A stretch of 64,000 nucleotides of DNA from Bacteroidetes bacterium 4572_112 (GTDB taxonomy: Bacteria; Bacteroidota; Bacteroidia; Bacteroidales; UBA1556), in NCBI GenBank assembly GCA_002254285.1, contig NIUZ01000001.1, forward strand, positions 701 through 64,700, written 5' to 3'. Shown here one piece after another: positions 1 through 64,000 of this stretch (positions are counted from its first letter, which is position 1; each line of letters begins with the position of its first letter). The notes below the pieces were generated by a model. The model saw only the letters and a program-made list of their open reading frames with translations, ran no database searches and was not told the origin of the DNA. The position numbers were made by a program, and so were the translations under genes.

Positions 1-4
1 TCCA

Positions 5-3000
5 GTGCAGGCTGCCAACGGCAAGTTATATGGCGTTGTTCGTTCAGGAGGAAGTAGTCATAACTATGGTTGCGTTTATTCATATGATCTAGCCACTTCA
101 ACTTATACAAAAATTCATGCCTTTTTGGGCACTTATGCTAGTGTAGGTAAAGATGGAACTCAACCTGTTGGCAACCTTTTGATTGCTGCAGATGGTAATA
201 TATATGGAATTACCAATGGTGGTGGGTATAATGGTCAAGGAACAATATATAAAATTGACCCAACAACTGATACTTATACCAAACTTATAGATATGCGAGT
301 GTCATCATCAGGAGCAAATGCAGGTTATAGTGCTGAGTCTGGCTTAGTGCAGGCCGCTAATGGAAAAATATACGGAACAACTCAAAGTGGAGGTTCTGGC
401 TATTATGGTAATATTTTTGAATATGACCCAGTAACAAATGTTGCAGTTAGTTTACATGAATTTGCAAATGATTCCTTAGGCGTTTATCCATACGGTTCGC
501 TTACACTTGTTGGTACAAATGATTTGTATTGTATAACATATAGGCATAGTACAGCACCAGGTGCATCATGGCCAAATGTTCCTCATTATTATCTTTGGAA
601 ATATTCAATTTCTGGTGGCACAGCTACTGTTGTTGATAGTATTTCTAATGGTAATTTTATTCAAGAAATGGCGATAAATTCTGCAGGTAATATTATGATT
701 ACTGGTCATGATTATGATATTTCTTCAGCATTACGTTTTTGGGAATATAATCCTAATACTAATACGCGTACATTAATTGATACTTCTACAGCTATTACAT
801 TTTCTGAAGGTATAATGCAGGCCTCAAATGGTAAGTATTATGGTGGATTTAGCTATATAAAACCAGGAGATACCTATGCTAATAGTGATGGTACTTTTGT
901 GGAATATGATGCTGCAACGCATACTATAGATCGCAAGTTCAATTTTTCTGATCCAATTAATGGTCTGCAGCCTGAGGGTGATTTATTAATGGCTTCAAAT
1001 GGTAAATTTTATGGAATGACTTCAAAAGGCGGAGCTTATAATAAAGGTGTTGTTTTTGAATTTAATCCATCTAACGATAGTTTTATAAAGAAATTTGATT
1101 TGGATAGCCTATCAGGTTATGAGCCTAAAGGTGGACTTATGGAAGCCTCAAATGGTAAATTATATGGCTTAACATACCGAGGTGGAGATAATAGCTTTGG
1201 TACAATTTTCGAAATTGATACAAATACATGGGCTCTAACAAAGAAAGCCGATTTTTCAAATGCAACAGGGATAAAACCTATGGGCAAAATGGTGGAAGCT
1301 TGGGATGGAAAACTTTATGGATTAACCTCAAATAATGGAGGAACAGTTTTTCAATTCGATATTACTACTTCTATATTAACTAATAAGCATAGTTTTACAT
1401 ATAATGATGGAACTTATCCTCAAGGTAGTTTATCTCTTGCTGATAATGGTAAGTTGTATGGTTTGACAAATTATGATGGCCAGAGCTACTATTCTAAAGG
1501 TACTTTGTTTGAATATGACCCTGCAACAAGTGTATTCACAATGAAAAAAGAAATGCTTAATTATACAGGATATAATTCACAAGGAAATACTCCTTTAATG
1601 GGTTCAGATGGAAAGATGTATTTAGTGGTTTCTAATGGTGGAAATGGTAATAATGAGTATAGTGGTGGAGCCATAGACGAATATATTCCAGGTGCAACTA
1701 CGGTATCTAATAAAGTGAGTTTTTCGGTAAGTAATACAGGCTCAAAACCTATGGGTGATCTTATGGAATCTGCTAACGGAAAAATGTATGGCTATGCATG
1801 GATAGGTGGTGCTAATAATAAAGGAACAATTTACGAATATAATCCTGCAACGGCTATACTAACAAAAAAGGTTGATTTTGACGGAACAAATGGCTCAAAT
1901 CCAATTCATGGATCACTTAAAGAATTTAATTCTGTAGCTATAACCATAAGTCAACAGCCATCTATCAATTCGGTTTGTATGGGCGATACTTCTTATATTA
2001 CAATTGCTGCCTCGCATGCTACATTACTTCATTATCAGTGGTATAAAGGTAGTGATATTATTTATGGAGCTACAAATGATACCTTAACTTTTAATGGAAT
2101 AGCGGCAAGTGATGCAGGAACATATTCTTGTAAAATCACGGGTGGTGCTAAAGCCGTTATGAGTAATAGCTTTACTTTAACTCCTGCAAATAACCCAATA
2201 GTAAGTATCGATAATTTATCAAACGAATACTGTTTGAATGCAGATGATGTAAATATTACAACTACTCCAAGTGGAGGTGTTTTTGCAGGTACTGGTATTA
2301 GCGGAAATGTGTTTTCTGCATCAACGGCAGGTGTAGGTAGTTTTGATGTTTTATACACATATACCAATGCGCAGGCTTGTAGCAATACCGATACTGTTTC
2401 TATTACTGTAAATGCTTTGCCCGATGCAAGCTTTAGTGGTTATGCTAGTACTTATTGTAATAATTATGAAGCGGATACTCTTATTGCTACACAAACAGGA
2501 GGTGCTTTCTCAGGTAATAATGGATTAACGGGTAATATATTTGACCCAACAACTTATCCTAATGGAAATTGGTTATTTATGTATGTGAAGTTTAAATATA
2601 CTATTACTGATGCCAATGCTTGTACAAATGCAGACTCGGTATATGTGAATTTATACCCAACTCCAACAGTTACTATTAGTGGTTTGGATCAAGCATATTG
2701 TCATAATGATGATAACGATACAGCTACAGTTATCCCAACTGGCGGTAGCTTTACAGGAAATATTCTTGCAAATAATATATACAGCCCGGCTACTGTTGGA
2801 GTGGATACTTTAATTTATACCTTTACTAATAGCAATCAATGTACAAATGTGGATACTGCTATTATTACAGTAAACGCTTTGCCTACAGTTAGTATTGATA
2901 ATGTTATTAATGCTTATTGTAATAATGAGGCAGATATGCAGGTGCTAATAACACCAATTGGTGGATTGCTAACAGCAACAAGTGGATTGACAGGAGATAT

Positions 3001-3607
3001 ATTTAGCCCTTCAGGAGCTAATCTTGGTGCAAATTCAATGACTTACTCCTATACAGATGCTAATGCATGTAGCAATTTAGAAACTGTAAATTTTGATGTT
3101 TTTGAAGCTCCTCAAGTAGACTTAGGTTCTGATAAAACTATTTGTATTAATCACGAACTAACTTTGGATGCTGGAGCTGGTGCAGGATATATGTATAACT
3201 GGAGCGATGGCTCAAGTCAGCAAATATTAATTTTAGATGTTCCTGCACTTGGTGTTGGTACTCATGATTTTAGTGTTGAAGTGCAAAATACAAACTGTCA
3301 CGAAAGTGATACTATAGAAGTTACAATAGAAGCTTGTACTTCTATTGCTGACGATAAAAACAGTATTGATGTAAGTATCTATCCAAATCCTAGTACAGGC
3401 AAATTCTATATTTCTACAGAGAACAATTCGATAGAAACTGTGAGTATGAGAGTATATTCTGCAACAGGAAAAATAATATTGGAAAAGAGTTTTGAATCTA
3501 ATTTGGATAATGAATTAGTAGATTTATCTAATCATCCATCAGGAATATATTATTTACAAATTAATAATAGCGATGGCTATATTCAGAAGAAACTTATTGT
3601 TCAATAA
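5..3607 (+). CDS. Large secreted T9SS cargo protein with GloVer-type tandem repeats, one Ig-like domain, several Cys-containing Ig-like modules and a type-A T9SS C-terminal sorting domain. The 5' end is cut by the window edge.
   Basis: The ORF is open to the window start. A repeat motif xNGK(L/F/M)YG.T..GG....G(T/V)(I/V)FE(Y/F)(D/N)P recurs a dozen or more times. It has the Ig signature YQWYKG...DAGTYSC and repeated modules ending C(S/T)N.D(T/S)..I(T)VN(A)LP. The C-terminus IYPNPSTGKFYI...GIYYLQI...KKLIVQ is typical of Por_Secre_tail domains. Confidence 0.8.
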   Translation: MQAANGKLYGVVRSGGSSHNYGCVYSYDLATSTYTKIHAFLGTYASVGKDGTQPVGNLLIAADGNIYGITNGGGYNGQGTIYKIDPTTDTYTKLIDMRVSSSGANAGYSAESGLVQAANGKIYGTTQSGGSGYYGNIFEYDPVTNVAVSLHEFANDSLGVYPYGSLTLVGTNDLYCITYRHSTAPGASWPNVPHYYLWKYSISGGTATVVDSISNGNFIQEMAINSAGNIMITGHDYDISSALRFWEYNPNTNTRTLIDTSTAITFSEGIMQASNGKYYGGFSYIKPGDTYANSDGTFVEYDAATHTIDRKFNFSDPINGLQPEGDLLMASNGKFYGMTSKGGAYNKGVVFEFNPSNDSFIKKFDLDSLSGYEPKGGLMEASNGKLYGLTYRGGDNSFGTIFEIDTNTWALTKKADFSNATGIKPMGKMVEAWDGKLYGLTSNNGGTVFQFDITTSILTNKHSFTYNDGTYPQGSLSLADNGKLYGLTNYDGQSYYSKGTLFEYDPATSVFTMKKEMLNYTGYNSQGNTPLMGSDGKMYLVVSNGGNGNNEYSGGAIDEYIPGATTVSNKVSFSVSNTGSKPMGDLMESANGKMYGYAWIGGANNKGTIYEYNPATAILTKKVDFDGTNGSNPIHGSLKEFNSVAITISQQPSINSVCMGDTSYITIAASHATLLHYQWYKGSDIIYGATNDTLTFNGIAASDAGTYSCKITGGAKAVMSNSFTLTPANNPIVSIDNLSNEYCLNADDVNITTTPSGGVFAGTGISGNVFSASTAGVGSFDVLYTYTNAQACSNTDTVSITVNALPDASFSGYASTYCNNYEADTLIATQTGGAFSGNNGLTGNIFDPTTYPNGNWLFMYVKFKYTITDANACTNADSVYVNLYPTPTVTISGLDQAYCHNDDNDTATVIPTGGSFTGNILANNIYSPATVGVDTLIYTFTNSNQCTNVDTAIITVNALPTVSIDNVINAYCNNEADMQVLITPIGGLLTATSGLTGDIFSPSGANLGANSMTYSYTDANACSNLETVNFDVFEAPQVDLGSDKTICINHELTLDAGAGAGYMYNWSDGSSQQILILDVPALGVGTHDFSVEVQNTNCHESDTIEVTIEACTSIADDKNSIDVSIYPNPSTGKFYISTENNSIETVSMRVYSATGKIILEKSFESNLDNELVDLSNHPSGIYYLQINNSDGYIQKKLIVQ

Positions 3608-3626
3608 TAGTGAATATATAATATAT

Positions 3627-3659
3627 AAAAGGTCAGCATAAATAATGCTGACCTTTTTC
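3627..3659 (+). terminator. Rho-independent terminator after the GloVer-repeat gene
   Basis: Hairpin ggtcagca / tgctgacc (8 bp stem, 7 nt loop) flanked by an A-run and followed by a T-run, 20 nt after the stop codon. Confidence 0.75.
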
Positions 3660-3746
3660 TATTTAAGGCGTTTATTATTATGAAAATCAGCTATTTTGTA
3701 AAAATAAATTATTATATTTGCAATATCACAGTGTAATAAAACTCTT

Positions 3747-5594
3747 ATGAGGTTAATTCTTTCTATTCTATTCATCATATTATACATACCATCGGTGTTC
3801 TCATACAATCAGGTTCATATGTTGAATATAGATGTGCCAAATTCAACCACTGATTTAAATACATACACCTATGTTTATAGTACTTTAGATACTAATAGTG
3901 ATTTGAAATCTGTATTGGATGAAGAATTTGAATACAAGCCATCAGGACTAAATGTTGGTGTAAATAGCGAAATACATTGGATTAAATACACAATTAATAA
4001 TCAGAAAGAGCAGAACGAAAAATTATATATTAATTTTCCCTATAATCATATAAATAAGATTATAGTTTATGCTGTGCGCGATGGAAAAATAATCCGAAAG
4101 TCACGAGTGGGAACCTACTTCTCGCACTTTAGTAAAGACTTTGTTTGTAGGAATAATGTTATAGAAATAAATTCACAAGAAGGACTTACTGAATATTATA
4201 TTTATATAAATCATTTATATATGCCATTGCGTGCAGTTTCTTTTCTGCTCACCGAAACTGAAATGATAAAAAAAATAGCAGAAATTAATGCGCATATATG
4301 GTTTTGGAAGGGGATATTTGTATTTGCTTTGGTACTAACTCTAGTTTTATATATTTTAACGAAGGTAAAATCATTTCTTTATTACTTCCTGTTAAACCTT
4401 AGTACAGCCATGTTTTTTTTGATGGAAATTGGGGATTTTGTACTGCTTTTTGATAGAGATATTAATGGAATAATAATTGAAATTAAACATCTTGGAAATT
4501 GGTTAATTCTAATATTTTCACCATTATTTGTAAACTCTCTTTACCCCATAAAGAAAATGCGACCGAAGGTGTGGAAGACAATGTTTTCATTGGTATTAGT
4601 AATACCTTTTTTATGGACATTGGGCTTATTCCCTTACTTCAAAGATTCAATGTTCTTTTATTACAGTACTTATTATTTAATATTAGTTTCACTAGTAGTA
4701 TTTCTGTTAATGATATATTTTACATTGGTAGCATACCGTAATGGGCATAAATCAGCAATATTTTTATTTATAGCATATTTAATTTATGTGACAACGGCTA
4801 TCCTTAATATTATACTTCCTAATTTAGGTTTAAAGGAAAGTACTATGGATGTTTATGAGGTGTTTATTTATGGCTCACTCTTCGAAATATTTGTTTTTAT
4901 GGCACTTATGACAATTTCAACTTATGAAGTTTATTCACAAAAGATTAAGCTTGAAAAAGAACAGCGAAAGAATAAGCAAGATATGTTGGCTGCGGTTGTA
5001 AAAGGTCAGGAATTTGAAAGAAATAGAGTAGGAATTGAGCTTCATGACCTTGTTGGAGCAAATATATCTGCCATAAACCTTAAAGTAAATAGCGATGATA
5101 AAGAGTTGAAATCCATAATATCATCCACTATTGCAATTGTTCGTAATTTGAGCCATGGACTTGTAACGCCTTCAATTAAAGGAAACAGATTCTGTGATGA
5201 GGTAGTGGATTTATGCCTAGTTTTTTCAAATGATAAACTAAAAGCTGATGCCTCATTCTTTAATTGGAAAGGTCTTAAAAATCCCGAAAATATGACTCAT
5301 TTGTATAGGATTGTACAGGAGTTATTAAATAATGCGGTTAAACATAGTCAAGCAACAAGTGTAAACCTTCAGTTTGTTGTTAATGAACATGATGTAATGT
5401 CTGTTTTTTATGAAGATAATGGAATCGGCTTTAACTTACAGAAAGCTCTTAAGCAGGGTGGTATAGGTCTGCTAAATATTAATAATAGAATTGAATTGAT
5501 TGGTGCCGATATTACCTATGAAACAAATGAAGGTAGTGAGGGTACTACGGTTGTAATAGTTATACCTAATAAATTACAAACCTCTAGTTATTAG
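3747..5594 (+). CDS. 7TMR-DISM family sensor histidine kinase with a HisKA_3 / NarL-type dimerisation domain and HATPase_c
   Basis: Signal peptide, an extracellular domain, then about 7 hydrophobic helices. H-box ERNRVGIELHDLVGANISA. N-box LYRIVQELLNNAVKHS and G-box DNGIGF...GGIGLLNI. Confidence 0.8.
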   Translation: MRLILSILFIILYIPSVFSYNQVHMLNIDVPNSTTDLNTYTYVYSTLDTNSDLKSVLDEEFEYKPSGLNVGVNSEIHWIKYTINNQKEQNEKLYINFPYNHINKIIVYAVRDGKIIRKSRVGTYFSHFSKDFVCRNNVIEINSQEGLTEYYIYINHLYMPLRAVSFLLTETEMIKKIAEINAHIWFWKGIFVFALVLTLVLYILTKVKSFLYYFLLNLSTAMFFLMEIGDFVLLFDRDINGIIIEIKHLGNWLILIFSPLFVNSLYPIKKMRPKVWKTMFSLVLVIPFLWTLGLFPYFKDSMFFYYSTYYLILVSLVVFLLMIYFTLVAYRNGHKSAIFLFIAYLIYVTTAILNIILPNLGLKESTMDVYEVFIYGSLFEIFVFMALMTISTYEVYSQKIKLEKEQRKNKQDMLAAVVKGQEFERNRVGIELHDLVGANISAINLKVNSDDKELKSIISSTIAIVRNLSHGLVTPSIKGNRFCDEVVDLCLVFSNDKLKADASFFNWKGLKNPENMTHLYRIVQELLNNAVKHSQATSVNLQFVVNEHDVMSVFYEDNGIGFNLQKALKQGGIGLLNINNRIELIGADITYETNEGSEGTTVVIVIPNKLQTSSY

Positions 5595-5693
5595 AGGTAT
5601 TAAATCCTAAGTAGTAATTTCCTCTTTTGTAAATGATATTTCATCAAATAAAAACCCACTAATCTCATATAATAATTATTAGTTTATCATTTT

Positions 5694-5715
5694 ATAATGC
5701 ACATATGTGCATTAT
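5694..5715. promoter_or_regulatory. Perfect 22-bp palindrome, a candidate operator of the DUF134 operon
   Basis: ATAATGCACAT|ATGTGCATTAT is self-complementary over all 22 nt. It overlaps the -7 box at 5713-5720 and lies 23 nt upstream of the ATG at 5738. Confidence 0.5.
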
Positions 5716-5720
5716 CTTTG
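5713..5720 (+). promoter_or_regulatory. Bacteroidota sigma-A -7 box (TAnnTTTG)
   Basis: TATCTTTG lies 18 nt upstream of the DUF134 start codon and matches the Bacteroidetes -7 consensus TAnnTTTG. Confidence 0.5.
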
Positions 5721-5737
5721 CTGCCTAATAATTATAT

Positions 5738-6178
5738 ATGGCACGTCCTAAAAACAATAGAAGAGTACATACTCCACCATTATATAGTGGCTTTAAACCT
5801 GTTGGTGTAAAGCGAGGAAGTTTGCAAACCGTAAACCTTTCGTTAGACGAATACGAAGCTATTCGTTTGGCCGATAAATTAGGTTTGTCGCATTTGCGAG
5901 CATCCCAAGAGATGAGTATATCTCGTTCTACTTTTTCGCGATTGATAGAAAATGCAAGAAAAAAAGTGTCTGATTTTATCATCTCAGGTAAATTTTTGCA
6001 AATAGAAGGAGGTAATATACACTTTGAAAATAACTTTATAAAGTGTGCTCATTGCAACTACTTATTTAAGGTGTCAATATCGGCATCGGTATTGAATTGT
6101 CCCAAATGTGGCTCCAATGATATAAATAGTATTGCAGGTGAATATGGACATGGACAGTGTTGTACAACGGATGTTTAA
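5738..6178 (+). CDS. DUF134 / UPF0251 family predicted DNA-binding protein with an extra C-terminal zinc ribbon
   Basis: N-terminus MARPKNNRRV..PP....FKPVGV.......V.L..DEYEAIRLAD..GLSH..A...M.ISRSTFSRLIENARKKV is the DUF134 signature (sigma-70 region-4-like HTH). The C-terminus has CAHC...CPKC. Confidence 0.8.
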   Translation: MARPKNNRRVHTPPLYSGFKPVGVKRGSLQTVNLSLDEYEAIRLADKLGLSHLRASQEMSISRSTFSRLIENARKKVSDFIISGKFLQIEGGNIHFENNFIKCAHCNYLFKVSISASVLNCPKCGSNDINSIAGEYGHGQCCTTDV

Positions 6179-6196
6179 TTTGTTAATGATAATAAT

Positions 6197-7048
6197 ATGA
6201 AAATTGCAATAGCAAGTGGTAAAGGTGGGACAGGTAAAACAACTCTGTCAACAAATCTAGCTTCATTTTTGGCAGAAAGCAATAATGTTGTTTTAACTGA
6301 TTTGGATGTGGAAGAGCCAAACTCTGGCTTATTTCTGAAATCAGAATTGCTGCATCAAGAGGATAAACACAAAATGATTCCGGTATGGGATAGCACGGCT
6401 TGTACACTTTGTGGAAACTGTCAGCAGGTATGTAATTACCATGCTGTTTTGCGTATTTTGGATGACATTATGGTCTTTCCAGAGCTATGTCACTCATGTT
6501 ATGCTTGCTCCGAATTATGCCCTACAAACTCGCTTCCTATGCAAGCAAAGAAAATGGGTGAGCTAAGGCATTTCAAAACTCCTAAATTTGACTTTATAGA
6601 AAGCCGACTTATCATAGGTGAGGAACAAGCAGTGCCACTAATAAAGCAAACTCTTGATTATATTGATACTAATTTCACTGATGATTATATAAAAATATTT
6701 GACTCACCACCGGGTACTTCTTGCCCAGTGATAGAGGCTACAAAAGATGCTGATTTGGTAATTCTTATTACTGAGCCAACACCATTTGGTTTCAATGATT
6801 TGAAGTTAGCAATTGATACAATGTATGAGCTTAAAAAGAGCTTTGCAGTAGTAATTAATAGGTATGGAATAGGTAATAAAGATGTGGATAATTATTGTGA
6901 TAAAAAAAATATTCCAATAATTGCCAGAATCCCTAATGATAGAAAAATTGCTGAATTATATTCCAATGGCGAATTGCTATATGATAAAATTGTGGAAGTT
7001 AAGCAGCAGTTAGAGTCTGTAAGTAATTATATAAATACTTTAAAATAA
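6197..7048 (+). CDS. MinD/ParA-superfamily P-loop ATPase with an inserted 2x[4Fe-4S] ferredoxin domain
   Basis: Deviant Walker A SGKGGTGKTT. Two cluster motifs, CTLCGNCQQVC and CHSCYACSELCP. Walker B-like region DSPPGTSCPV. Confidence 0.8.
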   Translation: MKIAIASGKGGTGKTTLSTNLASFLAESNNVVLTDLDVEEPNSGLFLKSELLHQEDKHKMIPVWDSTACTLCGNCQQVCNYHAVLRILDDIMVFPELCHSCYACSELCPTNSLPMQAKKMGELRHFKTPKFDFIESRLIIGEEQAVPLIKQTLDYIDTNFTDDYIKIFDSPPGTSCPVIEATKDADLVILITEPTPFGFNDLKLAIDTMYELKKSFAVVINRYGIGNKDVDNYCDKKNIPIIARIPNDRKIAELYSNGELLYDKIVEVKQQLESVSNYINTLK

Positions 7049-7055
7049 GAATGAT

Positions 7056-7928
7056 ATGCGCGAAATAGTTGTAATATCAGGAAAAGGAGGAACAGGAAAA
7101 ACCTCTATAACAGCATCCTTAGCAGTACTAGCTGGCGAAGATGTGGTGGTTGCCGATTGCGATGTGGATGCAGCAGATATGCATATTCTTCTACAGCCTA
7201 AGAATAGTGTTTCTGAGGATTTTTATAGCGGAGAGCTTGCTGTAATAAATCAAGATATATGTACGCAATGTGGTGCTTGCTTTGATGTTTGCCGCTTTGA
7301 TGCCATTGATGTAAATGATGGTGTACATATAGTGGATGAATTATCGTGTGAGGGTTGTGGCTATTGTGCACGAGTTTGCCCTGTTGATGCGATTACTAAT
7401 ATCCCCTTAAATGTGGGCAAATGGCATATTGCAAAAACTCGTTTCAATCAGCATTTTGTACATGCCAAGCTTGGTATTGGTGCCGATAATTCGGGCAAAC
7501 TTGTGGCTCAGGTAAAGAATGTTGCCAAAGAAATAGCCATAAAAGAGAATAAGCAGTTTGTGCTTGTGGATGGTTCGCCAGGAGTTGGCTGCCCAGTAGT
7601 TTCATCGCTATCAGGAGCTAATTTTGTGGTTCTAGTTACCGAGCCTACTGTTTCGGGCTTGCACGACTTAAAACGAGTTTTTGAGTTGGTAAATAAGTTT
7701 CATATAAAGGCAGGTTGCATAATTAATAAGGCCGATTTAAACCTCGATAAAGCCAATGAGATAATCAAGTTTCTAAAGGATGAAAATATAGTGCATTTAG
7801 CAAATATCCCTTATGACGAAAGCTTTACCGAAGCAATGACAGAGTGTAAAACCATAGTAGAAATTGAAAATAGTAAAATAAAGCATCTAATTAATGATGC
7901 TTGGCAATTAATAAATAAAAACATATAA
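7056..7928 (+). CDS. MinD/ParA-superfamily P-loop ATPase with an inserted 2x[4Fe-4S] ferredoxin domain (paralog of the preceding gene)
   Basis: SGKGGTGKTS Walker A, CTQCGACFDVC and CEGCGYCARVCP motifs, DGSPGVGCPV. Starts 7 nt after the upstream stop. Confidence 0.8.
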   Translation: MREIVVISGKGGTGKTSITASLAVLAGEDVVVADCDVDAADMHILLQPKNSVSEDFYSGELAVINQDICTQCGACFDVCRFDAIDVNDGVHIVDELSCEGCGYCARVCPVDAITNIPLNVGKWHIAKTRFNQHFVHAKLGIGADNSGKLVAQVKNVAKEIAIKENKQFVLVDGSPGVGCPVVSSLSGANFVVLVTEPTVSGLHDLKRVFELVNKFHIKAGCIINKADLNLDKANEIIKFLKDENIVHLANIPYDESFTEAMTECKTIVEIENSKIKHLINDAWQLINKNI

Positions 7929-7940
7929 AAATAAATAGAT

Positions 7941-8327
7941 ATGAGTAATAAAAAAGTAGCTGTGCCAACATTAAATGGCATGTTAAGCGCGCATTTTGGC
8001 GGAAGTGAATATTTCACAATTTACGATGTAGTTGATAATAAGATTGTAGATACAGCAATATTGCCTGTTCCTGAGCATACCACAGGTTCGTATCCTAATT
8101 TTCTGGCAACGCAAAATATTACTGAAATTATAGTAGGTGGTATTGGCGGGAAGGCTATTACGATTTTCAATAATTTTGGAATTAATGTATTCCTTGGAGC
8201 CAATGTTAAAGATACTAAGCAATTGGTGGAAGAGCTGCTAGAGGGCAAATTGCAGCTAACAGGTAATTCATGCAATCACGAAGGTGATGGTCCTGAAAGC
8301 CATGGTGATCATAATCATCATCATTAA
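7941..8327 (+). CDS. NifX/NifB-C-terminal-like (Nitro_FeMo-Co fold) small protein with a His-rich tail
   Basis: KVAVPT..G.LS.HFG.SEYFTIYDV pattern, GIGGKA motif, and C-terminal HEGDGPESHGDHNHHH. Confidence 0.7.
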   Translation: MSNKKVAVPTLNGMLSAHFGGSEYFTIYDVVDNKIVDTAILPVPEHTTGSYPNFLATQNITEIIVGGIGGKAITIFNNFGINVFLGANVKDTKQLVEELLEGKLQLTGNSCNHEGDGPESHGDHNHHH

Positions 8328-8354
8328 TTTATTGAAAAATAAAAACACAAAATT

Positions 8355-8747
8355 ATGCTTACTGAAGAGATAATAAGTTTTTTTAATTCGGTGTCAATTA
8401 TGGCTTTGGGTACTGCTGATAGCAAAGGGACCCCAAATGTATCGGCAATAGCATCAAAAAAAATTATTGATGCCAATACAATCTTGACGATAGATACTTT
8501 TCATAATAAAACCATTGAAAATATTCTAGAGAATGATAAAGTTAGCTTGGCTATGTGGCGCGATTCTGAAGGCTACCAAATAAAAGGAAAGGCTAAATAT
8601 CATACCGAAGGTGATTTCTTTGAAAAAGCTAAAGAGTGGATTTTAGAATTAAAACCTAAGAAAATTGTAAAAGGTGTTTTGGAGATAAGCATTACAGATA
8701 TTTATTACCTAACACCAAATTATGAATTGGCAGGAAAAAGTATTTGA
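8355..8747 (+). CDS. Pyridoxamine 5'-phosphate oxidase-like (split-barrel FMN-binding) family protein
   Basis: 130 aa. The pattern L.eEi..F......MALGTADSKGTPNVS......I.D.NTIL....F..KT.ENI..N.KVSLA is typical of the Pyridox_ox_2-type split barrel. Confidence 0.55.
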   Translation: MLTEEIISFFNSVSIMALGTADSKGTPNVSAIASKKIIDANTILTIDTFHNKTIENILENDKVSLAMWRDSEGYQIKGKAKYHTEGDFFEKAKEWILELKPKKIVKGVLEISITDIYYLTPNYELAGKSI

Positions 8748-8825
8748 AACAAATAAAACATTAAACACGTGACTACACCTGCCTTTCGGCAGATAGGTAT
8801 CACCAAATTAATAAATTTTAAACTT

Positions 8826-9164
8826 ATGAAAATAGTATTTACAACACAAGGCACCGAATGGGATTCTAAAATGGATGCCCGATTTGGTAGAGCAAAATAT
8901 TTTCTTATTTATGATGAGGAAACTGAGCAATTGACAACAATGGATAATTCTGATGTGGAAAAAGAAGCCCACGGAGCAGGACCTAAAGCAGCTCAAAAAA
9001 TGGCTGAGGCAAAGGTTAATATTCTTATCACAGGAAATGGTCCTGGTGGTAATGCTGCTACTGTTTTGCAGCGCCTAGGTGTAAAATCATACATTGGTGC
9101 TGCAGATTATTCTGTTAAAGAGGCTTACGAAGCTTTTAACACAGGTAAACTTAAGGAATTCTAA
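8826..9164 (+). CDS. NifX/NifB-C-terminal-like (Nitro_FeMo-Co fold) small protein, second copy
   Basis: MKIVFTTQG......DARFGRAKYFLIYD...E, then GAGPKAAQ and ILITGNGPGGNA. The ORF track begins at a GTG (8769), but the ATG at 8826 gives the family-typical MKI N-terminus. Confidence 0.7.
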   Translation: MKIVFTTQGTEWDSKMDARFGRAKYFLIYDEETEQLTTMDNSDVEKEAHGAGPKAAQKMAEAKVNILITGNGPGGNAATVLQRLGVKSYIGAADYSVKEAYEAFNTGKLKEF

Positions 9165-9262
9165 TTTATCAATAGAATCTCAAAACACATAATATCCTCC
9201 AAAGTATTGGCTTTGGAGGATAGCTTACAACAAAAAATCACAAATCACATAAAACAATACCT

Positions 9263-9976
9263 ATGAACAAAGCAGCATTTTATGGTACAGCATGTATCAA
9301 TTTAGAAACTACTATTGGGAAATCCTCTTATAGTGGTGTATTGGATTTATTAGTTTTAGAATCAGATACTCATCCAAATTACTATTCAAGAGCAAATTTC
9401 CCACCAAATAAGCATAAAGATAATTGGCGCCTTTTTCTTTTGGTAAAGAAGCCTATTAATTGTTTTCAAGACCTTGTTCTTCGCAAATCGTATCAAATAA
9501 AGGATAAGCTTAGCTCAAATGTGGAGATTATGCCTGGGCAAATTGTATTCGAGAAAAAAGAAACTCAATGTATTAGAATTAATACCAATGATGCCACTTC
9601 TTTAGCAATGATTATTGAAGAATTTCAAGCAATAGGTATCGACTTTGTGAAAGATAAAAAAGTTAAAGAGTTTACCACAAAAGTATTTTTTAAGAGATAT
9701 ACAGAGTTTGTAAAAATTCAAGATGGGGTTTATTGTGATAGCGTTTTAGAAGGTAGATATTTCTTCGAAATCAATAAACTTATCGATTGGGAAGCATTTA
9801 TAAAAGGGGTAGAGATGATTAAGAATAATTGTAATTTTCATTTATTTGATCCATTCTTAGCATTTAATATTTCTCATGATAAAGCAAGTGATTTCTTTGG
9901 AATATATTCTGAACACTGTGACCAAGAGCGCTTTGGCGAGCTAAGAGATAATATAAATAGGGTATTCTCTTTATAG
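9263..9976 (+). CDS. Hypothetical protein (237 aa), no family recognised; last gene of the DUF134 cluster
   Basis: Long ORF on the same strand, 98 nt after the preceding gene, followed by a strong terminator. No signal peptide or TM segment, and no motif I can name. Confidence 0.5.
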   Translation: MNKAAFYGTACINLETTIGKSSYSGVLDLLVLESDTHPNYYSRANFPPNKHKDNWRLFLLVKKPINCFQDLVLRKSYQIKDKLSSNVEIMPGQIVFEKKETQCIRINTNDATSLAMIIEEFQAIGIDFVKDKKVKEFTTKVFFKRYTEFVKIQDGVYCDSVLEGRYFFEINKLIDWEAFIKGVEMIKNNCNFHLFDPFLAFNISHDKASDFFGIYSEHCDQERFGELRDNINRVFSL

Positions 9977-9993
9977 ATAAAATATTATATACG

Positions 9994-10030
9994 AATAAGA
10001 GCCGCTGACCTTTGGTCAGCGGCTCTTATT
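9994..10030. terminator. Bidirectional rho-independent terminator between convergent genes
   Basis: A 17-bp perfect stem, aataagagccgctgacc / ggtcagcggctcttatt, with loop tttg. T-runs follow on both strands. Confidence 0.8.
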
Positions 10031-10060
10031 GTTTTAGTGGAGGTGTTATTATTTCAAAAA

Positions 10061-12334
10061 CTACTTAATGATAAATTTCTTTTGAACTTTATTCCCATAG
10101 CTATCAATAATACTTACAAAATATATTCCTTTTGCAATGTCATAAAAACTAATAATTGTACTTCCATTTTCAGAGTTTGAGTTAAATGCAATCTTCTTTC
10201 CCAAGATATTCATAAGCTCAATTTCTTTTATTTGCACTCCTTTATGTTCAATAACTAAATTGTCACCTTTATTTAGTGGGTTGGGGAATAGCTTGATATT
10301 ATTTGCTTTTGATAGATTTATTCCATCGACCAAAACGTCAATATAGTCGTTTATTGTTATACTATCGCTTTCGGTAGTAGTGGAAATTACAAGTTTAACA
10401 CTGTACAGCCCTTCTGTTTGATATGTATGCAAAGGGTTTTCCATGGAAGAAGTGTCTCCATCACCAAAATACCAAATATAATTTTCGGGGCTTCCCAAAG
10501 ATGTGTTTTGGAAGTTGACGGTTAAAGGTGCTACCCCTGAAGTTATATCAGCATTAAAATCTGCTGACAAAGATTGCGGTATAATTCCATTATTTGCCGT
10601 ATTTGATCTGCTTGTATTATAGTTTGTATTGGCTTTATAATTATATGGTTGACAAATATATGGGCTCACAATCTCTACTTGATAATAAAGCGCTCCTGCA
10701 GGAGGATTTAAGTCGGTAAAGGAATTATTTAATCCACCTACTGAGTCTATCTTTACCCAATTCATACTAGGATCAGTACGCCATATTCTATATGTTTGTA
10801 CAGGAATTCCTTCATAATAATTCCATAAAAGATTCCATGAACTACCAGCTCCTTGATTTATGCTTAGGTGCATGGTTTTGTGTTTTCCACTAAGCGCGCT
10901 TTCATTGCCGCAAGAGTCTACATTCGATATTTTATACGAATATGCTTTCACTGCAGGATTTGAGTTTATATCCTCAAAAACCCCTGCTGAATCTGCTGGA
11001 ATAAATCCTATGGAATCATATACATTTACTACCGATGATTCGGCGTATATTTTATAATAATCAATTGCTCCTTGTATATGTTTCTCAAAAACAACAACAT
11101 TATGCCCTAAAACATCATCTACCGTTACCAAACATATAGAATCTGCATCCAATGCTCCAACATATACGGTCATAGTATCGGTAGAAGACAATGTGCCATC
11201 TGTTACAGTGCAATAGTAATCGTAGCTTTGCGTTAAGTTGCCAGTTACCAAAGTGTTTCCATTTATGGAAGCAGGAGTAGGGCCATTTGTTGTCCAAGTG
11301 TATGTTAGAGTTCCACTTCCTGAGTATGCAGGATTTGCAATAATTGTAGCAGGTTGGCTACAGTTAGTCGTGTCATCTGCCATGCTCAATTCAAGGTAAA
11401 CACCTGCACTTTCAGTTTTTATTATTGTGCCATTATCACCTACAGCATAAGCAGTATCATTGCTATAGCAATATATTGAATTCAGATTTTCTATTGTAGG
11501 GGAATTCTGTGTAACCCATGTAGTACCTCCGTTTATAGTATGTAGTATAATTCCTCCATCTCCCACGGCATACCCATTATTTGTATCCGAAAAATGTATA
11601 GCATTAATATGTGAAGTAGTTCCGGAGCTTAATGGAGTCCATGACATTCCACTATTTGTAGTTTTAAAAATATTGCCGCTTTCTGCAGCAGCAAAGCCAG
11701 TTGTTGCACTTACAAAGTATATATCATTTATTTTGCTAATGGTAGTAGAAGGTAATCCAAAATAGCTTGCCCCAGAGGTTGTTCTATTAATAAATCCTTG
11801 AATAAAATTATAATCACCACCCACAACACCATTACTAACATCAGTAAAATGAACAGCATTTAAAGTAAAAGTTGTTCCTCCAGAAATAATAGGGTCGCTC
11901 CATGTAGTTCCGTTTATGGTTTTTCTAATAATTCCAGCACCACCAACGGCATAACCAGTTGTTGCAGTTGGGAATTGCACATCATTAAGATTTGTTGTAG
12001 TTCCTGAGCTTTGTGTTGTCCACGTTGTACCATTACTCGAATAATAAATTGTTCCACCATTACCAACGGCCCATCTAGCAGCTGATGTTCCTGCAATTGC
12101 GTTCAGTGTAGATGTTCCCATTGATTGTGAACTCCAAATCAAACCACCATCAGTACTTTTTAGTATTTCACCTGCCGTTGCCGAACCTCCAACGCAATGT
12201 ATTATTGTGTCGTCTATTATCATTAAATCGTTTATGCTAGAGGTATAGCCAGAGTTCAAAGTCTGCCAACCACTTTGGGCATTCATACTTATTGATATTA
12301 TAAAAAGAAAGACGGATAGTATAATTGTTTTCAT
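10061..12334 (-). CDS. Secreted T9SS cargo with a BNR/Ycf48-like beta-propeller repeat region, a PKD domain and a type-A T9SS C-terminal domain
   Basis: Signal peptide. Repeated S/T-x-(D/N)-G-G/T-x-W motifs (STDGGLIW, SSNGTTWT, TINGTTWS, TNSGMSWT, INGGTTWV). PKD signature APLTVNFQNTS...WYFGDG...NPLHTY...G.Y.V.L. C-terminus LFPNPLNKGDNLVIE...GIYFVSI...KKFIIK. Confidence 0.75.
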   Translation of the reverse strand: MKTIILSVFLFIISISMNAQSGWQTLNSGYTSSINDLMIIDDTIIHCVGGSATAGEILKSTDGGLIWSSQSMGTSTLNAIAGTSAARWAVGNGGTIYYSSNGTTWTTQSSGTTTNLNDVQFPTATTGYAVGGAGIIRKTINGTTWSDPIISGGTTFTLNAVHFTDVSNGVVGGDYNFIQGFINRTTSGASYFGLPSTTISKINDIYFVSATTGFAAAESGNIFKTTNSGMSWTPLSSGTTSHINAIHFSDTNNGYAVGDGGIILHTINGGTTWVTQNSPTIENLNSIYCYSNDTAYAVGDNGTIIKTESAGVYLELSMADDTTNCSQPATIIANPAYSGSGTLTYTWTTNGPTPASINGNTLVTGNLTQSYDYYCTVTDGTLSSTDTMTVYVGALDADSICLVTVDDVLGHNVVVFEKHIQGAIDYYKIYAESSVVNVYDSIGFIPADSAGVFEDINSNPAVKAYSYKISNVDSCGNESALSGKHKTMHLSINQGAGSSWNLLWNYYEGIPVQTYRIWRTDPSMNWVKIDSVGGLNNSFTDLNPPAGALYYQVEIVSPYICQPYNYKANTNYNTSRSNTANNGIIPQSLSADFNADITSGVAPLTVNFQNTSLGSPENYIWYFGDGDTSSMENPLHTYQTEGLYSVKLVISTTTESDSITINDYIDVLVDGINLSKANNIKLFPNPLNKGDNLVIEHKGVQIKEIELMNILGKKIAFNSNSENGSTIISFYDIAKGIYFVSIIDSYGNKVQKKFIIK

Positions 12335-12790
12335 ATGGATTGATTTAAGTATTCTTAAATTAGTGGATTTTAAGATTGAAATTGAAATGTTTTTTTACAG
12401 AACAATTAACAAAGTGTTGATAGTGTTGTAAATATGTAATTTAAACTATTATCAATTATTTCTATGTGATTATTTATTATTGGTAAAAATAAGAAAAAAT
12501 ACACCTTTATTCAAGTTTTTCTTTGATTTATTTTATTGCTAGGTGTCAGTGTCACTAGAAGTTATGCTGAAGCTGCGCTCTAGCTTATTGCTATGTTGCA
12601 ATTGAGCGTGTGATTTGGAGTGATCTGCATAATGAGATATGGGTGGTGATATAGTCTAGTTGTGTTTTAGAAACAGGCTAAGCTTTTAAAATCTTAAAGC
12701 TAAGCCTCCGCTTTTAAGCAATGCCCAAATGAATCAATTCAAGCCCTTCACGGAATATGGTTTGCAAGGAAATCATACATATTTTTTTTG

Positions 12791-12798
12791 TACATTTG
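12791..12798 (+). promoter_or_regulatory. -7 promoter box (TAnnTTTG) of ileS
   Basis: TACATTTG lies 67 nt upstream of the ileS ATG. A 6-bp hairpin gaggca/tgcctc (12812-12830) follows in the leader. Confidence 0.45.
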
Positions 12799-12864
12799 CA
12801 CGCTAAAATTTGAGGCAATTACTATGCCTCGAATATACTGAGTAAATACATAATACAATAATAA

Positions 12865-15800
12865 ATGAGCAATCAATATCGTACCTACAAACGTCTGAAC
12901 CTATCTGAATTAGGTAAAGAAGTAAAGCAGCAATGGGATGAAAATAATGTCTTCGATAAATCTGTAGAAAACCGTAAAGATAAATCTACTTTCGTGTTCT
13001 ATGAAGGTCCTCCATCAGCAAATGGTGTGCCTGGTATTCACCACGTTATGGCGCGTACTATCAAAGATTTGTTTTGTAGATATAAAACCTTGCAGGGTCA
13101 ACGTGTTGAGCGTAAAGCTGGTTGGGATACTCATGGCTTGCCAGTGGAGATTGGTGTGGAGAAGAGTTTGAACATCACAAAAGAAGATATTGGAACAAAA
13201 ATATCTGTTGAAGATTATAATAAAGCTTGCCGTACCGAGGTGATGAAATATAAGAATCAATGGGACGACCTTACTCAACAAATGGGTTATTGGGTTGATC
13301 TTGATGACCCTTATATCACTTTCGATAATAAATATATAGAATCGGTTTGGTGGTTGCTTAAGCAGTTGTATAATAAGGATTTACTTTATAAAGGATATAC
13401 AATTCAGCCTTATTCTCCTGCTGCAGGTACAGGTCTTAGTACTCACGAACTTAATCAGCCTGGCTGCTATCAGGATGTAAAAGATACCACTGCTATTGCT
13501 CAGTTTAATGTGGTACGTAACGATAAGTCAGAGTTCCTTTTCGATGATGGAGATGATAAGGTGCAGATGATTGCTTGGACGACCACTCCTTGGACTTTGC
13601 CTTCGAATACAGCTCTTGCTGTGGGCCCAAAAATTGAATATATAAAAGTTAAAACTTTTAACCAATATACTGGCGAACCTATCACTGTGGTTCTTGCCAA
13701 AAAACGCTTTGCTGCTTATTTTCCAGAGAAAAATGCTGAATTAGCAATGGAAGATTATAAGCTTGGTGACAAAAATATTCCCTTTCAGTTAGTTGCCGAA
13801 TATGTTGGTAATGACCTTGCGGGCATTTCTTACGAGCAGCTAATTCCATTTGTAAAACCAATGGGTAAAGCTTTCGAAATCATCACTGGTGATTTCGTAA
13901 CTACCGAAGATGGTACTGGTATTGTGCATATTGCGCCAACTTTTGGTGCTGATGATGATAGAGTGGCTAAGATTGCTGGTATTGTGCCTTTGGTGCTTAT
14001 TGATGCCGAAGGTACTCGCTGCCCAATGGTAGATTTAGCTGGTCGTTTTTATAATATAGATAAGTTAGATAAGGACTTTGTTGCAGAATATGTTAACGAA
14101 GATATATATGCCGAATTTGCAGGACGATATGTGAAGAATGCTTACGATGAGTCAATTGATGCCAAAGCTGCAACCCTTGATATCGACCTTTCGGTAATGC
14201 TTAAGAAGCAGAATAAAGCTTTCAAAGTAGAAAAGCATGAGCATAATTACCCACATTGCTGGCGTACTGATAAGCCAGTGTTGTACTATCCTTTAGACTC
14301 GTGGTTTGTGAAAACTACAAACTATAAAGATCGTATGCTAGAGCTTAATAAAACCATCAATTGGAAACCAAAATCTACTGGTGAAGGCCGTTTCGGAAAC
14401 TGGTTAGAAAACCTTGTTGATTGGAATTTAAGTCGCTCTCGTTTTTGGGGTGTGCCATTACCAATTTGGGTTAGTGAAGATAGAAAAGAGCAAATTTGTA
14501 TAGGCTCTGCTGAGGAATTGAAATCTGAAATTGAGAAATCAATGGCAGCTGGTTTTATGACAGAAAATCCAATGGCTAATTTTGTTGTTGGCGATATGTC
14601 GAAAGAAAATTATGAGACTTTTGATTTCCATAAACCTTATGTGGATAGTATATATCTAGTTTCGGAAAGTGGACAAAAGATGGTTCGCGAGTCGGATCTT
14701 ATTGATGTTTGGTTCGATTCAGGATCGATGCCTTATGCACAGTTCCACTATCCGTTTGAGAATAAAGATACTTTTGAGGAGAAATTCCCTGCCGACTTTA
14801 TTGCCGAGGGAGTAGACCAAACTCGTGGTTGGTTCTTTACTCTTCATGCTATTGCCACCATGGTTTTTGACTCGGTGGCTTATAAAAATGTAATTTCTAA
14901 TGGTCTTGTGCTCGACAAAAAAGGTAATAAAATGTCGAAGCGCCTTGGTAATGGTGTAAATCCATTTGAGACAATTGATAAATATGGTGCTGATGCTACT
15001 CGTTGGTATATGATTACCAATGCTCAGCCATGGGATAATCTTAAATTTGATACCAACGGAATAGCAGAGGTACAGCGCAAATTTTTCGGAACAATTTATA
15101 ATACATACTCTTTCTTTGCGCTTTATGCCAATATTGATGGCTTTAAGTATGAGGAAGCGGATATCGCTTTTGCCGACAGACCAGAGATTGACCGATGGAT
15201 TCTTTCGGAGCTTAACACTCTTGTAAAAACTGTGGAGAAAGCTTATGATGAGTATGAGCCAACAAAAGCAGGTCGTGCAATTCAGAATTTTGTGGATGCT
15301 CACCTTAGCAATTGGTATGTACGCTTATCGCGTCGCCGTTTCTGGAAAGGTGATTATTCTACCGACAAAATTTCGGCTTATCAAACACTATATCGTGCTC
15401 TTATCACTATTGCCCAGCTTGGCTCGCCAATAGCGCCAATGTTTATGGATAGATTGTATCAAGATTTGAATAATCTAGCTAAGAAAAACGATGCTGAATC
15501 AATTCACCTTACTGATTGGTTTGAGGCTAATGTTAATGAGATTGATAAAGAGCTAGAAGAGCGTATGCAAATGGCTCAGAGCTATTCTTCAATGGTATTA
15601 GGCCTTCGTAAAATCAATAAAATTCGTGTTCGTCAACCATTGCAGAAAATAATGATTCCTGTTAGTGGTTCTAAAATGCAAGAGCAAATAGAGAAGGTTA
15701 AAGACCTAATTCTTTCGGAAGTAAATGTGAAAGAATTGCAATTTTTGACAGATGATAGCGATGTATTGGTGAAGAAGATAAAACCAAACTTCAAGACATT

Positions 15801-16296
15801 GGGTCCTAAATATGGCAAAATGATGAAGCAAATTGCTGGGGCAATCAATAAATTTACTGCTGAGGATATCAAAGAAATCGAAAAGGCAGGCGTTTATACA
15901 TTGAATATTGATGGTGAGCAATTGCAAATTGATACTGCTGATGTTGAGATAGCTACACAAGATATTCCAGGTTGGGCCGTTAGTAATTTAGGAGAACTTA
16001 CTGTTGCTCTTGACATCTCTATAAGCGATGAATTATTAAACGAAGGTATTGCTAGAGAATTTATCAACCGTATTCAAAACTTGCGAAAAGACAGTGGTTT
16101 TGATGTTACTGACAAAATTAACATTGACATATTAACAAATGATTCTGTTTCGAGTATAATTGATAGTAATTTAGATTATATTTGTTCGGAAACTTTAACG
16201 GAAAACTTGCAATGGATCGATGCTGAAAATTCTGACTTTACAGAGTTGGATTTAGGAAATGACATTATTGTAAAAGTTAAGGTCAGTAAGATATAA
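12865..16296 (+). CDS. ileS: Isoleucine--tRNA ligase (long, type-2 form)
   Basis: 1143 aa. HIGH-type motif PSANGVPGIHH, KMSKR (KMSKS) motif, and class-Ia editing and anticodon-binding regions conserved throughout. Confidence 0.97.
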   Translation: MSNQYRTYKRLNLSELGKEVKQQWDENNVFDKSVENRKDKSTFVFYEGPPSANGVPGIHHVMARTIKDLFCRYKTLQGQRVERKAGWDTHGLPVEIGVEKSLNITKEDIGTKISVEDYNKACRTEVMKYKNQWDDLTQQMGYWVDLDDPYITFDNKYIESVWWLLKQLYNKDLLYKGYTIQPYSPAAGTGLSTHELNQPGCYQDVKDTTAIAQFNVVRNDKSEFLFDDGDDKVQMIAWTTTPWTLPSNTALAVGPKIEYIKVKTFNQYTGEPITVVLAKKRFAAYFPEKNAELAMEDYKLGDKNIPFQLVAEYVGNDLAGISYEQLIPFVKPMGKAFEIITGDFVTTEDGTGIVHIAPTFGADDDRVAKIAGIVPLVLIDAEGTRCPMVDLAGRFYNIDKLDKDFVAEYVNEDIYAEFAGRYVKNAYDESIDAKAATLDIDLSVMLKKQNKAFKVEKHEHNYPHCWRTDKPVLYYPLDSWFVKTTNYKDRMLELNKTINWKPKSTGEGRFGNWLENLVDWNLSRSRFWGVPLPIWVSEDRKEQICIGSAEELKSEIEKSMAAGFMTENPMANFVVGDMSKENYETFDFHKPYVDSIYLVSESGQKMVRESDLIDVWFDSGSMPYAQFHYPFENKDTFEEKFPADFIAEGVDQTRGWFFTLHAIATMVFDSVAYKNVISNGLVLDKKGNKMSKRLGNGVNPFETIDKYGADATRWYMITNAQPWDNLKFDTNGIAEVQRKFFGTIYNTYSFFALYANIDGFKYEEADIAFADRPEIDRWILSELNTLVKTVEKAYDEYEPTKAGRAIQNFVDAHLSNWYVRLSRRRFWKGDYSTDKISAYQTLYRALITIAQLGSPIAPMFMDRLYQDLNNLAKKNDAESIHLTDWFEANVNEIDKELEERMQMAQSYSSMVLGLRKINKIRVRQPLQKIMIPVSGSKMQEQIEKVKDLILSEVNVKELQFLTDDSDVLVKKIKPNFKTLGPKYGKMMKQIAGAINKFTAEDIKEIEKAGVYTLNIDGEQLQIDTADVEIATQDIPGWAVSNLGELTVALDISISDELLNEGIAREFINRIQNLRKDSGFDVTDKINIDILTNDSVSSIIDSNLDYICSETLTENLQWIDAENSDFTELDLGNDIIVKVKVSKI

Positions 16297-16323
16297 GAAC
16301 ATAACATTCAATACATATATAAT

Positions 16324-16716
16324 ATGAACGAAGAAACAAAACGTCCGAGATATACCGATGAGGACCTTAAAGAATTTAAGGTCCTTATAGAGGGTAAATT
16401 AATAGAAGCTAAAGAGAACCTAGAGCTTTTAATTGAAGCTTATACTAATACAGGAAATGGTACAGAGGATACAGCACCAAGTTTTAAGGTATTAGAAGAG
16501 GGAAACTCTGTGCGATCTAAAGAAGAGAATGCTCAAATGGCAGCACGCCAGCAAAAATTCATTAAGAATTTGGAGAATGCTCTACTACGTATAAAGAATA
16601 AAACATACGGAATTTGTCGCGAAACAGGTAACCTTATTTCAAAAGAGCGCCTTCGTTCAGTACCTCATGCTACTCTTAGTATCGATGCTAAAATGTCGCA
16701 AGGTAAAAGGAGATAA
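16324..16716 (+). CDS. DksA/TraR-family protein (Cys-poor variant)
   Basis: 130 aa with a coiled-coil N-half. The C-terminus YGICRETGNLISKERLRSVPHATLSIDAK matches the DksA/TraR C-terminal region. The position between ileS and lspA is typical for Bacteroidota. Confidence 0.75.
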   Translation: MNEETKRPRYTDEDLKEFKVLIEGKLIEAKENLELLIEAYTNTGNGTEDTAPSFKVLEEGNSVRSKEENAQMAARQQKFIKNLENALLRIKNKTYGICRETGNLISKERLRSVPHATLSIDAKMSQGKRR

Positions 16717-16753
16717 ATAAACGAATATTTTTGTTTTAAGAAATAATAGTAAT

Positions 16754-16799
16754 GAGGATTAGTTTGGTATAATGTCAAACTAATCCTCGTGCTTTTTTA
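16754..16799 (+). terminator. Rho-independent terminator after the dksA-like gene
   Basis: A 12-bp perfect stem, gaggattagttt / aaactaatcctc, followed by gtgcTTTTTT. Confidence 0.7.
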
Positions 16800-16834
16800 T
16801 TTAGTATTATCAATTTATAGAAAATAATTTTCTC

Positions 16835-17497
16835 TTGAAAAAGCCAATATTATTAGTTTTAGTAATTCTGATTTTGGATCAGGTACTTAAAATATGGGTA
16901 AAAACCAATATGTCATTGGGCGATTCTATTCCAATGCTTGGCGAATGGTTTTTTATTCATTTTGTTGAGAATAAAGGTATGGCATTTGGTTGGCAGCTTT
17001 TTGGTGGTGGCGAATTTGGAAAAATTTTCCTCAGTATCTTTCGGATTTTGGCTGTTGGAGGTATTTTCTATTATTTATATTTAATTGTAAAGCAAAAAAA
17101 ACATCCTGTATTTATATATAGTATAGCCTTGGTATTGGCTGGGGCAATAGGCAATATTATCGATAGTTTATTCTATGGGCTTATTTTTGAAGCATCAGGT
17201 CCTTTTACTGTTGCTCAACTTTTTCCTGAAGGTGGAGGTTATGCCGAATTTTTGCATGGTAAGGTTGTAGATATGTTCTACTTTCCTATTATTGAAGGTG
17301 TATATCCTCATTGGGTTCCATTGGTTGGTGGCGACTATTTTCAGTTCTTTCAGCCAGTATTTAATATTGCTGATGCGTCCATATCTGTGGGTGTAGCTAT
17401 ACTTGTACTTGGGCAGAAAAAATTCTTTGCTGAGGCGCATACTAATATTGATTCTGATGAAGAGTTGGAGGAATTTATTAAGCCCACAAAGGAATAG
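16835..17497 (+). CDS. lspA: Lipoprotein signal peptidase (signal peptidase II), TTG start
   Basis: N-terminal LDQ..K.WV. Conserved NKGMAFG, GAIGNIIDS and FNIADASI motifs. Sits in the conserved ileS-lspA neighbourhood. Confidence 0.85.
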   Translation: MKKPILLVLVILILDQVLKIWVKTNMSLGDSIPMLGEWFFIHFVENKGMAFGWQLFGGGEFGKIFLSIFRILAVGGIFYYLYLIVKQKKHPVFIYSIALVLAGAIGNIIDSLFYGLIFEASGPFTVAQLFPEGGGYAEFLHGKVVDMFYFPIIEGVYPHWVPLVGGDYFQFFQPVFNIADASISVGVAILVLGQKKFFAEAHTNIDSDEELEEFIKPTKE

Positions 17498-17533
17498 ACA
17501 AATACTTCTAATAAGATTCTAATTTTTTTTATT

Positions 17534-18373
17534 ATGCATAAATCACAAAAAATCACTCTAGGGTTTTCATCATGCCCCAATGATACTTTTATTTTTGATG
17601 CCATGATTCATGGTAAAATTGATACTGAAAGTCTTAGCTTCGATTTAATAATTGAAGATGTAGAGGAGCTAAATAGACGCGCATTTAATAATGAATTAGA
17701 TATTACCAAAATTAGTTTTAATGCTTATACCAAGCTAATAGATAATTATATACTATTAGATTCGGGAGCTGCTCTTGGCGAAAATTGTGGCCCACTTATT
17801 ATTGCAAATAAAGAAGTTTCTATGGACAAATTGCAGGATAAAGTTATTGCTATTCCAGGTATAAATACCACTGCAAACTTGTTGATGAGCTTAGCTTTTC
17901 CTGAACATAAGAATAAAAAAGAGATGATTTTTTCTGATATCGAAAAAGCTATTATAAGTGGCGAGGTTGATGCTGGATTAATTATTCATGAGAGTAGATT
18001 TACCTATGAACAAAAAGGACTTAAGAAAATTCTTGATATTGGTGAATACTGGGAGTCTACCACAGGAACTCCAACGCCGCTAGGTGGTATTATTGCCAAA
18101 AGAGAATTAGGGGAAGAATTAATCTTAAAAGTGAATAGGGTTCTTAAACGAAGTGTAGAATTTGCTTTTGCAAACCCTAAAAGTGGAATAGATTTTATAA
18201 GAGAACACTCGCAAGAAATGAGCGAAGAGGTAATGTATAAGCATATTGCCCTTTATGTTAATGATTATAGCTTGGATCTTGGTGCAAAGGGTAAATTAGC
18301 AGTAGAAAAATTATTTAAAGCTTCGAAGGAAGCTGGATTTATTCAAGAAAGTGATAAGAAGTTATTTTTATAG
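17534..18373 (+). CDS. mqnD: 1,4-dihydroxy-6-naphthoate synthase (futalosine pathway of menaquinone synthesis)
   Basis: N-terminus LGFSSCPNDTFIFDAMIHGKIDTE and overall length (279 aa) match the MqnD branch of the MqnA/MqnD family. Confidence 0.72.
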   Translation: MHKSQKITLGFSSCPNDTFIFDAMIHGKIDTESLSFDLIIEDVEELNRRAFNNELDITKISFNAYTKLIDNYILLDSGAALGENCGPLIIANKEVSMDKLQDKVIAIPGINTTANLLMSLAFPEHKNKKEMIFSDIEKAIISGEVDAGLIIHESRFTYEQKGLKKILDIGEYWESTTGTPTPLGGIIAKRELGEELILKVNRVLKRSVEFAFANPKSGIDFIREHSQEMSEEVMYKHIALYVNDYSLDLGAKGKLAVEKLFKASKEAGFIQESDKKLFL

Positions 18374-18652
18374 ATATAAAATATAAAATTTAAATGAAAA
18401 AAGCCGAAGTTTCCCTTGGCTTTTTTTTATTTCAATTTTATTAATTAGTGATCCGATATTATTGTATGACAAACATTATTTTCTGCAAGATCGCAGTAGA
18501 AACAAACCGTATGTTGATTGTTTATTAGCACTAAAGGAACGTTTATTGAGGAGGGAATCTACCGGATCCACGTAAACAAAAGTAGATGTATATAATACGT
18601 AAATAAATGCAAAATTACCTGAATCGTATAGGTAAAATGCCTGTTTTTTGGA

Positions 18653-18690
18653 CAAAAAAATAACCCAACGAATACTTGATTCGTTGGGTT
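18653..18690 (-). terminator. Rho-independent terminator downstream of tRNA-Phe
   Basis: A 12-bp perfect stem, aacccaacgaat / attcgttgggtt (loop acttg), followed on the minus strand by a T7 run (plus-strand A-run 18654-18660). Confidence 0.75.
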
Positions 18691-18698
18691 ATCAAAAG

Positions 18699-18771
18699 TG
18701 GGACCACCTGGACTTGAACCAGGGACACACGGATTTTCAGTCCGATGCTCTACCAACTGAGCTATGATCCC
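18699..18771 (-). tRNA. tRNA-Phe (anticodon GAA), no encoded CCA
   Basis: The reverse complement folds by hand into a 73-nt cloverleaf. Acceptor GGGATCA/TGGTCCC, D-arm GCTC-AGTTGGTA-GAGC, anticodon arm TCGGA-CTGAAAA-TCCGT, variable loop GTGTC, T-arm CCTGG-TTCAAGT-CCAGG, discriminator A. Confidence 0.93.
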
Positions 18772-18792
18772 CTCTTGCTGGTTAAGCGGCTG

Positions 18793-18800
18793 CAAAGATA
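18793..18800 (-). promoter_or_regulatory. -7 promoter box (TAnnTTTG) of tRNA-Phe
   Basis: The minus strand reads TATCTTTG, 22 nt upstream of the tRNA 5' end. Confidence 0.5.
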
Positions 18801-18938
18801 GTATCTTTTTCTTAAGTTCGAACTAATAATTGCAAAAAAAAATAATTATTTTGCAATTATTTTACATGTCTTTTGTTAATCAGTAAGTTATGATATTATG
18901 AAAAATATTATTTTTATTTTATTGCTCATTATATTCGT

Positions 18939-18946
18939 TACTTTTG
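18939..18946 (+). promoter_or_regulatory. -7 promoter box (TAnnTTTG) of coaX
   Basis: TACTTTTG overlaps the TTG that opens the supplied ORF. This supports the downstream ATG (18968) as the real start. Confidence 0.45.
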
Positions 18947-18967
18947 CGCAAATTAATAATTATTAGC

Positions 18968-19690
18968 ATGCAATTAATCCTTGATTTCGGAAATACTTTT
19001 CAAAAATGTGCTGTCTTTGACAGAGAAAATATGATTTCTGATATCAAGTTTGAGAAAATTAGCTTGAATGATATTGTTGATTATACAAATAGTTTCCCCA
19101 ATATCAAATCTTGTATTTTGTCGTCGGTAATGAATACTCCTGAGGATATTATTGACTATTTAAATCATAAATTTGATTTTATTGAACTTAATTCTAAGTC
19201 ATTAATTCCTATAACAAATAAATATTCCACTCCTGATACTTTGGGTAAAGATAGATTAGCAGCAGCAGTAGCTGTTTGTAAATTAGCCAAAGGAAAAGCT
19301 GCTTTGTCAATAGATATTGGTACTGCCATAAAATTTGATTTAGTAAACAGCGATAAGGAATATTTGGGAGGAAGTATTTCTCCAGGATTATTTTTAAGAT
19401 TTAAGTCTTTGCATACTTTTACTGCAAAATTGCCGTTAGTGGATTACAACAATTTACATAGTTTAATTGGAACAGATACACAGACCTCAATATTATCAGG
19501 GGTTATGAATGGTGCAATTGCCGAAGTAAATGCTTTTATTGAGATATATAAGAGTCAATATGAAGGTATATTAATTTTTATTACTGGAGGAGAGAGTATT
19601 TATTTTGTAAATCATATAAAAAGTAAGATATTTGCCGTTTCAAATTTGGTACTTATAGGACTAAACGAAATTTTATTATTTAATGAATAA
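18968..19690 (+). CDS. coaX: Type III pantothenate kinase
   Basis: N-terminus MQLILDFGNTFQKCAVFD (the family's L.iD.GNT..K motif), followed by DRLAAAVA, DIGTA and GG motifs. About 240 aa. Confidence 0.8.
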   Translation: MQLILDFGNTFQKCAVFDRENMISDIKFEKISLNDIVDYTNSFPNIKSCILSSVMNTPEDIIDYLNHKFDFIELNSKSLIPITNKYSTPDTLGKDRLAAAVAVCKLAKGKAALSIDIGTAIKFDLVNSDKEYLGGSISPGLFLRFKSLHTFTAKLPLVDYNNLHSLIGTDTQTSILSGVMNGAIAEVNAFIEIYKSQYEGILIFITGGESIYFVNHIKSKIFAVSNLVLIGLNEILLFNE

Positions 19691-20960
19691 AGAAACAGAT
19701 TATAAATCGATTATTTTCTTTAGCATACTGATGTTGCTAACGACTTTAACCGCACAAGCACAGGTAAGATTAGAATCGCCATACTCAAGATTTGGTTTAG
19801 GAGATATCAATCCAGGATATAATGTCTTTCAATCATCAATGGGAGGTGTTTCCTATGGTGTTATTGACCCATACCGTATTAGCTCTATTAATCCAGCATC
19901 ATATGCTAAAATTGATACCGGTAGCTTTGTTTTTAATGCAGCATTCAATGGTTTGTTTGTAAACACAAAAACAGATGCTCAAGAGAATAATGCTAACTAT
20001 TTCAATATGGACTACTTAAAGTTTGCCTTGCCTATTACTGGTTGGTGGCGTACAAGTGGTGGTTTAGTGCCTTATTCTACTGTTGGCTATAACCTAAATA
20101 CATATAAAGATGTTGATTCTATAGGTAGCGTAAGATTAGGTTATACTGGCAATGGTGGAATTACCAAAGTTTATTGGGGAAATGCTTTTACATTATTTAA
20201 AGGTTTTGCTGTTGGGGTAAATGCTTCATATATGTTTGGTAATATAAATATTGCTCAGGAGAGTGAATTGCAGGAACATAGTACAGCTTTTAAGTATCGA
20301 ATTAAAAACTCGGTTGATTTGCGAGCTATGTATTTTGATTTTGGAATACAATACGATACTAAGTTTGGCAAGGATAAAGAATATTTTTTGGGTTTGGGAG
20401 CAGTATATGCACCTGAGCAATCTTTAAAAACTACTAGCTCATCACTAGGTGTAACATACACTGGTGGTGGCGAAGGCTTTGAGTATATTAAAGATACAGT
20501 ACTTTTGGTTGATAAAGGTACAGGAAGTGTAGTAATGCCAATGAAAATAGGTGGTGGTTTTAGTGTTGGAAAAACTGCAAAATGGATGATTGCTGTTGAT
20601 GCAACTTACGAAGAGTTTAGTAAGTTCAAAATTAGTGGATTAGATCAAGAATATAATGATAATATTAGATATAATATAGGTGGTCAGTACTTTGTTGGTA
20701 AGCTTGCTCTTAATGCAGGGGCCAATATTACAAACTCCTTTTTAAAATTGAATGGTACAGATATAAATGAATTTGGCATAAGTTTTGGTATGGGCTTCCC
20801 CCTAAAAAGTACTACGACTATGGTTTCATATATTGATTTAGGTATTGAAGCAGGACGAAGAGGTACAACAGACAATAACCTTATCGAACAAGATTATATA
20901 AGAGTGAAGTTGGGGATTAATATTAGAAATACATGGTTTAGAAGACCAAAGTATCTATAG
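19683..20960 (+). CDS. Predicted outer-membrane beta-barrel protein, uncharacterised
   Basis: Signal peptide (...LTAQAQ). Alternating amphipathic beta-strand pattern rich in G/Y/N. Overlaps the coaX stop by 8 nt. Confidence 0.6.
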   Translation: MNKETDYKSIIFFSILMLLTTLTAQAQVRLESPYSRFGLGDINPGYNVFQSSMGGVSYGVIDPYRISSINPASYAKIDTGSFVFNAAFNGLFVNTKTDAQENNANYFNMDYLKFALPITGWWRTSGGLVPYSTVGYNLNTYKDVDSIGSVRLGYTGNGGITKVYWGNAFTLFKGFAVGVNASYMFGNINIAQESELQEHSTAFKYRIKNSVDLRAMYFDFGIQYDTKFGKDKEYFLGLGAVYAPEQSLKTTSSSLGVTYTGGGEGFEYIKDTVLLVDKGTGSVVMPMKIGGGFSVGKTAKWMIAVDATYEEFSKFKISGLDQEYNDNIRYNIGGQYFVGKLALNAGANITNSFLKLNGTDINEFGISFGMGFPLKSTTTMVSYIDLGIEAGRRGTTDNNLIEQDYIRVKLGINIRNTWFRRPKYL

Positions 20961-20979
20961 AAATTAAAAATTGTAAATT

Positions 20980-22410
20980 ATGAATAAATTAAAATTAGTT
21001 ATTGCAAGTTTGGCAATGTTTATGTTTATTAGTGTTAGTGCACAGGAAACTGCTGCCACTTCGTCGAAAGAGCTTAATAGATTTGAAAAAAACAGAAGCG
21101 AGTTAGCCGGAAAATATGGTGCTGATAGTGTTAAATGTGTAATGGAACTTAGTTTATACAGAGAGTTCTATAAGCAATGGAAAGCAAGTAAATATACTGA
21201 AGATAATTTAGTGGATCAATCGTTCAAATCTTGGACTTATTGTTTTCACGCGGCTCCTATAGCTAGTAAGAATATGTATATTCATGGCGAAAGAATGGCT
21301 AAGCATTATATAAAGGTTAATAAAGATAATCCTGAAGTTAAACAAGCTTGGGTTGATACTTTAATGATGGTTTATGATCAACGTATTAAATACTACGGTG
21401 ATGATAAGGCAAAGCCAGAAGGTGTATTATTGGGTCGTAAGGCGCAATTCTGCCTAAAGTATGAAAAAGATAGCGCTAATCTTTATTATCCAGCTTTCAG
21501 AAAATCTTTTGAAATGATGGGTAACAACTCTGAGGAGCTTACATTATACTATTACTTTATTGCAAGTATATACTATGTGAAGCAAACAGGAGCTGAAAGA
21601 GATTTAATTCTTGAAAATTATGTCGAAATACAAGATGTTATAGCATATAATATGAATAAGTATGCTGATAATGCTAAAGTATATAGTCGTTACGAGAAGG
21701 TTTCTAATAATATTGAGAAAAATGTAAAGAAATTTGCTACTTGCGAAAAGCTTATTCAATTATACGGACCTAAGCTTGAGAATAATCCTGATGATTTGAA
21801 GTTGGCAAAAAATATTGTAAAATTCTTTGAAGCACGTAAGTGTACTAAGAATGATACCAACGATACTTATTTCAATGCATTGGCAAAGGTACATGCTGCT
21901 GAGCCAACGCCAGAGTCTGCTTTATCAATGGGTAAAATGGCTTTTGAAAGAGAAGAAACAAGTAAAGCTTTAACTTATTTAGAGGAAGCAACAAAAACTC
22001 TTTCTGATTCAAATGCCCTAAAAAAAGGTTCTGCTTATTTACTACTTGCTGAGGTATACCGATCAAAAGGTAAACTTGCGGCATCTCGTTCTGCTGCATA
22101 TAGCGTATTAAAATATAAGCCAAATGAAGGTATGGCATATATCATCATTGGTGACTTATATACTAGCTCTGCTGCTAAATGTACTTCACAAGGTTTGAGA
22201 GTTTCATACTGGGCTGCTTATGATAAATATAAGCAAGCACTTAATCTTTCAAAAGAGGATAAGATAAAAAACATCGCTCGTAAAAAGATGGCTGTTATCA
22301 AGAAAAGTTTCCCTGAAAACCAAGATCTTTTCATGAGAAATCTTAAAGAAGGACAGGCTATAAAAGTAGAATGTTGGATAAACGAAGAAACTAAAGTAAG
22401 AGCAAGATAA
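20980..22410 (+). CDS. Secreted helical-repeat (TPR-like) protein, uncharacterised
   Basis: Signal peptide (SVSAQE). Helix-rich repeat composition with A/L/Y/K periodicity. Starts 19 nt after the upstream stop. Confidence 0.55.
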   Translation: MNKLKLVIASLAMFMFISVSAQETAATSSKELNRFEKNRSELAGKYGADSVKCVMELSLYREFYKQWKASKYTEDNLVDQSFKSWTYCFHAAPIASKNMYIHGERMAKHYIKVNKDNPEVKQAWVDTLMMVYDQRIKYYGDDKAKPEGVLLGRKAQFCLKYEKDSANLYYPAFRKSFEMMGNNSEELTLYYYFIASIYYVKQTGAERDLILENYVEIQDVIAYNMNKYADNAKVYSRYEKVSNNIEKNVKKFATCEKLIQLYGPKLENNPDDLKLAKNIVKFFEARKCTKNDTNDTYFNALAKVHAAEPTPESALSMGKMAFEREETSKALTYLEEATKTLSDSNALKKGSAYLLLAEVYRSKGKLAASRSAAYSVLKYKPNEGMAYIIIGDLYTSSAAKCTSQGLRVSYWAAYDKYKQALNLSKEDKIKNIARKKMAVIKKSFPENQDLFMRNLKEGQAIKVECWINEETKVRAR

Positions 22411-22526
22411 TGCTTAACTTATTTGTTAAATAATATATAAATAGGGATAAAGAGATTTATTCCTATTTTTTTATTTAATCAAAATGGTATTTTGATTAAT
22501 TTTACACAAATTATTATCGGTAGAAT

Positions 22527-23234
22527 ATGATGGCTAATTTATTTTCAGGAAGAGTTTTAGGAGTTTCATTATTGTTTGTAGTAATACTTATTATGTCGAG
22601 CTGCGAAAATGATATAGCTGTGGTTAATTCACTTACTGTGGATGAAAACACTCCAATAGAGTCGTCGTATGATGTGGATATGAACTATACAGACTCAGGT
22701 AGGTCAGTTATGGTGTTGCATAGCCCCGAGGTTAATAGATATCCTACAGAAGAAGAGTATTTGGAAATGCCCAAGGGTATGAATATGGTTTTTTATGATT
22801 CATTGGGAAACCAAAAATCTAATCTTAAATCCGAATATGCTATAAATTATGTTGATAAAAAAATAATGGAGGCAAGAATAAATGTTGTTGCTACCAATGC
22901 CAAAGGCGATAAATTATTCACTGAATTGCTTACTTGGGATCAAAAGAAGAAACAGATTTATACAAATGTGCCTGTAAGGGTTATACAAGAAGGTAAAACT
23001 TTATTTGGTGACGGATTGGTTGCTGACGAAACATTTACTGATTATGAAATTATAAATCCTCATGGCGAATTTGATATTGAGTCCGAAGAGGAAGCAGAAC
23101 CTGCTCCTTCGAAGTCCAAAGAAAATAAGTCGGGAAATAGTTCAGCAACTAAAAAGTCCACGAATTCCAAAGAAACAAAAAAAACTTCCAAAAAGAAGTC
23201 TGATGATGAGTTTGGTGATTTTGATTCATATTAA
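22527..23234 (+). CDS. LptC-like (OstA-fold) periplasmic lipoprotein with a Lys/Ser-rich acidic C-terminal tail
   Basis: Lipobox-like MSSC. The pattern ...MNYTDSGR..MVLHSPEV.RY.....YLEMPKGMNMVFYDS.G...S.L.S.YAI.....K.MEAR.NVV..N..G..L.TE.L.WDQ....IYT resembles Bacteroidota LptC. The tail is SKSKENKSGNSSATKKSTNSKETKKTSKKKSDDEFGDFDSY. Confidence 0.5.
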   Translation: MMANLFSGRVLGVSLLFVVILIMSSCENDIAVVNSLTVDENTPIESSYDVDMNYTDSGRSVMVLHSPEVNRYPTEEEYLEMPKGMNMVFYDSLGNQKSNLKSEYAINYVDKKIMEARINVVATNAKGDKLFTELLTWDQKKKQIYTNVPVRVIQEGKTLFGDGLVADETFTDYEIINPHGEFDIESEEEAEPAPSKSKENKSGNSSATKKSTNSKETKKTSKKKSDDEFGDFDSY

Positions 23235-23239
23235 ATATA

Positions 23240-24508
23240 ATGAGCACTATCGTAATTATAATTTTAGTGAGTATATTTTTCTCTGCCCTATTTTCAGGAA
23301 TAGAGATAGCCTTTGTGTCTGCCAATAAACTGAAAATAGAATTAGATAAAAGTAGGAATAAAATATCTGGCAAAATACTATCGTGGTTTAACCTTCGTGA
23401 GTCTAAGTTTATTGCTATGCTTTTGCTAGGAAATAATATTGCTCTTGTTGTATACGGTATGTATATGGAAGAATATCTTAACCCTAAGTTATTCGCTATA
23501 CTTCCCGAATTTATGCATGGAAACCTTGTAATTCTGTTAGCAAATACAATAATTTCTACCATCATTATTCTGATTTTTGCAGAGTTTATTCCAAAGGCAA
23601 CTTTTCGCCTAATGGCCAATAGGATAATGGAGATTTTTAGTGTTCCCTTAGTAGTGATATATTATATTATGTCGCCTATAGCAACTGCTTTTATCAAGAT
23701 ATCGGAGTTTATTCTTCATAATATATTTGGTGCCGATATTTCTAATCAAACATATAGATTCTCTACCATTGATTTCGATAATTATATTGAAGAGTTTAAA
23801 GGAAGTGAAGATAATGAAACTGAGGAAATAGACTCGGATTTACAGATTTTTCAGAATGCTATTGATTTTAAAACCACGAAAATTCGTGAGTGTATGGAGC
23901 CACGTACCGAAATTAAGGCTGTTGAAAAAGGAAATAGTATTGAGGAACTTAAAGAGGCTTATCGCGAATCGGGGCATTCAAAAATCATTGTATATGAGGA
24001 TGATATAGATAATATTATAGGCTATGTACATGCTTACGACCTAGTGAATAATCCTAAGAGTATAGAGTCTATATTGCGTAATATTGATTTCATTCCAGAA
24101 ACAATGCCCGCAAATAAAATGCTCAATAAGATGTTAAACAAAAATAGCAGCATAGCCATTGTTCTTGACGAATTTGGCGGTACTGCAGGCATGGTTACTA
24201 TGGAAGATCTTATTGAAGAAATATTTGGCGAAATAGAAGATGAGTTTGATAAGGAAGAATTGGTGGAAAGCCAAATTGAAGATAATATATATATTCTGTC
24301 CACAAGATTAGAGATTGATTACTTGAACGAAAAATATAATTTTAACTTTCCTATCTCTGAGGAATACGAAACATTAGGTGGATTGATAACCACTGTTCAC
24401 GAAAACATACCGCAAAACGGTGAAGTGGTAATATTCCAAAATTACTCCTTTGAAATTATAAAAGCTAGTAATGCTAAAGTGGAAACAGTAAGGTTATCCT
24501 TACTTTAG
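23240..24508 (+). CDS. DUF21-CBS pair-CorC_HlyC membrane protein (CNNM/CorC family; GldE-like)
   Basis: Four N-terminal TM helices, a tandem CBS region (R.IM.PR.EI, GHS...VYEDDIDNIIGYVH..DL) and a C-terminal CorC_HlyC transporter-associated domain. Confidence 0.8.
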   Translation: MSTIVIIILVSIFFSALFSGIEIAFVSANKLKIELDKSRNKISGKILSWFNLRESKFIAMLLLGNNIALVVYGMYMEEYLNPKLFAILPEFMHGNLVILLANTIISTIIILIFAEFIPKATFRLMANRIMEIFSVPLVVIYYIMSPIATAFIKISEFILHNIFGADISNQTYRFSTIDFDNYIEEFKGSEDNETEEIDSDLQIFQNAIDFKTTKIRECMEPRTEIKAVEKGNSIEELKEAYRESGHSKIIVYEDDIDNIIGYVHAYDLVNNPKSIESILRNIDFIPETMPANKMLNKMLNKNSSIAIVLDEFGGTAGMVTMEDLIEEIFGEIEDEFDKEELVESQIEDNIYILSTRLEIDYLNEKYNFNFPISEEYETLGGLITTVHENIPQNGEVVIFQNYSFEIIKASNAKVETVRLSLL

Positions 24509-24602
24509 AGCTATTAAGGTGTTGAAGAACAGGGTTGTATTGTAATGATATGACCCTTTTTTTATGAATGAAATTTTATTTTTAAACTTAATATTTTGTA
24601 CG

Positions 24603-24610
24603 TACATTTG
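24603..24610 (+). promoter_or_regulatory. -7 promoter box (TAnnTTTG) of the ppiD-like gene
   Basis: TACATTTG lies 25 nt upstream of the ATG at 24635. Confidence 0.45.
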
Positions 24611-24634
24611 CCAACTTATATTAAATAATACATA

Positions 24635-26830
24635 ATGGCAGCAATAGGAAAAATTAGAGAAAAATCAGGATTATTATTAGCGATTATTGGCTTAGCGTTA
24701 GCGGCTTTTGTTTTGGGTGATTTATTTAAAAACCTTGGACAGAATAACAATATCGATCGAGATAAAATTGCCCTGATAAATGGTGAGAAAGTAGGTGTTC
24801 AAGAATTTAGTAATAAAGTAAGCCAACAGGCCGATTTATTGGTACAACGAAAAAATAGAAATCTTACAACAGAAGAGTCTTATACCAACACTATTAATGT
24901 TTGGAATATGACGAAAAGAGAAGTTATAATGCGTCAGCAAATGGTTGAGCTAGGACTTCTTCAGAATGTTGGTGGTATACCACAGCTTTCTATGGACGAG
25001 TTTATGGGTAATATCTATAGCGCAACTCCACATAGAGAGGTAGTAAGATTCTTTACAGGAGATTATAATGGTAGCATTGCTCAGGACCAAGTAAAAGGGT
25101 TCTTCGATTTTATTGAAAGAGGAGTAAATAGCGAAAATGCTGAGGAAAGAAGTAAAGCAATGGAATATAAGCAACAATGGGGCTTATTTAAAGGCAGCTT
25201 TAAGGAAGTTCTTATCGAAACTAAATACAATAACTTAATTGTAAAAGCTTATTATTTGCCTAAGGCACTAGCAGAAATGGATTTTGATGCTAATAATATT
25301 AATAATAAAGTTGCTTATTTTGGAGCTTCTTATAAAAATATTAGTGACGAAGAAGCAATCGCTACTGATGCAGATTATTTAGCTTATTATAATGAGCACA
25401 AAAAAGAATTTGATGCTAAAGAGGCAACTCGCAAAATTGAATATGTAACATGGGTTGTTCGCCCAAGTCAAAAAGATGTTAGCGACCTTCGTGCTCAAAT
25501 TGAAGATTATTATTCAGAATTGAAAACAGCAGAAAGAAGCTCTGTTCCTTATATGGTCAACCGTGTTGGAGATAATAGATACGATAGCTCATGGGTAAGT
25601 AAAGGATCTTTATCTGTATATATTGATTCTGCAGCTTTTGCTGCTGAAACAGGTGCTGTTTTAGGCCCTTGGGAAGAAAATACAGCTTATCATATAGCTA
25701 GAGTGATGGACAAAGCAATGCGTCCTGATTCATTAAAAGCTAGTCAAATTTTAATTTCTTATGCTGGTGCATATGGTGCGCAAGGTATTACAAGAACTAA
25801 AATTGGTGCTCGTGCCCTTGCTGATAGTATTAAGGATGCTGTTATTAAAGACAAAAATGCTTTTGAAACTTTATTAGCAAAATCTGATGATCCACAAGCT
25901 GCACAAACTAAAGGTGAGTTTGGTTGGTTTAAGGATGGCGCAATGCTTCCTGAAATTAATGAAGCATGTGTAAATTCAAAAATTGGAGATATAGTAGTTG
26001 TAGAAACTACAATTGGATATAGCGTTATTCGTATTGACGATAAACTTGCTAGTGTTCCAAAAATAAAGATTGCTCAGATCGAACTTCCTATAACTTTTTC
26101 TCAAGAAACATTTAATGAGTCTTATGGTAAAGCTATTAAGTTTGCTGCTGTAAATCGTAACTATGAGTCTTTTGATTCTTCATCTGCAAATAACGGATTG
26201 AATGTAGTTAAAGGTGAGTTTGTTGTTGAATTAGGTACAGGAATTAGAGGATTGAAAAACTCTCGTGATGTTGTAAAATGGATGTTTGATGATAAAACCA
26301 ATGTTGGTGATGTATCAAAAGTGTTCGATTTTGAAGACAGAGTTGTTGTTGCTGTTCTTACTGATGCTCGTCCAAGTGGAATTTTGCCATTGGAGGAAAT
26401 TAAAGAATATATTGAACCTCTTGTAGTTCGTGACGTAAAGGCACGTATGATGTTAGAGAAAGTTGCTAATGTAAAAGATTTAGCTCAAGCTACTGAGTTT
26501 GGTGCTCAAGTTGATACTTCAATGGTTTCTTTTGCAACATATTCTCTTCAAAAGTATGGTCCAGAGCCAAATGTAACTGGTCGTATGGCTAATGCTGAGG
26601 TAGGTAAATTAGTTGGTCCTATTAAAGGTGATCAAGGAATTTATTTCTTTAAAGTATTAGAAGAAGGTCAAGCTCCAGCAAATAAAGATTTAGAATATAT
26701 GCAACAACGTAGTGCAAGTAATTTTGCTCAACATGTATATCCTAATCAAAGAAACCCTCAAGCAGTGAGTGCTTATACTCCTCTGGAGGAAAATGCGGAA
26801 ATAGATAATAATATGTTTTTCTTTTACTAG
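24635..26830 (+). CDS. ppiD: PpiD-like periplasmic chaperone / peptidyl-prolyl isomerase (SurA-N plus parvulin domain)
   Basis: Typical N-terminus MAAIGKIREKSGLLLAIIGLALAAFVLGD (membrane anchor). The parvulin-like region is KASQILISY...GEFGWF..G.M.PE...A. Confidence 0.75.
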   Translation: MAAIGKIREKSGLLLAIIGLALAAFVLGDLFKNLGQNNNIDRDKIALINGEKVGVQEFSNKVSQQADLLVQRKNRNLTTEESYTNTINVWNMTKREVIMRQQMVELGLLQNVGGIPQLSMDEFMGNIYSATPHREVVRFFTGDYNGSIAQDQVKGFFDFIERGVNSENAEERSKAMEYKQQWGLFKGSFKEVLIETKYNNLIVKAYYLPKALAEMDFDANNINNKVAYFGASYKNISDEEAIATDADYLAYYNEHKKEFDAKEATRKIEYVTWVVRPSQKDVSDLRAQIEDYYSELKTAERSSVPYMVNRVGDNRYDSSWVSKGSLSVYIDSAAFAAETGAVLGPWEENTAYHIARVMDKAMRPDSLKASQILISYAGAYGAQGITRTKIGARALADSIKDAVIKDKNAFETLLAKSDDPQAAQTKGEFGWFKDGAMLPEINEACVNSKIGDIVVVETTIGYSVIRIDDKLASVPKIKIAQIELPITFSQETFNESYGKAIKFAAVNRNYESFDSSSANNGLNVVKGEFVVELGTGIRGLKNSRDVVKWMFDDKTNVGDVSKVFDFEDRVVVAVLTDARPSGILPLEEIKEYIEPLVVRDVKARMMLEKVANVKDLAQATEFGAQVDTSMVSFATYSLQKYGPEPNVTGRMANAEVGKLVGPIKGDQGIYFFKVLEEGQAPANKDLEYMQQRSASNFAQHVYPNQRNPQAVSAYTPLEENAEIDNNMFFFY

Positions 26831-26902
26831 AAATTCATTTAAAAATATAATATCAAAGGGGTTGGTCGTAAGGCTTTCCCCTTTTTTTATAAAAATAATA
26901 TT

Positions 26903-27481
26903 ATGGAAAAGATAGTTTTTGCTAGTAATAATGCTCATAAGTTAGAAGAGGTAAGGTCTAAACTCTCGTCGTACTTTCAAGTAAAGAGTTTGAAAGAAAT
27001 AGGCTGCAATGATGATATCCCTGAAACAGCTAATACCTTTGTCGGAAATGCAGAATTAAAAACTCTGTGGGTACTTGAAAAGTATGGCTATGATTGCTTT
27101 GCCGATGATTCGGGTATTGAAATTGAAGCCTTGGACAATAGACCAGGAGTTTTTTCGGCACGATATGCAGGTGAAGATTGTAGCTTTGATGATAATAATA
27201 AGAAAGTATTAGCAGAGTTAGAAGGTGTAAGCAATAGAAATGCGAAATTTTCAACAACTATCTGCCTAAAACTTAATGGCGAAACTCACTTCTTTGTTGG
27301 TGAAATTGAAGGGGAAATAGTGTCAGAGTATGTGGGTGATAAAGGTTTTGGCTACGATCCTATATTTGTACCAAAAGGTTACGATAGAAGTTTCGCCCAA
27401 ATGACTCTTGATGAAAAGAATAAGATTAGCCATAGAGCATTAGCCATAGAAAAGATGCTTGATTTTCTTAATAAACAATAA
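26903..27481 (+). CDS. rdgB: Non-canonical purine NTP pyrophosphatase (dITP/XTP pyrophosphatase)
   Basis: IVFASNNAHKLEEV, ETANTFVGNA..K, DDSGIEIEAL...PGV.SARYAG, FGYDPIF and SHRA motifs of the Ham1/RdgB family. Confidence 0.85.
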   Translation: MEKIVFASNNAHKLEEVRSKLSSYFQVKSLKEIGCNDDIPETANTFVGNAELKTLWVLEKYGYDCFADDSGIEIEALDNRPGVFSARYAGEDCSFDDNNKKVLAELEGVSNRNAKFSTTICLKLNGETHFFVGEIEGEIVSEYVGDKGFGYDPIFVPKGYDRSFAQMTLDEKNKISHRALAIEKMLDFLNKQ

Positions 27482-27573
27482 AAGGTTAAAAAAAGAATAG
27501 TTTTTATGCTCTAAGAGAGACAATAATTAATACTTTTGTATATTCGTGCTTATAACTAAAAAAGACAATATTT

Positions 27574-28569
27574 ATGACAACCAAAGCCATAGACGATTTA
27601 TTTAAGAATATTGAAAATAAGAATGTCCTAATAATAGGTGATGTGATGGTAGATGCTTACCTAATGGGTAGCGTGGATCGTATCTCGCCAGAGGCACCGG
27701 TGCCTGTTGTTTCTGTAGAAGGTAGAAAAAGTAGAATGGGAGGAGCTGCAAATGTTGCTTTAAATATTAGCGCTTTAGGTGCTACACCATTTCTTTGCTC
27801 AGTAATTGGTAGCGATGTTCGTGGTGATGAGTTTATAGAACTTATGGCTAAGCGCAAAATGAGTGATAAAGGTATTGTTAGAAGTAAAAGCCGACCTACC
27901 ACCACTAAGTTTAGAATTATAGGAAATAATGTACAAATGCTTCGTGTGGACGAGGAGGTTGTGTATTTTATAAATAGGCATGAAGAAAAAGAGTTACTTA
28001 GTCGAATTACCGACATAATCACTGACGAAAAAATAGATGCAATAATTTTTGAAGATTATGATAAAGGAAGTATTTCTCCAAATCTTATAAAGGCAGTTGT
28101 GAAAATTGCTAAAAAGAAAAATATTATTGTTACTGTTGACCCTAAGAAACGAAATTTTAAGAGCTTTAGTAATCTTACTTTATTGAAGCCAAATTTTAAG
28201 GAGTTAAAAGAAGGTTGTGACTTGGATATCGAAAATGGAGATATTCCTGCAATTCGTGATGCAGCAATGGCTTTATTGCGCGAGAATAACTTAGAAATTG
28301 TAATGGTTACTCTGTCGGAGCATGGAATACTTATTTGTGAGCGTAACCTTCAAACACATATTCCTGCCATAGTGCGTAGCATTGCTGATGTATCAGGTGC
28401 TGGAGATACTGTAATCTCAGTTTTGACATTGGCTTTAGCATCAGGAATAGGCGCTGTTGAGGCGGCCAAACTATCGAACTTAGCTGGTGGATTAGTTTGC
28501 GAAGTGGTAGGAGTAGCTCCTATTGATAAGAAAAAGCTTAAGCTCGAAGCAGCTTCAATTCTATTATAA
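27574..28569 (+). CDS. D-glycero-beta-D-manno-heptose-7-phosphate kinase (RfaE domain I type, PfkB family; kinase domain only)
   Basis: ILIIGDVMVDAYLMGSVDRISPEAPVPVV, GGAANVA.N and DVSGAGDTV motifs. At 331 aa it has no adenylyltransferase domain. Confidence 0.78.
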   Translation: MTTKAIDDLFKNIENKNVLIIGDVMVDAYLMGSVDRISPEAPVPVVSVEGRKSRMGGAANVALNISALGATPFLCSVIGSDVRGDEFIELMAKRKMSDKGIVRSKSRPTTTKFRIIGNNVQMLRVDEEVVYFINRHEEKELLSRITDIITDEKIDAIIFEDYDKGSISPNLIKAVVKIAKKKNIIVTVDPKKRNFKSFSNLTLLKPNFKELKEGCDLDIENGDIPAIRDAAMALLRENNLEIVMVTLSEHGILICERNLQTHIPAIVRSIADVSGAGDTVISVLTLALASGIGAVEAAKLSNLAGGLVCEVVGVAPIDKKKLKLEAASILL

Positions 28570-28578
28570 TTAAGTATT

Positions 28579-29268
28579 ATGCGATTTTCTTTAATTTTAT
28601 TACTATTTGCAGGCCTAATTCTTACCTCATGCAGTAGTAAGAATATGAGTGAGCGTGAAGAAAATGTTTTCAAGCAAGACTATCAAAATATTCTTATTCC
28701 TATTGATTCATTCAATACTTTGGGTGATTTAACCGACTATCTTTTGGAAGAGTATTGTGAAAAGAAAGTGCAGTATTGGCCATACCTATTATTTGACACT
28801 AAAGAGAATATTATGGTGTCAGAACCCAATAGAAATACAATAAAACTTGGCATAGAGCCACCTCCATGTGTGCAAGGTATATTTGATGACAAAATGGTGT
28901 TGGAGATAGTGAAGGATGGTTATAATACAGAAATAGAACGTACAATAACCGAAGTAGACAGCATACCTTCTTTTGTGGAAAAACAGATGCTTAGCTTTGG
29001 TGCTGATTATAATTATGCTGTTGGTGCGTATAATAATGGGATATGGTTAAGTAGCAAACGCGATGATAAGCTTACTAATCTTAATCCATATATTGCAAAA
29101 ATTGTTGAAGGCTATTTGAGTTCGCTCCGCAAATACTCTGAAATGGCATATTTAAAGCCCTTAGGCGAGCTTACAGACGAAGAGTATAATGAGATAGCAC
29201 TAGAGTTTAATTTCCGCATGTCGTTTAAATACACTGATAAGCCTCCAACATTGGAACTTGATTATTAA
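28579..29268 (+). CDS. Hypothetical lipoprotein
   Basis: Lipobox LILTSC after a signal peptide. No recognised domain. Starts 9 nt after the upstream stop. Confidence 0.5.
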   Translation: MRFSLILLLFAGLILTSCSSKNMSEREENVFKQDYQNILIPIDSFNTLGDLTDYLLEEYCEKKVQYWPYLLFDTKENIMVSEPNRNTIKLGIEPPPCVQGIFDDKMVLEIVKDGYNTEIERTITEVDSIPSFVEKQMLSFGADYNYAVGAYNNGIWLSSKRDDKLTNLNPYIAKIVEGYLSSLRKYSEMAYLKPLGELTDEEYNEIALEFNFRMSFKYTDKPPTLELDY

Positions 29269-29283
29269 TTATTAGAAATATAG

Positions 29284-29841
29284 ATGAATTTACTTCTTTT
29301 AATTCGGAATTTTATTCAAAGGAATGATGCAAAACACTGGCAATTTATTGTTCTTAGCTTTGTATTCGTTTTTTTTGGCTCAGTATATGCTTTCTTTTTA
29401 GATGCAAAATATGGATTCAATATTTTATATATCACATTAATTATTTCCAGCATTTTTCAGGCATTAATTTCATATTTTTATATGGTAGATAAAGGTGAAG
29501 CTCGAAAGGTATTTCTTAGCTTATTCTTTGTTTTTATTACTTTCTTTCTTGGGAAATATTTAATATTTGAGCATTACTACGATTTTTATTTGGGAGCTTA
29601 TATCGATAGAACAACTATCTCGTGGAGTTTAATAAGCTTTTATTTTGCTGCGCTTAATTTTGAAAGCTTATTCTTATTTGCCGATCAAATGAAAAATTTT
29701 ATTGGAGTGGGGGATATTGTAATATTGTTGATGATTCTGATAATTACATTAGTTTATAAAGTATTGCCCTTTGAATTAAATGTAATTGATGATAAAGAGT
29801 CGGTGAAACGAGTTAGATTTAATAATAGGAGGTTTAATTAG
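29284..29841 (+). CDS. Hypothetical integral membrane protein (about 5 TM segments)
   Basis: Hydrophobic segments throughout. Starts 15 nt after the lipoprotein gene. Confidence 0.5.
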   Translation: MNLLLLIRNFIQRNDAKHWQFIVLSFVFVFFGSVYAFFLDAKYGFNILYITLIISSIFQALISYFYMVDKGEARKVFLSLFFVFITFFLGKYLIFEHYYDFYLGAYIDRTTISWSLISFYFAALNFESLFLFADQMKNFIGVGDIVILLMILIITLVYKVLPFELNVIDDKESVKRVRFNNRRFN

Positions 29842-29853
29842 AGTATTTGTTAT

Positions 29854-30162
29854 TTAGCTAATATTACTAAAACCAGACATTAAAAATACGCCTAAAATAA
29901 ATAATAATATAAGTGAAATCGAGATTCCTAACCAAGCAAAAAATGTTCTCTTAGGTTTCTTTACCCTATTCAACCCAATCACAATTTCCTCATTATACTT
30001 CTGACGAATTATTTCTGAAATACTATTTACCTGCTTTGTGCATATTTCACAATTTTTGAGGTGCAATTTACTTGCATCGCAAACTGTTCTTGCTGCACTG
30101 TCAGTAGCTAATGCTTCTGCGCAAAGTGTAATCTCAGTTTCTGTAAGGTGTTTTGTTTCCAT
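29854..30162 (-). CDS. Small single-pass membrane protein with a zf-HC2-like motif (anti-sigma-factor-like)
   Basis: From the ATG at 30162 (METKHL...). HLKNCEIC matches Hx3Cx2C. The C-terminal TM segment is FFAWLGISISLILLFILGVFLM. No sigma factor gene is adjacent. Confidence 0.4.
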   Translation of the reverse strand: METKHLTETEITLCAEALATDSAARTVCDASKLHLKNCEICTKQVNSISEIIRQKYNEEIVIGLNRVKKPKRTFFAWLGISISLILLFILGVFLMSGFSNIS

Positions 30163-30467
30163 AATTATAACTTTATGTCTTGTTAGTATATACGAAACTA
30201 GATGCAATTACTAAAACTACTTCCATAGTTTTTAATAAACATTATTTATTTCTTTAATGCTTTGTTCTATACTTGAAAATACAGAATATTTGTTTAGTTT
30301 ATAAATACTTGACTTAGTTTAAATCGAAGTTTTGTAATGTAGTAGAATGAATAGACAAAGCTAATATGCAATGGTTTAACAATAAAACTTAATTAGAATT
30401 GTTGTAAATATGGATTTAATCTTGGAATTTGACGTAAAAAACAACATCATAATTTGTAAATATGCAG

Positions 30468-30605
30468 ATAATACCAATTTGGTATCAAAATACGCTATAA
30501 ATAAATTGGAATATATTTTCCTATTAGAAGGCAAAAATTATTTGCATAAAAGCCTGTACTGAGCATGTCGAATATATGGCGTGTTTTGGTATTAATTTGG
30601 TATAA
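30468..30605. repeat. Composite palindromic repeat element, copy A (related to 50084-50210)
   Basis: 30535-30572 is the exact reverse complement of 50173-50210 (38/38). 30573-30605 matches the reverse complement of 50088-50120 (32/33). The left part (30468-30545) is a degenerate direct copy of 50084-50163, and the two ends of copy A are imperfect inverted repeats of each other. Confidence 0.8.
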
Positions 30606-30620
30606 CCTTGAATTGATTAT

Positions 30621-30664
30621 AAAACAAAACAAGCCCATAAGTCACAACTTATGGGCTTGTTTTA
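30621..30664 (-). terminator. Rho-independent terminator after hldD
   Basis: A 13-bp perfect stem, acaagcccataag / cttatgggcttgt (loop tcacaa). The minus strand continues TTTTGTTTT. Confidence 0.75.
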
Positions 30665-30725
30665 TTACTGAAAAATTTGAAAAATTAATATATTATAATC
30701 AGAAAATCAGAAAACCATTAGAATT

Positions 30726-31691
30726 TTAATAGTGGTCGTTCTTTAATAAGAATTCCTTTACATAATCATCAACACCATCTTCAAGGCTGTAGAAAGGTAC
30801 AGCGTAACCTTGGTCAAGAAGCTTACTCATATTTGCTTCAGTAAAATATTGATACTTATCGCGAATGTCTTCTGGAGTGTCAATAAAAGAAATATTTTCC
30901 TCCACGCCCATTGCTTTAAATGTTGCCTTAGCCAGGTCTAAGAAGCTACGAGCATTTCCTGTGCCTACATTATATAGTCCAGATTTGGCTTCGTACTCCC
31001 ACAAAAACAGCATTACCTCTACCAAATCTTTTACATATACAAAATCGCGTAATTGACCTCCATCTGCATAATCAGGGTTGTGAGATTTGAAAAGCTTCAT
31101 TGCTCCCTTTTCTTTTATCTGATGAAAAGCACTATGTATTACTGATGCCATTCTACCTTTATGATACTCATTTGGTCCGTATACATTAAAGTATTTCATT
31201 CCGTACCACGATGGAGGAGTTTTGTCTTGTTTTAAAGCCCATTTGTCAAAATCATTTTTCGATTCTCCGTATAAGTTCAATGGCTTAAGTTTTTCCACTA
31301 TTTCGTGATTATCATCATAGCCAAATTCGCCATTACCATATGTTGCAGCAGACGAAGCATAAATCATTGGAATCTCTGCCTTGGTACAAATATTCCATAC
31401 CGATTTGCTGTAATTTAGGTTTAGCTCGTCGAATACAGATTTGTCGAAACCTGTAGTAGCGCTTCTTGCCCCTATATGAAATACAAACTCAACTTTATCG
31501 CTGTTTTTTTCGAACCAATCGATAAATACATCTCTTTCTATAAGCTCTTTATATCTTTTATTATCAAGATTTTTCATCTTAGCGGCATCTCCAAATTTAT
31601 CAACTAAGATTAAATCATCAACTCCTTCGTCGTTTAGTGCTCCTATAAGCACACTTGCTATAAAACCTGCTGCTCCTGTTACTACTATCAT
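30726..31691 (-). CDS. hldD: ADP-L-glycero-D-manno-heptose 6-epimerase
   Basis: N-terminal Rossmann motif VTGAAGFIAS. SDR-type YGxSK (YGESKNDFD). Length and overall pattern match HldD/RfaD. Confidence 0.82.
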   Translation of the reverse strand: MIVVTGAAGFIASVLIGALNDEGVDDLILVDKFGDAAKMKNLDNKRYKELIERDVFIDWFEKNSDKVEFVFHIGARSATTGFDKSVFDELNLNYSKSVWNICTKAEIPMIYASSAATYGNGEFGYDDNHEIVEKLKPLNLYGESKNDFDKWALKQDKTPPSWYGMKYFNVYGPNEYHKGRMASVIHSAFHQIKEKGAMKLFKSHNPDYADGGQLRDFVYVKDLVEVMLFLWEYEAKSGLYNVGTGNARSFLDLAKATFKAMGVEENISFIDTPEDIRDKYQYFTEANMSKLLDQGYAVPFYSLEDGVDDYVKEFLLKNDHY

Positions 31692-31746
31692 ATCGTTTTA
31701 TTTAAAAAAAAATTCTTTAACTACATCAAAAATACACCTTCTTTTA

Positions 31747-33033
31747 TTATAATATTTTGGCCTTGATCTTGTCAATATCCAATAGTTGAATAATAGTAAG
31801 AAGAAAGAATAATAATCCTGGGACTCTATATCTTGATAATGCTCCTAAAACCGGAGTGCCTAATCCAATTATTATAAAGTAAATAATGGAAAATACTAGC
31901 GAAAACCATAATACATTTGAGTCATCAACATCCATACGTGGATATATTATTAGCAATATTATAAATAATAGAATGAACATATTTTCTACGGATGCAAATA
32001 TAGCAAGTAAATTATTTGCCTCCCACATCATTGGGCGAAATAAAGTGTTAATAATTGCTATTGGCGAATTTGATGCTATTGAAATTGAGTTTGCTTCAAA
32101 CATTATTGGTGAAATTATACTCCCCGAATTATCGTTTATTGCCAGTTCGGTTAGTTGTAATTGCTTATCTAATAATGAATTGAATATGCTTATATCCATA
32201 TACTTATCTGATTCGCTAGCAAAGCTAAAAGCAATAAATGCCAACATAAAGTATGGAACAAATGTGCGCTGACTTGGCCTAAAATGAATCCATAAATAGG
32301 CAAGCAATGGTGGTATTATTACAAATAACACAAAAGGCTTTATGCTATAGATTACCAATAGTGAAAGCAGAACAATTATGGCTCTTTTAAAAGGGTGTTT
32401 GCCTTGCAAGGCATAGTTTCCGCAGTTTATCAAAAGACTAATGGCAAACAGTATTAATGATTCCTTTAGTATGCCCGATGTCCAGTAAACTATTGAAGGT
32501 GTGAAAAATATTATTCCGAAAATAAACCATTTTAGCCTCTTCATTTTGGAATAGAAGAATAGGAAAATCCACCACAATCCTGTGAATGATAAAAACACAG
32601 TGAATATCATTATGCCACCATAAGTACCTAAAGTGAATATGCTTAAGAAAGCAATATATCGTATTATAAATCTATTGCTACTAAGGCTGTTAGATTCGCC
32701 AAATTCAAAATTATTTATTTGGATATAATATCTTTGAAGCTCTTTGTCGTTGGCGTTTTTGCCTGTAAGTAGTTTTGTGTAAATTGATATATTACCGTCT
32801 TCCAATGCCGAGAATATTACCTGCGCATCATCATAAAATCTGAATATATCAGCATCTCTTTTTATGGTTTCGCTACGCGAGTATATAAACAACATTGTTA
32901 CAGCAGCAATAAGCTTAACAATGTATGCAATGTTTATCCATAGCTTTGGAATAGCTCTGCTACGAAACATCTTAGTTCTATTTATGATAAAGAAACTAAG
33001 TGCCAAAAAAATTATGCTGATAATATAATTCAT
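31747..33033 (-). CDS. Polytopic membrane protein (10 or more TM segments), possibly a GT-C-like glycosyltransferase or polymerase
   Basis: Hydrophobic throughout with one larger loop (SESDKYMD...NDNSGS). No motif I can name; the functional guess rests on adjacency to hldD. Confidence 0.5.
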   Translation of the reverse strand: MNYIISIIFLALSFFIINRTKMFRSRAIPKLWINIAYIVKLIAAVTMLFIYSRSETIKRDADIFRFYDDAQVIFSALEDGNISIYTKLLTGKNANDKELQRYYIQINNFEFGESNSLSSNRFIIRYIAFLSIFTLGTYGGIMIFTVFLSFTGLWWIFLFFYSKMKRLKWFIFGIIFFTPSIVYWTSGILKESLILFAISLLINCGNYALQGKHPFKRAIIVLLSLLVIYSIKPFVLFVIIPPLLAYLWIHFRPSQRTFVPYFMLAFIAFSFASESDKYMDISIFNSLLDKQLQLTELAINDNSGSIISPIMFEANSISIASNSPIAIINTLFRPMMWEANNLLAIFASVENMFILLFIILLIIYPRMDVDDSNVLWFSLVFSIIYFIIIGLGTPVLGALSRYRVPGLLFFLLTIIQLLDIDKIKAKIL

Positions 33034-33109
33034 AGATGTTGTATAAAAATAGGGTGTTTTTTGATAGTTTATCTAATCAAAAAAAACACCCTAAAAAATT
33101 GATATTATC

Positions 33110-35218
33110 TTATTTGTCTTCTTTCAAATACTTATCAAGGAAACCCTTGAATTCTCTTTGCCATAGAACCGAATTTTGTGGTTGAACAACAAAATGTGAC
33201 TCGTCAGGGAAGAAAAGGAAGCGACTAGGAATACCTTTTAGCTGAGCAGCATTAAAAGCTTGCATCGATTGTGCATAAGGAATACGGAAATCGAATCCAC
33301 CAGTGATTACAAGAATTGGAGTATCCCATTTTCCTACAAAATCGCGTGGGTTAAATTCCTTATAACTCTTAGGTACTTCCTTATCCCAAGGTGCTCCACC
33401 TAGGTCGTGCTGTACAAAGAAAGTTTCTTCTGTAGCTGCGTACATACTTGGTAAATCAAATATTCCGCAATGCGAAATAAGTGCTTTAAATCTACCTTCG
33501 TGATGTCCTGCTAACCAATAGATACTATATCCACCATAGCTTGCGCCAATTGCACCGAGCTTGTTTTCGTCAACAAATGATTCCTTAGATAAGGCATCAA
33601 TTGCCGAAAGATAATCATCCATATTTTGTCCGCCATAGTCACCACTAATTTGGTCGTTCCATTCTTGACCAAAAGTAGGAAGTCCTCTACGGTTCGGAGC
33701 TACAACAATATAGCCGTTAGAAGCCATAATTTGGAAATTCCAACGGTAGCTGAAAAATTGACTAACAGCTGATTGTGGTCCTCCTTGGCAATATAATAAA
33801 GCAGGGTATTTCTTGTTCTTATCAAAATTTGGTGGGTAAATAACCCATACCAACTCTTTCTTTCCATCAGTAGTTTCTATCCATCGTTTTTCGAATTCGG
33901 CAGGAGTAACTTTATCAAGTATAGCTTTGTTTGTAAAGCTTAGCTGAGTTTCTTCGCCAAGACCACTTACTGCATAAATTTCAGTAGGAGTTTTCATATC
34001 CATTTTGCTAGCAATAAGCTTATGATCAGCAATTGCTACGCTTTGGTAATTATGGTCGCCCTTAGTTATTTGATTTATTTCTTTAGAATCTACATTTACC
34101 GAGTATATCTGGTAAGTAGCTTCAATTCCTGAGATAAAGTAAATTACTTTTGAATCGCTGCTAAATACAAAGTCAGAAGAACTTTGGTCAAAGCCTGCAC
34201 TATAATCTACAGTTTCGCCAGTAGCAAAATTATGAAGCATAATTCTGTTCTTATCCGACTCAAAACCAGGAGTAGCCATGCTCGACCATACCAATAAGTT
34301 TCCATCAGGAGACCAAACTGGGCCATTATCATAACCTTCAAATCCTTTTTCTGTAAGATTTGTGCTTGTATTATTAACTAGGTCGTAGATGTAAACCTCA
34401 GTATTAGTACTTACGGCAAAATCTTTTCCGAAAAGTCGCTTATAGCTAATTGCTATTTTTGTATCATCATTATTCCATGTGCTATTACCAATAGTAGCAT
34501 CAAAGCGCTCACCTTCATTAAGGTCTTTAGCATTCTCTAATTTGCCATTTTTATAATCAGCAACAAAAATATGGTTGTAGTTTTCGTCAGCCCAATGGTC
34601 CCAATGGCGATACATTAGGTCGTCATAAATTTTAGCATTTGCCTTTGGTAGGTCAGGGTACATATCCAATGTTGTAGCGTCAATTTTAATGCTTTTGCTA
34701 TAGGCAATCTTATTTCCAGTATTGCTATAACTAAAAGAGCCAATTCCACCATCAATATGCGAAATTTGTTTCTTATCACTTCCATCAATATTCATTTCCC
34801 AAATTTGAGCATCACCGCTTTTAGCAGAAATAAATCCAATCTTGCTTCCATCAACATTCCAGATAGCGTTATACTCACTCTTTTTGCAGAATGTAAGCTG
34901 CTTTGGTTCTCCACCATCAGCACTCATTACAAAAATATTTTTATCACCTTTGTTTTCAGCAAGCTCGTAGCGAGTAATAGCAAAAAGAATATTCTTGCCA
35001 TCAGGCGAAACCTGTACTTCCGAAACTCTTCCTAATTTCCATAGTAGCTCAGGAGTCATAATGCCAGGGTTTACAAAATCATCAGATTTTGTAACAGTTT
35101 TCATTGAAGAGCTTTTGTCTCCATGGTTGATTTTGACATTTTTATCAACCTTAATATTATCGCAAGAGAATAAAAATATCGCTAATGCGGAAATAATAAT
35201 GATGCTTAATTTATTCAT
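33110..35218 (-). CDS. S9 family serine peptidase (prolyl oligopeptidase/acylaminoacyl-peptidase type) with an N-terminal beta-propeller
   Basis: Lipoprotein-type signal (LFSC). PD40/WD40-like repeats (SPDG...). Catalytic GASYGGY (GxSxGG), with downstream D and H regions (GG.D.R.P, DESH). Confidence 0.85.
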   Translation of the reverse strand: MNKLSIIIISALAIFLFSCDNIKVDKNVKINHGDKSSSMKTVTKSDDFVNPGIMTPELLWKLGRVSEVQVSPDGKNILFAITRYELAENKGDKNIFVMSADGGEPKQLTFCKKSEYNAIWNVDGSKIGFISAKSGDAQIWEMNIDGSDKKQISHIDGGIGSFSYSNTGNKIAYSKSIKIDATTLDMYPDLPKANAKIYDDLMYRHWDHWADENYNHIFVADYKNGKLENAKDLNEGERFDATIGNSTWNNDDTKIAISYKRLFGKDFAVSTNTEVYIYDLVNNTSTNLTEKGFEGYDNGPVWSPDGNLLVWSSMATPGFESDKNRIMLHNFATGETVDYSAGFDQSSSDFVFSSDSKVIYFISGIEATYQIYSVNVDSKEINQITKGDHNYQSVAIADHKLIASKMDMKTPTEIYAVSGLGEETQLSFTNKAILDKVTPAEFEKRWIETTDGKKELVWVIYPPNFDKNKKYPALLYCQGGPQSAVSQFFSYRWNFQIMASNGYIVVAPNRRGLPTFGQEWNDQISGDYGGQNMDDYLSAIDALSKESFVDENKLGAIGASYGGYSIYWLAGHHEGRFKALISHCGIFDLPSMYAATEETFFVQHDLGGAPWDKEVPKSYKEFNPRDFVGKWDTPILVITGGFDFRIPYAQSMQAFNAAQLKGIPSRFLFFPDESHFVVQPQNSVLWQREFKGFLDKYLKEDK

Positions 35219-35243
35219 AATGAAGTTATTTATGTGTATTTGC

Positions 35244-36239
35244 TTAATTGCTGTTTAGACTTTCCTCAACTCTATTTAAGCCATCAATTGCCTGTTTATA
35301 GTTGTGGTCAATTTTTAGGGAGCTTTTATAATCTTTTTGTGCTTGTAAAATATTGCCAACCTCTTCAAAACAAAGCCCACGGTTAAAATAGGCTTCTTTA
35401 TAATCAGGCTTTGCCTCAATAGCTTTAGAGAAATATGGTGCTGCCATATCATTTATCTTTAAAAGCTCTAGGTATATATAGCCAATATTATAATAGCTAT
35501 TTGGAAAAGTAGAATCCTTTTCTATTATTTGGTTATAAGTCGAGATTGCTTCATTCAAATAATCATTGTTTTGATAAAATAATCCCAAATTATAGTAAGA
35601 ATTAATATTTGCAGAGTCAATTGCTATTGCATTATTATAGTAGGTAATAGCGAGCTCATCATTTAATTTAGAGTAAATTCCTCCTAATTCTATATTTGCA
35701 TTATAGTTATTAGGGTTATTTTTTAAGCATTCCTGAAAATTGCGAATAGCGGCATCTGTACTTTCCGATTCTTTAAAAGCATAACCTTTAATAAAGAAAG
35801 CTTTGTCGGAGAATGGGTCAATGTCCAAGGCTTTATTTGCGAATTTTATTACCTCATTATACTTTCTATACATAAGGTAAATTTCGGAAACCTGAAGCCA
35901 AATATCTACATTTTTGGGGTCTATCTGAGATGCTTTTTCAAGTAAGGCCAAAGTATTATTTACATTTCCTTGTGTCATAAATAAATCGGCAAGTTCAATG
36001 TAATATGATGCGCTGTCAGGAGCTAGATTTACACAATGTTGCAAGTCAGCAATGGCTTTATCGTTATTATTTGCTGTTTTATAAAGCTCAACTCGTTTTC
36101 TTAAAAGTGAAATATTGTGAGGGTCACTTTCTAATTTAGTACTCAAGCTCTCAATTGTTTCAACTTTATCACCGCCAATATTCTGGCAGGAAACCAGTGA
36201 AAAAAAAGCTAGAAATAAGAATATAAAAGAGTATTTCAT
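35244..36239 (-). CDS. TPR-repeat lipoprotein
   Basis: Start taken at MKYSFIFLFLAFFSLVSC (lipobox). Multiple 34-aa TPR units (A...Y......P.N..A....G.). Confidence 0.7.
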   Translation of the reverse strand: MKYSFIFLFLAFFSLVSCQNIGGDKVETIESLSTKLESDPHNISLLRKRVELYKTANNNDKAIADLQHCVNLAPDSASYYIELADLFMTQGNVNNTLALLEKASQIDPKNVDIWLQVSEIYLMYRKYNEVIKFANKALDIDPFSDKAFFIKGYAFKESESTDAAIRNFQECLKNNPNNYNANIELGGIYSKLNDELAITYYNNAIAIDSANINSYYNLGLFYQNNDYLNEAISTYNQIIEKDSTFPNSYYNIGYIYLELLKINDMAAPYFSKAIEAKPDYKEAYFNRGLCFEEVGNILQAQKDYKSSLKIDHNYKQAIDGLNRVEESLNSN

Positions 36240-36323
36240 TAATCTGTTATTAATTGAAAATACCTCATTAGTTAAAGCCATAGCCTTTTCTAATGAAGTA
36301 TATAATTATATATTTATGATAAT

Positions 36324-37325
36324 TTATTTTGCTTTAATAGCTTCTTTGATTTTCATCTCAACTTCATCAGCTAATTCAGGGTTGTCTTTCATAAGTTGCT
36401 TTACAGCCTCACGCCCTTGTCCGAGCTTAGTTTCGCCATATGAGAACCACGAGCCGCTCTTTTTAACAATATTATATTCAACTCCTAAGTCAACTAATTC
36501 GCCAGCTTTAGAAAAACCTTCGCCATAAATAACGTCAAGCTCTGCTGTGCGGAATGGAGGTGCTACCTTATTTTTTACAACTTTAATCTTTACTCTGTTT
36601 CCTTTTACGCTATCCACATCCTTAATCTGAGTAGAACGACGAATATCAATACGTACCGAAGCATAAAACTTAAGTGCATTACCACCAGTAGTAGTTTCAG
36701 GGTTACCGAACATTACACCAATTTTTTCGCGAAGCTGATTAATGAAAATACAAGTTGTACCAGTTTTGTTGATAGTACCTGTAAGCTTACGCAATGCTTG
36801 CGACATTAGTCGAGCATGAAGACCCATTTTAGAATCTCCCATCTCGCCTTCAATCTCACTTTTTGGAGTAAGTGCAGCTACAGAGTCAATTACGATAATA
36901 TCGATTGCTCCTGAGCGAATAAGGCTGTCAGTAATCTCTAATGCTTGCTCACCATTGTCTGGCTGCGATACCAAAAGGTTGTCTGTGTCTACACCTAATT
37001 TCTCAGCATAAAATCTATCAAAAGCGTGCTCTGCATCAATAAATGCTGCTACGCCACCAAGTTTTTGTGCTTCGGCAATTGCGTGAATAGCCAATGTTGT
37101 TTTACCCGATGATTCAGGTCCGTAAATTTCAACAACTCTACCGCGTGGAAAACCACCTATGCCCAAAGCAACATCTAGTCCTATACTTCCTGTTGGAATT
37201 ACTTCAATGTCTTGTATGGTTTCGTCGCCAAGGCGCATGATGCTGCCTTTTCCGTAATTCTTTTCTATTTTGTCCAGAGTAAGCTGTAATGCTTTTAATT
37301 TCTCTGCCTTTTGATCTTTAGCCAT
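36324..37325 (-). CDS. recA: Recombinase A
   Basis: GPESSGKTT Walker [10 protein letters not shown], and L1/L2 loop regions. Full-length conservation (333 aa). Confidence 0.97.
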
Positions 37326-37365
37326 TATATTATATTTTTATTGTTTGCTGTTTTAATGTCCTCTA

Positions 37366-37824
37366 TTAATAAGAGGCAAGAATTTGAGCAGTATGCTCTT
37401 TGGTCTTTACTTTTTTAAATACTTTTTCAATGACTCCTTCTTCACTAATGATAAAAGTAGTTCTGAAAATGCCATCATATTCTCTACCATATAATTTCTT
37501 TAATCCCCAAGCACCATATAGCTTAAGAATTTCTTTTTCAGTATCAGGAATTAATGGGTAGGGGAAATTGTATTTTTCTTTAAATCTAATTTGTTTCTTT
37601 GTATCGTCGGCACTAAGACCTAGTATTGCAAAGCCTTTCTCGCTAAGCATTTCATAATTATCTCTCAAGTCGCAAGCTTCATTAGTACAGCCTGGGGTCA
37701 TAGCTTTTGGGTATGTAAAAAGTATAAGTTTCTTACCTCTATAATCTTTTAGGCTAATGGTATTGCCCTGTTCATCTACTGTTGTAAAATCTGGTGCAAT
37801 ATCGCCTTCTACTAAATGTGTCAT
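37366..37824 (-). CDS. bcp: Thioredoxin-dependent thiol peroxidase (peroxiredoxin Bcp)
   Basis: LFTYPKAMTPGCT peroxidatic-Cys motif, with the second Cys 5 residues later (TNEAC). Confidence 0.9.
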   Translation of the reverse strand: MTHLVEGDIAPDFTTVDEQGNTISLKDYRGKKLILFTYPKAMTPGCTNEACDLRDNYEMLSEKGFAILGLSADDTKKQIRFKEKYNFPYPLIPDTEKEILKLYGAWGLKKLYGREYDGIFRTTFIISEEGVIEKVFKKVKTKEHTAQILASY

Positions 37825-37931
37825 TATTAATCTTTTATTGATTGGGTTCTAATCATTATTGGAATGTCAAAGATAATGTATTTTAAGGAATAATGATTAC
37901 TTTTTATTTATAATTCTGAAAATTTTCAAAT

Positions 37932-37963
37932 AAAAAAAAGCATTAACTCTAAAGTTAATGCTT
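37932..37963 (-). terminator. Rho-independent terminator after the 245-aa T9SS cargo gene
   Basis: A 10-bp stem, aagcattaac / gttaatgctt, with a T-run on the minus strand (plus-strand A8). Confidence 0.7.
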
Positions 37964-37988
37964 CAATATTTTTTTGATAAATCCTTAT

Positions 37989-38726
37989 TTATCTAATAAT
38001 AAGCTTTTTAGATGCTAATCTGTTACCGTCAACAATAACATTATAGAAATATACTCCTGATTTCAATTCCGAGATATTAATTTTAGCTCTACTATCATTA
38101 GTAGAAATTTCTTGATTAAAAACTACGCTTCCCAATATATTTACAACTTCAATATTAGCCATTTGAGCATTATTGATTTCATAATCTACAAAGAAAAAAT
38201 CTTTTGCAGGATTAGGATATGCATCTGATATTGTTACTGAGCTTGTAGTTGAACTAATACTTGCATCTAATGCTACATAGTATTTTACAATAAAGTAAGT
38301 AGAATCAGCAGGGTTGTTTTCGTCAAATACTGAATATGCTATTATTGTTGTTCCTTCGTGTCCTTGAGCTGCATAGTCTGTAGTAAATGCTCCAGTTGCA
38401 ATTGATTCTCCAGCAACTATCCAAACTCCAGTTGGCGATAGATTAATGCCTGGAGAAAAACAGCTCCCAAAACAGAAATAATGCAAAGTACTAGGAACTT
38501 CTGATATTGCCATTTGACGAACTTTATACGAATTAGAATCGACGGTATTAGTGTTTTTAGCAGTAAATTCAAGTGTATGAGGGAATTTATTTAAGTCAGA
38601 ACTGAAATATTTTACAGTGTCTCCAAAGTTAACAACATTACTATTATGGTCTGTAATCTCTATTGATTGAGCAAAAAGTGCTGCAAGAAGTAAAGTAAAA
38701 ATTGTGGAAAGGTAAATTCTTTTCAT
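37989..38726 (-). CDS. Small secreted protein with a type-A T9SS C-terminal sorting domain
   Basis: Signal peptide. C-terminus AYPNPAKDFFFVDYE...GVYFYNV...KKLIIR. Confidence 0.65.
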   Translation of the reverse strand: MKRIYLSTIFTLLLAALFAQSIEITDHNSNVVNFGDTVKYFSSDLNKFPHTLEFTAKNTNTVDSNSYKVRQMAISEVPSTLHYFCFGSCFSPGINLSPTGVWIVAGESIATGAFTTDYAAQGHEGTTIIAYSVFDENNPADSTYFIVKYYVALDASISSTTSSVTISDAYPNPAKDFFFVDYEINNAQMANIEVVNILGSVVFNQEISTNDSRAKINISELKSGVYFYNVIVDGNRLASKKLIIR

Positions 38727-38833
38727 ATTGTTATATATTTAATAAATTGTGTGTGTATTCTTATTACGCAAAGATACTTATTTTTCATTAAGTTGATTTG
38801 CTATTTATTGTTATATATAACAGCTCAAAACAT

Positions 38834-38871
38834 AAAAAGGTTGCTTCCTAAAAAAAGAAAGCAACCTTTTG
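38834..38871 (-). terminator. Rho-independent terminator after the 670-aa T9SS cargo gene
   Basis: A 12-bp stem, aaaaggttgctt / aagcaacctttt, 23 nt after the stop codon. Confidence 0.65.
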
Positions 38872-38893
38872 AAATATTATTTGAAATGAATGA

Positions 38894-40906
38894 TTAGTTC
38901 ACTGTCAATTTTTTAGTGATAATGCTGTTATTAATGTTAATTTGAATAACATAAATACCTTGAGCTAATTCAGAGATATTTACTTTTTGGTTTTGAGAAC
39001 CAGCATTAAGAGTTCCAAGATCAGCGTTAATTACTTCTTGGCCTAAGTTATTAAGTACAGAATAAGTAACATTAGCTTTTTCAGCTAATTCAATATCAAG
39101 GTTGAATTGATCAACAGCAGGGTTAGGATAAACGCTAACAGTGTTGTTGTTCTCAGGAGTTGCTATGCTAACATCAGTAGAGTTATAAACTCTAATGTCG
39201 TCAAAGTAAAGGTTGTTACCATAAGCAGAAGTTCCTAGGAATTCAATAATAACATCAGCAGTATTGTTATAAGCGCTTAAGTCGATATCAGCAGAAGCCC
39301 ATTGATCAATAGCTGGGAAGAAGTTACCATCACCTTTTGGAGGAGCAGTAGCTAAATCAGCACCTTGCTTAGTCCAAACTGTAGTGAATGTAGCTCCACA
39401 ATCAGTACTAACACGGATATCTAACTTATCATTTTCAGTTGAATACTGAGCATAAGCATAGTTGAATTTAAGACCATAACCAGTATTGCTACTGAAGTCC
39501 ATTTTATGGAACATCATGCTAACAGTTTTGTTAGGCTGTATTCCATAATAGTTATAAATATAACTAGTTGCAGATGCACCAAAAGCACCAAGCTCTTGAG
39601 TTGTACCTACTTCTGTTTTATTAACAGTAAAAGCACTTCCTGAACCTTCACCGCTCATGATAGCATTGTTAATTTCGCCTTCAAAAGCAGCATAGCTTTC
39701 AAAATCTTCATTGTATACTGTTCCTATAGTTGCAGATGGCATATGATTAAATATACCAGTAGAAGTTGTATTATTTGATGAAGGAATATCTATTTTAGTA
39801 GCAACACCGTCAAAGTTTACATTTAAAACAATTTCGTTATTCGATGCAGTAATATTTTCAGCAGGGAATGTGAATGTAGCTTCAGCACCTGGAGCAAGAG
39901 CAGCAGTAATTGTTTGAACTACATCAGCACCTCCATTAAGAGAATACTTAACATTAAATGTGTCAGCAGTAATAGTTGTTGAGTTGTTCTTAACTTTTAC
40001 AGAAGGAGTAATTGTAGCATCACAAATACCAGGAACAGTAGTCATATTCTCAACACTTAGGTCGCAAATATCAACTCCTGGAGGAGTTACAAATGTCAAA
40101 ACAGCTTCGTTACCAGTAACGATTTCTTGTTGAGTTTCTGTTAAGAAAACTACTATTTCAAGATCAGATAATTCTACAGGAATACTATTGATGTCAGCAG
40201 GTGCAGTATAAGAATATGTTTTAGAATAGAAAGCTGTACCAGTAGTAATAGCTATATCTTCACCCCATTGACCAGTAATTAGGTCGCGCAACATATGCAT
40301 ATGGTTGTAATTACCATTAGGTAACATTTGGTCAGGATTTGTTGAGCCACCAGTTTGTGGTCCTTCAAGGTTATTTTGAAGAAGAGCAACATTTAACTTT
40401 AAGTTAGCTGGAGCAGTAGTAGCATCTGTAATATACATTTCAACTAAAATATCAACAACTCTAGTTTGAAGATTTACACTTGCAGTAGCAGCGATATTTA
40501 CATAAGAAGCTTGTCCTATTGTAGTAGTAGTTGAAGCAGCCCAGTCACCTCTACCTTGAGCAGTTGTAGAACCACTAAATGCGTGACGATTAATTGTTCC
40601 TGAAGGATAGCCAGTAAGACCAGTTTGACCAGCAATAGCATCACCCCAAGGTGTTCTGAAATCAGGCTCACCTGCTTGTGGAGTTGCATAACTTCCTTGG
40701 TGAATATTAATAGCAAAGAAATCGCCAACATTAGCAGCAGCAATCTGATTGCTTACCTTATGTCCATCAGGGCAATATGTGCAGTGAATTCCTGTGAATT
40801 CCTCAAGAACAGCATTCTTATTCTCAGGAGTTGTACTTACAATAGTTTGAGCAAACAGAGTAATGCTTGCAAAAGCCATTGCTAAAATAAAAGTAATTTT
40901 TTTCAT
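38894..40906 (-). CDS. T9SS cargo with an N-terminal Omp28-like/thioredoxin-like CxxC domain, Ig-like middle domains and a type-A T9SS C-terminal domain
   Basis: Signal peptide. EEFTGIHCTYCPDGH parallels EDYTGHLCTNCPSAH of the lipoprotein at 43400. C-terminus VYPNPAVDQFNL...GIYVIQI...KKLTVN. Confidence 0.6.
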   Translation of the reverse strand: MKKITFILAMAFASITLFAQTIVSTTPENKNAVLEEFTGIHCTYCPDGHKVSNQIAAANVGDFFAINIHQGSYATPQAGEPDFRTPWGDAIAGQTGLTGYPSGTINRHAFSGSTTAQGRGDWAASTTTTIGQASYVNIAATASVNLQTRVVDILVEMYITDATTAPANLKLNVALLQNNLEGPQTGGSTNPDQMLPNGNYNHMHMLRDLITGQWGEDIAITTGTAFYSKTYSYTAPADINSIPVELSDLEIVVFLTETQQEIVTGNEAVLTFVTPPGVDICDLSVENMTTVPGICDATITPSVKVKNNSTTITADTFNVKYSLNGGADVVQTITAALAPGAEATFTFPAENITASNNEIVLNVNFDGVATKIDIPSSNNTTSTGIFNHMPSATIGTVYNEDFESYAAFEGEINNAIMSGEGSGSAFTVNKTEVGTTQELGAFGASATSYIYNYYGIQPNKTVSMMFHKMDFSSNTGYGLKFNYAYAQYSTENDKLDIRVSTDCGATFTTVWTKQGADLATAPPKGDGNFFPAIDQWASADIDLSAYNNTADVIIEFLGTSAYGNNLYFDDIRVYNSTDVSIATPENNNTVSVYPNPAVDQFNLDIELAEKANVTYSVLNNLGQEVINADLGTLNAGSQNQKVNISELAQGIYVIQININNSIITKKLTVN

Positions 40907-41147
40907 GTGTGTAATTTTTGAGTTTAATTAATAATGTTTGGTCGGCTAAAATAGTAAAAAAAGTGATAGATGATAAAATATGTTAATAAACTTGTTTTAA
41001 AAATAACAAATAAATTGCATCTAATTAGTGGCATAAAAAATGGGGAATATATTTATATAAAAATATGTCAACATTTTTCTTATTTTCGCAGTTGAATTTT
41101 AGTTCATTATACTATATAGGCATATAAATTACTAAATACACACACAC

Positions 41148-41660
41148 ATGAAAAAATTACAATTAATGGCAATGCTGTTTGTCACAGTTTTGCTTTTGTC
41201 GTTCACAAGCGGTAATAAAGCAAGCCTTCCTAAGGTTGATGTTAAAGGCATTGATGGAAAAATCGTTAATACATCTACATTTTCAAATGATGGTAATCCT
41301 ATGATTATTAGTTTTTGGGCTACTTGGTGCAAGCCTTGTGTTACCGAATTAAATACTATTGCTGAGGTTTACGAAGATTGGCAAGACGAAACAGGAGTTA
41401 AGCTTATTGCTATTTCTGTTGACAATTCTAGAACATCAGGCGGAGTTCTTCCAATGGTGAACGGTAAAGGTTGGGAGTATGAAGTTTTTCTTGATGAAAA
41501 CGGTGATTTTAAAAGAGCAATGGGTGTAAATATTGTACCTCATACTTTCCTTATTAATGGTAAAGGCGAAATTGTATGGCAACATACATCTTTTACTGAA
41601 GGTTCGGAACTAGAGCTTATTGAGCTTGTTCGCAAACTGAAAAGAGGAGAAGAAATATAA
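41148..41660 (+). CDS. TlpA-like periplasmic thiol:disulfide oxidoreductase (redoxin/AhpC-TSA fold)
   Basis: Signal peptide. FWATWCKPC active site. V.LIAISVD and VP.TFLI..G.IV motifs. Confidence 0.85.
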   Translation: MKKLQLMAMLFVTVLLLSFTSGNKASLPKVDVKGIDGKIVNTSTFSNDGNPMIISFWATWCKPCVTELNTIAEVYEDWQDETGVKLIAISVDNSRTSGGVLPMVNGKGWEYEVFLDENGDFKRAMGVNIVPHTFLINGKGEIVWQHTSFTEGSELELIELVRKLKRGEEI

Positions 41661-41730
41661 ATCCATAAAGGAGTTTTAATTCAAAATTAAAGCTCTTTAT
41701 TTTTATTAAGAATTTATTAAATTTAGAAGA

Positions 41731-43380
41731 ATGAAAAGAAATTTACTTTTTTTTGTTTTTATAATATTTGCTTTTGGAAACATTTCTTACGCACAAGTAT
41801 TAGGTGGTGGCGAAGTACATGGAAGCTTCCAAACGGATGCACAATATTATAATAAAGACTCGGTAATTGGAGCTGACGAAATTCCTGAAAAAATGGCTAT
41901 GAATGCATTTTTTGAAATGCGTTATACCAACAAAAAATTTGAAGCAGGAATGCGTTACGAACTATTTATGCCTCAGATGCAGGGTTATGATCCTCGATGG
42001 AAAGGTAATGGTTTTGGAAATAGATACCTAAGATATAATGGTGATAAAGTGGATGTTACAGTTGGTAACTTTTATGAGCAATTTGGGTCAGGAATGGTTC
42101 TTCGCTCTTATCAAGAATGGAATTTAGGCTTCGATAATGCCTTTGATGGTATTAGAGTAAAGTATAAAATGAAAGCATTAACCATAACAGGTCTTGTTGC
42201 TAAGCAAAGGTTTTATTGGGACCTTGGACCAGGTTTGGTACGTGGTATCGATGCTCAATTATCGGTAAATGATATGTTTTCGAAACTAGCCGATACTAAA
42301 ACTCGTGTGTTTGTTGGTGGTAGTTTTGTGAGTCGTTATCAAGTGGATGCAGATCCTTTATTCTGCCTTCCTGAGAATGTTGGCGCTTATGCAGGACGCT
42401 TTCAAGTTTACCATGGTGGTTTTAACTTTAAGTTTGAAGCTGGTGGCAAAATCAATGATCCTAATGCTACAAATAATATGATTTATAAGAATGGTAATGC
42501 TGTAATTGCCGAAATAGGATATTCTACAAAAGGACTAGGATTTACATTGCAAGCAGAGCGTTCTGATAATATGGACTATCGCTCAAATAGAGCATCTACT
42601 GGTTTTGATTTGCCTGTGGGATACATTCCTGCAATGAGTCGTCAGCATGCTTATAGCCTTGCTGCTATGTATCCATATGCATCACAAGCAAACGGACAAA
42701 TGGGGTTGCAAGCAACCTTATTTTATAAGCTTAAAAAGAAAACTTGGTATGGTGGTAAATACGGTACTAGTGTGGATTTAAACTACTCTGTTTCGCATGC
42801 CATTGACAAGCAATCGCCTAGTGATACAACTGCTATCGGTGTTGCTGGTACTTATGGTTATACTTCTGATTTCTTTAAAATAGGTGACGAAAAGTATTAT
42901 CACGATTTTAATATTAAACTTACTCGTAAGATAAATAGAAAATGGAAAGTAAGCCTTATGTATATGAATGTATTTTATAATATGCTTATTAACGAAGGTC
43001 ATAATGCTCCTAGTGTAAAAGCTAATATTTATATTGCTGATATATGGTGGAAATTTAAACCATATAATTCACTTCATTTAGAAGCTCAGCTGTTAACCAC
43101 AGAGCAAGATGATGGTAATTGGTCATCAGGAATGCTGGAGTATAATCGTAAAGGCTTTTTTGTGGCAGGAATATTACTTTATAATCATGGTATTAGCAAT
43201 AGTCATGGAACAACTGAGGCCGCTTTATACCCTTCATTAACCACTGGTTATACTCATGGTGCTACTCGTATTTCAATGAGCTATGGTAAGCAGCGCGAGG
43301 GAATTCTTTGTGTTGGTGGAGTTTGTAGAGCAGTGCCAGCTTCCAATGGTTTAAGCCTTACTATTAATAGTAGTTTTTAA
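41731..43380 (+). CDS. Outer-membrane beta-barrel protein (my recollection: DUF6029-like family)
   Basis: Signal peptide (ISYAQV). Alternating beta-strand pattern. The terminal ...LSLTINSSF has a C-terminal Phe, the OMP beta-signal. Confidence 0.6.
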   Translation: MKRNLLFFVFIIFAFGNISYAQVLGGGEVHGSFQTDAQYYNKDSVIGADEIPEKMAMNAFFEMRYTNKKFEAGMRYELFMPQMQGYDPRWKGNGFGNRYLRYNGDKVDVTVGNFYEQFGSGMVLRSYQEWNLGFDNAFDGIRVKYKMKALTITGLVAKQRFYWDLGPGLVRGIDAQLSVNDMFSKLADTKTRVFVGGSFVSRYQVDADPLFCLPENVGAYAGRFQVYHGGFNFKFEAGGKINDPNATNNMIYKNGNAVIAEIGYSTKGLGFTLQAERSDNMDYRSNRASTGFDLPVGYIPAMSRQHAYSLAAMYPYASQANGQMGLQATLFYKLKKKTWYGGKYGTSVDLNYSVSHAIDKQSPSDTTAIGVAGTYGYTSDFFKIGDEKYYHDFNIKLTRKINRKWKVSLMYMNVFYNMLINEGHNAPSVKANIYIADIWWKFKPYNSLHLEAQLLTTEQDDGNWSSGMLEYNRKGFFVAGILLYNHGISNSHGTTEAALYPSLTTGYTHGATRISMSYGKQREGILCVGGVCRAVPASNGLSLTINSSF

Positions 43381-43399
43381 TGTTTAAGAATTAATTTTT

Positions 43400-44260
43400 A
43401 TGAAAAAGATATTATTATTTTTTGCTTTATTGTCAGCAGCTTTGGTTATTACCACTTCTTGCGATAAAGTGGATCCATCATGTAATGTTAATACAGGTGG
43501 TGGTTCTAAATCAGATACTATTCGCAAATTATTATTTGAAGATTATACAGGGCACTTATGTACTAATTGCCCTTCAGCACATGCTATATTAGATGATTTG
43601 CATAAAATATATGGTGACAGAATGGTAACTGTTGCTATACATACGGGCTTCTTCTCTATGCAAGCAGCTCCTCCTTACGATGCAGATTATAAATCTGTTG
43701 ATGGGGAAGATTTAGCATTGTTTTTTGGTGGAAATACGGCGCCGCTTCCTAAAGGGGTGGTAAATAGAGCTAAAGTAAATGGCTCATACCTTATTGAGCG
43801 TGCTGAGTTTTCTACGGAGGTTTCTAAAGTGCTTACGGACGAAAAGCCAGACTTATATTTAGAGGTGAAACCAACTTATACTGGTGGTAATACTTTTGAT
43901 GTAGAGGTGAAAATTACAGCTATGAAAGATATGCCTGCAGGTAAATATAATCTATCGGTATTGATTACTGAGAGTGATATTGTTTCGGCACAAAAGAATG
44001 TTGACCCTAATATTAATAATGGACAAGAAATGCTTGACTATCACCATAATCATGTATTGCGTGCCACGGTTAATACTACTTGGGGTGAAGAGTTTGCTGC
44101 TTCAATAAGCAATGGTCAAACGTTTACAAAAACGTATACAAATGTGCCTATAAATGCAGGGTGGGATACTGACAATATTAGTATTGTTGCCTTTGCATAC
44201 TATGCTGATGGCGCAAAAGAGAAAGAAGTTATTCAAGCACAAGTTGAAGAGCTTAAGTAG
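43400..44260 (+). CDS. Omp28-related outer-membrane lipoprotein with a CxxC motif
   Basis: Lipobox ITTSC. LFEDYTGHLCTNCP thioredoxin-like motif. Starts 19 nt after the barrel gene. The family name is from memory of Omp28-related proteins. Confidence 0.6.
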   Translation: MKKILLFFALLSAALVITTSCDKVDPSCNVNTGGGSKSDTIRKLLFEDYTGHLCTNCPSAHAILDDLHKIYGDRMVTVAIHTGFFSMQAAPPYDADYKSVDGEDLALFFGGNTAPLPKGVVNRAKVNGSYLIERAEFSTEVSKVLTDEKPDLYLEVKPTYTGGNTFDVEVKITAMKDMPAGKYNLSVLITESDIVSAQKNVDPNINNGQEMLDYHHNHVLRATVNTTWGEEFAASISNGQTFTKTYTNVPINAGWDTDNISIVAFAYYADGAKEKEVIQAQVEELK

Positions 44261-44314
44261 AATAAATGGTAAACCGTAATCAGTGGTAATAAATGTTACT
44301 ACTTTATTACTGAA

Positions 44315-44349
44315 TACCGATTACCGATTACCGATTACCGATTACGATT
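44315..44349. repeat. Heptanucleotide tandem repeat (TACCGAT x4 plus one degenerate copy)
   Basis: Read directly: taccgat taccgat taccgat taccgat tacgatt, 55 nt after the Omp28-like stop. Confidence 0.9.
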
Positions 44350-44479
44350 TAACTAAGGTAGCTAATAATTATAGACTATACTAAACTTAATAATACTAAG
44401 GATTACAATAAAGCCACATTTGTGAAAGCAGATGTGGCTTTATTTATTGTATATTTGTTTCTCTAGAAAATAACGCATA

Positions 44480-45319
44480 ATGAATAAAATAGAAACAATA
44501 GGAAGCAAATATGAATTGTCGGTAGGTAATAACAAAATCATTATTGATTCTTTGGGTGCAAAAGTTTTAGCATTTTATCAAGATGATGAAAATAGACTTT
44601 ATTATGACGCTAAAGATATTTCGCATAGTGGTATTCCATTATGCTTTCCTAGTTTTGGTCCATTAAAAAATAATGAACTAAGAGTTGATAGTGGCAATTA
44701 TGTAATGAAACAGCATGGTTTTGCTCGCGATATGGAGTTCTCTTTATTTGAAAAAACGGATAATTCTATTATGTTTGAGCTTATCTCAAATGAGGAAACA
44801 ATGCTTAAGTTTCCCTTTGAATTTAGCTTTAAAGTAAAATATACAATAAGTGATAATGAACTATTGATAGCATTTGTGTGGCAAAATAAATCGGATACAA
44901 AATCACCTCTTTCGCCAGGAGTGCATCCTTACTTTAGGGTTTACGATAGGGAAGGAATTATATTGCAAACAAACTCGCTGAGCTATAATCTTAGTGATGA
45001 TTTCTCGGAAGTAAAGACTGTTATTGGAAGTGATTTTTTGGATGCAGCAACGCAAACTAGCTTTATTATAAAAGGTGCGCCAGATATTAATTTGATTAAT
45101 CATAATTCGGAAAATACAAATGTATCGCTAGGCGATAATAAATCGGTGGCTTTGAAATATAGTTCTATGGACTTTGATAGGCTTACTGTATGGCGTAAAA
45201 ACGCCCAAGAAGATTATATATGTGTGGAGCCTGCCAATGCTCAAAATAAAATTAATGATAATCCGTTAATGGTTGATGCTGGTGGCGTTTGGGAATCTAA
45301 AGTAATAATTAAGTTTTAG
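44480..45319 (+). CDS. Aldose 1-epimerase family protein (hexose-6-phosphate mutarotase-like)
   Basis: SGIPLCFPSFGP, KQHGFARD and HPYF motifs of the galactose-mutarotase-like fold. Confidence 0.7.
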   Translation: MNKIETIGSKYELSVGNNKIIIDSLGAKVLAFYQDDENRLYYDAKDISHSGIPLCFPSFGPLKNNELRVDSGNYVMKQHGFARDMEFSLFEKTDNSIMFELISNEETMLKFPFEFSFKVKYTISDNELLIAFVWQNKSDTKSPLSPGVHPYFRVYDREGIILQTNSLSYNLSDDFSEVKTVIGSDFLDAATQTSFIIKGAPDINLINHNSENTNVSLGDNKSVALKYSSMDFDRLTVWRKNAQEDYICVEPANAQNKINDNPLMVDAGGVWESKVIIKF

Positions 45320-45325
45320 GAAAAT

Positions 45326-47533
45326 ATGAGGATTCTACTTTTATTAGTTTTTAATTTATGCATATTTAGTGATATTTATTCACAAGATAGTTTAGTGAAC
45401 TATCAGAAGCGTGAGTTTAGTGGCACAAGACCAAAGATTGGCCTTGTACTTAGTGGTGGAGGGGCCAAAGGTACAGCTCATGTTGGTGTGCTTAAGGTTT
45501 TGGATAGCCTAGGGATTCATCCTGATTATATTACTGGAACAAGTATGGGAAGCATAGTTGGCGGACTATATTCCATTGGTTATACTACCGATATGCTTGA
45601 GGATATGGTAAATAGTACCGAGTGGTCGAAATATCTTAGCAATAATAGCCAGTTTAAAACCATCAATATGATTGAGAAGGAGAGCTATAAAAACTATTTC
45701 GAATTTCCTGTTTATGACTGGAAACCTAATTTGCCACAAGGAGCAATAAAAGGGCAAGAGATTGAGCTGCTTTTCAATAAACTAACTATTTCGGTAGCAA
45801 AGGATACTTCTTTCGACGATTTTCATATTCCTTTTCGTGCTGTAGCGGTAGATATACTTACTGGCAAACCTTATGTATTTAAGAATGGAAGCCTTGCTTT
45901 GGCCATGCGCTCGAGTATGTCTATTCCAAGTGTTATGGACCCAATTAAGTATAAAGGAATGTTGCTTGTTGATGGTGGATTGGTGGAGAATTTCCCTGTG
46001 CAAGAATGTATTGATATGGGTGCTGATATAATAATTGGTGTATATAGTCGCAAATTGGTTGATTTGTATATAGAACCCTACCTTTCTGATAGAAATGCTG
46101 CAAATTTTGATGAGGTAATTCCTAATATGGATAGGGGATATGAGGCTGCAATGGGTAAAATAGATAATCTAGTAAAGCTTAAAGCCTATATTGATAAATT
46201 CCCTCAAGCTACCATAGATACTGTAATTTTTAAGGACTCGGTTTATGTCTCTGACCATAGTATTATATTTGATAATAATGATAGCACTTTAGAGCATATT
46301 ATTGTAAATAATTATGGTCATAAGGATGGTGAGTATACTCATTCGGATCAAATAATAGAGAGTATACATTATTTATACGGTACTCGTTTGTTCAATAAAT
46401 TGACCTATGGCTATTCTCCAGACCTACAAGATACAGGAGTTATACTTGATTATAATGTTGTAAATACAAATAATAAGACTTTCTTATTATCATTAAATTA
46501 TAAGACAGAAACCAAGGTAGGTGTTAATGTGGGGTTTAGATTAAGAAATTTTCTAATTCCAGGTTCGCGATTTGAGGCTAAATTTCGCTTATCAGAGAAC
46601 CCAGGAGTTAAAGTTCAAGCTTTTTCCTATCTACGAAAGAATGTAAAGCATGGTTTTGATGCTACTTATTACTATCGCACTGCGAAGATTCCTTTTTATA
46701 ATGAAAAGGAGTTAATAGGAGAATATTCAAGTCACTTTCATAGGTGGAGTACTGGTTATCATTATTTTGCTAAAACATACTCCGATTTATATTTAGGTAT
46801 GGGTCACGAAAGAATGTATTATACTAGGATTATTGATTTGAGCTCTTTTTCTTATCCTAAGATTGTAGACCTAAGTACTTATTTCAATTTGTATTTTCAG
46901 AAAAATACCCTTGACGAAAAGTATTTTGCTAATAAAGGTACCGACTGGAAGGTAGAAACAAGAGTGTATTTACGTAATAATTCAAGATACTATATACCAA
47001 AGGATACTCTCGATAAATACCCTGATATGGATGAATATGAGGCTGATACTACTTTTGGAAATATTAAAATTTCTTTTGAATATCAAAATTTTATTCCAAT
47101 TAATAAGAAGCTAGTTTTAATAAATGAGTTTAATGCTTTTGTGGGTACAGGTTATTTGTATTCTACATGGATTGGTGGTGTTAATCCTGAGGAGGAATAC
47201 CAGATTCCATTTTGGGGACTTGCCGAAAATTCTATTATGGCAAGCAATGGTGCATTTTATAGAATAGGTCTACGCTACGAATTTATTAAGAAATTCTATA
47301 TTTCAGGTAAAGTTAATCTTGGTTTTATTGCCGAAGATGTTTTTGATATATTAGAATCTCCTGATGATATATATGGGGAATATAGTAGCATTTATAATCT
47401 TGAGAACTATATTTTTGGGGGTGGTATTAGGCTATCATACAGTAGTTTGCTAGGGCCTATTTCTGTATCAGTTACCAAGAGTAGTATGTCCTCGGCAGTT
47501 TGGTGGCACTTTATGTTGGGATATAGTTTTTAG
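45326..47533 (+). CDS. Patatin-like phospholipase fused to a C-terminal outer-membrane beta-barrel (PlpD / type Vd-like architecture)
   Basis: Signal peptide. GLVLSGGGAKG oxyanion motif, GTSMG (GxSxG) and VDGGLVENFP (catalytic DGG). The roughly 480-aa C-terminal region ends ...MLGYSF. Confidence 0.8.
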   Translation: MRILLLLVFNLCIFSDIYSQDSLVNYQKREFSGTRPKIGLVLSGGGAKGTAHVGVLKVLDSLGIHPDYITGTSMGSIVGGLYSIGYTTDMLEDMVNSTEWSKYLSNNSQFKTINMIEKESYKNYFEFPVYDWKPNLPQGAIKGQEIELLFNKLTISVAKDTSFDDFHIPFRAVAVDILTGKPYVFKNGSLALAMRSSMSIPSVMDPIKYKGMLLVDGGLVENFPVQECIDMGADIIIGVYSRKLVDLYIEPYLSDRNAANFDEVIPNMDRGYEAAMGKIDNLVKLKAYIDKFPQATIDTVIFKDSVYVSDHSIIFDNNDSTLEHIIVNNYGHKDGEYTHSDQIIESIHYLYGTRLFNKLTYGYSPDLQDTGVILDYNVVNTNNKTFLLSLNYKTETKVGVNVGFRLRNFLIPGSRFEAKFRLSENPGVKVQAFSYLRKNVKHGFDATYYYRTAKIPFYNEKELIGEYSSHFHRWSTGYHYFAKTYSDLYLGMGHERMYYTRIIDLSSFSYPKIVDLSTYFNLYFQKNTLDEKYFANKGTDWKVETRVYLRNNSRYYIPKDTLDKYPDMDEYEADTTFGNIKISFEYQNFIPINKKLVLINEFNAFVGTGYLYSTWIGGVNPEEEYQIPFWGLAENSIMASNGAFYRIGLRYEFIKKFYISGKVNLGFIAEDVFDILESPDDIYGEYSSIYNLENYIFGGGIRLSYSSLLGPISVSVTKSSMSSAVWWHFMLGYSF

Positions 47534-47542
47534 GACATAAAA

Positions 47543-47570
47543 AAAAGTGCAAACTTACATTTGCACTTTT
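47543..47570. terminator. Bidirectional terminator between convergent genes
   Basis: An 11-bp stem, aaaagtgcaaa / tttgcactttt (loop cttaca), with A/T runs on both sides. Confidence 0.75.
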
Positions 47571-47592
47571 CAATATCTATAGGGAGTTTATA

Positions 47593-48792
47593 TTATAAAC
47601 CCAATTTCTTTTTAATAGACTTTGGAAGAGCATCTTTATGAATTACTATATCCATAGTTTTGTACTCAACAAATGCTTTTGAAGCGTAGAAATAACCATC
47701 ATATTTTTGGTCAGTTCCCCATGAGTTTTTAATCTTATAGTAAACATTACCATTTTGATCTTTAGCAATACCTATAATGTGCATTCCGTGATCGTCAGTA
47801 GTTTGGTAATTGTCAAAAGCCATTTGTCTAACTTCTTGAGTAATTTCTTTCTCTTGAACTGGACCTTCAGCAGATAATAAGCCTTTTTTAATATCCTTAG
47901 CACTTTTATCTTCCCACTTAGATTGTTCTAAATCAGATAAATTCTTTACATCAGTCTCAGGAACTACTGCATAACCTTTGCTCCATTTAAAACCTTTTTC
48001 GCTAACATCAGCAGCCCAAGCTATAGTCATATCATTTGCAATAGCATTATCTATTACTTCCATAAGCTCATTCAATGGTAGGTTATAGCTTAAATCTAAA
48101 GCCCAATTATCAGGTACTTCAACAGCAAATTCTTCGTAAAATGGGTGGTGAGAATATGAGGTAAGGAAAACGTAATCGTCAAAGTTAAACTTCATAAAAT
48201 CATCAGCAAAACTACGAGGTGTATATTTAGCTCCTTTATATTCAAAATCTTCAGGAATAGGGCCTAAGTATGTGCTAATAGTTGCTTCAATTGCTTTAGG
48301 CCATACAGGAGTGAGTGTTCTGTTTTTGTCTTTTATTACAGACTGTACCATTGCCATAAGCATAGCATCCATTTCGCCATGTACATGGTTGTCTGTGCCA
48401 TAGTTGAGTCCACTATATGCTTCTTCGGTAATCATACCGTATTTTTTCATCACATGAAAAACATCACCAAATCCAGCACCTGCACCATAGTTTAGGTTAC
48501 CGTGCATGCGTACATATTGTATTGATTTGTCGTAATAAGTATGGTGTACTGCAAACATTTCTGATAAGTCCACATCACCTTGTCCAGTACGCATAAGTTC
48601 AGCCTCAATAAAGCTAATTGCACTAAAGCTCCAGCAAGTACCTGAGCGATATTGGCTTTTTACAGATGTATGAGGGATCACTTTTGTATCAGTAAATACA
48701 TATCCTTCTTGTTTTTCTTCCTTAGCCTTTTCTTGAGCAAAAGCTCCAAGGCTAATTAGCATTATCAATACTGTTGAGATTAATTTATTCAT
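47593..48792 (-). CDS. C1-family cysteine aminopeptidase (PepC/bleomycin-hydrolase-like) with a signal peptide
   Basis: SQYRSGTCWSFSA catalytic Cys region, HGMHIIG catalytic His region, and NSWG. Confidence 0.85.
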   Translation of the reverse strand: MNKLISTVLIMLISLGAFAQEKAKEEKQEGYVFTDTKVIPHTSVKSQYRSGTCWSFSAISFIEAELMRTGQGDVDLSEMFAVHHTYYDKSIQYVRMHGNLNYGAGAGFGDVFHVMKKYGMITEEAYSGLNYGTDNHVHGEMDAMLMAMVQSVIKDKNRTLTPVWPKAIEATISTYLGPIPEDFEYKGAKYTPRSFADDFMKFNFDDYVFLTSYSHHPFYEEFAVEVPDNWALDLSYNLPLNELMEVIDNAIANDMTIAWAADVSEKGFKWSKGYAVVPETDVKNLSDLEQSKWEDKSAKDIKKGLLSAEGPVQEKEITQEVRQMAFDNYQTTDDHGMHIIGIAKDQNGNVYYKIKNSWGTDQKYDGYFYASKAFVEYKTMDIVIHKDALPKSIKKKLGL

Positions 48793-48839
48793 AATTATTT
48801 TGTTATTATTCGTGTGTTTATAATAGTTTACAAATATAC

Positions 48840-49709
48840 TTAATAAGTATTCGTCATATCTTCATCAATAGCAATTATAAAGTCGGCAGACATTTGAATT
48901 TTATCATTTATGGTATCTATGTTCTCTTGCGATACAGAAGTGATGGTGGCAATTTTAAGCTCAGGATTTGCTTTCTTTAAATATAGAATAATGCTCTCGT
49001 GATTATCCGAATGGTATGATCCATTAAAATGGTAAAAGTGTTTTCCTTGCTCCCAGTTTGCTAATATAAAATGAGCCATTGTAGCATCTTTAAGAGCTTG
49101 TGCTTTCACAATATTTGTCATGCGAGCACTTTTATGTCCTCCCATTGCAGCTATCATTCCGGTATAGCAATCAGCATCTTCAAAATAATGAATAGGTAGT
49201 GGTGCTATATATCGTTTAGCTTCATCACTTAGTGAGTCTAGCGCTGTTAAACTACCTTTATTTACAATAGCAGCATATCTACGTGGTACGTTTGTAGCTA
49301 TCATTGGAATATTATTTTCTTTCGAAAATCGTAGTATTGGTGCGTAATCAGTTTCGTCATTTGGCCATAAACGAGCTTGGTCTTTAAAGTACTTATACTT
49401 TACCGCTCCCGACAAATACTCGTCTATTATTAGCTGTTGGTCTGCCTCATACATTTCAGCTCCCATTACAAAGCTATCGCCATGTTTTGCATATAATGCC
49501 TTGGCTACCTCTAGCTCTAGCCAGTGCGAAATTGCATTATTATGTAACTCACCAAAGAAAACAATATCAGCATCAGCTATTTTGTTAATTACTTTGTCAA
49601 ATTTCTGTACTTTTCCCTTATTGTTAAATATGTTGTAAGGCTTTAAATCTGAGCTCATTGCTAAAATAAATAATGCTGTGATACTCAGTAATAGTAATTT
49701 AATTTTCAT
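48840..49709 (-). CDS. ChaN-like (haem-binding uptake, Tiki superfamily) protein
   Basis: Signal peptide. DIVFFGELHNNAISHWLELEV and the MGAEMYEADQQ pattern are typical of the ChaN/Cofac_haem_bdg family. Confidence 0.65.
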   Translation of the reverse strand: MKIKLLLLSITALFILAMSSDLKPYNIFNNKGKVQKFDKVINKIADADIVFFGELHNNAISHWLELEVAKALYAKHGDSFVMGAEMYEADQQLIIDEYLSGAVKYKYFKDQARLWPNDETDYAPILRFSKENNIPMIATNVPRRYAAIVNKGSLTALDSLSDEAKRYIAPLPIHYFEDADCYTGMIAAMGGHKSARMTNIVKAQALKDATMAHFILANWEQGKHFYHFNGSYHSDNHESIILYLKKANPELKIATITSVSQENIDTINDKIQMSADFIIAIDEDMTNTY

Positions 49710-49882
49710 AGTTCTGTTTATTGGTTTATTGTGCTGCTAAAATATATAAAATATAAATATGTCTTACCTTATTAGTTTTTCTTAATAGGGTGTAGGCATA
49801 TTAATTACTATTTTACTCCTACTAAATATTATATTATCATAATTTACAGTCTTATACTAAATGGTTTAGATGTAAATATGTC

Positions 49883-49978
49883 ATCGAATTACTCTGATTA
49901 AACAAATTATTTTAATTATTTTTCGTTTGCGAAAAAATAATTAATTCGATTAATCCGTCTGCCTGTCGGTAGACAGGC
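49883..49978. repeat. REP-like palindromic element (family 2, copy 1) plus an adjacent GC hairpin
   Basis: Inverted arms atcgaatt/aattcgat flank the inner palindrome ttaattatttttcg-tttg-cgaaaaaataattaa. The hairpin gcctgtc-ggta-gacaggc follows. Related to 56402-56479. Confidence 0.7.
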
Positions 49979-50083
49979 GTAATTCAATGACCCTTTTTGA
50001 ATTGTAGTTTAATTGGTGTTAATGATTTTTATGAATCAGTTAAGATTATAGAATTATTATTTAAGATGCGTTTATCCTATTTT

Positions 50084-50210
50084 GGTATTATACCAAATTA
50101 ATATCAAAACACGCCATATAAATCGTTTATATTTCCCTATTACTGCGTTAAAAATTATTTCCATAGCTATACTTCGACATGCTCAGTACAGGCTTTTATG
50201 CAAATAATTT
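50084..50210. repeat. Composite repeat element, copy B (related to 30468-30605)
   Basis: See copy A. The 38-nt and 33-nt blocks are separated here by 52 nt. The element overlaps the stop codon (50209-50211) of the type-B T9SS cargo gene by 2 nt. Confidence 0.8.
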
Positions 50211-52755
50211 AGTTTCTAAGAATAGTAACAGTGCCTTTCATTTCGGTATCCTTACCATCAGCAAGGTATAAGTTCCAATAATAAACGCCATCTGTTAGAC
50301 TTCCACCACTCCAATCATTCTGATAGTTTGTGCTTTCGTAAACTTTCTTACCCCATCTATTATAAATAATAAGAGTAGAGTTAGGGAATGAAGAGTAAAA
50401 CTCTGGAGCACCATCACCAGTAAGCATTATCTTAAATGCATCATTTAGTCCGTCGCCATTAGGTGTAATAATATTTGGTACATCAACTTCACAATTATTT
50501 GCTGCTACCTTAATCTTATCTTTACAACCACCAACGTTTAAAGCTATTTCGTAATCTCCTGATTCTTTTTCCATAAAGAAGAAGAAATCATTTGCGGAAA
50601 CAGTATTGCCATCTTGAGTCCAAGCATATGAATAAGTATGTCCTGATGGAGGAATTGGTCCTCTAAATCTAATTCTTTGGTAAGTACATACTTCTTGATC
50701 TCCAGCAGTCCATTCAGCATTTGGCATAGGTGAGTCTTCTGCAGCCATATATGGCATACCTTCAATTATTTTATCTTGGTCAATTATATTTACAGTACCA
50801 CTACTAGTACATTTTACATTAGTACTTATTGTAGGATGACTAACCGATACAGAATATACTCCTGATTCAACTGCATGAAGTGTTTTATCTGAACTACCAT
50901 CACTCCACTCAAATACCATATCTGGATCAATAAATGGATAAACCTTATCAACATCAATAATATATGGTGCTTGTGAAGCCCAAATACATGTATCACTAAT
51001 GTTCTCTGGAGGAGTAAGTGATGCTACAGTAAAAGTATCAATATCAATACATCTAGTATTATTACCACCATCAACATATATAGAATAAATTCCTGTGTTT
51101 TGGAAAGTATGAGTTTGTGATGTTCCTAAGGAAGTACCATTATAATCAGTCCAATTATATAATTGCCCTTGTCCTGCATCAAAAGTTACACTGCCTGGTG
51201 CGCAATATGCAGTATCGGCAATAGTTCCATTAATTTCAGGTTGGTAAACAACTTCAATTTCTATAACATCAACACCTGGGCATGCCATAGTTGTTGTGCC
51301 GTCATTGGTTTTAATTGTAAGGTAGTTAGTGCCCGGTGTTAGGTTTGTTGAGTTTATTATAATACTATCTTGACCAAGTGGTGTGCCTGTTGGAACGCCA
51401 TTCATAGACCAAACATAGTTTACCGTAGTAGTATCAGCATCAGCTCTTACTACAATTTCTTCACCTTGGCATAATAATGTATCAGTTCCTATGTCAACAA
51501 GCATACCTCTTACTACTAAACAGTATGAGAATGTTTGTACTCCATTATAACCACAAGCTTCATCTTGTACTTTTACAGTAAAACATTTAGGAATTGTACT
51601 TACATCAGCAGCTGTTGGCATCCACTCAAAACTAGCGTATGCGCTATCAGTATGATCATTAATAACAGTAAATGAGGCACCTGGGATTCCATTATCCCAT
51701 GATATACTAAATTTTTCAGGATGACCAATATTACCTGGCGTAAATGTATCGGCATCATATCCATTAATATGGAATTTTATAGGGTCAATACTTCTACATT
51801 TTTCCAAATAATATAAAGTATCATTGGGGTCGTAAGTTGCAGTTAAGTTGGTGTCCATTCCACTAAGAACAGGCATTGTGTTATTACAAGCAACTACTTT
51901 CAATTGTATATCTCTATAAACGGAACCTATATTGGTCATTACGCCATTTATTTCTCTCCATTCGTCAACTCTAATACCAGTTACAGTATTTAATATTGCA
52001 GAAGGAGTAAAAGTAACGTCACCTGTTATAGGGTTAAGCATGATAGGAGTACTTGAATTTAAGAAATTTAGGTAAGTATAACCAAAATTATACATTACAG
52101 ATGTTAAATTAGGTGCAGGTCCGCTAGTATATGGAGCATAAAAAGAATATGATAATGAATCACCATCAGGGTCTTGTGCTCCGTGGTTAAATGTAAACGC
52201 TTGGTTAATACAAGTAACTGCAATAGGTTTGTTTGAAAATGTTGGTGAGCTATTACATGGTGCATCAAGGTTATTAAGTAAAGCCGGAATGAACCAATTA
52301 CCTGATGTCATTAAAGTTGTAATAGGATTACGAGCTCCACTTGTCCAATACATCGACCACTCATTACAAGGAGGCATTGTTACCGTAGCTTGATATACTA
52401 CTTCCTTAATGCCATATGGGTGTCCATTATTTGGAGAGTTTCCACCATTAAAACCACAAGAAGTTGGCACTGCCGTACAACCAGGGGTTATTTCTTGACC
52501 AGTACCAGCAATTTGTGGTAAGCCAATATCAAAATTGAAAATAGGATTACTAGCGCAAGAAAAATGAATTGTTGCTGGGTCTGGAGGTACTATTCCACTA
52601 CAATCTTTATAGAAAGATAATGTGATTAAGTAGGTGCTTCCTCCTAAACAAGTATAAGTTAAATCTGCACCAGCAAAGTGTGATGCTTCTGCAGACTTAT
52701 TAATACCCATTAATAGGAAAATGCTAATGCTCAAATAAACTAATAATTTCTTCAT
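50209..52755 (-). CDS. Large secreted protein with a type-B T9SS (gliding-motility-associated, CHU_C-type) C-terminal domain
   Basis: Signal peptide. Cys-rich Ig-like modules. C-terminus VPNIITPNGDGLNDAFKI...IYNRWGKKVYES..Y.NDW.G....DGVYYW is the type-B CTD signature. Confidence 0.8.
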   Translation of the reverse strand: MKKLLVYLSISIFLLMGINKSAEASHFAGADLTYTCLGGSTYLITLSFYKDCSGIVPPDPATIHFSCASNPIFNFDIGLPQIAGTGQEITPGCTAVPTSCGFNGGNSPNNGHPYGIKEVVYQATVTMPPCNEWSMYWTSGARNPITTLMTSGNWFIPALLNNLDAPCNSSPTFSNKPIAVTCINQAFTFNHGAQDPDGDSLSYSFYAPYTSGPAPNLTSVMYNFGYTYLNFLNSSTPIMLNPITGDVTFTPSAILNTVTGIRVDEWREINGVMTNIGSVYRDIQLKVVACNNTMPVLSGMDTNLTATYDPNDTLYYLEKCRSIDPIKFHINGYDADTFTPGNIGHPEKFSISWDNGIPGASFTVINDHTDSAYASFEWMPTAADVSTIPKCFTVKVQDEACGYNGVQTFSYCLVVRGMLVDIGTDTLLCQGEEIVVRADADTTTVNYVWSMNGVPTGTPLGQDSIIINSTNLTPGTNYLTIKTNDGTTTMACPGVDVIEIEVVYQPEINGTIADTAYCAPGSVTFDAGQGQLYNWTDYNGTSLGTSQTHTFQNTGIYSIYVDGGNNTRCIDIDTFTVASLTPPENISDTCIWASQAPYIIDVDKVYPFIDPDMVFEWSDGSSDKTLHAVESGVYSVSVSHPTISTNVKCTSSGTVNIIDQDKIIEGMPYMAAEDSPMPNAEWTAGDQEVCTYQRIRFRGPIPPSGHTYSYAWTQDGNTVSANDFFFFMEKESGDYEIALNVGGCKDKIKVAANNCEVDVPNIITPNGDGLNDAFKIMLTGDGAPEFYSSFPNSTLIIYNRWGKKVYESTNYQNDWSGGSLTDGVYYWNLYLADGKDTEMKGTVTILRN

Positions 52756-53098
52756 AAAATTGATATATTGTGTTGTTATTATTCTAAAAAATTAATTATT
52801 TTAACTCGTGTTATATTTACAAAAATTCTGACATTATATTTGCGAAAAGGTTTAATAATAGTAAAATATTAATTAAACAAATTAGCTACTGTTAATAATC
52901 ATTTTATCAATAATGTATTGTACTGGATTTAGTTAATACATATAGATGCTTGTCAAAATTTACACTACTTGTTAAAAACATAATCTTATTGTCATATTAT
53001 ATTTATAGCAGGCACAAAGGTAATACATAAATATCAAACTGTTATGATTGTTTTGCATACTTAATTTGTGATCAAAAATAGATGCTTACATAGCAATG

Positions 53099-53707
53099 TT
53101 AGTTTGTATTATTGTCAATGTTTTGCTTCCAACTAATATAACCCATTACGGCAATTACTAAGAAAATAGAATACTGTACAGATGTGAGAGCTAGTCCTTT
53201 ATATGCGTATAGTGGTATGGAGATAGCGTCACCAATTATCCATAATGTCCAGTTTTCAATTTTCTTTAGCGACATTAGCCACATTCCTATTAAAAATATA
53301 GATGTAGTAATTGAATCAATATTAGGAACCGTACTATCAGTGTAATTGATAAGAATATACCTGATAATTACGAAAAATACTACACCCAAAATGCTTAAGT
53401 ATATTTTCTCGTTTTTGGTAGTTCTTGAAATTGCTCGAGTTTCAGCTTTTCCCTTTTGATGAGTCCAATTATACCATCCATAAACGCTCATAATTAGATA
53501 AAAAGCATTTATGCCCATATCGGCATATAAGCCAAATTTTTGGCAGATATATACATATATTATTACGCTAATAATTCCTGTAGGAAAAACCAGAATATTT
53601 TCTTTTCGAGCATATATTACGCTCAATAATCCAAACACTACAGCTATTACCTCAATAATAGTTGTTTGTTGTGCATTTTGAATTATTATGTTAATTATCG
53701 AGTCCAT
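53099..53707 (-). CDS. pnuC: Nicotinamide riboside transporter PnuC
   Basis: About 7 TM segments. E.IAV.FGLLSV.YARKENI..FP.GIISV..Y and YGWYNW motifs. Confidence 0.82.
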   Translation of the reverse strand: MDSIINIIIQNAQQTTIIEVIAVVFGLLSVIYARKENILVFPTGIISVIIYVYICQKFGLYADMGINAFYLIMSVYGWYNWTHQKGKAETRAISRTTKNEKIYLSILGVVFFVIIRYILINYTDSTVPNIDSITTSIFLIGMWLMSLKKIENWTLWIIGDAISIPLYAYKGLALTSVQYSIFLVIAVMGYISWKQNIDNNTN

Positions 53708-53876
53708 TATATCTATTGTAAATATTGGTATTATAAATTTGCTGCGAATGTAGTTATATTATGTAAAAATTAAGGTTTTTAATGTAGTTTTTATAAAATA
53801 TCCAAATACTGAGTATTTTGCCATAACTTTGCACCCTAATAGTCAATCAAAATTATAACTATAAATAATTATAAAT

Positions 53877-54344
53877 ATGGGTGCTAAAGTATATAAAAGT
53901 GAGTATAAGAATACGCCTTATAATGCTGCAAATGTATTCGTACATCTTTCGACTTTTGATTTTCTAAATTTTGTTTTTAGTACCGAAAATATCGAAAGAA
54001 TAAAAGGTGAAGCTGGCCAAAAGGCTTCAAATTTTCATGTGAAAAAATATTCAGTAGATAAGGAATCATGTGAGTTTACAATAAATCCCATTGGTACCAT
54101 TTCCCTAGTTTTTGTTGATAAAAAAGCTCCTTACCATATTCAAATCAAAAATATTAAAGGCCCTCTTAAATTTAATTTAGATATTGATATACAGACTATT
54201 GATGCCGACAGTTGTAAGCTGCAAGTAGTATTATCAGCTGAGCTGAATATGATGATGCAAATGATGATTGGTAAGAAAGTAGATAAGGTGGTGGATAAAA
54301 TTGCAGAATCGCTTTCGTTAATTCCTTTTGATAAATTAGCTTAA
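53877..54344 (+). CDS. Hypothetical protein, possibly SRPBCC/START-like fold
   Basis: 155 aa. The predicted pattern (beta, two helices, about six strands, then a long C-terminal helix MMMQMMIGKKVDKVVDKIAESL) is consistent with SRPBCC. This is a guess from sequence pattern only. Confidence 0.4.
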   Translation: MGAKVYKSEYKNTPYNAANVFVHLSTFDFLNFVFSTENIERIKGEAGQKASNFHVKKYSVDKESCEFTINPIGTISLVFVDKKAPYHIQIKNIKGPLKFNLDIDIQTIDADSCKLQVVLSAELNMMMQMMIGKKVDKVVDKIAESLSLIPFDKLA

Positions 54345-54380
54345 AATTATAAGTATTATTAGTCCTATTTATTCTATTGA

Positions 54381-56192
54381 ATGCAAAAAATACTCTTAAA
54401 CTACCTTCCTCCTTCAGATATTTATACGCCATCAGCGGCTTTATCTATTCTTAAAAGCTTTATGCTTGAGCATGACTTTGATACTGATATTAAGTATTGG
54501 AATTTGCTATTTAAACCAGTATTGCCATTACAAGATAGTGACGAAATTGAGGAAGCAATAATCCCATTTGTATCAATTTTAAATGACCAGTTTACTAATG
54601 ATGAGGGCAATGATAAAGCAGCACAATTACTACATTCACTATTGTCGGAAAGTGAGCAGCATGATTTAATTTATTATAAGAAGCTGCTTATCAGCACAAA
54701 GAAAGATATTTTCAGAATTATAAATAAGGAATTGTCGCAGCTCAACTTCTCAGATATTTTGCTCTTTGGAGTGAGCTCTAAGTTTCATCAGTGGATTCCA
54801 GGAATGATTCTGTGTCAGGAGGTAAAAAAAATATCGCCAAACACGGCTACCGTTGTGGGTGGTTTTGGCAGCGTTCAATCTGCTGTGGAAGCCATGAAAA
54901 TGAACCCCGATTTTGATTTTGCCACTTGGGGCGAAGGCGAATATCCTTTGCTTGAGCTTAGTAAGCAACTCAAAGCTTCGGAGCAAGATTTCAATGAAGT
55001 ACCACGCTTGATATTTCGTGAGAATGGTAAAATACAGATTTCTACCACAAATAGAAGTGAGTATCTTGATATGCAGGATTATATGATTCCTAATTATGAT
55101 GATTATTTTGAGAATTATCCTGTTACAGAAGAGAAATATAAGATAGTAATTCCCATAAATTCGAGTAGGGCCTGCTCATGGAATAAGTGCAAATTCTGCG
55201 ACTATAACAGAGGTTATAAATACCGTGCTCGTACTGCCGAATGTATTATTAGTGAGGTGGAGCAGATAGCTCGAAAGCACAAAAGTGCTTGTTTCTCTTT
55301 TGTGGATAACGATATTTATGTAAATCCCGAGCATTTTGAACATCTGCTGGATTTAATGATAGAATCCATAAATAAGCATAATTTTGATTATGAATTTTGG
55401 GCAGAGATGATTCCCAATGAAAAACTTACTGCTCCAACTCTTAAAAAAATGCAGCAAGCTGGCTTTAGCCAAATTTTTGATACCCTACTTGAGAAAATGG
55501 CAAAGAGCAACACTTTTTCTAGCAATATTCTGTTTTTGAAGTTCTCTTTAAAAAACGAGATTTACCCTTTGGTAAATATTATTAAAGGTGTGCTTGGCGA
55601 AACTGCTGGTGATGTAATTGAGAGTATGGCGAATCTGTATTTTCTTAGATTTTTCTATAATAAGGAAGAGTATTCGCTTTATCATGAGTATGTTACTTTG
55701 GTGGTTTCAAATATGACTAAATATTATACTATGCTGTCGGCAGAGCAGCGAGCAGAGTATAATACTAATAAGCTTACGGATATGCTACCAAGGCATTTCT
55801 CAGAAGGCGATTCAAGATTTAGCCTTTTTCGTTGGCAAAAACAGAAAGTGGATAATCATAAACAATGGGCAGCAATACAGCTTAAGGAAGAGTATTATGC
55901 TGAAAATATCCATACTTATAAAATTAATGAGCAAGAAGCCATTATTGAGTTTACAGAATTTGTAAATGATAAGCATACTGCAACTTATAAGCTGGATAAG
56001 GAAACTGATTGGCAGATTTTGAAATTAGCAAATGAGCAGATTATGAGCTTTGAGGATATGCTTTCGCAAATGCAAACTCTTAAACCTGATTTTAATTCTG
56101 AGGATTTGAAAAAACATCTTAGCCGATTAAAAGAGATTCACCTACTGTATTGTGATAAGAATTTCTCTGGGATTATTTCGGTGATTGGTTGA
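54381..56192 (+). CDS. B12-binding-domain radical SAM protein resembling the RiPP-maturation radical SAM family
   Basis: N-terminus LLNYLPPSDIYTPSAALSILKSFMLEHDFDTDIKYWNLLF resembles the family N-terminus (MPF....PSLGLSLLKA.L...G....V.Y.NL.F). Cys cluster SRACSWNKCKFCDYN (nt 55173-55199). NIIKGVLGET (the family's N.I.GFPGET motif). Confidence 0.7.
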   Translation: MQKILLNYLPPSDIYTPSAALSILKSFMLEHDFDTDIKYWNLLFKPVLPLQDSDEIEEAIIPFVSILNDQFTNDEGNDKAAQLLHSLLSESEQHDLIYYKKLLISTKKDIFRIINKELSQLNFSDILLFGVSSKFHQWIPGMILCQEVKKISPNTATVVGGFGSVQSAVEAMKMNPDFDFATWGEGEYPLLELSKQLKASEQDFNEVPRLIFRENGKIQISTTNRSEYLDMQDYMIPNYDDYFENYPVTEEKYKIVIPINSSRACSWNKCKFCDYNRGYKYRARTAECIISEVEQIARKHKSACFSFVDNDIYVNPEHFEHLLDLMIESINKHNFDYEFWAEMIPNEKLTAPTLKKMQQAGFSQIFDTLLEKMAKSNTFSSNILFLKFSLKNEIYPLVNIIKGVLGETAGDVIESMANLYFLRFFYNKEEYSLYHEYVTLVVSNMTKYYTMLSAEQRAEYNTNKLTDMLPRHFSEGDSRFSLFRWQKQKVDNHKQWAAIQLKEEYYAENIHTYKINEQEAIIEFTEFVNDKHTATYKLDKETDWQILKLANEQIMSFEDMLSQMQTLKPDFNSEDLKKHLSRLKEIHLLYCDKNFSGIISVIG

Positions 56193-56401
56193 TAAAGGTT
56201 GAAGTGGTTTAGAAAAAAAGGTTGAAAAAGGTTTAATTTACTGCTAACAGATAGGTTGTTATGGCTTCAATGTTAATTTTAGTTCATCATATTCGATAAC
56301 TTAAATTCTATTATCACGCGATTTATTTAAATTTCAAATCCTAGTTTAGCAAATATAGTATTTAGTTAATCAAAGATTTTATTATAACAAAAAAAAGGTA
56401 T

Positions 56402-56479
56402 CCACGAATTACACTAATTAGCACGAATTATTTTTCGCTAGCGGAAAATAAACTTCGTGGAGATTCGTGTAATTTATGG
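56402..56479. repeat. REP-like palindromic element (family 2, copy 2)
   Basis: Nested inverted repeats ccacgaattacac / gtgtaatttatgg and cacgaatt / acttcgtgg surround the centre tttttcg-ctag-cggaaaa. It shares cgaattac.ct.att.a...aattatttttcg....cg.aaaa.aa with 49883-49950. Confidence 0.7.
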
Positions 56480-56535
56480 ATAAACTAGTTTGAGCAAGGC
56501 AAAGCCTTGTGAAAACAGATTATTTAATTAATTGA

Positions 56536-56569
56536 AAAAGTCCCATTTCAATAAAGAAATGGGACTTTT
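56536..56569. terminator. Strong bidirectional hairpin in the ORF-free region between the rSAM gene and arcB
   Basis: A 13-bp perfect stem, aaaagtcccattt / aaatgggactttt (loop caataaag), with A/T runs on both sides. Confidence 0.7.
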
Positions 56570-56865
56570 GTATATTAATAGATCTTCTAGAAAATCAATG
56601 TTCTATTTTGCGAGTTTTTGAAAAGAAAGCGACATAGACGAGGCTTTTGAAGTTTTTGAAATAAGGAGTTTACATTTTGTAATCGACTGTTTCAAAAACG
56701 AAAATAACGAAGTAATACCAATTGTTATTTAAAATGCGCTAAAGTGCATTTTAAATTTACAATGGTTTATGCCGAGATTAAATCAAAACTCTTTTAGAAG
56801 TGAATGAACTAAAAGAGCGTATTGATTTTTAATCGGTATAAATGTTGTTTTCTATCAAAAACTAA

Positions 56866-57867
56866 TTAAGCTCCTAAAGTAGCAACCATTACAGCTTTAA
56901 TAGTATGCTGTCTGTTTTCTGCTTCGTCAAAAACGATGCTTGCAGGGCCTTCAAATACCTCTTCAGTAACCTCAAGACCATCTAAACCAAACTTCTGGAA
57001 AATCTCTTCGCCAACTTTAGTGTCGCGGTTGTGGAATGCTGGTAAACAGTGCATGAATTTTACATCAGGATTACCTGTTGCGTCCATTGCAGCTTGGTTT
57101 ACTTGGTATGGTTGAAGCAATTCAATACGCTCTTTCCAAACTTCGTCAGCCTCGCCCATGCTTACCCATACGTCAGTATAAAGGAAATCACAGTCCTTAA
57201 CACCAGCGTTTAAGTCGTCAGTGATAGTAATTGTTGCACCAGTTTCTTTAGCTATTTCTTGTGCTTGAGCTATAAGCTCAGCAGATGGCTGTACAGCCTT
57301 TGGAGCTACAGCACGGAAATCCATTCCCATTTTTGCAGCACCAATCATTAGTGAATTACCCATATTATTCTGAGCATCACCTAGGTAAGCAAATTTAACT
57401 TGGTTCAATGGCTTATCGCTATGCTCCATCATTGTAAGGAAGTCAGCAAGAATTTGAGTAGGGTGGAACTCAGTTGTTAAACCGTTCCAAACAGGAACTC
57501 CTGCATGTGCACCTAGCTCTTCTACAATCTCTTGGCCAAAACCACGGTACTCAATACCATCATACATACGACCCAATACGCGAGCAGTATCTTTCATGGT
57601 TTCTTTAACACCAATTTGCGATCCTGAAGGGCCTAAATAAGTTACGTGACCACCTTGATCGTGAACTGCAGTTTCGAAAGCACAACGTGTACGTGTTGAT
57701 GCTTTTTCGAAAATTAAAGCAATGTTTTTACCCTTCAAGCGATGAGTTTCAGTGCCTGTATATTTTGCCTTTTTAAGATCTAATGATAAATCTAAAAGAA
57801 ATTTGATATCCTTTGGGCTTAAGTCTAAAAGCTTAAGGAAGTTTTGATTTTTTAAGTTATAAGCCAT
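56866..57867 (-). CDS. arcB: Ornithine carbamoyltransferase (probably catabolic)
   Basis: STRTR, HPTQ, DVWVSMG and HCLPAFH motifs. Adjacent to carbamate kinase. Confidence 0.92.
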
Positions 57868-57992
57868 AATTTCTATTTGTTATATTATTCAAAAAAATGT
57901 TATCTATTTTTTAGCTCCACAAATGTAATTCTTTTTGTGTTTCTCAAATGTTATTTATCTTAGCACAAAGCACAAAAAAACTATTGCAAATC

Positions 57993-58934
57993 TTATTTTA
58001 TAATTCTAGTTCCAGCGCCTTCTTTTTTCAATAATCGAGCATCAGTAATCACTGTTTCGGCACCACCATTTTCCACAAACTGAATTCCAGCTCTTACCTT
58101 TGGAGCCATGCTACCTTCGGTAAACTGTCCATCAGCAAGGTGCTTTGAGATCTCTTCTATAGTTATTGTTTTAAGTTTTTCTTGCTCAGGAGTGTTGAAG
58201 TTTACCATTACATTTGTAATATCGGTAAGGATAAAAAATGCATCAGCTTTGATATTTGTTGCCAAAGTTGAAGAAGCCAAATCTTTGTCAATTACAGCGT
58301 CAATACCTTCAAATTTACCGTTTTTCTTCATTATTGCAGGAATTCCTCCACCACCAACAGTAATCACAATATTGCCTTGGCGAGCAAGTGTTTCCACTAC
58401 TTCCCAATTGCTAATATCTTTTGGCTTTGGTGAAGCAACAACTCTACGCCATCCTCTACCTGCAGGGTCTTCGTTGAATTTCCAGCCTTGCTGCTCAGTC
58501 ATTTTTTCCTTTTCTTCTTCAGAATAATAAGGGCCAACAGGTTTTGTTGGATTTGAGAAAGCAGGATCTTTTTCATCAACAAGAACTTGTGTAATTAAAG
58601 CTACAATGTTCTTCTTAATTCCTCGCTCAGCAAGTACATTACGCATTTGCTGCTCAATCATATATCCTATTGAACCTTGAGTTTCGGCAACGCAAATATC
58701 CATTGGCTGCTTAGGAATACCAAACTCTTTGAATCCAGCTTCGTGCTGTAAAAGCACATTACCTACCTGAGGACCATTGCCATGAGCAATTACAAGATTA
58801 TAACCTTGATCAAGTAAATCAGCTACCTCATCACATGCCGCAAAAATATTTTCTTCTTGCTCGCTGATACTTCCTTTCTGTCCGCTTTTTAATAATGCGT
58901 TTCCGCCTAAAGCTACTACTGCTAATTTTTTCAT
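57993..58934 (-). CDS. arcC: Carbamate kinase
   Basis: VVALGGNAL, HGNGPQVG and GGGGIP motifs. 313 aa. Confidence 0.92.
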   Translation of the reverse strand: MKKLAVVALGGNALLKSGQKGSISEQEENIFAACDEVADLLDQGYNLVIAHGNGPQVGNVLLQHEAGFKEFGIPKQPMDICVAETQGSIGYMIEQQMRNVLAERGIKKNIVALITQVLVDEKDPAFSNPTKPVGPYYSEEEKEKMTEQQGWKFNEDPAGRGWRRVVASPKPKDISNWEVVETLARQGNIVITVGGGGIPAIMKKNGKFEGIDAVIDKDLASSTLATNIKADAFFILTDITNVMVNFNTPEQEKLKTITIEEISKHLADGQFTEGSMAPKVRAGIQFVENGGAETVITDARLLKKEGAGTRIIK

Positions 58935-59098
58935 ATCAATAAAAAATTATTTATTCAATACAAATACTATGTATCAAAAAATTGTTTTAAAATGTGTATA
59001 ATTGATAGGTGGAGGAAGGACAGTCTTCTATATTAACACTCCACTATGTTATCTTTAATTTTCCCCTCTGAATTAGTAAGACATATTTCAGAGGCTTG

Positions 59099-59106
59099 CA
59101 AAAATA
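59099..59106 (-). promoter_or_regulatory. -7 promoter box (TAnnTTTG) of the arcC-arcB operon
   Basis: The minus strand reads TATTTTTG, about 165 nt upstream of the arcC ATG. The hairpin cctctgaa/ttcagagg (59065-59094) follows immediately. Confidence 0.4.
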
Positions 59107-59189
59107 ACAATATTTACGAGAAAAGATAATTTTTGTGAAAAATTAATAATTCAATAAAATGATTGCGTTTAGTCAATGGTTTTTTGAGA

Positions 59190-59320
59190 AGGATAAAGGG
59201 CCCCCGATAGGAATCGGGAGGATAGAGGACCCCGATGGGAATCGGGAGGAAAAAGGGGAAGGACAAGGATAAAGGATAAGGACAAGGATAAAGGACCCCG
59301 ATAGGAATCGGGAGGAAAGA
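59190..59320. repeat. Cluster of three 20-nt mini-hairpin repeats plus a 16-nt direct repeat
   Basis: ccccgat(a/g)ggaatcgggagg occurs at 59202-59221, 59230-59249 and 59296-59315, each with a cccgat/atcggg stem. ggacaaggataaagga occurs at 59261-59276 and 59280-59295. Confidence 0.85.
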
Positions 59321-59425
59321 GGTTAGTTTGATAATGGTTTGAACTTTTGATGTTCTATTTGTAATTCGATTAAACAAATCAACAATTAAACAAATCACCA
59401 TCAAAGAAAACCGGTAATAGGTATT

Positions 59426-59467
59426 TTAGCCCTTAGCCTTTAGCCTTTAGCCCTTAGCCCTTAGCCC
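59426..59467. repeat. Heptanucleotide tandem repeat TTAGCC(C/T) x6 abutting the mtaB stop codon
   Basis: Read directly. The last unit (59461-59467) supplies the TAA stop and the final Gly codon of mtaB on the minus strand. Confidence 0.9.
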
Positions 59468-60744
59468 AGCCAAAACCCATCTTCATATTCTTTATCCAAC
59501 ACAACATCAACAATGCTATTTACAAGTTTTTCGTCATATTTTGCATATACCTTAATATAGTTGTCGGTCCAGCCAGAGATTATTCCATCGGTATTGCTGT
59601 TTTCAAAAAGAACTTTATGCTTGCTGCCAATACTCTGTTTATAAAATACATCTTTCTTTTTTTCTGAGAGAATATGTAATTGCTGACTTCTACGTTTTTT
59701 CTCCAAATTTGGCACTTGCTCATTTATTTTTAGAGCAAAGGTGTTTTTGCGCTGTGAGTATGTAAATGTATGTATATAAGAAAGTTCTAACTTTTCTACA
59801 AACGCCATTGTATCGTTAAAGTCCTGCTGTGTTTCAGTAGGGAAACCTATAATTATATCAGCTGCAATACATGCATTAGGAAGTAGTTCTTTAATTTTAG
59901 CAACTCTGCCAGCATAAAGCTCGGTATCGTAAAAACGCTTCATGTCTTTCAGTATTTTATCACATCCGCTCTGCATTGGCAGATGAAAATGCGGTAAAAA
60001 AACATCAGATTTTGCTACTAGCTCAATAATCTCATCAGTAAGTAACTCTGGCTCTACCGACGAAATACGGATTCTTTCAATTCCGTCAACTTTTTCAAGC
60101 TCCACCAATAAATCGTAAAAATTTTCGGTACTTCCTTTTCCAAAATCACCAATATTTACTCCAGTAAGGATTATTTCTTTGGCACCCTCTTGAGCTACTT
60201 GCTTTGCTACTTCAATGGTTTTGGCAACAGATACACTTCTTGAGCGACCTCTAGCCATTGGGATAGAGCAGTATGTGCAAAAATGATCGCAACCATCTTG
60301 CACTTTTAAGAAACTTCGGGTTCTATCTCCTGATGAAAAAGATGGGATAAAGCGCTTTATTTTTCCAATATCGGCAACGTATACCTCTGTGGCTCTGTCG
60401 GAGTTAGGGTTTTGAATATATTCTACAATATTATACTTATCGTCGTTGCCCAATACCATATCCACATATTCGAGTTCACTCAATTTTTCGGGACTAAGCT
60501 GCGAGAAACATCCAATAACACTAACTTTGGAATCAGCATTTCTTTTCTTTGCCTGTTTGGCAGCAGTTTTGGTCTTTTTTTCAGCAAGCTGAGTTACCGA
60601 GCACGAGTTTATGACATAATAATCAGCCTCGTCTTTAAAATCGACTACCTCAAAATCTGATTCGGGAAACATCTTACGAATGGTAGAAGTTTCCGAATAA
60701 TTAAGTTTACAACCTAATGTATGAAATGCTATTTTCTTTTTCAA
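59461..60744 (-). CDS. mtaB: tRNA t6A37 methylthiotransferase MtaB (MiaB-like radical SAM), TTG start
   Basis: N-terminus KIAFHTLGCKLNYSETS (UPF0004 domain), radical SAM CDHFCTYC, and a C-terminal TRAM-like region. The first codon reads TTG on the minus strand. Confidence 0.82.
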   Translation of the reverse strand: MKKKIAFHTLGCKLNYSETSTIRKMFPESDFEVVDFKDEADYYVINSCSVTQLAEKKTKTAAKQAKKRNADSKVSVIGCFSQLSPEKLSELEYVDMVLGNDDKYNIVEYIQNPNSDRATEVYVADIGKIKRFIPSFSSGDRTRSFLKVQDGCDHFCTYCSIPMARGRSRSVSVAKTIEVAKQVAQEGAKEIILTGVNIGDFGKGSTENFYDLLVELEKVDGIERIRISSVEPELLTDEIIELVAKSDVFLPHFHLPMQSGCDKILKDMKRFYDTELYAGRVAKIKELLPNACIAADIIIGFPTETQQDFNDTMAFVEKLELSYIHTFTYSQRKNTFALKINEQVPNLEKKRRSQQLHILSEKKKDVFYKQSIGSKHKVLFENSNTDGIISGWTDNYIKVYAKYDEKLVNSIVDVVLDKEYEDGFWLG

Positions 60745-60770
60745 TGTTATTTATGCTTATTAATTTGCGG

Positions 60771-60778
60771 CAAAGATA
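60771..60778 (-). promoter_or_regulatory. -7 promoter box (TAnnTTTG) of mtaB
   Basis: The minus strand reads TATCTTTG, 27 nt upstream of the mtaB start. Confidence 0.45.
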
Positions 60779-61047
60779 GTGCTTACATTGATAAATTGTC
60801 AAATTATTAAATTACTAAATTGTAATATTTATATTAAATCCAGTATTTTATACTATGATGTTTATAAATTCAGGGTAAACGTTTTTTAGATAATAGCACT
60901 ATATGCTAAATGGTTTTAACTGATTATTCAAAGCCGTTAAATGCCTGATAAGATATGATATACAACCGCAAAAAAAACGTCAATTAATCATTAACAATTA
61001 ACAATCAAGCATTAATAATTAAGCATTAATAATTAAACTATAATCCC

Positions 61048-61055
61048 TATATTTG
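61048..61055 (+). promoter_or_regulatory. -7 promoter box (TAnnTTTG) of the M23 peptidase gene
   Basis: TATATTTG lies 23 nt upstream of the ATG at 61078. Confidence 0.45.
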
Positions 61056-61077
61056 CGGCAAATAATTTAAGCAATCA

Positions 61078-61855
61078 ATGAGTGCAAAAAAACAGGATAA
61101 AAACCTTATAAAGAATATATTTTCCAATATACATTTTAAGTATAAGATAGTGGTAACTAATGAGTCAACCTTTGAGGAAGCTCTAAGTTTTAGATTATCG
61201 CGAATGAATATATTTATGCTGTTTGGTGTGGTAACTATTATTTCAATTGCATTTACCATTTTTATGATTTGGATTACTCCTCTAAAAGAGTATATTCCGG
61301 GTTATGCAAGTGTGGATAGATGAGAATGATTCAATATTACCTGCTATTAGTGATGATATTGATTACGATAATATTCCTGATGTAAAAACTGAGAGAGAAA
61401 AGCAACTTCGCAAGGAGTGGGATAATGTAAACGACTATGACCTGGTTTATGCCAATAATAAAGGCTTGACAAAAGGGATTGGCCGTTTTGTGTTTTATAC
61501 ACCGGTGCACGGTATTATTAGTAATGGCTTTGATGCTGAAAAATCGCATTTTGGAATTGATATAATTTGTAAAAAAGATGAAACAATTAAATCTACCCTT
61601 GATGGTAGAGTTATTTTTTCGGAATGGACATATCAAGGTGGTTATGTGATAACTGTTCAGCATGATGATGATTTGGTAAGTATTTATAAGCATAATGCAC
61701 GGCTACTTAAAAAACAAGGAGATATAGTAAAAGCTGGCGACCCTATTGCAATTGTTGGAAATACGGGTAAATTAACCTCAGGCTTGCACTTGCATTTCGA
61801 ACTGTGGTATAAAAACAGTGCGGTAAACCCTTCAGATTTTATTAGTTTTAATTAA
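61078..61855 (+). pseudogene. M23 family metallopeptidase split by a +1 frameshift near 61286-61323
   Basis: ORF 61078-61323 encodes the N-terminal membrane anchor (...LKEYIPGYASVDR*). ORF 61304-61855, in the next frame, encodes the M23 domain (HFGIDI, GNTG.LTSGLHLHFELW). The frames overlap by 38 nt, and removing one nucleotide near 61318 would fuse them. Confidence 0.6.
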
Positions 61856-61877
61856 AATTCTATTCAAAAAACATTTC

Positions 61878-63050
61878 ATGCAAAATATTCAAGAAGAGAA
61901 TCAGAGAAAAAGAATAGCAATATTAGGATCTACTGGTTCAATAGGTACTCAAGCATTAGAGGTTGTATCTGAGCATGAACATATGTTTGAGGTGGAGGTT
62001 TTAACAGCAGGAAATAATGTTGATTTGCTTATTCAGCAGTGCCTAAAATATAAGCCAAATGTGGCTGTAATTGAAAATGAGGATTTGTATGCTAGGCTTC
62101 AGGATGCATTGCAAAATGAGGATATACAGATTTATGCAGGAAAAAAAGCCATTGACCAGGTTGTAGAAATGGGCAGCATTGATATGGTGCTGATGGCTAT
62201 TGTTGGTTTTGCCGCTTTGGCACCTACATTAAATGCCATTGAGCATAAAAAACAAATTGCCATAGCAAATAAGGAAACATTTGTTGTGGCAGGCGAAATA
62301 GTTACTCGCAAAGCAATGGAAAATGGGGTAAACCTTTATCCTGTGGATTCTGAGCATTCAGCAATATTTCAATGCTTGGTAGGTGAGTTTCATAACCCCA
62401 TAGAAAAAATTATTCTTACAGCTTCGGGAGGACCTTTCCGTGGCAAGGATATTGATTTTTTACGAACAGTAAAGCCAAAAGATGCTCTTAAACATCCAAA
62501 TTGGGATATGGGAGCAAAGATTACTATTGACTCGGCAAGTATGATGAATAAAGGCCTTGAGGTAATAGAAGCAAAATGGTTATTTGGTGTTAAAACCAGT
62601 CAGATTGATGTTTTGGTACATCCACAGTCAATTGTGCATTCTATGGTACAATTTGAGGATGGAAGCATAAAAGCACAACTTGGTTTGCCAGATATGAAGT
62701 TGCCTATTCAGTACGCAATGGCCTATCCTCAGAGGGTGAAAAATAATTTCCCAAGATTAGATTTTAAAGATTTCAGCAAGCTTACTTTTGAGTCTGCTGA
62801 TATGCAAAATTTTCGTAACCTTGCACTTGCTTTTGAAGCATTGGAAAAAGGTGGTAATATGGCCGCTATTCTCAATGCTGCAAATGAAGTTGCAGTAAGT
62901 GCCTTTTTGAAAGAAAAGGTGGGATTTGTGCAAATGTCGGAATTGATAGAGAAGTGTATGAATAAGGTATCGTTTATAGCGAAGCCAACATATAATGACC
63001 TATTGCAGACGGATATAGAAGCGCGAAAATGTTTTAATAGTTTTATTTAG
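61878..63050 (+). CDS. dxr: 1-deoxy-D-xylulose 5-phosphate reductoisomerase
   Basis: ILGSTGSIGTQAL NADPH motif, with LANKE-type (IANKE), DSEHSA and HPNW.MG.KITIDSA motifs. Confidence 0.95.
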   Translation: MQNIQEENQRKRIAILGSTGSIGTQALEVVSEHEHMFEVEVLTAGNNVDLLIQQCLKYKPNVAVIENEDLYARLQDALQNEDIQIYAGKKAIDQVVEMGSIDMVLMAIVGFAALAPTLNAIEHKKQIAIANKETFVVAGEIVTRKAMENGVNLYPVDSEHSAIFQCLVGEFHNPIEKIILTASGGPFRGKDIDFLRTVKPKDALKHPNWDMGAKITIDSASMMNKGLEVIEAKWLFGVKTSQIDVLVHPQSIVHSMVQFEDGSIKAQLGLPDMKLPIQYAMAYPQRVKNNFPRLDFKDFSKLTFESADMQNFRNLALAFEALEKGGNMAAILNAANEVAVSAFLKEKVGFVQMSELIEKCMNKVSFIAKPTYNDLLQTDIEARKCFNSFI

Positions 63051-63072
63051 AAATAAGTTTTAGAAGATATAT

Positions 63073-64000
63073 ATGGACGGATTAGTAATGGCGGGTCAAT
63101 TGATCCTAGGCCTTTCAATAATAGTAACACTGCACGAATTAGGTCATTTTTTGGCTGCTCGTGCTTTTGGCATTAGAGTAGAAAAGTTTTATCTATTTTT
63201 TGATGCTTGGGGTGTAAAACTCTTTAGTTTCAAAAAAGGAGACACAGAATACGGTATCGGTTGGTTGCCTCTAGGGGGTTATGTAAAAATTGCTGGTATG
63301 GTTGACGAGTCAATGGATAAAGAAGCAATGAAACTACCTCCTAAGGCGGATGAATTTAGATCTAAGCCAGCATGGCAGCGTTTAATTGTAATGATTGGTG
63401 GAGTGGTAGTAAACTTTATTTTAGGAGTTGTTATTCTTGCATTTATTACTCTGCATTACGATAAAGAATACCTCCCTGTTGATTCCATTGATAATGGTAT
63501 TTATGCCTACGAATTAGGTAAAGAAGTTGGCTTCGAAACTGGCGATAAAATTATTGCTGTTAATGGCAGTAAAATTGATCGCTTTAGCGATATTACTTCG
63601 CAAAGCAACCTTATGGGGGCTTCAATTACAGTGCTTCGTAATGGCGAAGAAGTTGAGGTGATAATCCCTGACGATTTTTATAAAAACTATACCAAAAAGA
63701 CAAAGCCACTTTTTATCCGTGCTGATAATTATGAGTTTGTAATTGATAGTGTGGTTCCTGGTTTTGCTGGAGAAGCAGCAGGGCTACAGAAGGAAGATAA
63801 AGTTATTTCCATAAATAACACATTTGTAGGAAGTTTTGGTGAATTCAGAAGCGTTATTATAGAAAATGGTGGTAATGATGTAGTTATGACCTTACTTCGC
63901 CAGAATGATACTCTTGATTTAACTGTAAGTGTTGATAGCTCAGGTATAATTGGAGTTGTGGCAATGCGCCCTCCATACGAATATAAGGAGTATAGCATGG
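63073..64000 (+). CDS. rseP: RIP metalloprotease RseP (site-2 protease), 3' end cut by the window edge
   Basis: Not in the supplied ORF track. I translated it by hand from the ATG at 63073 with no stop before the window end. It has HELGHF (HExxH) in the first TM segment, GWLPLGGYVKIAGM, and two PDZ-like regions. Confidence 0.88.
   Translation, partial: MDGLVMAGQLILGLSIIVTLHELGHFLAARAFGIRVEKFYLFFDAWGVKLFSFKKGDTEYGIGWLPLGGYVKIAGMVDESMDKEAMKLPPKADEFRSKPAWQRLIVMIGGVVVNFILGVVILAFITLHYDKEYLPVDSIDNGIYAYELGKEVGFETGDKIIAVNGSKIDRFSDITSQSNLMGASITVLRNGEEVEVIIPDDFYKNYTKKTKPLFIRADNYEFVIDSVVPGFAGEAAGLQKEDKVISINNTFVGSFGEFRSVIIENGGNDVVMTLLRQNDTLDLTVSVDSSGIIGVVAMRPPYEYKEYSM

Follow-up and report, generated by a model that had tools for sequence, protein, structure and literature searches.

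A probable Bacteroidota version of the orange protein (ORP) gene cluster, with a predicted operator for its DUF134 regulator

Seven genes (g1 to g7) in the genome of Bacteroidetes bacterium 4572_112, found in a stretch of 64,000 nucleotides (contig NIUZ01000001.1, positions 701 to 64,700; hereafter the window, in whose coordinates positions are given), very likely represent the Bacteroidota version of an ORP-type (orange protein) cluster. To the explanation as a whole, of a Bacteroidota ORP-type system with the regulation and the mechanism proposed below, we assign a probability of about 0.6. The ORP system of Desulfovibrio vulgaris Hildenborough and Desulfovibrio gigas consists of Orp3, Orp4, Orp5, Orp7, Orp8, and Orp9, along with the regulator OrpR. 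Of these, Orp3, Orp4, Orp5, Orp8, and Orp9 have been pulled down together, Fe-S is passed from MrpORP (Orp9) to Orp3/Orp4, and the orp genes are transcribed only at low redox potential, transcription ceasing when the potential rises (PMC6345978; PMC8359166). A sequence-only reading of the locus had described its core as being without an experimentally assigned role, and this needs to be amended, as the core is that of the Desulfovibrio cluster, with its published complex, Fe-S transfer, and redox-controlled expression.

The ORP system is resembled, in one respect, by the presence of two paralogous MinD-type ATPases with two [4Fe-4S] ferredoxin motifs each, encoded on the + strand by g2 ('A-type', 6197-7048) and g3 ('B-type', 7056-7928), which, judging by architecture, synteny, and the published description, would be the orthologs of Orp3/Orp4. 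These MinD/ParA-class proteins, 27% identical to each other, match Pfam CbiA, ParA, and Fer4, carry the same Walker A motif, GKGGTGKT, and possess an inserted 2x[4Fe-4S] ferredoxin domain. Among 147 ATPases of such clusters, the Walker A motif is conserved in 146, the two ferredoxin motifs in 143, and a PGxxCP motif in 140. At least 8000 homologs of g3 exist, the best 120 of these being 66-99% identical to it, and no solved structure was found in which a MinD-type ATPase is fused to a ferredoxin as in g3. With the NifH, Mrp/NBP35, and CooC class of ATPases (SIMIBI), g2 and g3 share the signature-lysine Walker A motif GKGGxGK[ST], the conserved cysteine after Walker B (PGxxCP), and the association with cluster-carrier proteins, but they differ in having a complete 2x[4Fe-4S] ferredoxin domain inserted after the P-loop, and in being two obligate paralogs.

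Another likeness is the presence of two proteins with a DiNase (Nitro_FeMo-Co) domain, encoded by g4 (7941-8327, +; Pfam 8.6e-15) and g6 (8826-9164, +; Pfam 1.8e-17). The product of g6, of the 'RFGR' type, matches the ORP of Desulfovibrio gigas (PDB 2wfb, 2.6e-11), which identifies it, at the level of sequence, as a single-domain orange-protein (Orp8) homolog; its gene probably starts with the ATG at 8826, despite an upstream GTG at 8769, because the homologs are 112 aa long. The RFGR motif is found in 58 of the 73 cluster-linked members. The product of g4 is of the 'HFG...CDH' type, as this motif has been defined (PMC6345978), and its best NCBIfam match is MrpORP (NF041136, positions 264-365, 9.5e-24), at 84 bits versus a cut-off of 450. 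In MrpORP a DiNase domain is joined to an Fe-S carrier of the Mrp/NBP35 kind, and the alignment of g4 with this DiNase domain identifies g4 as a counterpart of the C-terminal half of Orp9. While g4 retains HFG and the C-terminal C-x-H, its motifs are degenerate (SAHFGGSE, CNH): both N-terminal cysteines, those in the CxHFGHCE of MrpORP, are replaced, so g4 may not bind the same cluster, and it has an additional His-rich tail (...HGDHNHHH). The P-loop half of MrpORP is not part of g4, nor are Mrp genes present among the approximately 30 large annotated ORFs of the window; at 23 of the 80 other loci surveyed this half is a separate neighboring gene.

The survey compared synteny across 80 genomes, which represent about 25 phyla. 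In 74 of these the ATPase genes are adjacent, the A-type preceding the B-type; 68 have a same-strand DiNase gene no more than 3 kb away, and 40 have a DUF134 gene. Both DiNase types occur together at 47 loci. The recurrent neighbors include the DiNase and Mrp/NBP35 genes, a NifU-like ORF (named from sequence alone), and genes for CGGC and Zn-ribbon proteins. The recurrence of the DUF134, MinD-ferredoxin, and NifX-like trio across anaerobes, as proposed earlier, is thus well founded, and the family calls made for g1 through g6 agree with the Pfam search, while the presence of the cluster in Bacteroidota, taken earlier as a pointer to a stand-alone system, is unremarkable, with many genomes of this phylum carrying it. 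The ORP system is likewise tied to anaerobes, and the DiNase family (PF02579) occurs in 65% of anaerobes versus 7.6% of aerobes (PMC13386939). The differences from Desulfovibrio are also clear. The genes form one co-directional operon here and two divergent sigma-54 operons there; the Mrp/NBP35 P-loop half, a free-standing Orp5, OrpR, and the sigma-54 promoter are all absent here; present here in addition are a split-barrel protein resembling HupZ and the product of g7 (237 aa); and in place of the PAS-AAA+ activator OrpR there is a small DUF134 helix-turn-helix (HTH) protein, placed to repress.

This protein, encoded by g1 (5738-6178, +), is a full-length member of the DUF134/UPF0251 family (COG1342; Pfam 9.5e-20 over residues 2-94, 71 bits versus a cut-off of 27), for which neither a function nor an operator was found in the searchable literature. 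It combines a sigma-70 region-4-like HTH with a C-terminal four-cysteine CxxC...CxxC ribbon (C103, C106, C121, C124) and a GHGxCC tail. In the AF2 model (pLDDT 84.7) the HTH fits both SigD region 4 and the DNA-binding domain of DeoR with a deviation of 0.8 A, and HypA has a similar ribbon. In 56 homologs the Cys and His residues do not vary, and the ribbon of g1, previously taken for an unusual addition, is the zinc ribbon usual for the family, nearly all the cluster-linked DUF134 proteins having one. We consider g1 a likely operator-binding autoregulator, in line with the earlier suggestion, and a dedicated regulator for a promoter palindrome, predicted here to be bound by g1, would be a further likeness to the ORP system.

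The palindrome in question is perfect, spans 22 bp (5694-5715, ATAATGCACAT|ATGTGCATTAT, an 11+11 nt repeat), and contains a 16-bp core (5697-5712, ATGCACATATGTGCAT), the predicted DUF134 operator, present in the window in a single exact copy. It belongs to a motif, ATGnnCATATGnnCAT, that recurs across phyla in front of cluster genes, DUF134 among them, at 27 of the 80 loci, and that is, as far as could be checked, newly proposed here as an operator. At these 80 loci the position weight matrix gives 58 matches versus 5.65 in shuffled sequences, and the pattern 30 versus 5.5 expected; of the 30 strong sites, 25 are at the start of a cluster gene and 20 precede a DUF134 gene, and a site was not detectable for 13 of 34 DUF134 genes. 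The core ATGCACATATGTGCAT is shared exactly by L016, a Calditrichaceae genome, and by L093, a 61%-identical relative. The ATG...CAT flanks of the operator are conserved, and its inner bases vary together with the residues of the DUF134 recognition helix, a co-variation that could partly reflect shared ancestry. The sequence TAtcTTTG (5713-5720, +) fits the Bacteroidota -7 promoter consensus TAnnTTTG and both abuts and overlaps the predicted operator, an arrangement also seen at five Bacteroidota loci (L093, L011/L012, L009, L094); the region 5595-5737 contains no match to a sigma-54 -24/-12 element. The position of the motif before DUF134 or cluster genes, next to a -7 box, supports the notion of DUF134 as an autorepressor: a g1 dimer would bind ATGCACATATGTGCAT, and, as the operator occupies the spacer as far as the -7 box, g1 would most likely repress its own operon. 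The invariant Cys-rich ribbon and the GHGxCC tail might sense metal, Fe-S, or redox state, and, if they do so, g1 would take the role of the [4Fe-4S] regulator OrpR in Desulfovibrio.

A different role for the palindrome, either as the binding site of some other global regulator (a LexA-type Cheo box, GAAC-N4-GTTC, would be an example) or as a terminator for the kinase gene upstream, is improbable, even though many operator variants contain GAACATATGTTC, similar to the Gram-positive SOS box, and the site is foldable as a 9-bp hairpin. Sites are also present at loci that have no DUF134 gene within 8 kb (for example L037, L054, L083), which would fit a different regulator. However, it is the sequence, not the structure alone, that is conserved across phyla; the linkage of strong sites to cluster starts and the variation of the inner bases with the DUF134 helix also speak for DUF134; and recA in the window has no such site upstream. 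As to termination, the palindrome lies 100 nt beyond the stop codon of the kinase gene, is not followed by a U-tract, and abuts the -7 box.

As to function, the proposal of an ATP-driven assembly or delivery of metalloclusters is reasonable but unproven. By analogy with NifH, Mrp/NBP35, and CooC, g2 and g3 might form an ATP-dependent heterodimer, in which nucleotide hydrolysis would drive the transfer of either a metal-sulfur cluster or low-potential electrons between the heterodimer and the small DiNase carriers; we put this hand-off forward tentatively, at somewhat less than even odds. A role in cell division, with the MinD-like pair acting directly or indirectly in anaerobic septum placement and the metalloproteins serving as redox inputs, has been published as the working hypothesis for the ORP system: inactivation of the regulator in D. 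vulgaris results in morphological defects, ascribed to loss of the Orp proteins, and MrpORP is found at one cell pole (PMC6345978; PMC8359166). Both g2 and g3 match MinD structures and also MinD models, but the model scores, at 50-66 bits, are far below the family cut-offs of about 200, no MinC- or MinE-like partner is seen, the recurrent neighbors are Fe-S/metal proteins, with no division genes among them, and the ORP authors themselves term the function of the system unclear (PMC8359166), so we find this role unlikely here. Slightly less likely still is storage or detoxification of Fe-S (or Mo/W-sulfur), with the ATPases loading and unloading DiNase proteins that store metal sulfide and the His-rich tail of g4 serving as the metal-binding store. 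The orange protein carries a non-covalent Mo-Cu-S cluster (PMC6345978), and IssA of Pyrococcus, of the same DiNase family, is described, in work cited there, as storing thioferrate via its C-terminal tail. That tail, as described there, is cationic and not His-rich (PMC6345978), and His-rich tails are found in g4 and some Bacteroidota relatives, while most of the g4-type proteins listed stop at CDH; this explanation, besides, largely overlaps with the hand-off proposed above. Finally, the Nitro_FeMo-Co fold of g4 and g6, a weak NifX match of g6 (8.5e-5, 23 bits versus a cut-off of 112), and weak Fer4_NifH matches might suggest an accessory of nitrogenase or FeMo-co maturation, in which a carrier like NifX/NafY would be paired with an ATPase like NifH. 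This is very improbable, as every nif-model score is far below its cut-off, the window has, as stated earlier, neither nif nor hydrogenase genes among its annotated ORFs, the cluster is spread over phyla that are mostly non-diazotrophic, and the family is skewed toward anaerobes as noted above. The earlier view of a system independent of nitrogenase is supported.

The description of the locus as a self-contained seven-gene operon, on the other hand, needs qualification. The ORF call confirms seven genes on the + strand, separated by 18, 7, 12, 27, 78, and 98 nt, and the palindrome and the terminator are likewise confirmed at the positions given before, but conservation is confined to the ATPase pair and the DiNase genes, often joined by DUF134, and genes of the g5 and g7 types are missing at all 80 loci. 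The g5 product (8355-8747, +) is a small PNPOx-like split-barrel protein (Pfam PNPOx_N, 1.2e-18), a fold common to HupZ, HutZ, HugZ, and small PNPOx-like FMN proteins. It had been named a flavoprotein and proposed as the reductant, and neither is secure: its nearest solved relative is the haem-binding HupZ (7.6e-10 over residues 1-99), haem binding being common to its closest characterized relatives, its HutZ score is 20.5 bits, far below the cut-off of 225, and it is not conserved with the cluster beyond close relatives, L093 being one that has it. By sequence, FMN or haem is a candidate cofactor, and g5 may be a lineage-specific accessory of the cluster. The g7 product (9263-9976, +; 237 aa) belongs to an unnamed family, with no match in Pfam, NCBIfam, or PDB; its 113 homologs are without a Pfam domain, all the source-named ones being from Bacteroidota MAGs, and the family comprises 325 clusters in a representative library. 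The AF2 model (pLDDT 87.7), with weak fold matches, consists of two tandem ferredoxin-like alpha/beta halves. In Bacteroidota, members of the family are found repeatedly within such clusters or next to them and may have an operator copy of their own, both observations being new here, and g7 may be a Bacteroidota-specific accessory of the cluster or of a DUF134 regulon.

The genes g6 and g7 are split by a strong hairpin overlooked earlier (9193-9222, +; a perfect 12-bp stem, dG -19.7 kcal/mol, z -6.2), with no U-tract following it on the + strand, possibly a partial terminator or an RNA-stabilizing or processing element; in L093 the same gap holds an unlike hairpin of 18 bp. Therefore, a six-gene-plus-one arrangement is as likely as a seven-gene transcript, and g7 would probably be expressed by read-through. 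Beyond g7, a hairpin with a perfect 17-bp stem (9994-10030; dG -34.2 kcal/mol, z -8.3), located between convergent genes, serves as the terminator of g7 on the + strand and, probably, of a gene for a 757-aa protein on the - strand.

The cluster consists of seven genes on the + strand, encoding a DUF134 protein (g1, 5738-6178; Pfam 9.5e-20), an A-type and a B-type MinD-ferredoxin ATPase (g2, 6197-7048, and g3, 7056-7928, each matching Pfam CbiA/ParA and possessing two Fer4 motifs), a protein with a Nitro_FeMo-Co (NifX-fold) domain, here termed DiNase, of the HFG...CDH type (g4, 7941-8327), a split-barrel protein (g5, 8355-8747; Pfam PNPOx_N), a second DiNase, of the RFGR type (g6, 8826-9164; Nitro_FeMo-Co, 1.8e-17), and a 237-aa protein with neither a Pfam nor an NCBIfam match (g7, 9263-9976). 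The intergenic gaps, from g1 to g7, are 18, 7, 12, 27, 78, and 98 nt. The genes are preceded by a palindrome, a perfect 11+11 repeat (5694-5715) running into TAtcTTTG, which we take to fit the Bacteroidota -7 element, and are followed by a hairpin with a perfect 17-bp stem (9994-10030). The seven same-strand ORFs, the palindrome and the terminator were all found as the sequence-only reading had described them, and a Pfam check upheld every one of its family calls (g1-g6); its list of DNA features was incomplete, as a perfect 12-bp hairpin between g6 and g7 (9193-9222; dG -19.7 kcal/mol, z -6.2) had been overlooked. The GC content of the cluster, 32-37%, is the same as that of its surroundings and uniform across the region, and so nothing marks it as a recent island. 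Scanning 5400-10400 against Rfam gave nothing above any gathering score, and a sigma-70 promoter scan, with the wrong model for Bacteroidota, was uninformative (30 matches versus 26.8 expected). The source organism is an uncultured member of the Bacteroidota. An identical cluster was found on six metagenome contigs and, among the matches listed, the nearest relatives that bear a name are MAGs of Ichthyobacteriaceae and Flavobacteriales.

The known system that these genes resemble is the orange protein (ORP) system of Desulfovibrio. In D. vulgaris, Orp3 and Orp4 are paralogous, each having a pair of [4Fe-4S] ferredoxin motifs, and Orp5 is a small Cys-rich [2Fe-2S] protein, while Orp8 is the orange protein with its Mo-Cu-S cluster and Orp9 is MrpORP, in which Mrp/NBP35 is fused to a DiNase domain; the D. 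vulgaris proteins are complexed in vivo, Fe-S clusters pass from MrpORP to Orp3/Orp4, and OrpR, a PAS-AAA+ sigma-54 regulator with a [4Fe-4S] cluster that senses redox potential, activates the orp operons (PMC6345978, PMC8359166). The paralogous pair of MinD/ParA-type ATPases with two [4Fe-4S] ferredoxin motifs each is represented in the window by g2 and g3 (CbiA/ParA plus two CxxCxxCxxxC motifs apiece; mutual identity 27%), and the single-domain DiNase homologous to Orp8 by g6, which matches the Desulfovibrio gigas ORP structure (PDB 2wfb) at 2.6e-11 over residues 2-108. The MrpORP/Orp9 fusion is represented by a homologue of its DiNase half alone, g4, which NCBIfam matches best to the DiNase domain at the C-terminus of MrpORP (9.5e-24), no Mrp/NBP35 gene being present within the 64-kb window. 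The cluster contains no free-standing Orp5 gene and no OrpR-like gene, nor is there a match to a sigma-54 -24/-12 promoter in 5595-5737, upstream of g1. The ribbon and GHGxCC tail of g1 match the Orp5-like Zn_ribbon_8 profile weakly (E 1.5e-4, in a 42-sequence database); zinc ribbons cross-match easily, and the case for homology of this ribbon to Orp5 is weak. With both core components found, and three peripheral ones (the Mrp half, a free-standing Orp5, and OrpR/sigma-54) missing, the locus is, judging by sequence, best filed as a DUF134-regulated variant of the known ORP system, in which the role of OrpR and sigma-54 would be filled by the DUF134 gene and its predicted operator. The proposal that such genes have no experimentally assigned role must be amended, in that the ORP system is known and has been studied in D. 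vulgaris, but it stands in so far as the investigators of the ORP complex themselves still term its function unclear (PMC8359166).

As to the conservation of the cluster, a genome scan with an alignment of the A- and B-type ATPases as the query produced 80 loci from about 25 phylum-level lineages, one archaeon included, and iterated profiles built from the seven proteins of the window were run against every ORF of these loci. The A-type ATPase is encoded immediately upstream of the B-type in 74 of the 80 loci, and a DiNase gene is present on the same strand within 3 kb in 68; at least two DiNase genes are found in 53, and both subtypes, HFG...CDH (g4, MrpORP domain) and RFGR (g6, orange protein), in 47. 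A DUF134 gene is present in 40 loci (upstream and on the same strand in 30), and an Mrp/NBP35 gene, for which the best model is the P-loop half of MrpORP, in 23. Neither g5 nor g7 is present in any of the 80. What is conserved is thus the ATPase-A/ATPase-B pair together with one or more DiNase genes, frequently accompanied by DUF134, and not the seven-gene set; the trio of DUF134, MinD-ferredoxin, and NifX-like genes that the sequence-only reading named as recurrent does recur. Other recurrent neighbors are, by Pfam, Zn_ribbon_8 Cys-rich (Orp5-like), CGGC, DUF5320, and ARMT1-like proteins, along with NifU-like and radical-SAM-like ORFs, named from sequence alone. Among the 147 cluster ATPases, the Walker A motif GKGGxGK[ST] is kept in 146 and the two ferredoxin motifs in 143, a combination of ATPase and ferredoxin found fused in no solved structure, and a PGxxCP cysteine following Walker B is kept across phyla in 140 (PPGTSCPV in g2, about 6710-6733; SPGVGCPV in g3, about 7578-7601). 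By analogy with NifH or Mrp, this cysteine may bind a metal or cluster between subunits.

The MinD-ferredoxin pair with DiNase is among the most widespread gene sets specific to anaerobes, and the DiNase domain is among the top Pfam predictors of an anaerobic lifestyle (PMC13386939). The cluster itself would not surprise specialists and is no new kind of system; its occurrence in Bacteroidota, which had seemed noteworthy, is ordinary, as it is common there. An OrpR-like PAS-sigma-54 enhancer-binding protein flanks the cluster in six loci (3212-4549 of locus L076, for example), suggesting two alternative types of regulator, DUF134 or the enhancer-binding protein, for the same core. The sole locus recovered from the Desulfovibrio lineage (L062, from Maridesulfovibrio) is arranged differently, with DUF5320, ATPase-A, ATPase-B, CGGC, and Zn_ribbon_8 genes at 6786-9516 and a divergent ARMT1-like gene; with this gene order and no DiNase gene it could not serve as a canonical orp reference, and it represents a second kind of MinD-ferredoxin locus.

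What the analysis shows directly is gene content, synteny, motifs, and the conservation of the operator. In terms of mechanism, g2 and g3 would form an ATP-dependent heterodimer, a picture drawn from comparison with ATPases of the NifH, Mrp/NBP35, and CooC types and from the published Fe-S content of the Orp proteins and their association in a complex. Through their ferredoxin inserts, low-potential electrons or a metal-sulfur cluster would pass to or from g4 and g6, the DiNase carriers, and the PGxxCP cysteines might share in this transfer. One rival is a role in cell division, the hypothesis published for ORP. The models of the MinD septum ATPase (TIGR01968/TIGR01969) score g2 and g3 at 38-66 bits, against cut-offs of 202-213, and neither minC nor minE is found close to the cluster. 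Another is storage of metal sulfide, in the manner of IssA. The third, an accessory role to nitrogenase, is effectively excluded: no nif, hydrogenase, or Mrp genes are present among the annotated ORFs of the window, and nif models score below their cut-offs, in agreement with the original statement that nif and hydrogenase genes are missing and with the stand-alone, non-nitrogenase role proposed on that basis. The NifX/NafY carrier model (TIGR02663) gives g6 23 bits against a cut-off of 112 and does not match g4, and there is no nif context. The suggestion that a flavoprotein acts as the reductant finds no support, as g5 is limited to close relatives (locus L093) and, among solved structures, the nearest to it is HupZ (7.6e-10), which binds haem; the match of g5 to the HutZ model is weak (20.5 bits against a cut-off of 225).

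The main new result concerns g1 and its predicted operator. The g1 protein belongs to the DUF134 family (PF02001, scoring 71.4 bits where the cut-off is 27 and aligning over positions 5-95 of the 98 in the profile) and not to the NCBIfam equivalog PRK04217 (44.5 against 115). In its AF2 model (pLDDT 84.7) the HTH aligns, at 0.8 A, with region 4 of sigma factors and with the DNA-binding domain of DeoR, and the C-terminal domain can be overlaid on the zinc ribbon of HypA. The four cysteines of the ribbon and the GHGxCC tail do not vary among 56 homologues, and by analogy with OrpR these plausibly make up a metal, Fe-S, or redox sensor. Palindromes sought in the 220 nt upstream of each DUF134 gene turned out to be closely related in unrelated phyla: ATGCACATATGTGCAT is shared by the window, L093, and a Calditrichaceae genome, ATGAACATATGTTCAT is found in Bacteroidales, Calditrichota, and Chloroflexota, ATGAGCATATGCTCAT in Ignavibacteria and Zixibacteria, and ATGAGATATATCTCAT in Plebeiibacterium. 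A scan of 1.17 Mb of loci for ATG, ten palindromic bases, and CAT, with at most one mismatch, returned 30 sites versus 5.5 in shuffles, 18 of them 11-75 nt upstream of a DUF134 start, and a position weight matrix returned 58 matches versus 5.65 expected. Strong sites number 30, spread over 27 of the 80 genome loci, and 25 of them are at the start of a cluster gene (20 DUF134, 4 DiNase, 1 ATPase-A); a site is present for 21 of the 34 DUF134 genes. In Bacteroidota (the window and loci L093, L009, L094, and L011/L012) the site abuts the -7 box, pointing to promoter occlusion, i.e., repression. In the recognition helix, the residue next after the invariant SR changes along with the variable bases of the operator, SR-S-TF helices going with GCAC half-sites (5/5), SR-P-TF with GAAC (9/11), TFGR with GAGC (3/4), and TFAR with GAGA (2/2), which is suggestive of recognition by DUF134, while shared ancestry could also account for it.

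The GAAC-N4-GTTC core resembles the Gram-positive SOS box, and the sites might be read as SOS-type boxes, but no site is present ahead of recA in the window, and the sites are specific to cluster starts. We thus infer, with good support from these comparisons, that g1 is a dimeric autorepressor acting at the predicted operator 5697-5712, as anticipated by the sequence-only reading, which had cast the DUF134 protein as an autoregulator. Paired operators, 26-34 bp apart, are found upstream of the cluster in six loci (L031, 6041/6074; L018, 4929/4955; L065, 1079/1113; L063, 5954/5987; L037, 7074/7108; L029, 2244/2270), and this spacing suggests cooperative binding of two DUF134 dimers. A weak operator-like second site in the window, ATGCGCTAAAGTGCAT (56734-56749, 15.5 bits), lies between convergent genes and is probably a chance match.

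Nothing on the function of DUF134 or on this operator motif was found in the searchable literature, and a sharply defined operator shared among phyla, with DUF134 as the probable regulator, is a new handle on an old question, turning an uncharacterised family into a testable transcription factor and allowing for regulon prediction in many genomes. A more far-reaching proposal, to which we would give roughly three chances in ten, is that repression of the ORP regulon by metal- or redox-sensing DUF134/UPF0251 proteins is ancestral and pan-bacterial, these proteins sensing via the four-Cys ribbon and the GHGxCC tail and binding ATGnnCATATGnnCAT, with the helix tuned to the two variable bases. If this were true, a genome-wide map of operators would define the full ORP regulon, including the g7 family in Bacteroidota, and could reveal the metalloenzyme or process served by the two ferredoxin-ATPases, one possibility being a nitrogenase-independent, NifH-like, ATP-driven step of low-potential reduction or cluster insertion. 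Should the operator assignment hold, regulon comparison could lead to the client that the ORP ATPases serve in the cell.

A second new and testable handle is the g7 family, an unnamed 237-aa family that the cluster or its regulon has taken up more than once in Bacteroidota. Close homologues number 113, each about 237 aa long and none with a Pfam domain, and those named by a source are all from Bacteroidota MAGs; a profile search extends the family to 325 representative clusters of the same length. No Pfam domain was found in 82 members and 10 distant relatives, and the profile has no relative by sequence in PDB. The AF2 model (pLDDT 87.7, pTM 0.85) consists of two tandem ferredoxin-like alpha/beta halves. 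Foldseek matches to coproheme decarboxylase/chlorite-dismutase-like and tandem ACT folds are weak (E about 4e-3, TM 0.27), and g7 was assigned to neither; a reading as a 4-Cys metal-binding protein was set aside, the cysteines being kept in the Bacteroidota subfamily only and not in the wider family. The gene closes the cluster both in the window and in L093 (61% identity), it is located between ATPase-B and DiNase genes in L009 (41%), it is part of a DUF134-Cupin_7-g7 operon in L094, it is 3 kb away from the cluster with its own operator and -7 box in L012, and it stands alone in L007 and L095; from these contexts, g7 appears to recur in the DUF134 regulon of Bacteroidota without being an obligate part of it. 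The 12-bp hairpin ends 40 nt before g7, with no evident -7 box there, and L093 possesses a different, 18-bp hairpin at the same position between g6 and g7, so the operon may comprise six genes, with g7 expressed via read-through. The description of the locus as a self-contained seven-gene operon is not supported, in view of this hairpin and the absence of g5 and g7 from the 80 loci. In L007 (5113-7800) and L012 (1327-4287), g7 homologues adjoin genes for a multihaem Cytochrome_cB protein and a Ni_hydr_CYTB/PAS membrane protein, and the next operon after the cluster in L009 is that of a cytochrome bd oxidase; these neighbors hint at a link to respiratory or redox functions.

The rest of the window encodes housekeeping functions and type IX secretion (T9SS) cargo. 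Immediately upstream of the cluster is a gene for a 7TMR-DISM sensor histidine kinase (3747-5594, +), without an adjacent response regulator, whose synteny is limited to near-identical contigs and does not extend to the 61%-identical L093, so a connection with the cluster is improbable. Three large cargo proteins are encoded at 10061-12334, 38894-40906, and 50209-52755 (all -), namely a BNR/PKD and an Omp28 protein, each with Por_Secre_tail, and a third bearing a CHU_C sorting domain. No Pfam match at E <= 1e-5 was obtained for four large ORFs (425, 476, 428, and 603 aa; 19683-22410 +, 31747-33033 -, 54381-56192 +). A gene for a DUF6029 protein (564 bits, full length), directly followed by one for an Omp28-family protein (41731-44260, +), may form an outer-membrane gene pair, and a VitK2_biosynth gene of the MqnA/MqnD type (17534-18373, +) points to menaquinone synthesis via the futalosine route.

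Follow-up and report, generated by a model that had tools for sequence, protein, structure and literature searches.

A putative operon encoding a TlpA-like reductase, a DUF6029 barrel and an Omp28 lipoprotein: a candidate thiol-disulfide oxidoreductase unit at the outer membrane

Results

In a window of 64,000 nucleotides from Bacteroidetes bacterium 4572_112 (the whole stretch of DNA that was analysed), we find a TlpA-like thioredoxin-fold gene, a DUF6029 barrel gene and an Omp28 lipoprotein gene in series, divergent from a gene for a T9SS-secreted Omp28 paralog (Table 1). We hypothesize, with a probability of about one half, that the operon builds an outer-membrane-associated thiol-disulfide oxidoreductase unit.

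Table 1. Features of the locus (positions counted from the first nucleotide of the window)
Feature	Position	Strand	Family or remark
Small T9SS cargo, 245 aa	37989-38726	-	Por_Secre_tail
Terminator-like hairpin, 15 pairs	38835-38870	-	directly 3' of 670-aa T9SS gene
T9SS-secreted Omp28 paralog, 670 aa	38894-40906	-	PF11551, Por_Secre_tail
AT-rich divergent intergenic region, 241 nt	40907-41147		presumed promoters for both arms
TlpA/ResA-like exported thiol-disulfide oxidoreductase, 170 aa	41148-41660	+	Pfam AhpC-TSA, Redoxin
DUF6029 outer-membrane beta-barrel, 549 aa	41731-43380	+	PF19494
Omp28-family lipoprotein, 286 aa	43400-44260	+	PF11551
Strong terminator-like hairpin, 17 pairs and T-run	44407-44444	+	would close the three-gene operon

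The sequence-only reading of this DNA had called four open reading frames, and all four are present at the positions it gave, the barrel ending in INSSF with a C-terminal Phe. Its spacing of 19 nt between the barrel and lipoprotein genes is exact, and the intergenic region that it put at 240 nt measures 241 nt. The motifs it quoted are likewise as described, namely WCKPC (Cys61/64) in the TlpA-like protein, LFEDYTGHLCTNCP (Cys54/57) in the lipoprotein and EEFTGIHCTYCP (Cys42/45) in the 670-residue protein, and the family names it gave are correct, the matches being to Redoxin/AhpC-TSA, to DUF6029, to Omp28 (PF11551) for both proteins, and to Por_Secre_tail on the 670-residue protein. The short gaps between the plus-strand genes (70 nt from TlpA-like to barrel and 19 nt from barrel to lipoprotein) and the terminator 3' of the third gene suggest that the three form one operon; no terminator-like site was found between them on the same strand. 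Because the other hairpin lies directly 3' of the 670-residue T9SS gene, that gene is probably monocistronic. An Rfam search of the divergent intergenic region found no family.

The synteny on which the earlier reading depended extends well outside this genome. The TlpA-like, DUF6029 and Omp28 genes adjoin one another in 18 of 18 loci reached from the barrel (15 genome loci and three further barrel look-ups) and in 3 of 3 reached from Omp28, which include Prevotella and a rearranged Flavobacterium locus. The trio occurs in Bacteroidales, Prevotella, Flavobacterium, Saprospiraceae and Chlorobiota, and the TlpA-like gene adjoins the barrel gene in every locus examined. The three genes are inseparable across phyla. 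The genes that flank them show no conservation across the loci compared. A literature search found no paper on the three-gene module, the constituent families being already known.

The first gene encodes a predicted TlpA/ResA/CcmG-type exported reductase, with a thioredoxin fold, a WCxxC motif and an export signal. The protein has an N-terminal hydrophobic signal or anchor with no lipobox, its sole cysteines are those of WC61KPC64 (41328-41339), and it scores above cut-off on Pfam AhpC-TSA (69.7 bits) and Redoxin (58.4 bits). Its best NCBIfam matches, ResA (74.1 bits, cut-off 170), StoA (71, cut-off 210), DsbE (51.6, cut-off 123) and TlpA (36.1, cut-off 230), all fall below the equivalog cut-offs, so that we regard it as a superfamily member outside any named orthologous group. 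In the PDB it matches 2m72, an 'uncharacterized thioredoxin-like protein' (E 7e-54), followed by ResA, StoA and CcmG (E 1e-14 to 1e-7). An exported WCxPC thioredoxin-fold reductase whose gene adjoins that of a presumed client is also the pattern of the TlpA, ResA, CcmG and StoA pathways: TlpA keeps the copper chaperone ScoI reduced, and ResA with apocytochrome c is another pair of TlpA-type reductase and dedicated client. One presumed client here resembles ScoI in having a thioredoxin fold and a Cys pair of its own. The module may be viewed as a variant of such extracytoplasmic reductive pathways. Both presumed clients here belong to the outer membrane, one a barrel and the other a lipoprotein, and no TlpA-type pathway is known to have such clients.

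The lipoprotein is of the HBP35/Omp28 type, with a predicted thioredoxin fold that carries the family-invariant C(U)xxC. It matches PF11551 with 91.7 bits (cut-off 34.9) and NF033782 with 146.1 bits, just under the cut-off of 150. A lipobox (LVITTSC21, followed by DKVDP) precedes a thioredoxin-fold domain (residues ~42-145) and an Ig-like sandwich (~150-284), both seen in the AF2 model (pLDDT 93.2). The thioredoxin-like fold that the earlier reading had expected is thus found in the model and also by Foldseek and by profile search of the PDB. The modelled elements are strand 44-50, helix 57-74, strand 75-81, helix 100-109, strand 118-121 and helix 134-144, so placed that the active-site motif C54TNC57P (43559-43570) follows strand 44-50 at the N-terminal end of helix 57-74, and the invariant P117 takes the cis-Pro position before strand 118-121. 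The other invariant residues are T50, C54, C57, P58, R123, Q198 and R221, and H81, H216 and H218 are nearly invariant. The CxNC of the lipoprotein is not a classical reductase dipeptide, which counts against a reductase reading.

The best Foldseek match of the model is HBP35 (5y1a; E 1.4e-11, TM 0.66/0.60, 16% sequence identity in the structural alignment), followed by Omp28 (2r2c). Searched against the PDB, the Omp28-family profile finds 2r2c with E 9.3e-37, HBP35 with E 9e-11 over residues 25-271, and thioredoxins at about 1e-3. Omp28 (PG2173) of Porphyromonas gingivalis is a lipoprotein of the same family as both window proteins, and the Ig-like domain of our lipoprotein matches it by phmmer (E 5.4e-12 over 111-280) and by Foldseek (E 6.6e-06); the 2r2c crystal structure is of the Ig-like domain alone (corresponding to residues 100-280), which leaves the thioredoxin half of Omp28 a predicted one. 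Surface orientation is common for Bacteroidota lipoproteins. A lipobox is present in 172 of the 225 short family members, and the family's lipoproteins conserve C-D-K-[IV]-[ED]-x-P after it, which merely resembles the published lipoprotein export signal K-(D/E)2 (PMC5080379); the lipoprotein may face the periplasm or the surface.

The conservation of the CxxC, which the earlier reading had made a point to be checked, proved complete: the motif is found in all 254 Omp28 homologues of two sets (110/110 and 144/144), and thus is not a chance occurrence. None of the three outcomes that the earlier reading gave as refuting it came about. In a large marine clade of the family (NCBIfam NF045500), selenocysteine replaces the first Cys (UxxC). 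Among metagenomic DNA-pattern matches, 108 of 127 have an in-frame TGA at the first-Cys position inside an Omp28-profile open reading frame, and one such relative scores 583.8 bits on NF045500, 'Omp28-related selenoprotein'. A hairpin 15 nt 3' of the UGA shows compensatory pairs (C-G/U-A and G-C/A-U) and has a GUU loop in 78 of 90 distinct sequences. Replacement by Sec is typical of catalytic redox sites, and its presence here marks the first Cys as a redox nucleophile. We consider the swap independent support for redox chemistry in Omp28, the activity itself being predicted. The two window proteins share with the clade the fold family and the active-site register (in the clade, VEDFTGLN-U-PYCP), and the Sec-Omp28 genes too lie beside TlpA-like genes (WCxPC redoxins) and distant DUF6029-like barrel genes. 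They differ in that the clade comes from marine metagenomes and has C-terminal extensions and longer barrels (590-780 aa), whereas the window proteins use Cys (codons TGY) and score 50.7 and 20.4 bits on NF045500, below its cut-off of 200.

The earlier reading held that Omp28-type lipoproteins have no defined biochemical role. This stands for Omp28 itself, for which no role was found in the literature searched, but not for its wider kin: HBP35 of P. gingivalis, related by profile (E 9e-11) and fold, is a precedent, and NCBIfam curates an 'Omp28-related selenoprotein'. HBP35 has CxxC-dependent, insulin-reducing thioredoxin activity, binds hemin and is required for growth under hemin limitation (PMC2907840). 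With the lipoprotein it shares a two-domain core of a thioredoxin-like CxxCP domain and an Ig-like sandwich. With the 670-residue protein it shares T9SS export, a type A CTD, a thioredoxin-like CxxC module and an Ig-like domain; the latter protein, however, has extra Ig-like and choice-of-anchor J domains, and phmmer gives no match between it and 5y1a at E ≤ 1. In the literature consulted, HBP35 is not linked to any barrel or TlpA-like gene.

HBP35 binds hemin, and H81, Q198, H216, H218 and R221 are common to it and the lipoprotein family in the profile alignment, so that these residues may serve to bind a ligand and not to catalyse. Omp28 would then be an HBP35-like binder of haem or of a thiophilic metal and would sit as a lid on the DUF6029 channel, much like other pairs of barrel and surface lipoprotein in Bacteroidota, and the TlpA-like protein would do no more than keep the ligand-binding cysteines of Omp28 reduced, as TlpA does for ScoI. 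The hemin phenotype of HBP35, the closest solved relative, favours this, as do the large, plug-less barrel and a ChaN-like haem-binding gene 4.6 kb away (48840-49709). The ChaN neighbour, however, is kept in the closest relatives only, the HxH motif is missing in some lipoproteins (loci L021 and L015), the other loci examined have no TonB box, plug or linked haem-uptake genes, and Sec at the first Cys speaks for catalysis. On balance we consider ligand capture and uptake unlikely as the function of the module.

The barrel matches PF19494 over its full length (residues 1-549 on profile positions 1-538 of 538; 564.3 bits, cut-off 27, E 3.6e-169). It has a signal peptide and no plug or TonB-box domain. 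The AF2 model (pLDDT 87.4) is all-beta with about 24 strands, as counted by DSSP on that model; it finds only generic barrel matches among PDB structures (TM ≤ 0.46), and sequence and profile searches of the PDB found no relative. We also observed a Cys pair that the earlier reading does not mention, C527-x4-C532-R (CVGGVC, 43309-43326), both cysteines being invariant in the 41 sequences aligned. The distant marine homologues of the barrel, those encoded beside Sec-Omp28 genes, keep the hairpin as CxNGxCR, and nothing else in the barrel is as well conserved as this pair, even at profile E ~1e-10. The turn lengths given by DSSP, rather than coordinates, place it putatively in the last extracellular loop.

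A large outer-membrane barrel and a lipoprotein are also encoded side by side in the cases of LptD-LptE, Slam with surface lipoproteins, BtuB-BtuG and SusC-SusD, although the DUF6029 barrel has no sequence relationship to these pairs. LptD depends on correct disulfides, and its maturation is Dsb-dependent and involves the lipoprotein LptE. By analogy, the product of the operon could be the barrel itself, as a porin or channel, with the TlpA-like protein and the lipoprotein forming or proof-reading its C-x4-C disulfide. The conservation of that pair and the strict co-inheritance of the three genes agree with such a role in barrel biogenesis. However, the Omp28 family has 18,970 50%-identity representatives at E ≤ 1e-3, and it contains many paralogs, whether single, in tandem, T9SS-secreted or Sec-containing, with no adjoining barrel, which argues for a wider catalytic role. 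A disulfide within a hairpin of five residues, moreover, seldom requires an isomerase of its own; we judge this explanation improbable. That DUF6029 is a Wzi-like polysaccharide-export porin with accessory redox genes is very improbable, since, although Wzi-barrel-like proteins near OPX genes resemble DUF6029 by HHpred (PMC9603273) and AlgE is among the many generic structure matches of the barrel, OPX, Wzx/Wzy or glycosyltransferase genes are conserved neighbours in none of about 21 independent loci, Wzi is absent from the top 50 PDB structural matches, the barrel profile has no PDB sequence relative, and this reading gives no reason why the barrel is always partnered by two thioredoxin-fold proteins.

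The divergent 670-residue protein consists of a signal peptide, an Omp28-type module (thioredoxin-like plus Ig), further Ig-like and 'choice-of-anchor J' domains and a type A T9SS CTD. Its active-site motif is C42TYC45P (40772-40783), and it retains the Omp28 motifs INR, PQ and YNHMHMLR. The N-terminal part matches PF11551 with 74.1 bits (cut-off 34.9) and NF033782 with 92.2 bits (under the cut-off of 150), and the CTD matches PF18962 Por_Secre_tail with 51.7 bits (cut-off 27) and TIGR04183 with 47.6 bits; the score on NF038128 is 32.7 bits. By BLASTP it is 26% identical to the lipoprotein over 217 aa (E 6e-13), and on this alignment the two are true paralogs; together with the two Pfam matches, this supports the earlier description of it as a surface-exposed paralog. 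Its orthologs are divergent from the trio in three loci (L003, L005, L006), and other T9SS thioredoxin-type proteins lie beside the trio in L021, L023 and L019, the partner in Flavobacterium being a classical WCGPC redoxin with a CTD. T9SS thioredoxin-fold partners thus recur beside the module, with one non-orthologous replacement.

The 245-residue T9SS protein (Por_Secre_tail, 60.9 bits, cut-off 27) has just two cysteines, FC85-x3-C89 (CFGSC, 38460-38474), a pair that went unremarked in the sequence-only reading. Homologues, all with the pair, lie beside the module in L001, L003, L005, L006, L011, L021 and Flavobacterium L019. We regard the protein as an accessory recurrent neighbour.

Discussion

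In the oxidoreductase unit that we propose, a CcdA/DsbD-type membrane protein whose gene lies elsewhere would recharge the TlpA-like protein with reducing power from the cytoplasm; a search for CcdA or DsbD genes within the window found none, which counts against the scheme. On the periplasmic side, the TlpA-like protein would then pass this reducing power on to cysteines in a complex of barrel and lipoprotein. The acceptor would be the Omp28 CxxC, either directly or via the Cys hairpin of the barrel, and the Omp28 active site would in turn serve as an outer-membrane reductase, turned towards the periplasm or the surface. The divergent T9SS paralog would carry this catalytic module to the cell surface, like HBP35 in P. 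gingivalis, and the small T9SS protein with its Cys pair is a candidate client. The terminal substrate could be an oxidant, a ligand bound through thiols (haem, for example), or the disulfides of proteins that are secreted or lie on the surface. We infer the role of the TlpA-like protein as donor, that of the barrel as conduit or anchor and any surface orientation of the lipoprotein.

The module does not fit a porin-cytochrome conduit of the MtrCAB type: a Cys inventory of the five proteins found no CxxCH haem motif in any of them, and single Cys pairs only. MtrCAB (outer membrane), which likewise combines a surface lipoprotein with a large barrel, and DsbD (inner membrane) are conceptual analogues only, as membrane-embedded electron relays with no homology to the module. 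Tentatively, and at low probability, the module may relay thiol-disulfide exchange from one side of the outer membrane to the other, as a counterpart there of DsbD. The periplasmic TlpA-like reductase would reduce the C-x4-C hairpin of the barrel, a wholly conjectural relay element, and the hairpin would then reduce the C(U)xxC of surface-exposed Omp28, of T9SS-anchored paralogs, or of both.

Our analysis suggests that the module is a previously undescribed route by which thiol redox chemistry reaches the outer membrane or the cell surface. If the relay is true, reducing power from the cytoplasm would be used outside the cell to reduce disulfides or detoxify oxidants.

Gene layout and operon structure

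The sequence-only reading had described four ORFs grouped around an outer-membrane barrel, and we found all four in the sequence exactly as described in length, spacing and motifs. HMM matches confirm the family names that it had given: Redoxin/AhpC-TSA, DUF6029 (564 bits for the barrel), Omp28 and the type A T9SS C-terminal domain (CTD). PF11551 (Omp28) matches the lipoprotein and, over its N-terminal third, the 670-aa protein, which also carries the type A CTD; the two proteins are indeed paralogs (26% identity, E 6e-13). A terminator hairpin of 17 bp lies after the third plus-strand gene and no terminator was found on the plus strand between the three, from which we conclude that the trio forms one operon; the 670-aa gene has a terminator of its own, and so does the gene next to it. 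No Rfam family was found in the region, including the intergenic spacer, and a sigma-70 promoter scan, whose model is unsuited to Bacteroidota, gave fewer sites than in shuffled sequence.

Features of the module and of its surroundings in the window
Feature	Coordinates	Strand	Remarks
T9SS-type Omp28 paralog, 670 aa	38894-40906	-	Type A CTD
Divergent spacer, 241 nt	between 670-aa gene and TlpA-like gene		AT-rich
TlpA-like protein, 170 aa	41148-41660	+	WC61KPC64
Barrel, 549 aa	41731-43380	+	C-terminal Phe
Lipoprotein, 286 aa	43400-44260	+	Lipobox Cys21, C54TNC57P; 19 nt after barrel gene
T9SS cargo, 245 aa	37989-38726	-	Two cysteines only, conserved FC-x3-C
Bcp-type peroxiredoxin, cytoplasmic	37366-37824	-	AhpC-TSA 123.8 bits; without signal peptide
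ChaN/Tiki-type 'haem-binding uptake' protein	48840-49709	-	PF04187, 192 bits
Compact anaerobe-type cluster	5738-9164	+
Large T9SS cargo	5-3607	+
Large T9SS cargo	10061-12334	-
Large T9SS cargo	50209-52755	-
Patatin-like phospholipase, 735 aa	45326-47533	+	Final Phe
Sizeable ORFs without Pfam match	19683-22410	+
Sizeable ORF without Pfam match	54381-56192	+
Sizeable ORF without Pfam match	31747-33033	-

The Bcp peroxiredoxin gene sits between recA and the T9SS genes; its missing signal peptide, and synteny only in the closest relative (L001), rule it out as part of the module. Elsewhere in the window, the compact cluster encodes DUF134, two small Nitro_FeMo-Co (NifX/NifB-like) proteins, a PNPOx-like protein and two CbiA/ParA-like P-loop proteins into which 4Fe-4S ferredoxin segments are inserted. 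Of the three further large T9SS cargos, two bear a type A Por_Secre_tail, one of these also having BNR/PKD domains, and the third bears a type B CHU_C signal; the source organism is a T9SS-rich, Bacteroidales-like anaerobe whose closest loci are Bacteroidales MAGs. The patatin-like phospholipase has a long C-terminal extension with no Pfam annotation, possibly an outer-membrane barrel. ORFs of 425, 476, 603 and 428 aa had no match in Pfam at E <= 1e-6.

Conservation of the trio

A search seeded with the barrel recovered 15 genome loci (41-93% identity) from Bacteroidales, Prolixibacteraceae, Salibacteraceae and Chlorobiota. The sequence-only reading had treated the three plus-strand genes as a unit, and this unit is syntenic outside the genome in which it was first seen: the order TlpA-like, DUF6029, Omp28 is present in all 15 loci, and each gene retains its Cys motif in every one of them; the genes that flank the trio are not conserved. 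The trio is also present in three of three further barrel look-ups and in three of three Omp28 look-ups (Prevotella, Flavobacterium sp. Sd200 and a 365-kb metagenome contig), the gene order being rearranged only in Flavobacterium.

A thioredoxin fold in the Omp28 lipoprotein

An AlphaFold2 model of the lipoprotein, built from 48 homologues, is confident (pLDDT 93.2) and agrees with the thioredoxin-like character originally proposed for the CxxC region: residues ~42-145 are modelled with thioredoxin topology. Strand 44-50 is followed by the CxxC, from which helix 57-74 extends, and then by strand 75-81 and helix 100-109; the invariant Pro117 then occupies the cis-proline position ahead of strand 118-121, followed by helix 134-144. 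Residues ~150-284 are modelled as a beta sandwich. The top structural match in the PDB is the P. gingivalis T9SS protein HBP35 (5y1a; E 1.4e-11, TM 0.66/0.60) and the second-best is the Omp28 domain structure 2r2c; compared with the PDB, the family profile likewise matches 2r2c (9e-37) and HBP35 (9e-11 over residues 25-271), as well as genuine thioredoxins (E ~1e-3). 2r2c spans the sandwich only, a possible reason why the thioredoxin half of Omp28 has been overlooked. HBP35 is a surface protein exported by the T9SS, and the recombinant protein shows CxxC-dependent insulin reduction (PMC2907840).

The CxxC, which had been noted as a thioredoxin-like motif, is conserved in the family: it is in register in 110 of 110 homologues from the first search and in 144 of 144 further 50%-identity representatives, mostly as CxNC. 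The Omp28 profile matches 18,970 such representatives at E <= 1e-3. Invariant across the family are T50, C54, C57, P58, P117, R123, Q198 and R221, with E47, H81, E191, Y214, H216 and H218 nearly so. The mature N-terminus is also conserved, as C-D-K-[IV]-[ED]-x-P, which is similar to the export signal K-(D/E)2 published for Bacteroidota but does not match it (PMC5080379). In one proteomic study Omp28 was found in P. gingivalis vesicles only after H2O2 treatment (PMC12937337), which hints, if weakly, at some connection with oxidative stress. Among the top representatives of the family (P0231-P0243, P0237, P0242, P0245, P0360) are proteins of ~510-550 aa that contain Omp28 twice in tandem, with two profile matches, and forms of ~1,000 aa; in P0110 Omp28 is fused with a Pfam Thioredoxin domain. 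We dropped P. clara 00502, an 'Omp28-related' T9SS trypsin recruiter, as a functional precedent: its authors model WD40 and Ig-like domains, and their paper makes no mention of thioredoxin (PMC9477747).

Selenocysteine at the active site

Because NCBIfam contains an 'Omp28-related selenoprotein' (NF045500), we scanned metagenome contigs with an active-site DNA pattern in which TGA replaces the first Cys codon. The strict UxNC pattern had no match in these contigs; a relaxed pattern gave at least 120 loci. Among the matches listed, read-through of the TGA lies in Omp28-profile ORFs in 108 of 127 cases, the typical motif being VEDFTGLN-U-PYCPSASF, and one such ORF scores 583.8 bits on NF045500 (cut-off 200). 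Where selenocysteine takes the N-terminal place in the UxxC motif of a thioredoxin fold, it marks a redox nucleophile.

Pair counting showed that, among the matches listed, 78 of 90 distinct sequences can form a hairpin of five pairs, closed by a GUU loop and beginning 15 nt downstream of the UGA. Its pairs covary, with compensatory C-G/U-A and G-C/A-U changes, as would be expected of a bacterial SECIS element. When the whole 63-nt segment after the UGA was folded, none of the z-scores was significant (mean -0.25); the SECIS-like signal is a short local hairpin, visible by pair counting only. Conserved sequences of the hairpin include GCGAG-UUU-CGC and GCAAG-UUU-UGC.

The selenocysteine loci were located by DNA motif alone. 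Among the matches listed, 36 have a distant DUF6029-profile match and 30 a WCxPC redoxin, and of the 32 loci that exceed 8 kb and have a family match, 18 carry these genes next to the selenoprotein gene. The T9SS type of the 670-aa protein has a selenocysteine counterpart in one contig, L109 (EEFTGTG-U-IGCP plus CTD). UxxC relatives often occur two or three per contig (L026, L028, L029, L040, L074, L079 and ~100 others among the matches listed), and many end in thrombospondin-type-3-like Asp-rich repeats or in T9SS CTDs.

The DUF6029 barrel and the TlpA-like protein

DUF6029 comprises more than 5,600 90%-identity clusters. The barrel was modelled (pLDDT 87.4) as all-beta between residue 28 and the C-terminal Phe, and it lacks a plug domain; the DSSP elements of the model suggest ~24 transmembrane strands. 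No PDB sequence relative was found, by single sequence or by profile, and its structural similarity to PDB entries is of a generic kind (TonB-dependent transporters, ushers, OmpM1, AlgE; TM <= 0.46). The best-conserved feature of the family is a C-x4-C-R hairpin near the C-terminus, in which Cys527 and Cys532 are invariant (residues 527-532, window 43309-43326, within GILCVGGVCRxVPASNG). It is kept, as GGLFCSNG[VI]CRxIPPFNDG, in marine barrels (L026-L144) that match the DUF6029 profile at E ~1e-10 only. From the alternation of short and long turns in the model, the hairpin probably sits in the last extracellular loop.

The N-terminus of the 170-aa protein is hydrophobic and lacks a lipobox, and the protein has no cysteines other than the WCKPC pair. 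It resembles ResA, StoA, DsbE/CcmG and TlpA but falls below all of their equivalog cut-offs. No CcdA/DsbD gene was found within the window. The closest solved relative of the 170-aa protein is the NMR structure 2m72 (E 7e-54, 143 residues aligned), a near-ortholog deposited only as an 'uncharacterized thioredoxin-like protein', in which the motif is NCKPC rather than WCKPC. 2m72 may be PG_2175 of P. gingivalis, where PG2173 is Omp28 and PG_2174 an uncharacterised vesicle protein; if so, the trio would be present in P. gingivalis too, which we regard as a lead and not as a result.

Secreted partners of the module

Orthologs of the 670-aa protein are encoded divergently from the trio in three comparison loci (L003, L005, L006), and two others (L021, L023) have another Omp28-derived T9SS protein with the motif EEFTNASC[SG]PC. 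At the same place Flavobacterium sp. Sd200 (L019, 3581-5104, plus strand) encodes a 507-aa protein in which a classical WCGPC redoxin is fused to a T9SS CTD, which looks like a non-orthologous replacement; locus L024 encodes an Omp28-weak protein that lacks CxxC. The recurrence of secreted thioredoxin-fold partners, some of them non-orthologous, supports a functional link of the trio to the cell surface. Homologues of the 245-aa T9SS protein adjoin the module in eight loci, including L019, and we consider this protein a candidate client.

Discussion

The identities of the components, the fold, the conservation of the active site and its replacement by selenocysteine, the operon structure and the phylum-wide linkage are established for the module. 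We hypothesize, with a probability of about 0.5, that the TlpA-like protein would act as a periplasmic electron donor to the cysteines of a barrel-Omp28 complex, that Omp28 would be a reductase at the outer membrane, and that the T9SS paralogs would carry the same chemistry to the surface.

The module could instead serve to capture and take up haem or a metal, with the TlpA-like protein merely keeping ligand thiols reduced, a role for which TlpA-ScoI is a precedent; on our analysis this is unlikely. Recombinant HBP35 also binds hemin (PMC2907840), and the ChaN/Tiki-type gene lies 4.6 kb downstream of the operon, a position that it keeps in L001 and L002, the closest relatives, and in no others. 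A thiol relay that would work across the outer membrane in the manner of DsbD is likewise unlikely. Redoxin and Omp28 genes adjoin every barrel examined and some Omp28 paralogs have no barrel alongside; that the trio is a dedicated barrel-biogenesis cassette strikes us as distinctly improbable. Neither the gene context nor the structural matches in our analysis favour the proposal that DUF6029 is possibly a Wzi-like polysaccharide porin (PMC9603273), which is very improbable.

The component families have entries in Pfam, NCBIfam and the PDB, and homologues are already labelled 'thiol-disulfide isomerase/thioredoxin' in some JGI annotations. In the literature searched on Omp28, DUF6029 and PG2173-PG2175 we found no description of the three-gene module, of the barrel Cys hairpin or of a connection that joins Omp28 and HBP35 with a donor of the TlpA type. 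Extracytoplasmic reductive pathways (DsbD/CcdA to TlpA, ResA or CcmG) are known to end in the periplasm, and none is known by which thiol reducing power reaches the outer membrane or the cell surface in a diderm; we class the module as a variant of such pathways. The module is abundant, occurs in gut, oral, environmental and marine bacteria of the FCB group, and includes selenoprotein versions and a homologue of measured thioredoxin activity (HBP35). The proposal provides a concrete, genetically tractable hypothesis for three orphans, Omp28, DUF6029 and PDB 2m72, and even conservative readings would give a large DUF barrel family a function. The module may account for surface thiol chemistry in anaerobic Bacteroidota, such as oxidative-stress defence, haem handling or the reduction of disulfide-rich host proteins.

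Follow-up and report, generated by a model that had tools for sequence, protein, structure and literature searches.

A gene for a 603-aa radical SAM enzyme lies directly downstream of a gene for a 155-aa protein in the 64,000-nucleotide stretch of DNA that was analyzed here as a whole and is called the window. The locus raises the question of what kind of enzyme is encoded, whether the two genes belong together, and whether the enzyme encoded in this particular genome is complete. A sequence-only reading had described the locus as a two-gene module, and the arrangement on which it was based (155 aa, 36 nt, 603 aa) was re-found in our analysis at the same positions (Table 1). As a whole, we consider it somewhat better than an even chance that the gene encodes a class B radical SAM enzyme of a sister family of PoyC, that this gene is solitary in its clade, that the copy in the window is damaged, and that its small neighbor is a lineage-specific insertion.

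Table 1. Positions of the features discussed in the text, in window coordinates.
Feature	Position	Strand	Remark
Bacteroidetes-type -7 promoter motif TAACTTTG	53824..53831	+	46 nt upstream of the 155-aa start
ORF of the 155-aa SRPBCC/Bet v 1-like protein	53877..54344	+	36 nt before the radical SAM ORF
ORF of the 603-aa cobalamin-type (class B) radical SAM enzyme	54381..56192	+	sister family of TIGR03975
Cobalamin hallmarks G160-G161 (VVGGFG, strand) and W183-G-E-G-E187 (helix start)	54858..54941	+	invariant in the family
[4Fe-4S] cluster motif CSWNKCKFC (Cx4Cx2C; C265/C270/C273)	55173..55199	+	family hallmark CxWxxCxFC
Deletion junction between 55478 and 55479	55467..55490	+	21 nt (IGYDAIT) missing
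GxIxGxxE-like SAM-binding strand β5, NIIKGVLGE	55575..55601	+	kept; strand 402-409 of P0002
Winged-helix domain of three strands and three helices, RRE-like (RiPP recognition element)	55911..56180	+	predicted model

A class B radical SAM family next to the PoyC type

The 603-aa protein belongs to class B of the radical SAM enzymes, those with a cobalamin domain: an N-terminal B12-like domain is followed by the radical SAM core and a C-terminal winged-helix domain. In NCBIfam, it aligned end to end (residues 4-593 of 603) with TIGR03975, the family of the PoyC-type RiPP C-methyltransferases, and its 164.6 bits were below the curated cut-off of 281.85 bits. The close intact relative P0002 scored 12 bits higher (176.6 bits) and still remained below this cut-off, as did eight of nine other tested representatives with 95.7-170.6 bits; for the ninth (P0272), nothing matched at E ≤ 1e-20 in this comparison. 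As the window enzyme and all tested relatives thus fall below the cut-off, they constitute a separate and so far unmodelled family, which is a full-length sister of the PoyC-type enzymes outside TIGR03975 itself. The second-best NCBIfam families were all B12-radical SAM enzymes that reached at most 57.5 bits, and the weaker matches included those acting on lipids, hopanoids, and phosphonates. The earlier assignment to the RiPP-maturation radical SAM family therefore held with respect to the B12 domain and the nearest curated family, whereas the score speaks against membership. The family is large, with 476 clusters at 50% identity matching at E ≤ 1e-30, and a literature search found no characterized member.

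The order of domains assumed earlier, a B12-binding-like domain and then the radical SAM core, was borne out by Pfam matches in the relatives and by the P0002 model. Pfam Radical_SAM was found in all 18 relatives and B12-binding in 17 of them (best E 6e-7), with just 14.6 bits for B12-binding on the window copy itself. The AlphaFold2 model of P0002 (pLDDT 90.7) had its best Foldseek matches in TsrM, TokK, OxsB, CysS, and MgmA (E 1e-17 to 1e-12). With TsrM (6wte), TokK (7kdx), OxsB (5ul3), and CysS (9n1b), the family shares the overall fold (TM 0.5-0.56, E down to 3e-17) and the GG and GE cobalamin motifs, but sequence identity is only 12-15%, the substrates of these enzymes differ (free tryptophan, carbapenem, nucleotide), and the window family has its own C-terminal winged-helix domain.

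The cobalamin motifs of class B enzymes have been defined as a Gly-Gly pair on a strand and a Gly-Glu pair at a helix start (PMC9204698). In the family alignment, G160, G161, G184, E185, G186, and E187 are invariant, and the model places these hallmarks on strand 156-162 and at helix 187-198 of what is predicted to be a Rossmann-like domain. On the basis of domain, motifs, and fold likeness, the family is predicted to bind cobalamin. Equally invariant are C265, C270, and C273, which form the three-cysteine motif expected of class B. This motif had been correctly called as CSWNKCKFC with a Cx4Cx2C spacing at nt 55173-55199, but it is not atypical, as had been thought: 132 of 136 family representatives have this spacing, and all close relatives have Cx4Cx2C and not the CxxxCxxC that had been ascribed to them. 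The same spacing occurs in OxsB, a structurally solved cobalamin-dependent radical SAM enzyme (PMC9204698), whereas Cx7Cx2C has been reported for PoyB/C and the bottromycin methyltransferases (PMC5682303). The PoyC/PoyB-type enzymes resemble the family in their architecture of about 600 residues (B12 domain, radical SAM core, C-terminal domain) and in that distant members of the window family also occur in RiPP-like clusters. They differ in the cysteine spacing and in the TIGR03975 score (95-177 bits in the tested members, as opposed to the cut-off of 281.85), and the genes of the window's clade stand alone, with no precursor of the NHLP/Nif11 type close by.

The C-terminal domain is conserved in the window's Bacteroidales clade. 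In the model, it consists of strands within 518-546 and of helices 550-556, 564-574, and 580-592, all at a pLDDT of 94-97. Its profile weakly matched the RRE region of CteB (5wgg residues 32-91, E 0.045) and generic winged-helix proteins, and a search for a Pfam PqqD match in this domain gave none. The assignment as an RRE is thus one of topology together with a single match at E=0.045.

The gap in core strand β4

The earlier reading had suspected an in-frame loss of about eight residues in the core, and this loss is real in the assembly. Alignment with homologues (contigs L086, L081, and L001) showed that exactly 21 nt, ATTGGCTACGATGCCATAACT, are missing, which encode the seven residues IGYDAIT. 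The alternative that the gap marks a divergent subfamily did not hold, as IGYDAIT is kept both in L081, which is 91% identical, and in L086, which matches the window at ~100% identity in the flank and along the 155-aa gene. The deletion is unique to the window copy, and I-G-Y-D is conserved in the rest of the family. Relatives have the sequence IFIGYDxxS/T in this strand and not the (I)Q.G(I/Y)ES.S that had been expected. In the intact P0002 model, the lost residues correspond to the second half of core strand β4 (362-370) and the following loop, and the Pfam Radical_SAM match on the window copy ends at residue 364 with 25.0 bits, below the 29.5 that apply. IGYD aligns with VSLQ of CysS. The deleted part of β4 likely includes a contact to the SAM ribose, an assignment of the ribose motif that rests on the strand order in the model and the CysS alignment; a phmmer search of the core segment alone against the PDB gave no match and thus no direct alignment to Asp335 of TsrM.

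The other SAM-binding elements are present in the window copy: N399, I401, and E407 of the β5 motif are invariant, and the GGE-like motif FVDND is found. Relatives have the complete set of GGE-like motif, β4 ribose motif, and GxIxGxxE, whereas in the window copy β4 is deleted. The earlier idea that the gene might prove degenerate through missing SAM-binding motifs therefore applies to one motif and not to the others. If the deletion is real, we would predict that this allele is probably catalytically impaired. In that case, the seven residues would have been lost recently, since selection on the remainder of the gene is not relaxed: the window-specific codon changes comprise 15 non-synonymous and 54 synonymous ones, compared with 20 and 63 in the sister lineage.

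Genomic context and the 155-aa gene

In the window, the radical SAM gene is surrounded by genes for PnuC, a CHU_C/T9SS protein, ornithine carbamoyltransferase, carbamate kinase, and an MtaB-like radical SAM enzyme. Neighbor annotation agrees with the earlier statement that no transporter, protease, or obvious precursor gene adjoins it in the window. The 670 nt of ORF-free DNA described downstream are 673 nt (56193-56865) that contain only ORFs of 20-30 aa and none longer than 30 aa, and BLASTN of this spacer against plasmids gave no match. Scans of the larger intergenic gaps of the window for precursor-like small ORFs, tblastn against the window with SPASM, MFS, and precursor proteins from distant clusters, and a PADLOC search for defense systems were all negative. 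Rfam scans gave no credible match between 52.7 and 57.0 kb of the window and no match at eight loci with long upstream gaps.

The same picture emerged for the clade. Among the 50 loci with at least 37% identity, none had RiPP-type neighbors, and no neighbor gene or small ORF was conserved; neither these loci nor the window contained a precursor peptide or RiPP genes. Clustering of neighbors of at least 60 aa within 4 kb revealed no conserved partner in the Bacteroidales clade, and clustering of 18-110-aa ORFs within 1.2 kb revealed no conserved precursor. Small-ORF clusters that did appear near radical SAM loci were shadow frames of a conserved MFS gene and were rejected as precursors. Upstream same-strand ORFs at other loci were not related to one another. 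At the 50 loci, the radical SAM genes lie among housekeeping genes and each seems to be transcribed on its own. The gene is a solitary one in the Bacteroidales clade of the window.

The situation differs in distant relatives. At 16 of 30 loci with at most 36% identity, the gene adjoins SPASM peptide maturases, MFS/ABC exporters, YcaO proteins, or Cys-rich precursor-like ORFs of 67-71 aa, as in the Syntrophia-type cluster of a B12-radical SAM enzyme, a SPASM radical SAM enzyme, and a precursor-like ORF with ...ECGCCCIYSNYCPNK. Such RiPP-like loci are spread over several deep branches of the family tree and are found only with distant members (30-36% identity). As the RiPP context is limited to distant clades, the solitary enzymes of the Bacteroidales clade may by now have a different function.

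For the 155-aa protein, a possible SRPBCC fold had been suggested, with which our structure predictions agree. The AlphaFold2 model, at a moderate confidence of pLDDT 72, has a helix-grip topology (β-α-α-β6-α), and the top 50 Foldseek matches in the PDB are all Bet v 1/START/CoxG proteins (E about 1e-6, TM 0.35-0.53). The protein shares this predicted topology with the SRPBCC superfamily but is below all Pfam and NCBIfam thresholds (17.7 bits and E 0.003 for Pfam COXG, with a cut-off of 22.2), and with only 4 relatives among 5.8 billion proteins it belongs to an orphan family of five sequences. The gene evolves fast yet under purifying selection (dN/dS 0.08-0.28), with protein identities down to 46-59% where the radical SAM enzyme stays at 89-91%.

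The gene pair recurs in just five further contigs (L081-L086), in which the radical SAM enzyme is 89-92% identical where present and the spacer between the genes ranges from 36 to 255 nt. None of the 80 genome loci of radical SAM relatives contains the 155-aa gene, and BLASTP against all ORFs of these loci found only the query protein itself. At the syntenic ones among them, with radical SAM identities of 80% and 68%, a different gene on the minus strand occupies the gap. We conclude that the 155-aa gene was inserted between pnuC and the radical SAM gene in this lineage only and is not a conserved functional partner, so that the proposed module is restricted to a narrow clade; the pairing is kept in the L081-L086 clade and absent at the 80 loci. 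In the window genome, both genes are probably co-transcribed, since after the motif upstream of the small gene no further -7 motif follows on the plus strand before 55379. The underlying pattern TANNTTTG had 135 matches in the window as compared to 104 expected and is thus only weak consensus evidence.

Alternative explanations, predicted reaction, and significance

Identity between the window and L086 is ~100% as far as about nt 54530 and falls to 75-94% inside the gene. The deletion is possibly an assembly artefact. That the gap arose by misassembly or strain mixing and that the true gene of the organism is intact and functional is an explanation that we hold to be rather doubtful but still serious. 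The source is a metagenome-assembled genome, the switch from near identity with L086 (48,076 to about 54,528) to 75-94% in the radical SAM gene points to a recombinant or chimeric stretch, I-G-Y-D is present in every other family member, and the window branch has no excess of non-synonymous changes; yet a clean in-frame loss of 21 nt is atypical of short-read assembly errors, and the reading frame and all other motifs are intact. Far less probable, and in our view hardly to be expected, is a functional module in which the SRPBCC-like protein would act as a carrier that offers a bound lipid or hydrophobic small molecule to the radical SAM enzyme. The SRPBCC fold is typically ligand-binding, the small gene is under purifying selection, the genes have a common strand, a 36-nt gap, and a sole promoter-like motif upstream of the small gene, and the arrangement is repeated in the five contigs. 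Against this stand the absence of the small gene at 80 of 80 loci with another minus-strand gene in the gap of the syntenic ones, its mere 4 relatives, its much lower identity, the inconstant spacer, and the peptide-type winged-helix domain of the radical SAM family.

If we return to the preferred assignment as a sister of the PoyC-type enzymes, an intact member would bind one [4Fe-4S] cluster in its partial TIM-barrel core through CxWxxCxFC and cleave SAM reductively to a 5'-deoxyadenosyl radical. The substrate, a peptide or protein held via the C-terminal RRE-like domain, would lose a hydrogen at an unactivated carbon to this radical, and methylcobalamin would donate the methyl group that is transferred. 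Methylation is proposed solely by analogy with the nearest family, and class B enzymes in RiPP pathways also perform other chemistry, such as biaryl coupling by BipD and ring contraction by OxsB. As the gene is solitary in the Bacteroidales clade, the substrate would be encoded elsewhere. The enzymes of this clade might also act on a lipid, a cofactor, or another non-peptide metabolite, like many class B enzymes, which we regard as unlikely. Such a role would fit the 50 loci without a linked precursor, protease, or exporter, the seemingly separate transcription unit among housekeeping genes, and the weaker matches to lipid, hopanoid, and phosphonate enzymes, but by far the best full-length match is a RiPP family (164.6 versus at most 57.5 bits), the winged-helix domain is conserved in the clade, and several deep branches of the family occur in RiPP clusters. 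Less probable still, and in our view quite improbable, is the combined scenario in which the solitary clade left RiPP maturation and now carries out a radical modification with cobalamin on a cellular protein encoded at an unlinked chromosomal site or on a non-peptide target, and in which the fast-evolving orphan SRPBCC-like protein was recruited in the window's lineage to carry the ligand or confer specificity.

Class B radical SAM enzymes carry out difficult C-H functionalizations, and few have been characterized. The analysis delimits a large family of them that is covered by no NCBIfam model and occurs in two genomic settings, within RiPP clusters in Syntrophia, Nitrospirota, and Desulfobacterota and alone in Bacteroidales. 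The window copy is a poor starting point for experiments because a core strand is gone, but the family is carried by cultured Labilibacter, Carboxylicivirga, and Lentimicrobium, with intact homologues in L. marinus (P0094), Carboxylicivirga (P0066), and Lentimicrobium sp. L6 (P0055), and is thus experimentally tractable.

Family assignment and cofactor-binding architecture

The 603-aa protein, whose sequence exactly matches (100% identity) a protein annotated as hypothetical in the metagenome-assembled genome "Bacteroidetes bacterium 4572_112", aligned end to end with TIGR03975, the NCBIfam family of PoyC-type RiPP C-methyltransferases (residues 4-593 on profile positions 1-598 of 606). This bears out the assignment to RiPP-maturation radical SAM (rSAM) enzymes in the sequence-only reading, although the score of 164.6 bits is below the curated cut-off of 281.85. 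The remaining NCBIfam matches were to other B12-binding rSAM families, all at or below 57.5 bits. When ten members of the protein's own family were picked across the score range, nine reached just 95.7-176.6 bits with TIGR03975, and the tenth had no match at the 1e-20 limit. The family is therefore a distinct sister family of TIGR03975 that has no curated NCBIfam model, and literature searches found no characterised member.

With Pfam, the window copy reached 25.0 bits for Radical_SAM, below the cut-off of 29.5, and matched B12-binding weakly; in the 18 relatives the matches were clear, to Radical_SAM in every one (E down to 3.7e-18) and to B12-binding in 17. P0002, an intact relative with 91% identity to the window protein, was modelled by AlphaFold from a 53-sequence alignment with a mean pLDDT of 90.7, and the best Foldseek matches of this model in the PDB were the cobalamin-dependent rSAM enzymes TsrM, TokK, OxsB, CysS, and MgmA (E 3e-17 to 2e-12, TM about 0.5-0.56). 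G160-G161 on a strand and G184-E185-G186-E187 at a helix start, both invariant in the family, correspond to the Gly-Gly and Gly-Glu signatures described for OxsB, TsrM, and TokK, which bind cobalamin base-off (PMC9204698). The cofactor-binding architecture is thus that of a class B (cobalamin-dependent) rSAM enzyme.

When 1.84 billion cluster representatives were searched with a profile, 476 clusters matched at E<=1e-30, mostly full-length proteins of about 610 aa. The motif could be detected in 136 representatives, and in 132 of these it is Cx4Cx2C, written CxWxxCxFC; the CSWNKCKFC motif (codons 265-273), which had been flagged as atypical, is therefore the family norm. The CxxxCxxC spacing with which it had been compared was also not the appropriate reference: PoyB/C and the bottromycin methyltransferases differ from the family in having Cx7Cx2C (PMC5682303), whereas the solved enzyme OxsB shares its Cx4Cx2C (PMC9204698). 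No invariant cysteines beyond the three cluster ligands were present in the family alignment, which makes an auxiliary cluster unlikely. One Bacteroidetes locus carries two tandem rSAM gene copies, and three proteins of 1,800-2,300 aa (P0261, P0265, and P0270) each align with the family profile in 4-5 distinct segments, which suggests multi-domain fusions.

Coordinates of features in the window and at related loci (L numbers)
Feature	Location	Coordinates	Strand	Remark
Gap at AAA_28 position	window	52756-53098		343 nt
TAnnTTTG motif	window	53824-53831	+	upstream of small gene
155-aa ORF (small gene)	window	53877-54344	+	ORF call
603-aa ORF (rSAM gene)	window	54381-56192	+	ORF call
CSWNKCKFC motif	window	55173-55199		
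21-nt deletion	window	between 55478 and 55479		
Spacer 3' of rSAM gene	window	56193-56865		673 nt; ORFs of just 20-30 aa
Hairpin	window	56398-56482		85 nt
Inverted repeat	window	56517-56588		
AAA_28 gene	L001	6589-7101		
AAA_28 gene	L087	2481-3002		
Tandem rSAM genes	L046	6751-10434		two copies
Precursor-like ORFs, 67-71 aa	L051	12671-13120		two tandem copies
Precursor-like ORF, 67-71 aa	L054	7116-7316		
Precursor-like ORF, 67-71 aa	L060	12489-12704		
Precursor-like ORF, 67-71 aa	L061	11476-11679		

A deletion in a mosaic locus

The suspected in-frame loss of about eight residues proved to be real in this assembly and to comprise exactly seven: IGYDAIT, after ...GFSQIF, is missing in the window protein alone in comparison with 17 aligned relatives, which almost always have I, G, Y, and D. 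In the nucleotide sequence, the loss corresponds to 21 nt (ATTGGCTACGATGCCATAACT) that the related contigs L086, L081, and L001 retain, and flanking microhomology amounts to at most one base. Residues 362-370 of the model form the fourth core strand, numbered from the strand preceding the Cys loop, and the deletion is predicted to take out the second half of this strand and the loop to the next helix. The "ribose motif" residue of class B enzymes lies on this strand (Glu436 in OxsB, Asp335 in TsrM, Gln312 in TokK; PMC9204698). Profile alignment to CysS placed IGYD opposite VSLQ, and D370 may be the ribose-motif residue of the family. The Pfam match of the window protein stops at residue 364, and the intact relative outscores it by 12 bits on TIGR03975, both of which are consistent with damage to the window copy.

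The GGE-like (FVDND) and GxIxGxxE-like (NIIKGVLGE) SAM-binding motifs are kept, and the codon changes (15 non-synonymous and 54 synonymous in the window lineage versus 20 and 63 in the sister lineage) give no sign of decay of the rSAM gene. The deletion is either recent, tolerated, or an artefact. That it arose in assembly is a minority possibility in our estimation, for which the history of the locus nevertheless leaves real room. L086, a JGI contig that keeps the 21-nt segment, shares about 100% identity with the window over positions 48,076 to about 54,528, which include the flank and the 155-aa gene; within the rSAM gene, identity then drops sharply to 75-94%. The block that diverges (aa ~70-130) corresponds to a helical insert in the B12 domain, and two allele types of it are shared across strain backgrounds. 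Between the window and L081 or L084, synonymous divergence has reached saturation in pnuC and in the small gene, but dS of the rSAM gene is 0.5-0.9 (0.52 with L081), so that evolutionary histories are discordant across this 3-kb locus. Given the identity break in L086 and the discordant divergence from L081, the locus is mosaic, formed by recombination between strains living together or by chimeric assembly. The window rSAM copy is probably crippled or mis-assembled.

The small gene and its surroundings

The positions and the 36-nt spacing that the sequence-only reading had given for the two ORFs were accurate. Its guess of an SRPBCC fold for the 155-aa protein also held: the AlphaFold model, which rests on five sequences (pLDDT 72), has a β-α-α-β6-α helix-grip topology, and all of the top 50 Foldseek matches in the PDB were Bet v 1/START/CoxG proteins, which supports this fold with moderate confidence. 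Pfam gave a sub-threshold COXG match (17.7 bits, E 0.003), and NCBIfam gave none. Four relatives (99, 89, 59, and 46% identity) were found among 5.8 billion proteins, all in the same order of divergent pnuC, small gene, and rSAM gene wherever the contig reaches, with small gene-rSAM spacers of 36 to 255 nt. With dN/dS of 0.08-0.28, the ORF is a real gene under purifying selection. Its product changes much more quickly than those of the genes beside it, at 46-59% identity between contigs whose rSAM proteins share 89-91% and whose PnuC proteins share 80-82%.

The proposed two-gene module was not supported, as a search of the 80 genome loci with rSAM relatives found no homologue of the small gene. 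Among these loci, L001 and L002 (rSAM 80% identical in both) and L087 (68%) keep the order CHU_C protein, PnuC, rSAM, ornithine carbamoyltransferase (OTC), and carbamate kinase, with a different small minus-strand gene between pnuC and an rSAM gene that has its own TAnnTTTG motif. The pairing is a lineage-specific insertion and not a conserved partnership. Co-transcription is nevertheless plausible in the window, where the sole plus-strand TAnnTTTG motif of the gene pair lies upstream of the small gene.

The neighbours of the rSAM gene are of housekeeping type (CHU_C/T9SS protein, PnuC, ornithine carbamoyltransferase, carbamate kinase, MtaB-like rSAM, M23 peptidase, and Dxr). This neighbourhood contains no gene for a transporter, protease, or precursor; the 64-kb window as a whole has no RiPP-type partner or precursor homologue, the rSAM gene is accompanied by no riboswitch or other Rfam element, and there was no defence-system match. 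In relatives, pnuC and the gene for the CHU_C protein are separated by an AAA_28 gene (NadR-like kinase); the window has just a short gap there, indicating loss in the window lineage. The spacer 3' of the rSAM gene contains a near-perfect hairpin (MFE -35.9 kcal/mol, z -7.5) that occurs once in the window, has no Rfam match, and may be a palindromic or MITE-like element. An inverted repeat whose core contains GC (AAGTCCCATTTC...GAAATGGGACTT), flanked by T-runs on both strands, resembles a terminator acting in both directions, placed between the rSAM gene and the OTC gene that converges on it.

Genomic contexts and possible function of the family

Neighbour clustering within 4 kb at the 80 loci revealed no protein family in more than 14 loci and, apart from local synteny, no neighbour common to the Bacteroidales clade. 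No conserved same-strand peptide emerged among small ORFs lying up to 1.2 kb from the rSAM relatives. RiPP-type neighbours occurred at none of the 50 loci with at least 37% identity to the window protein (Bacteroidales clade) and at 16 of the 30 with at most 36% (distant clades). These included rSAM/SPASM peptide maturases, with best NCBIfam similarity to PapB, DynA, CefB, and geopeptide maturases, as well as MFS or ABC exporters and YcaO proteins. In a neighbour-joining tree, the RiPP-clustered loci lie on several deep branches, and the solitary genes of Bacteroidales group apart in a single clade, which may have switched substrate.

Four distant loci contain precursor-like ORFs whose leader is conserved (MLLxNKSGRIYDVPE...) and whose C-terminus is rich in Cys and ends in ...ECGCCCIYSNYCPNK or a close variant; no NCBIfam model matches these peptides. 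In Syntrophia-type genomes they adjoin an rSAM/SPASM maturase, an MFS exporter, and a distant B12-rSAM relative. As the SPASM enzyme of these clusters begins at the rSAM core and has no N-terminal extension, the B12 enzyme may provide leader recognition. In P0002, residues 518-607 make up a C-terminal domain in which three helices come after three strands (pLDDT 94-97). The profile of this domain matches weakly, alongside generic winged-helix proteins, the RRE region of CteB, a sactipeptide synthase (5wgg residues 32-91, E 0.045), and the domain has no PqqD Pfam match.

The 603-aa gene encodes a class B rSAM enzyme of an uncharacterised family that is sister to the PoyC type. By analogy with the nearest family and with the genomic contexts of distant members, the substrate would be a peptide or protein, from which the 5'-deoxyadenosyl radical produced by SAM cleavage would abstract hydrogen before methylcobalamin donates a methyl group. 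Class B enzymes also perform other reactions in RiPP pathways, such as biaryl coupling by BipD (PMC12707348). The family is worth studying through intact homologues of cultured Marinilabiliales or RiPP-clustered Syntrophia members rather than through the window locus.
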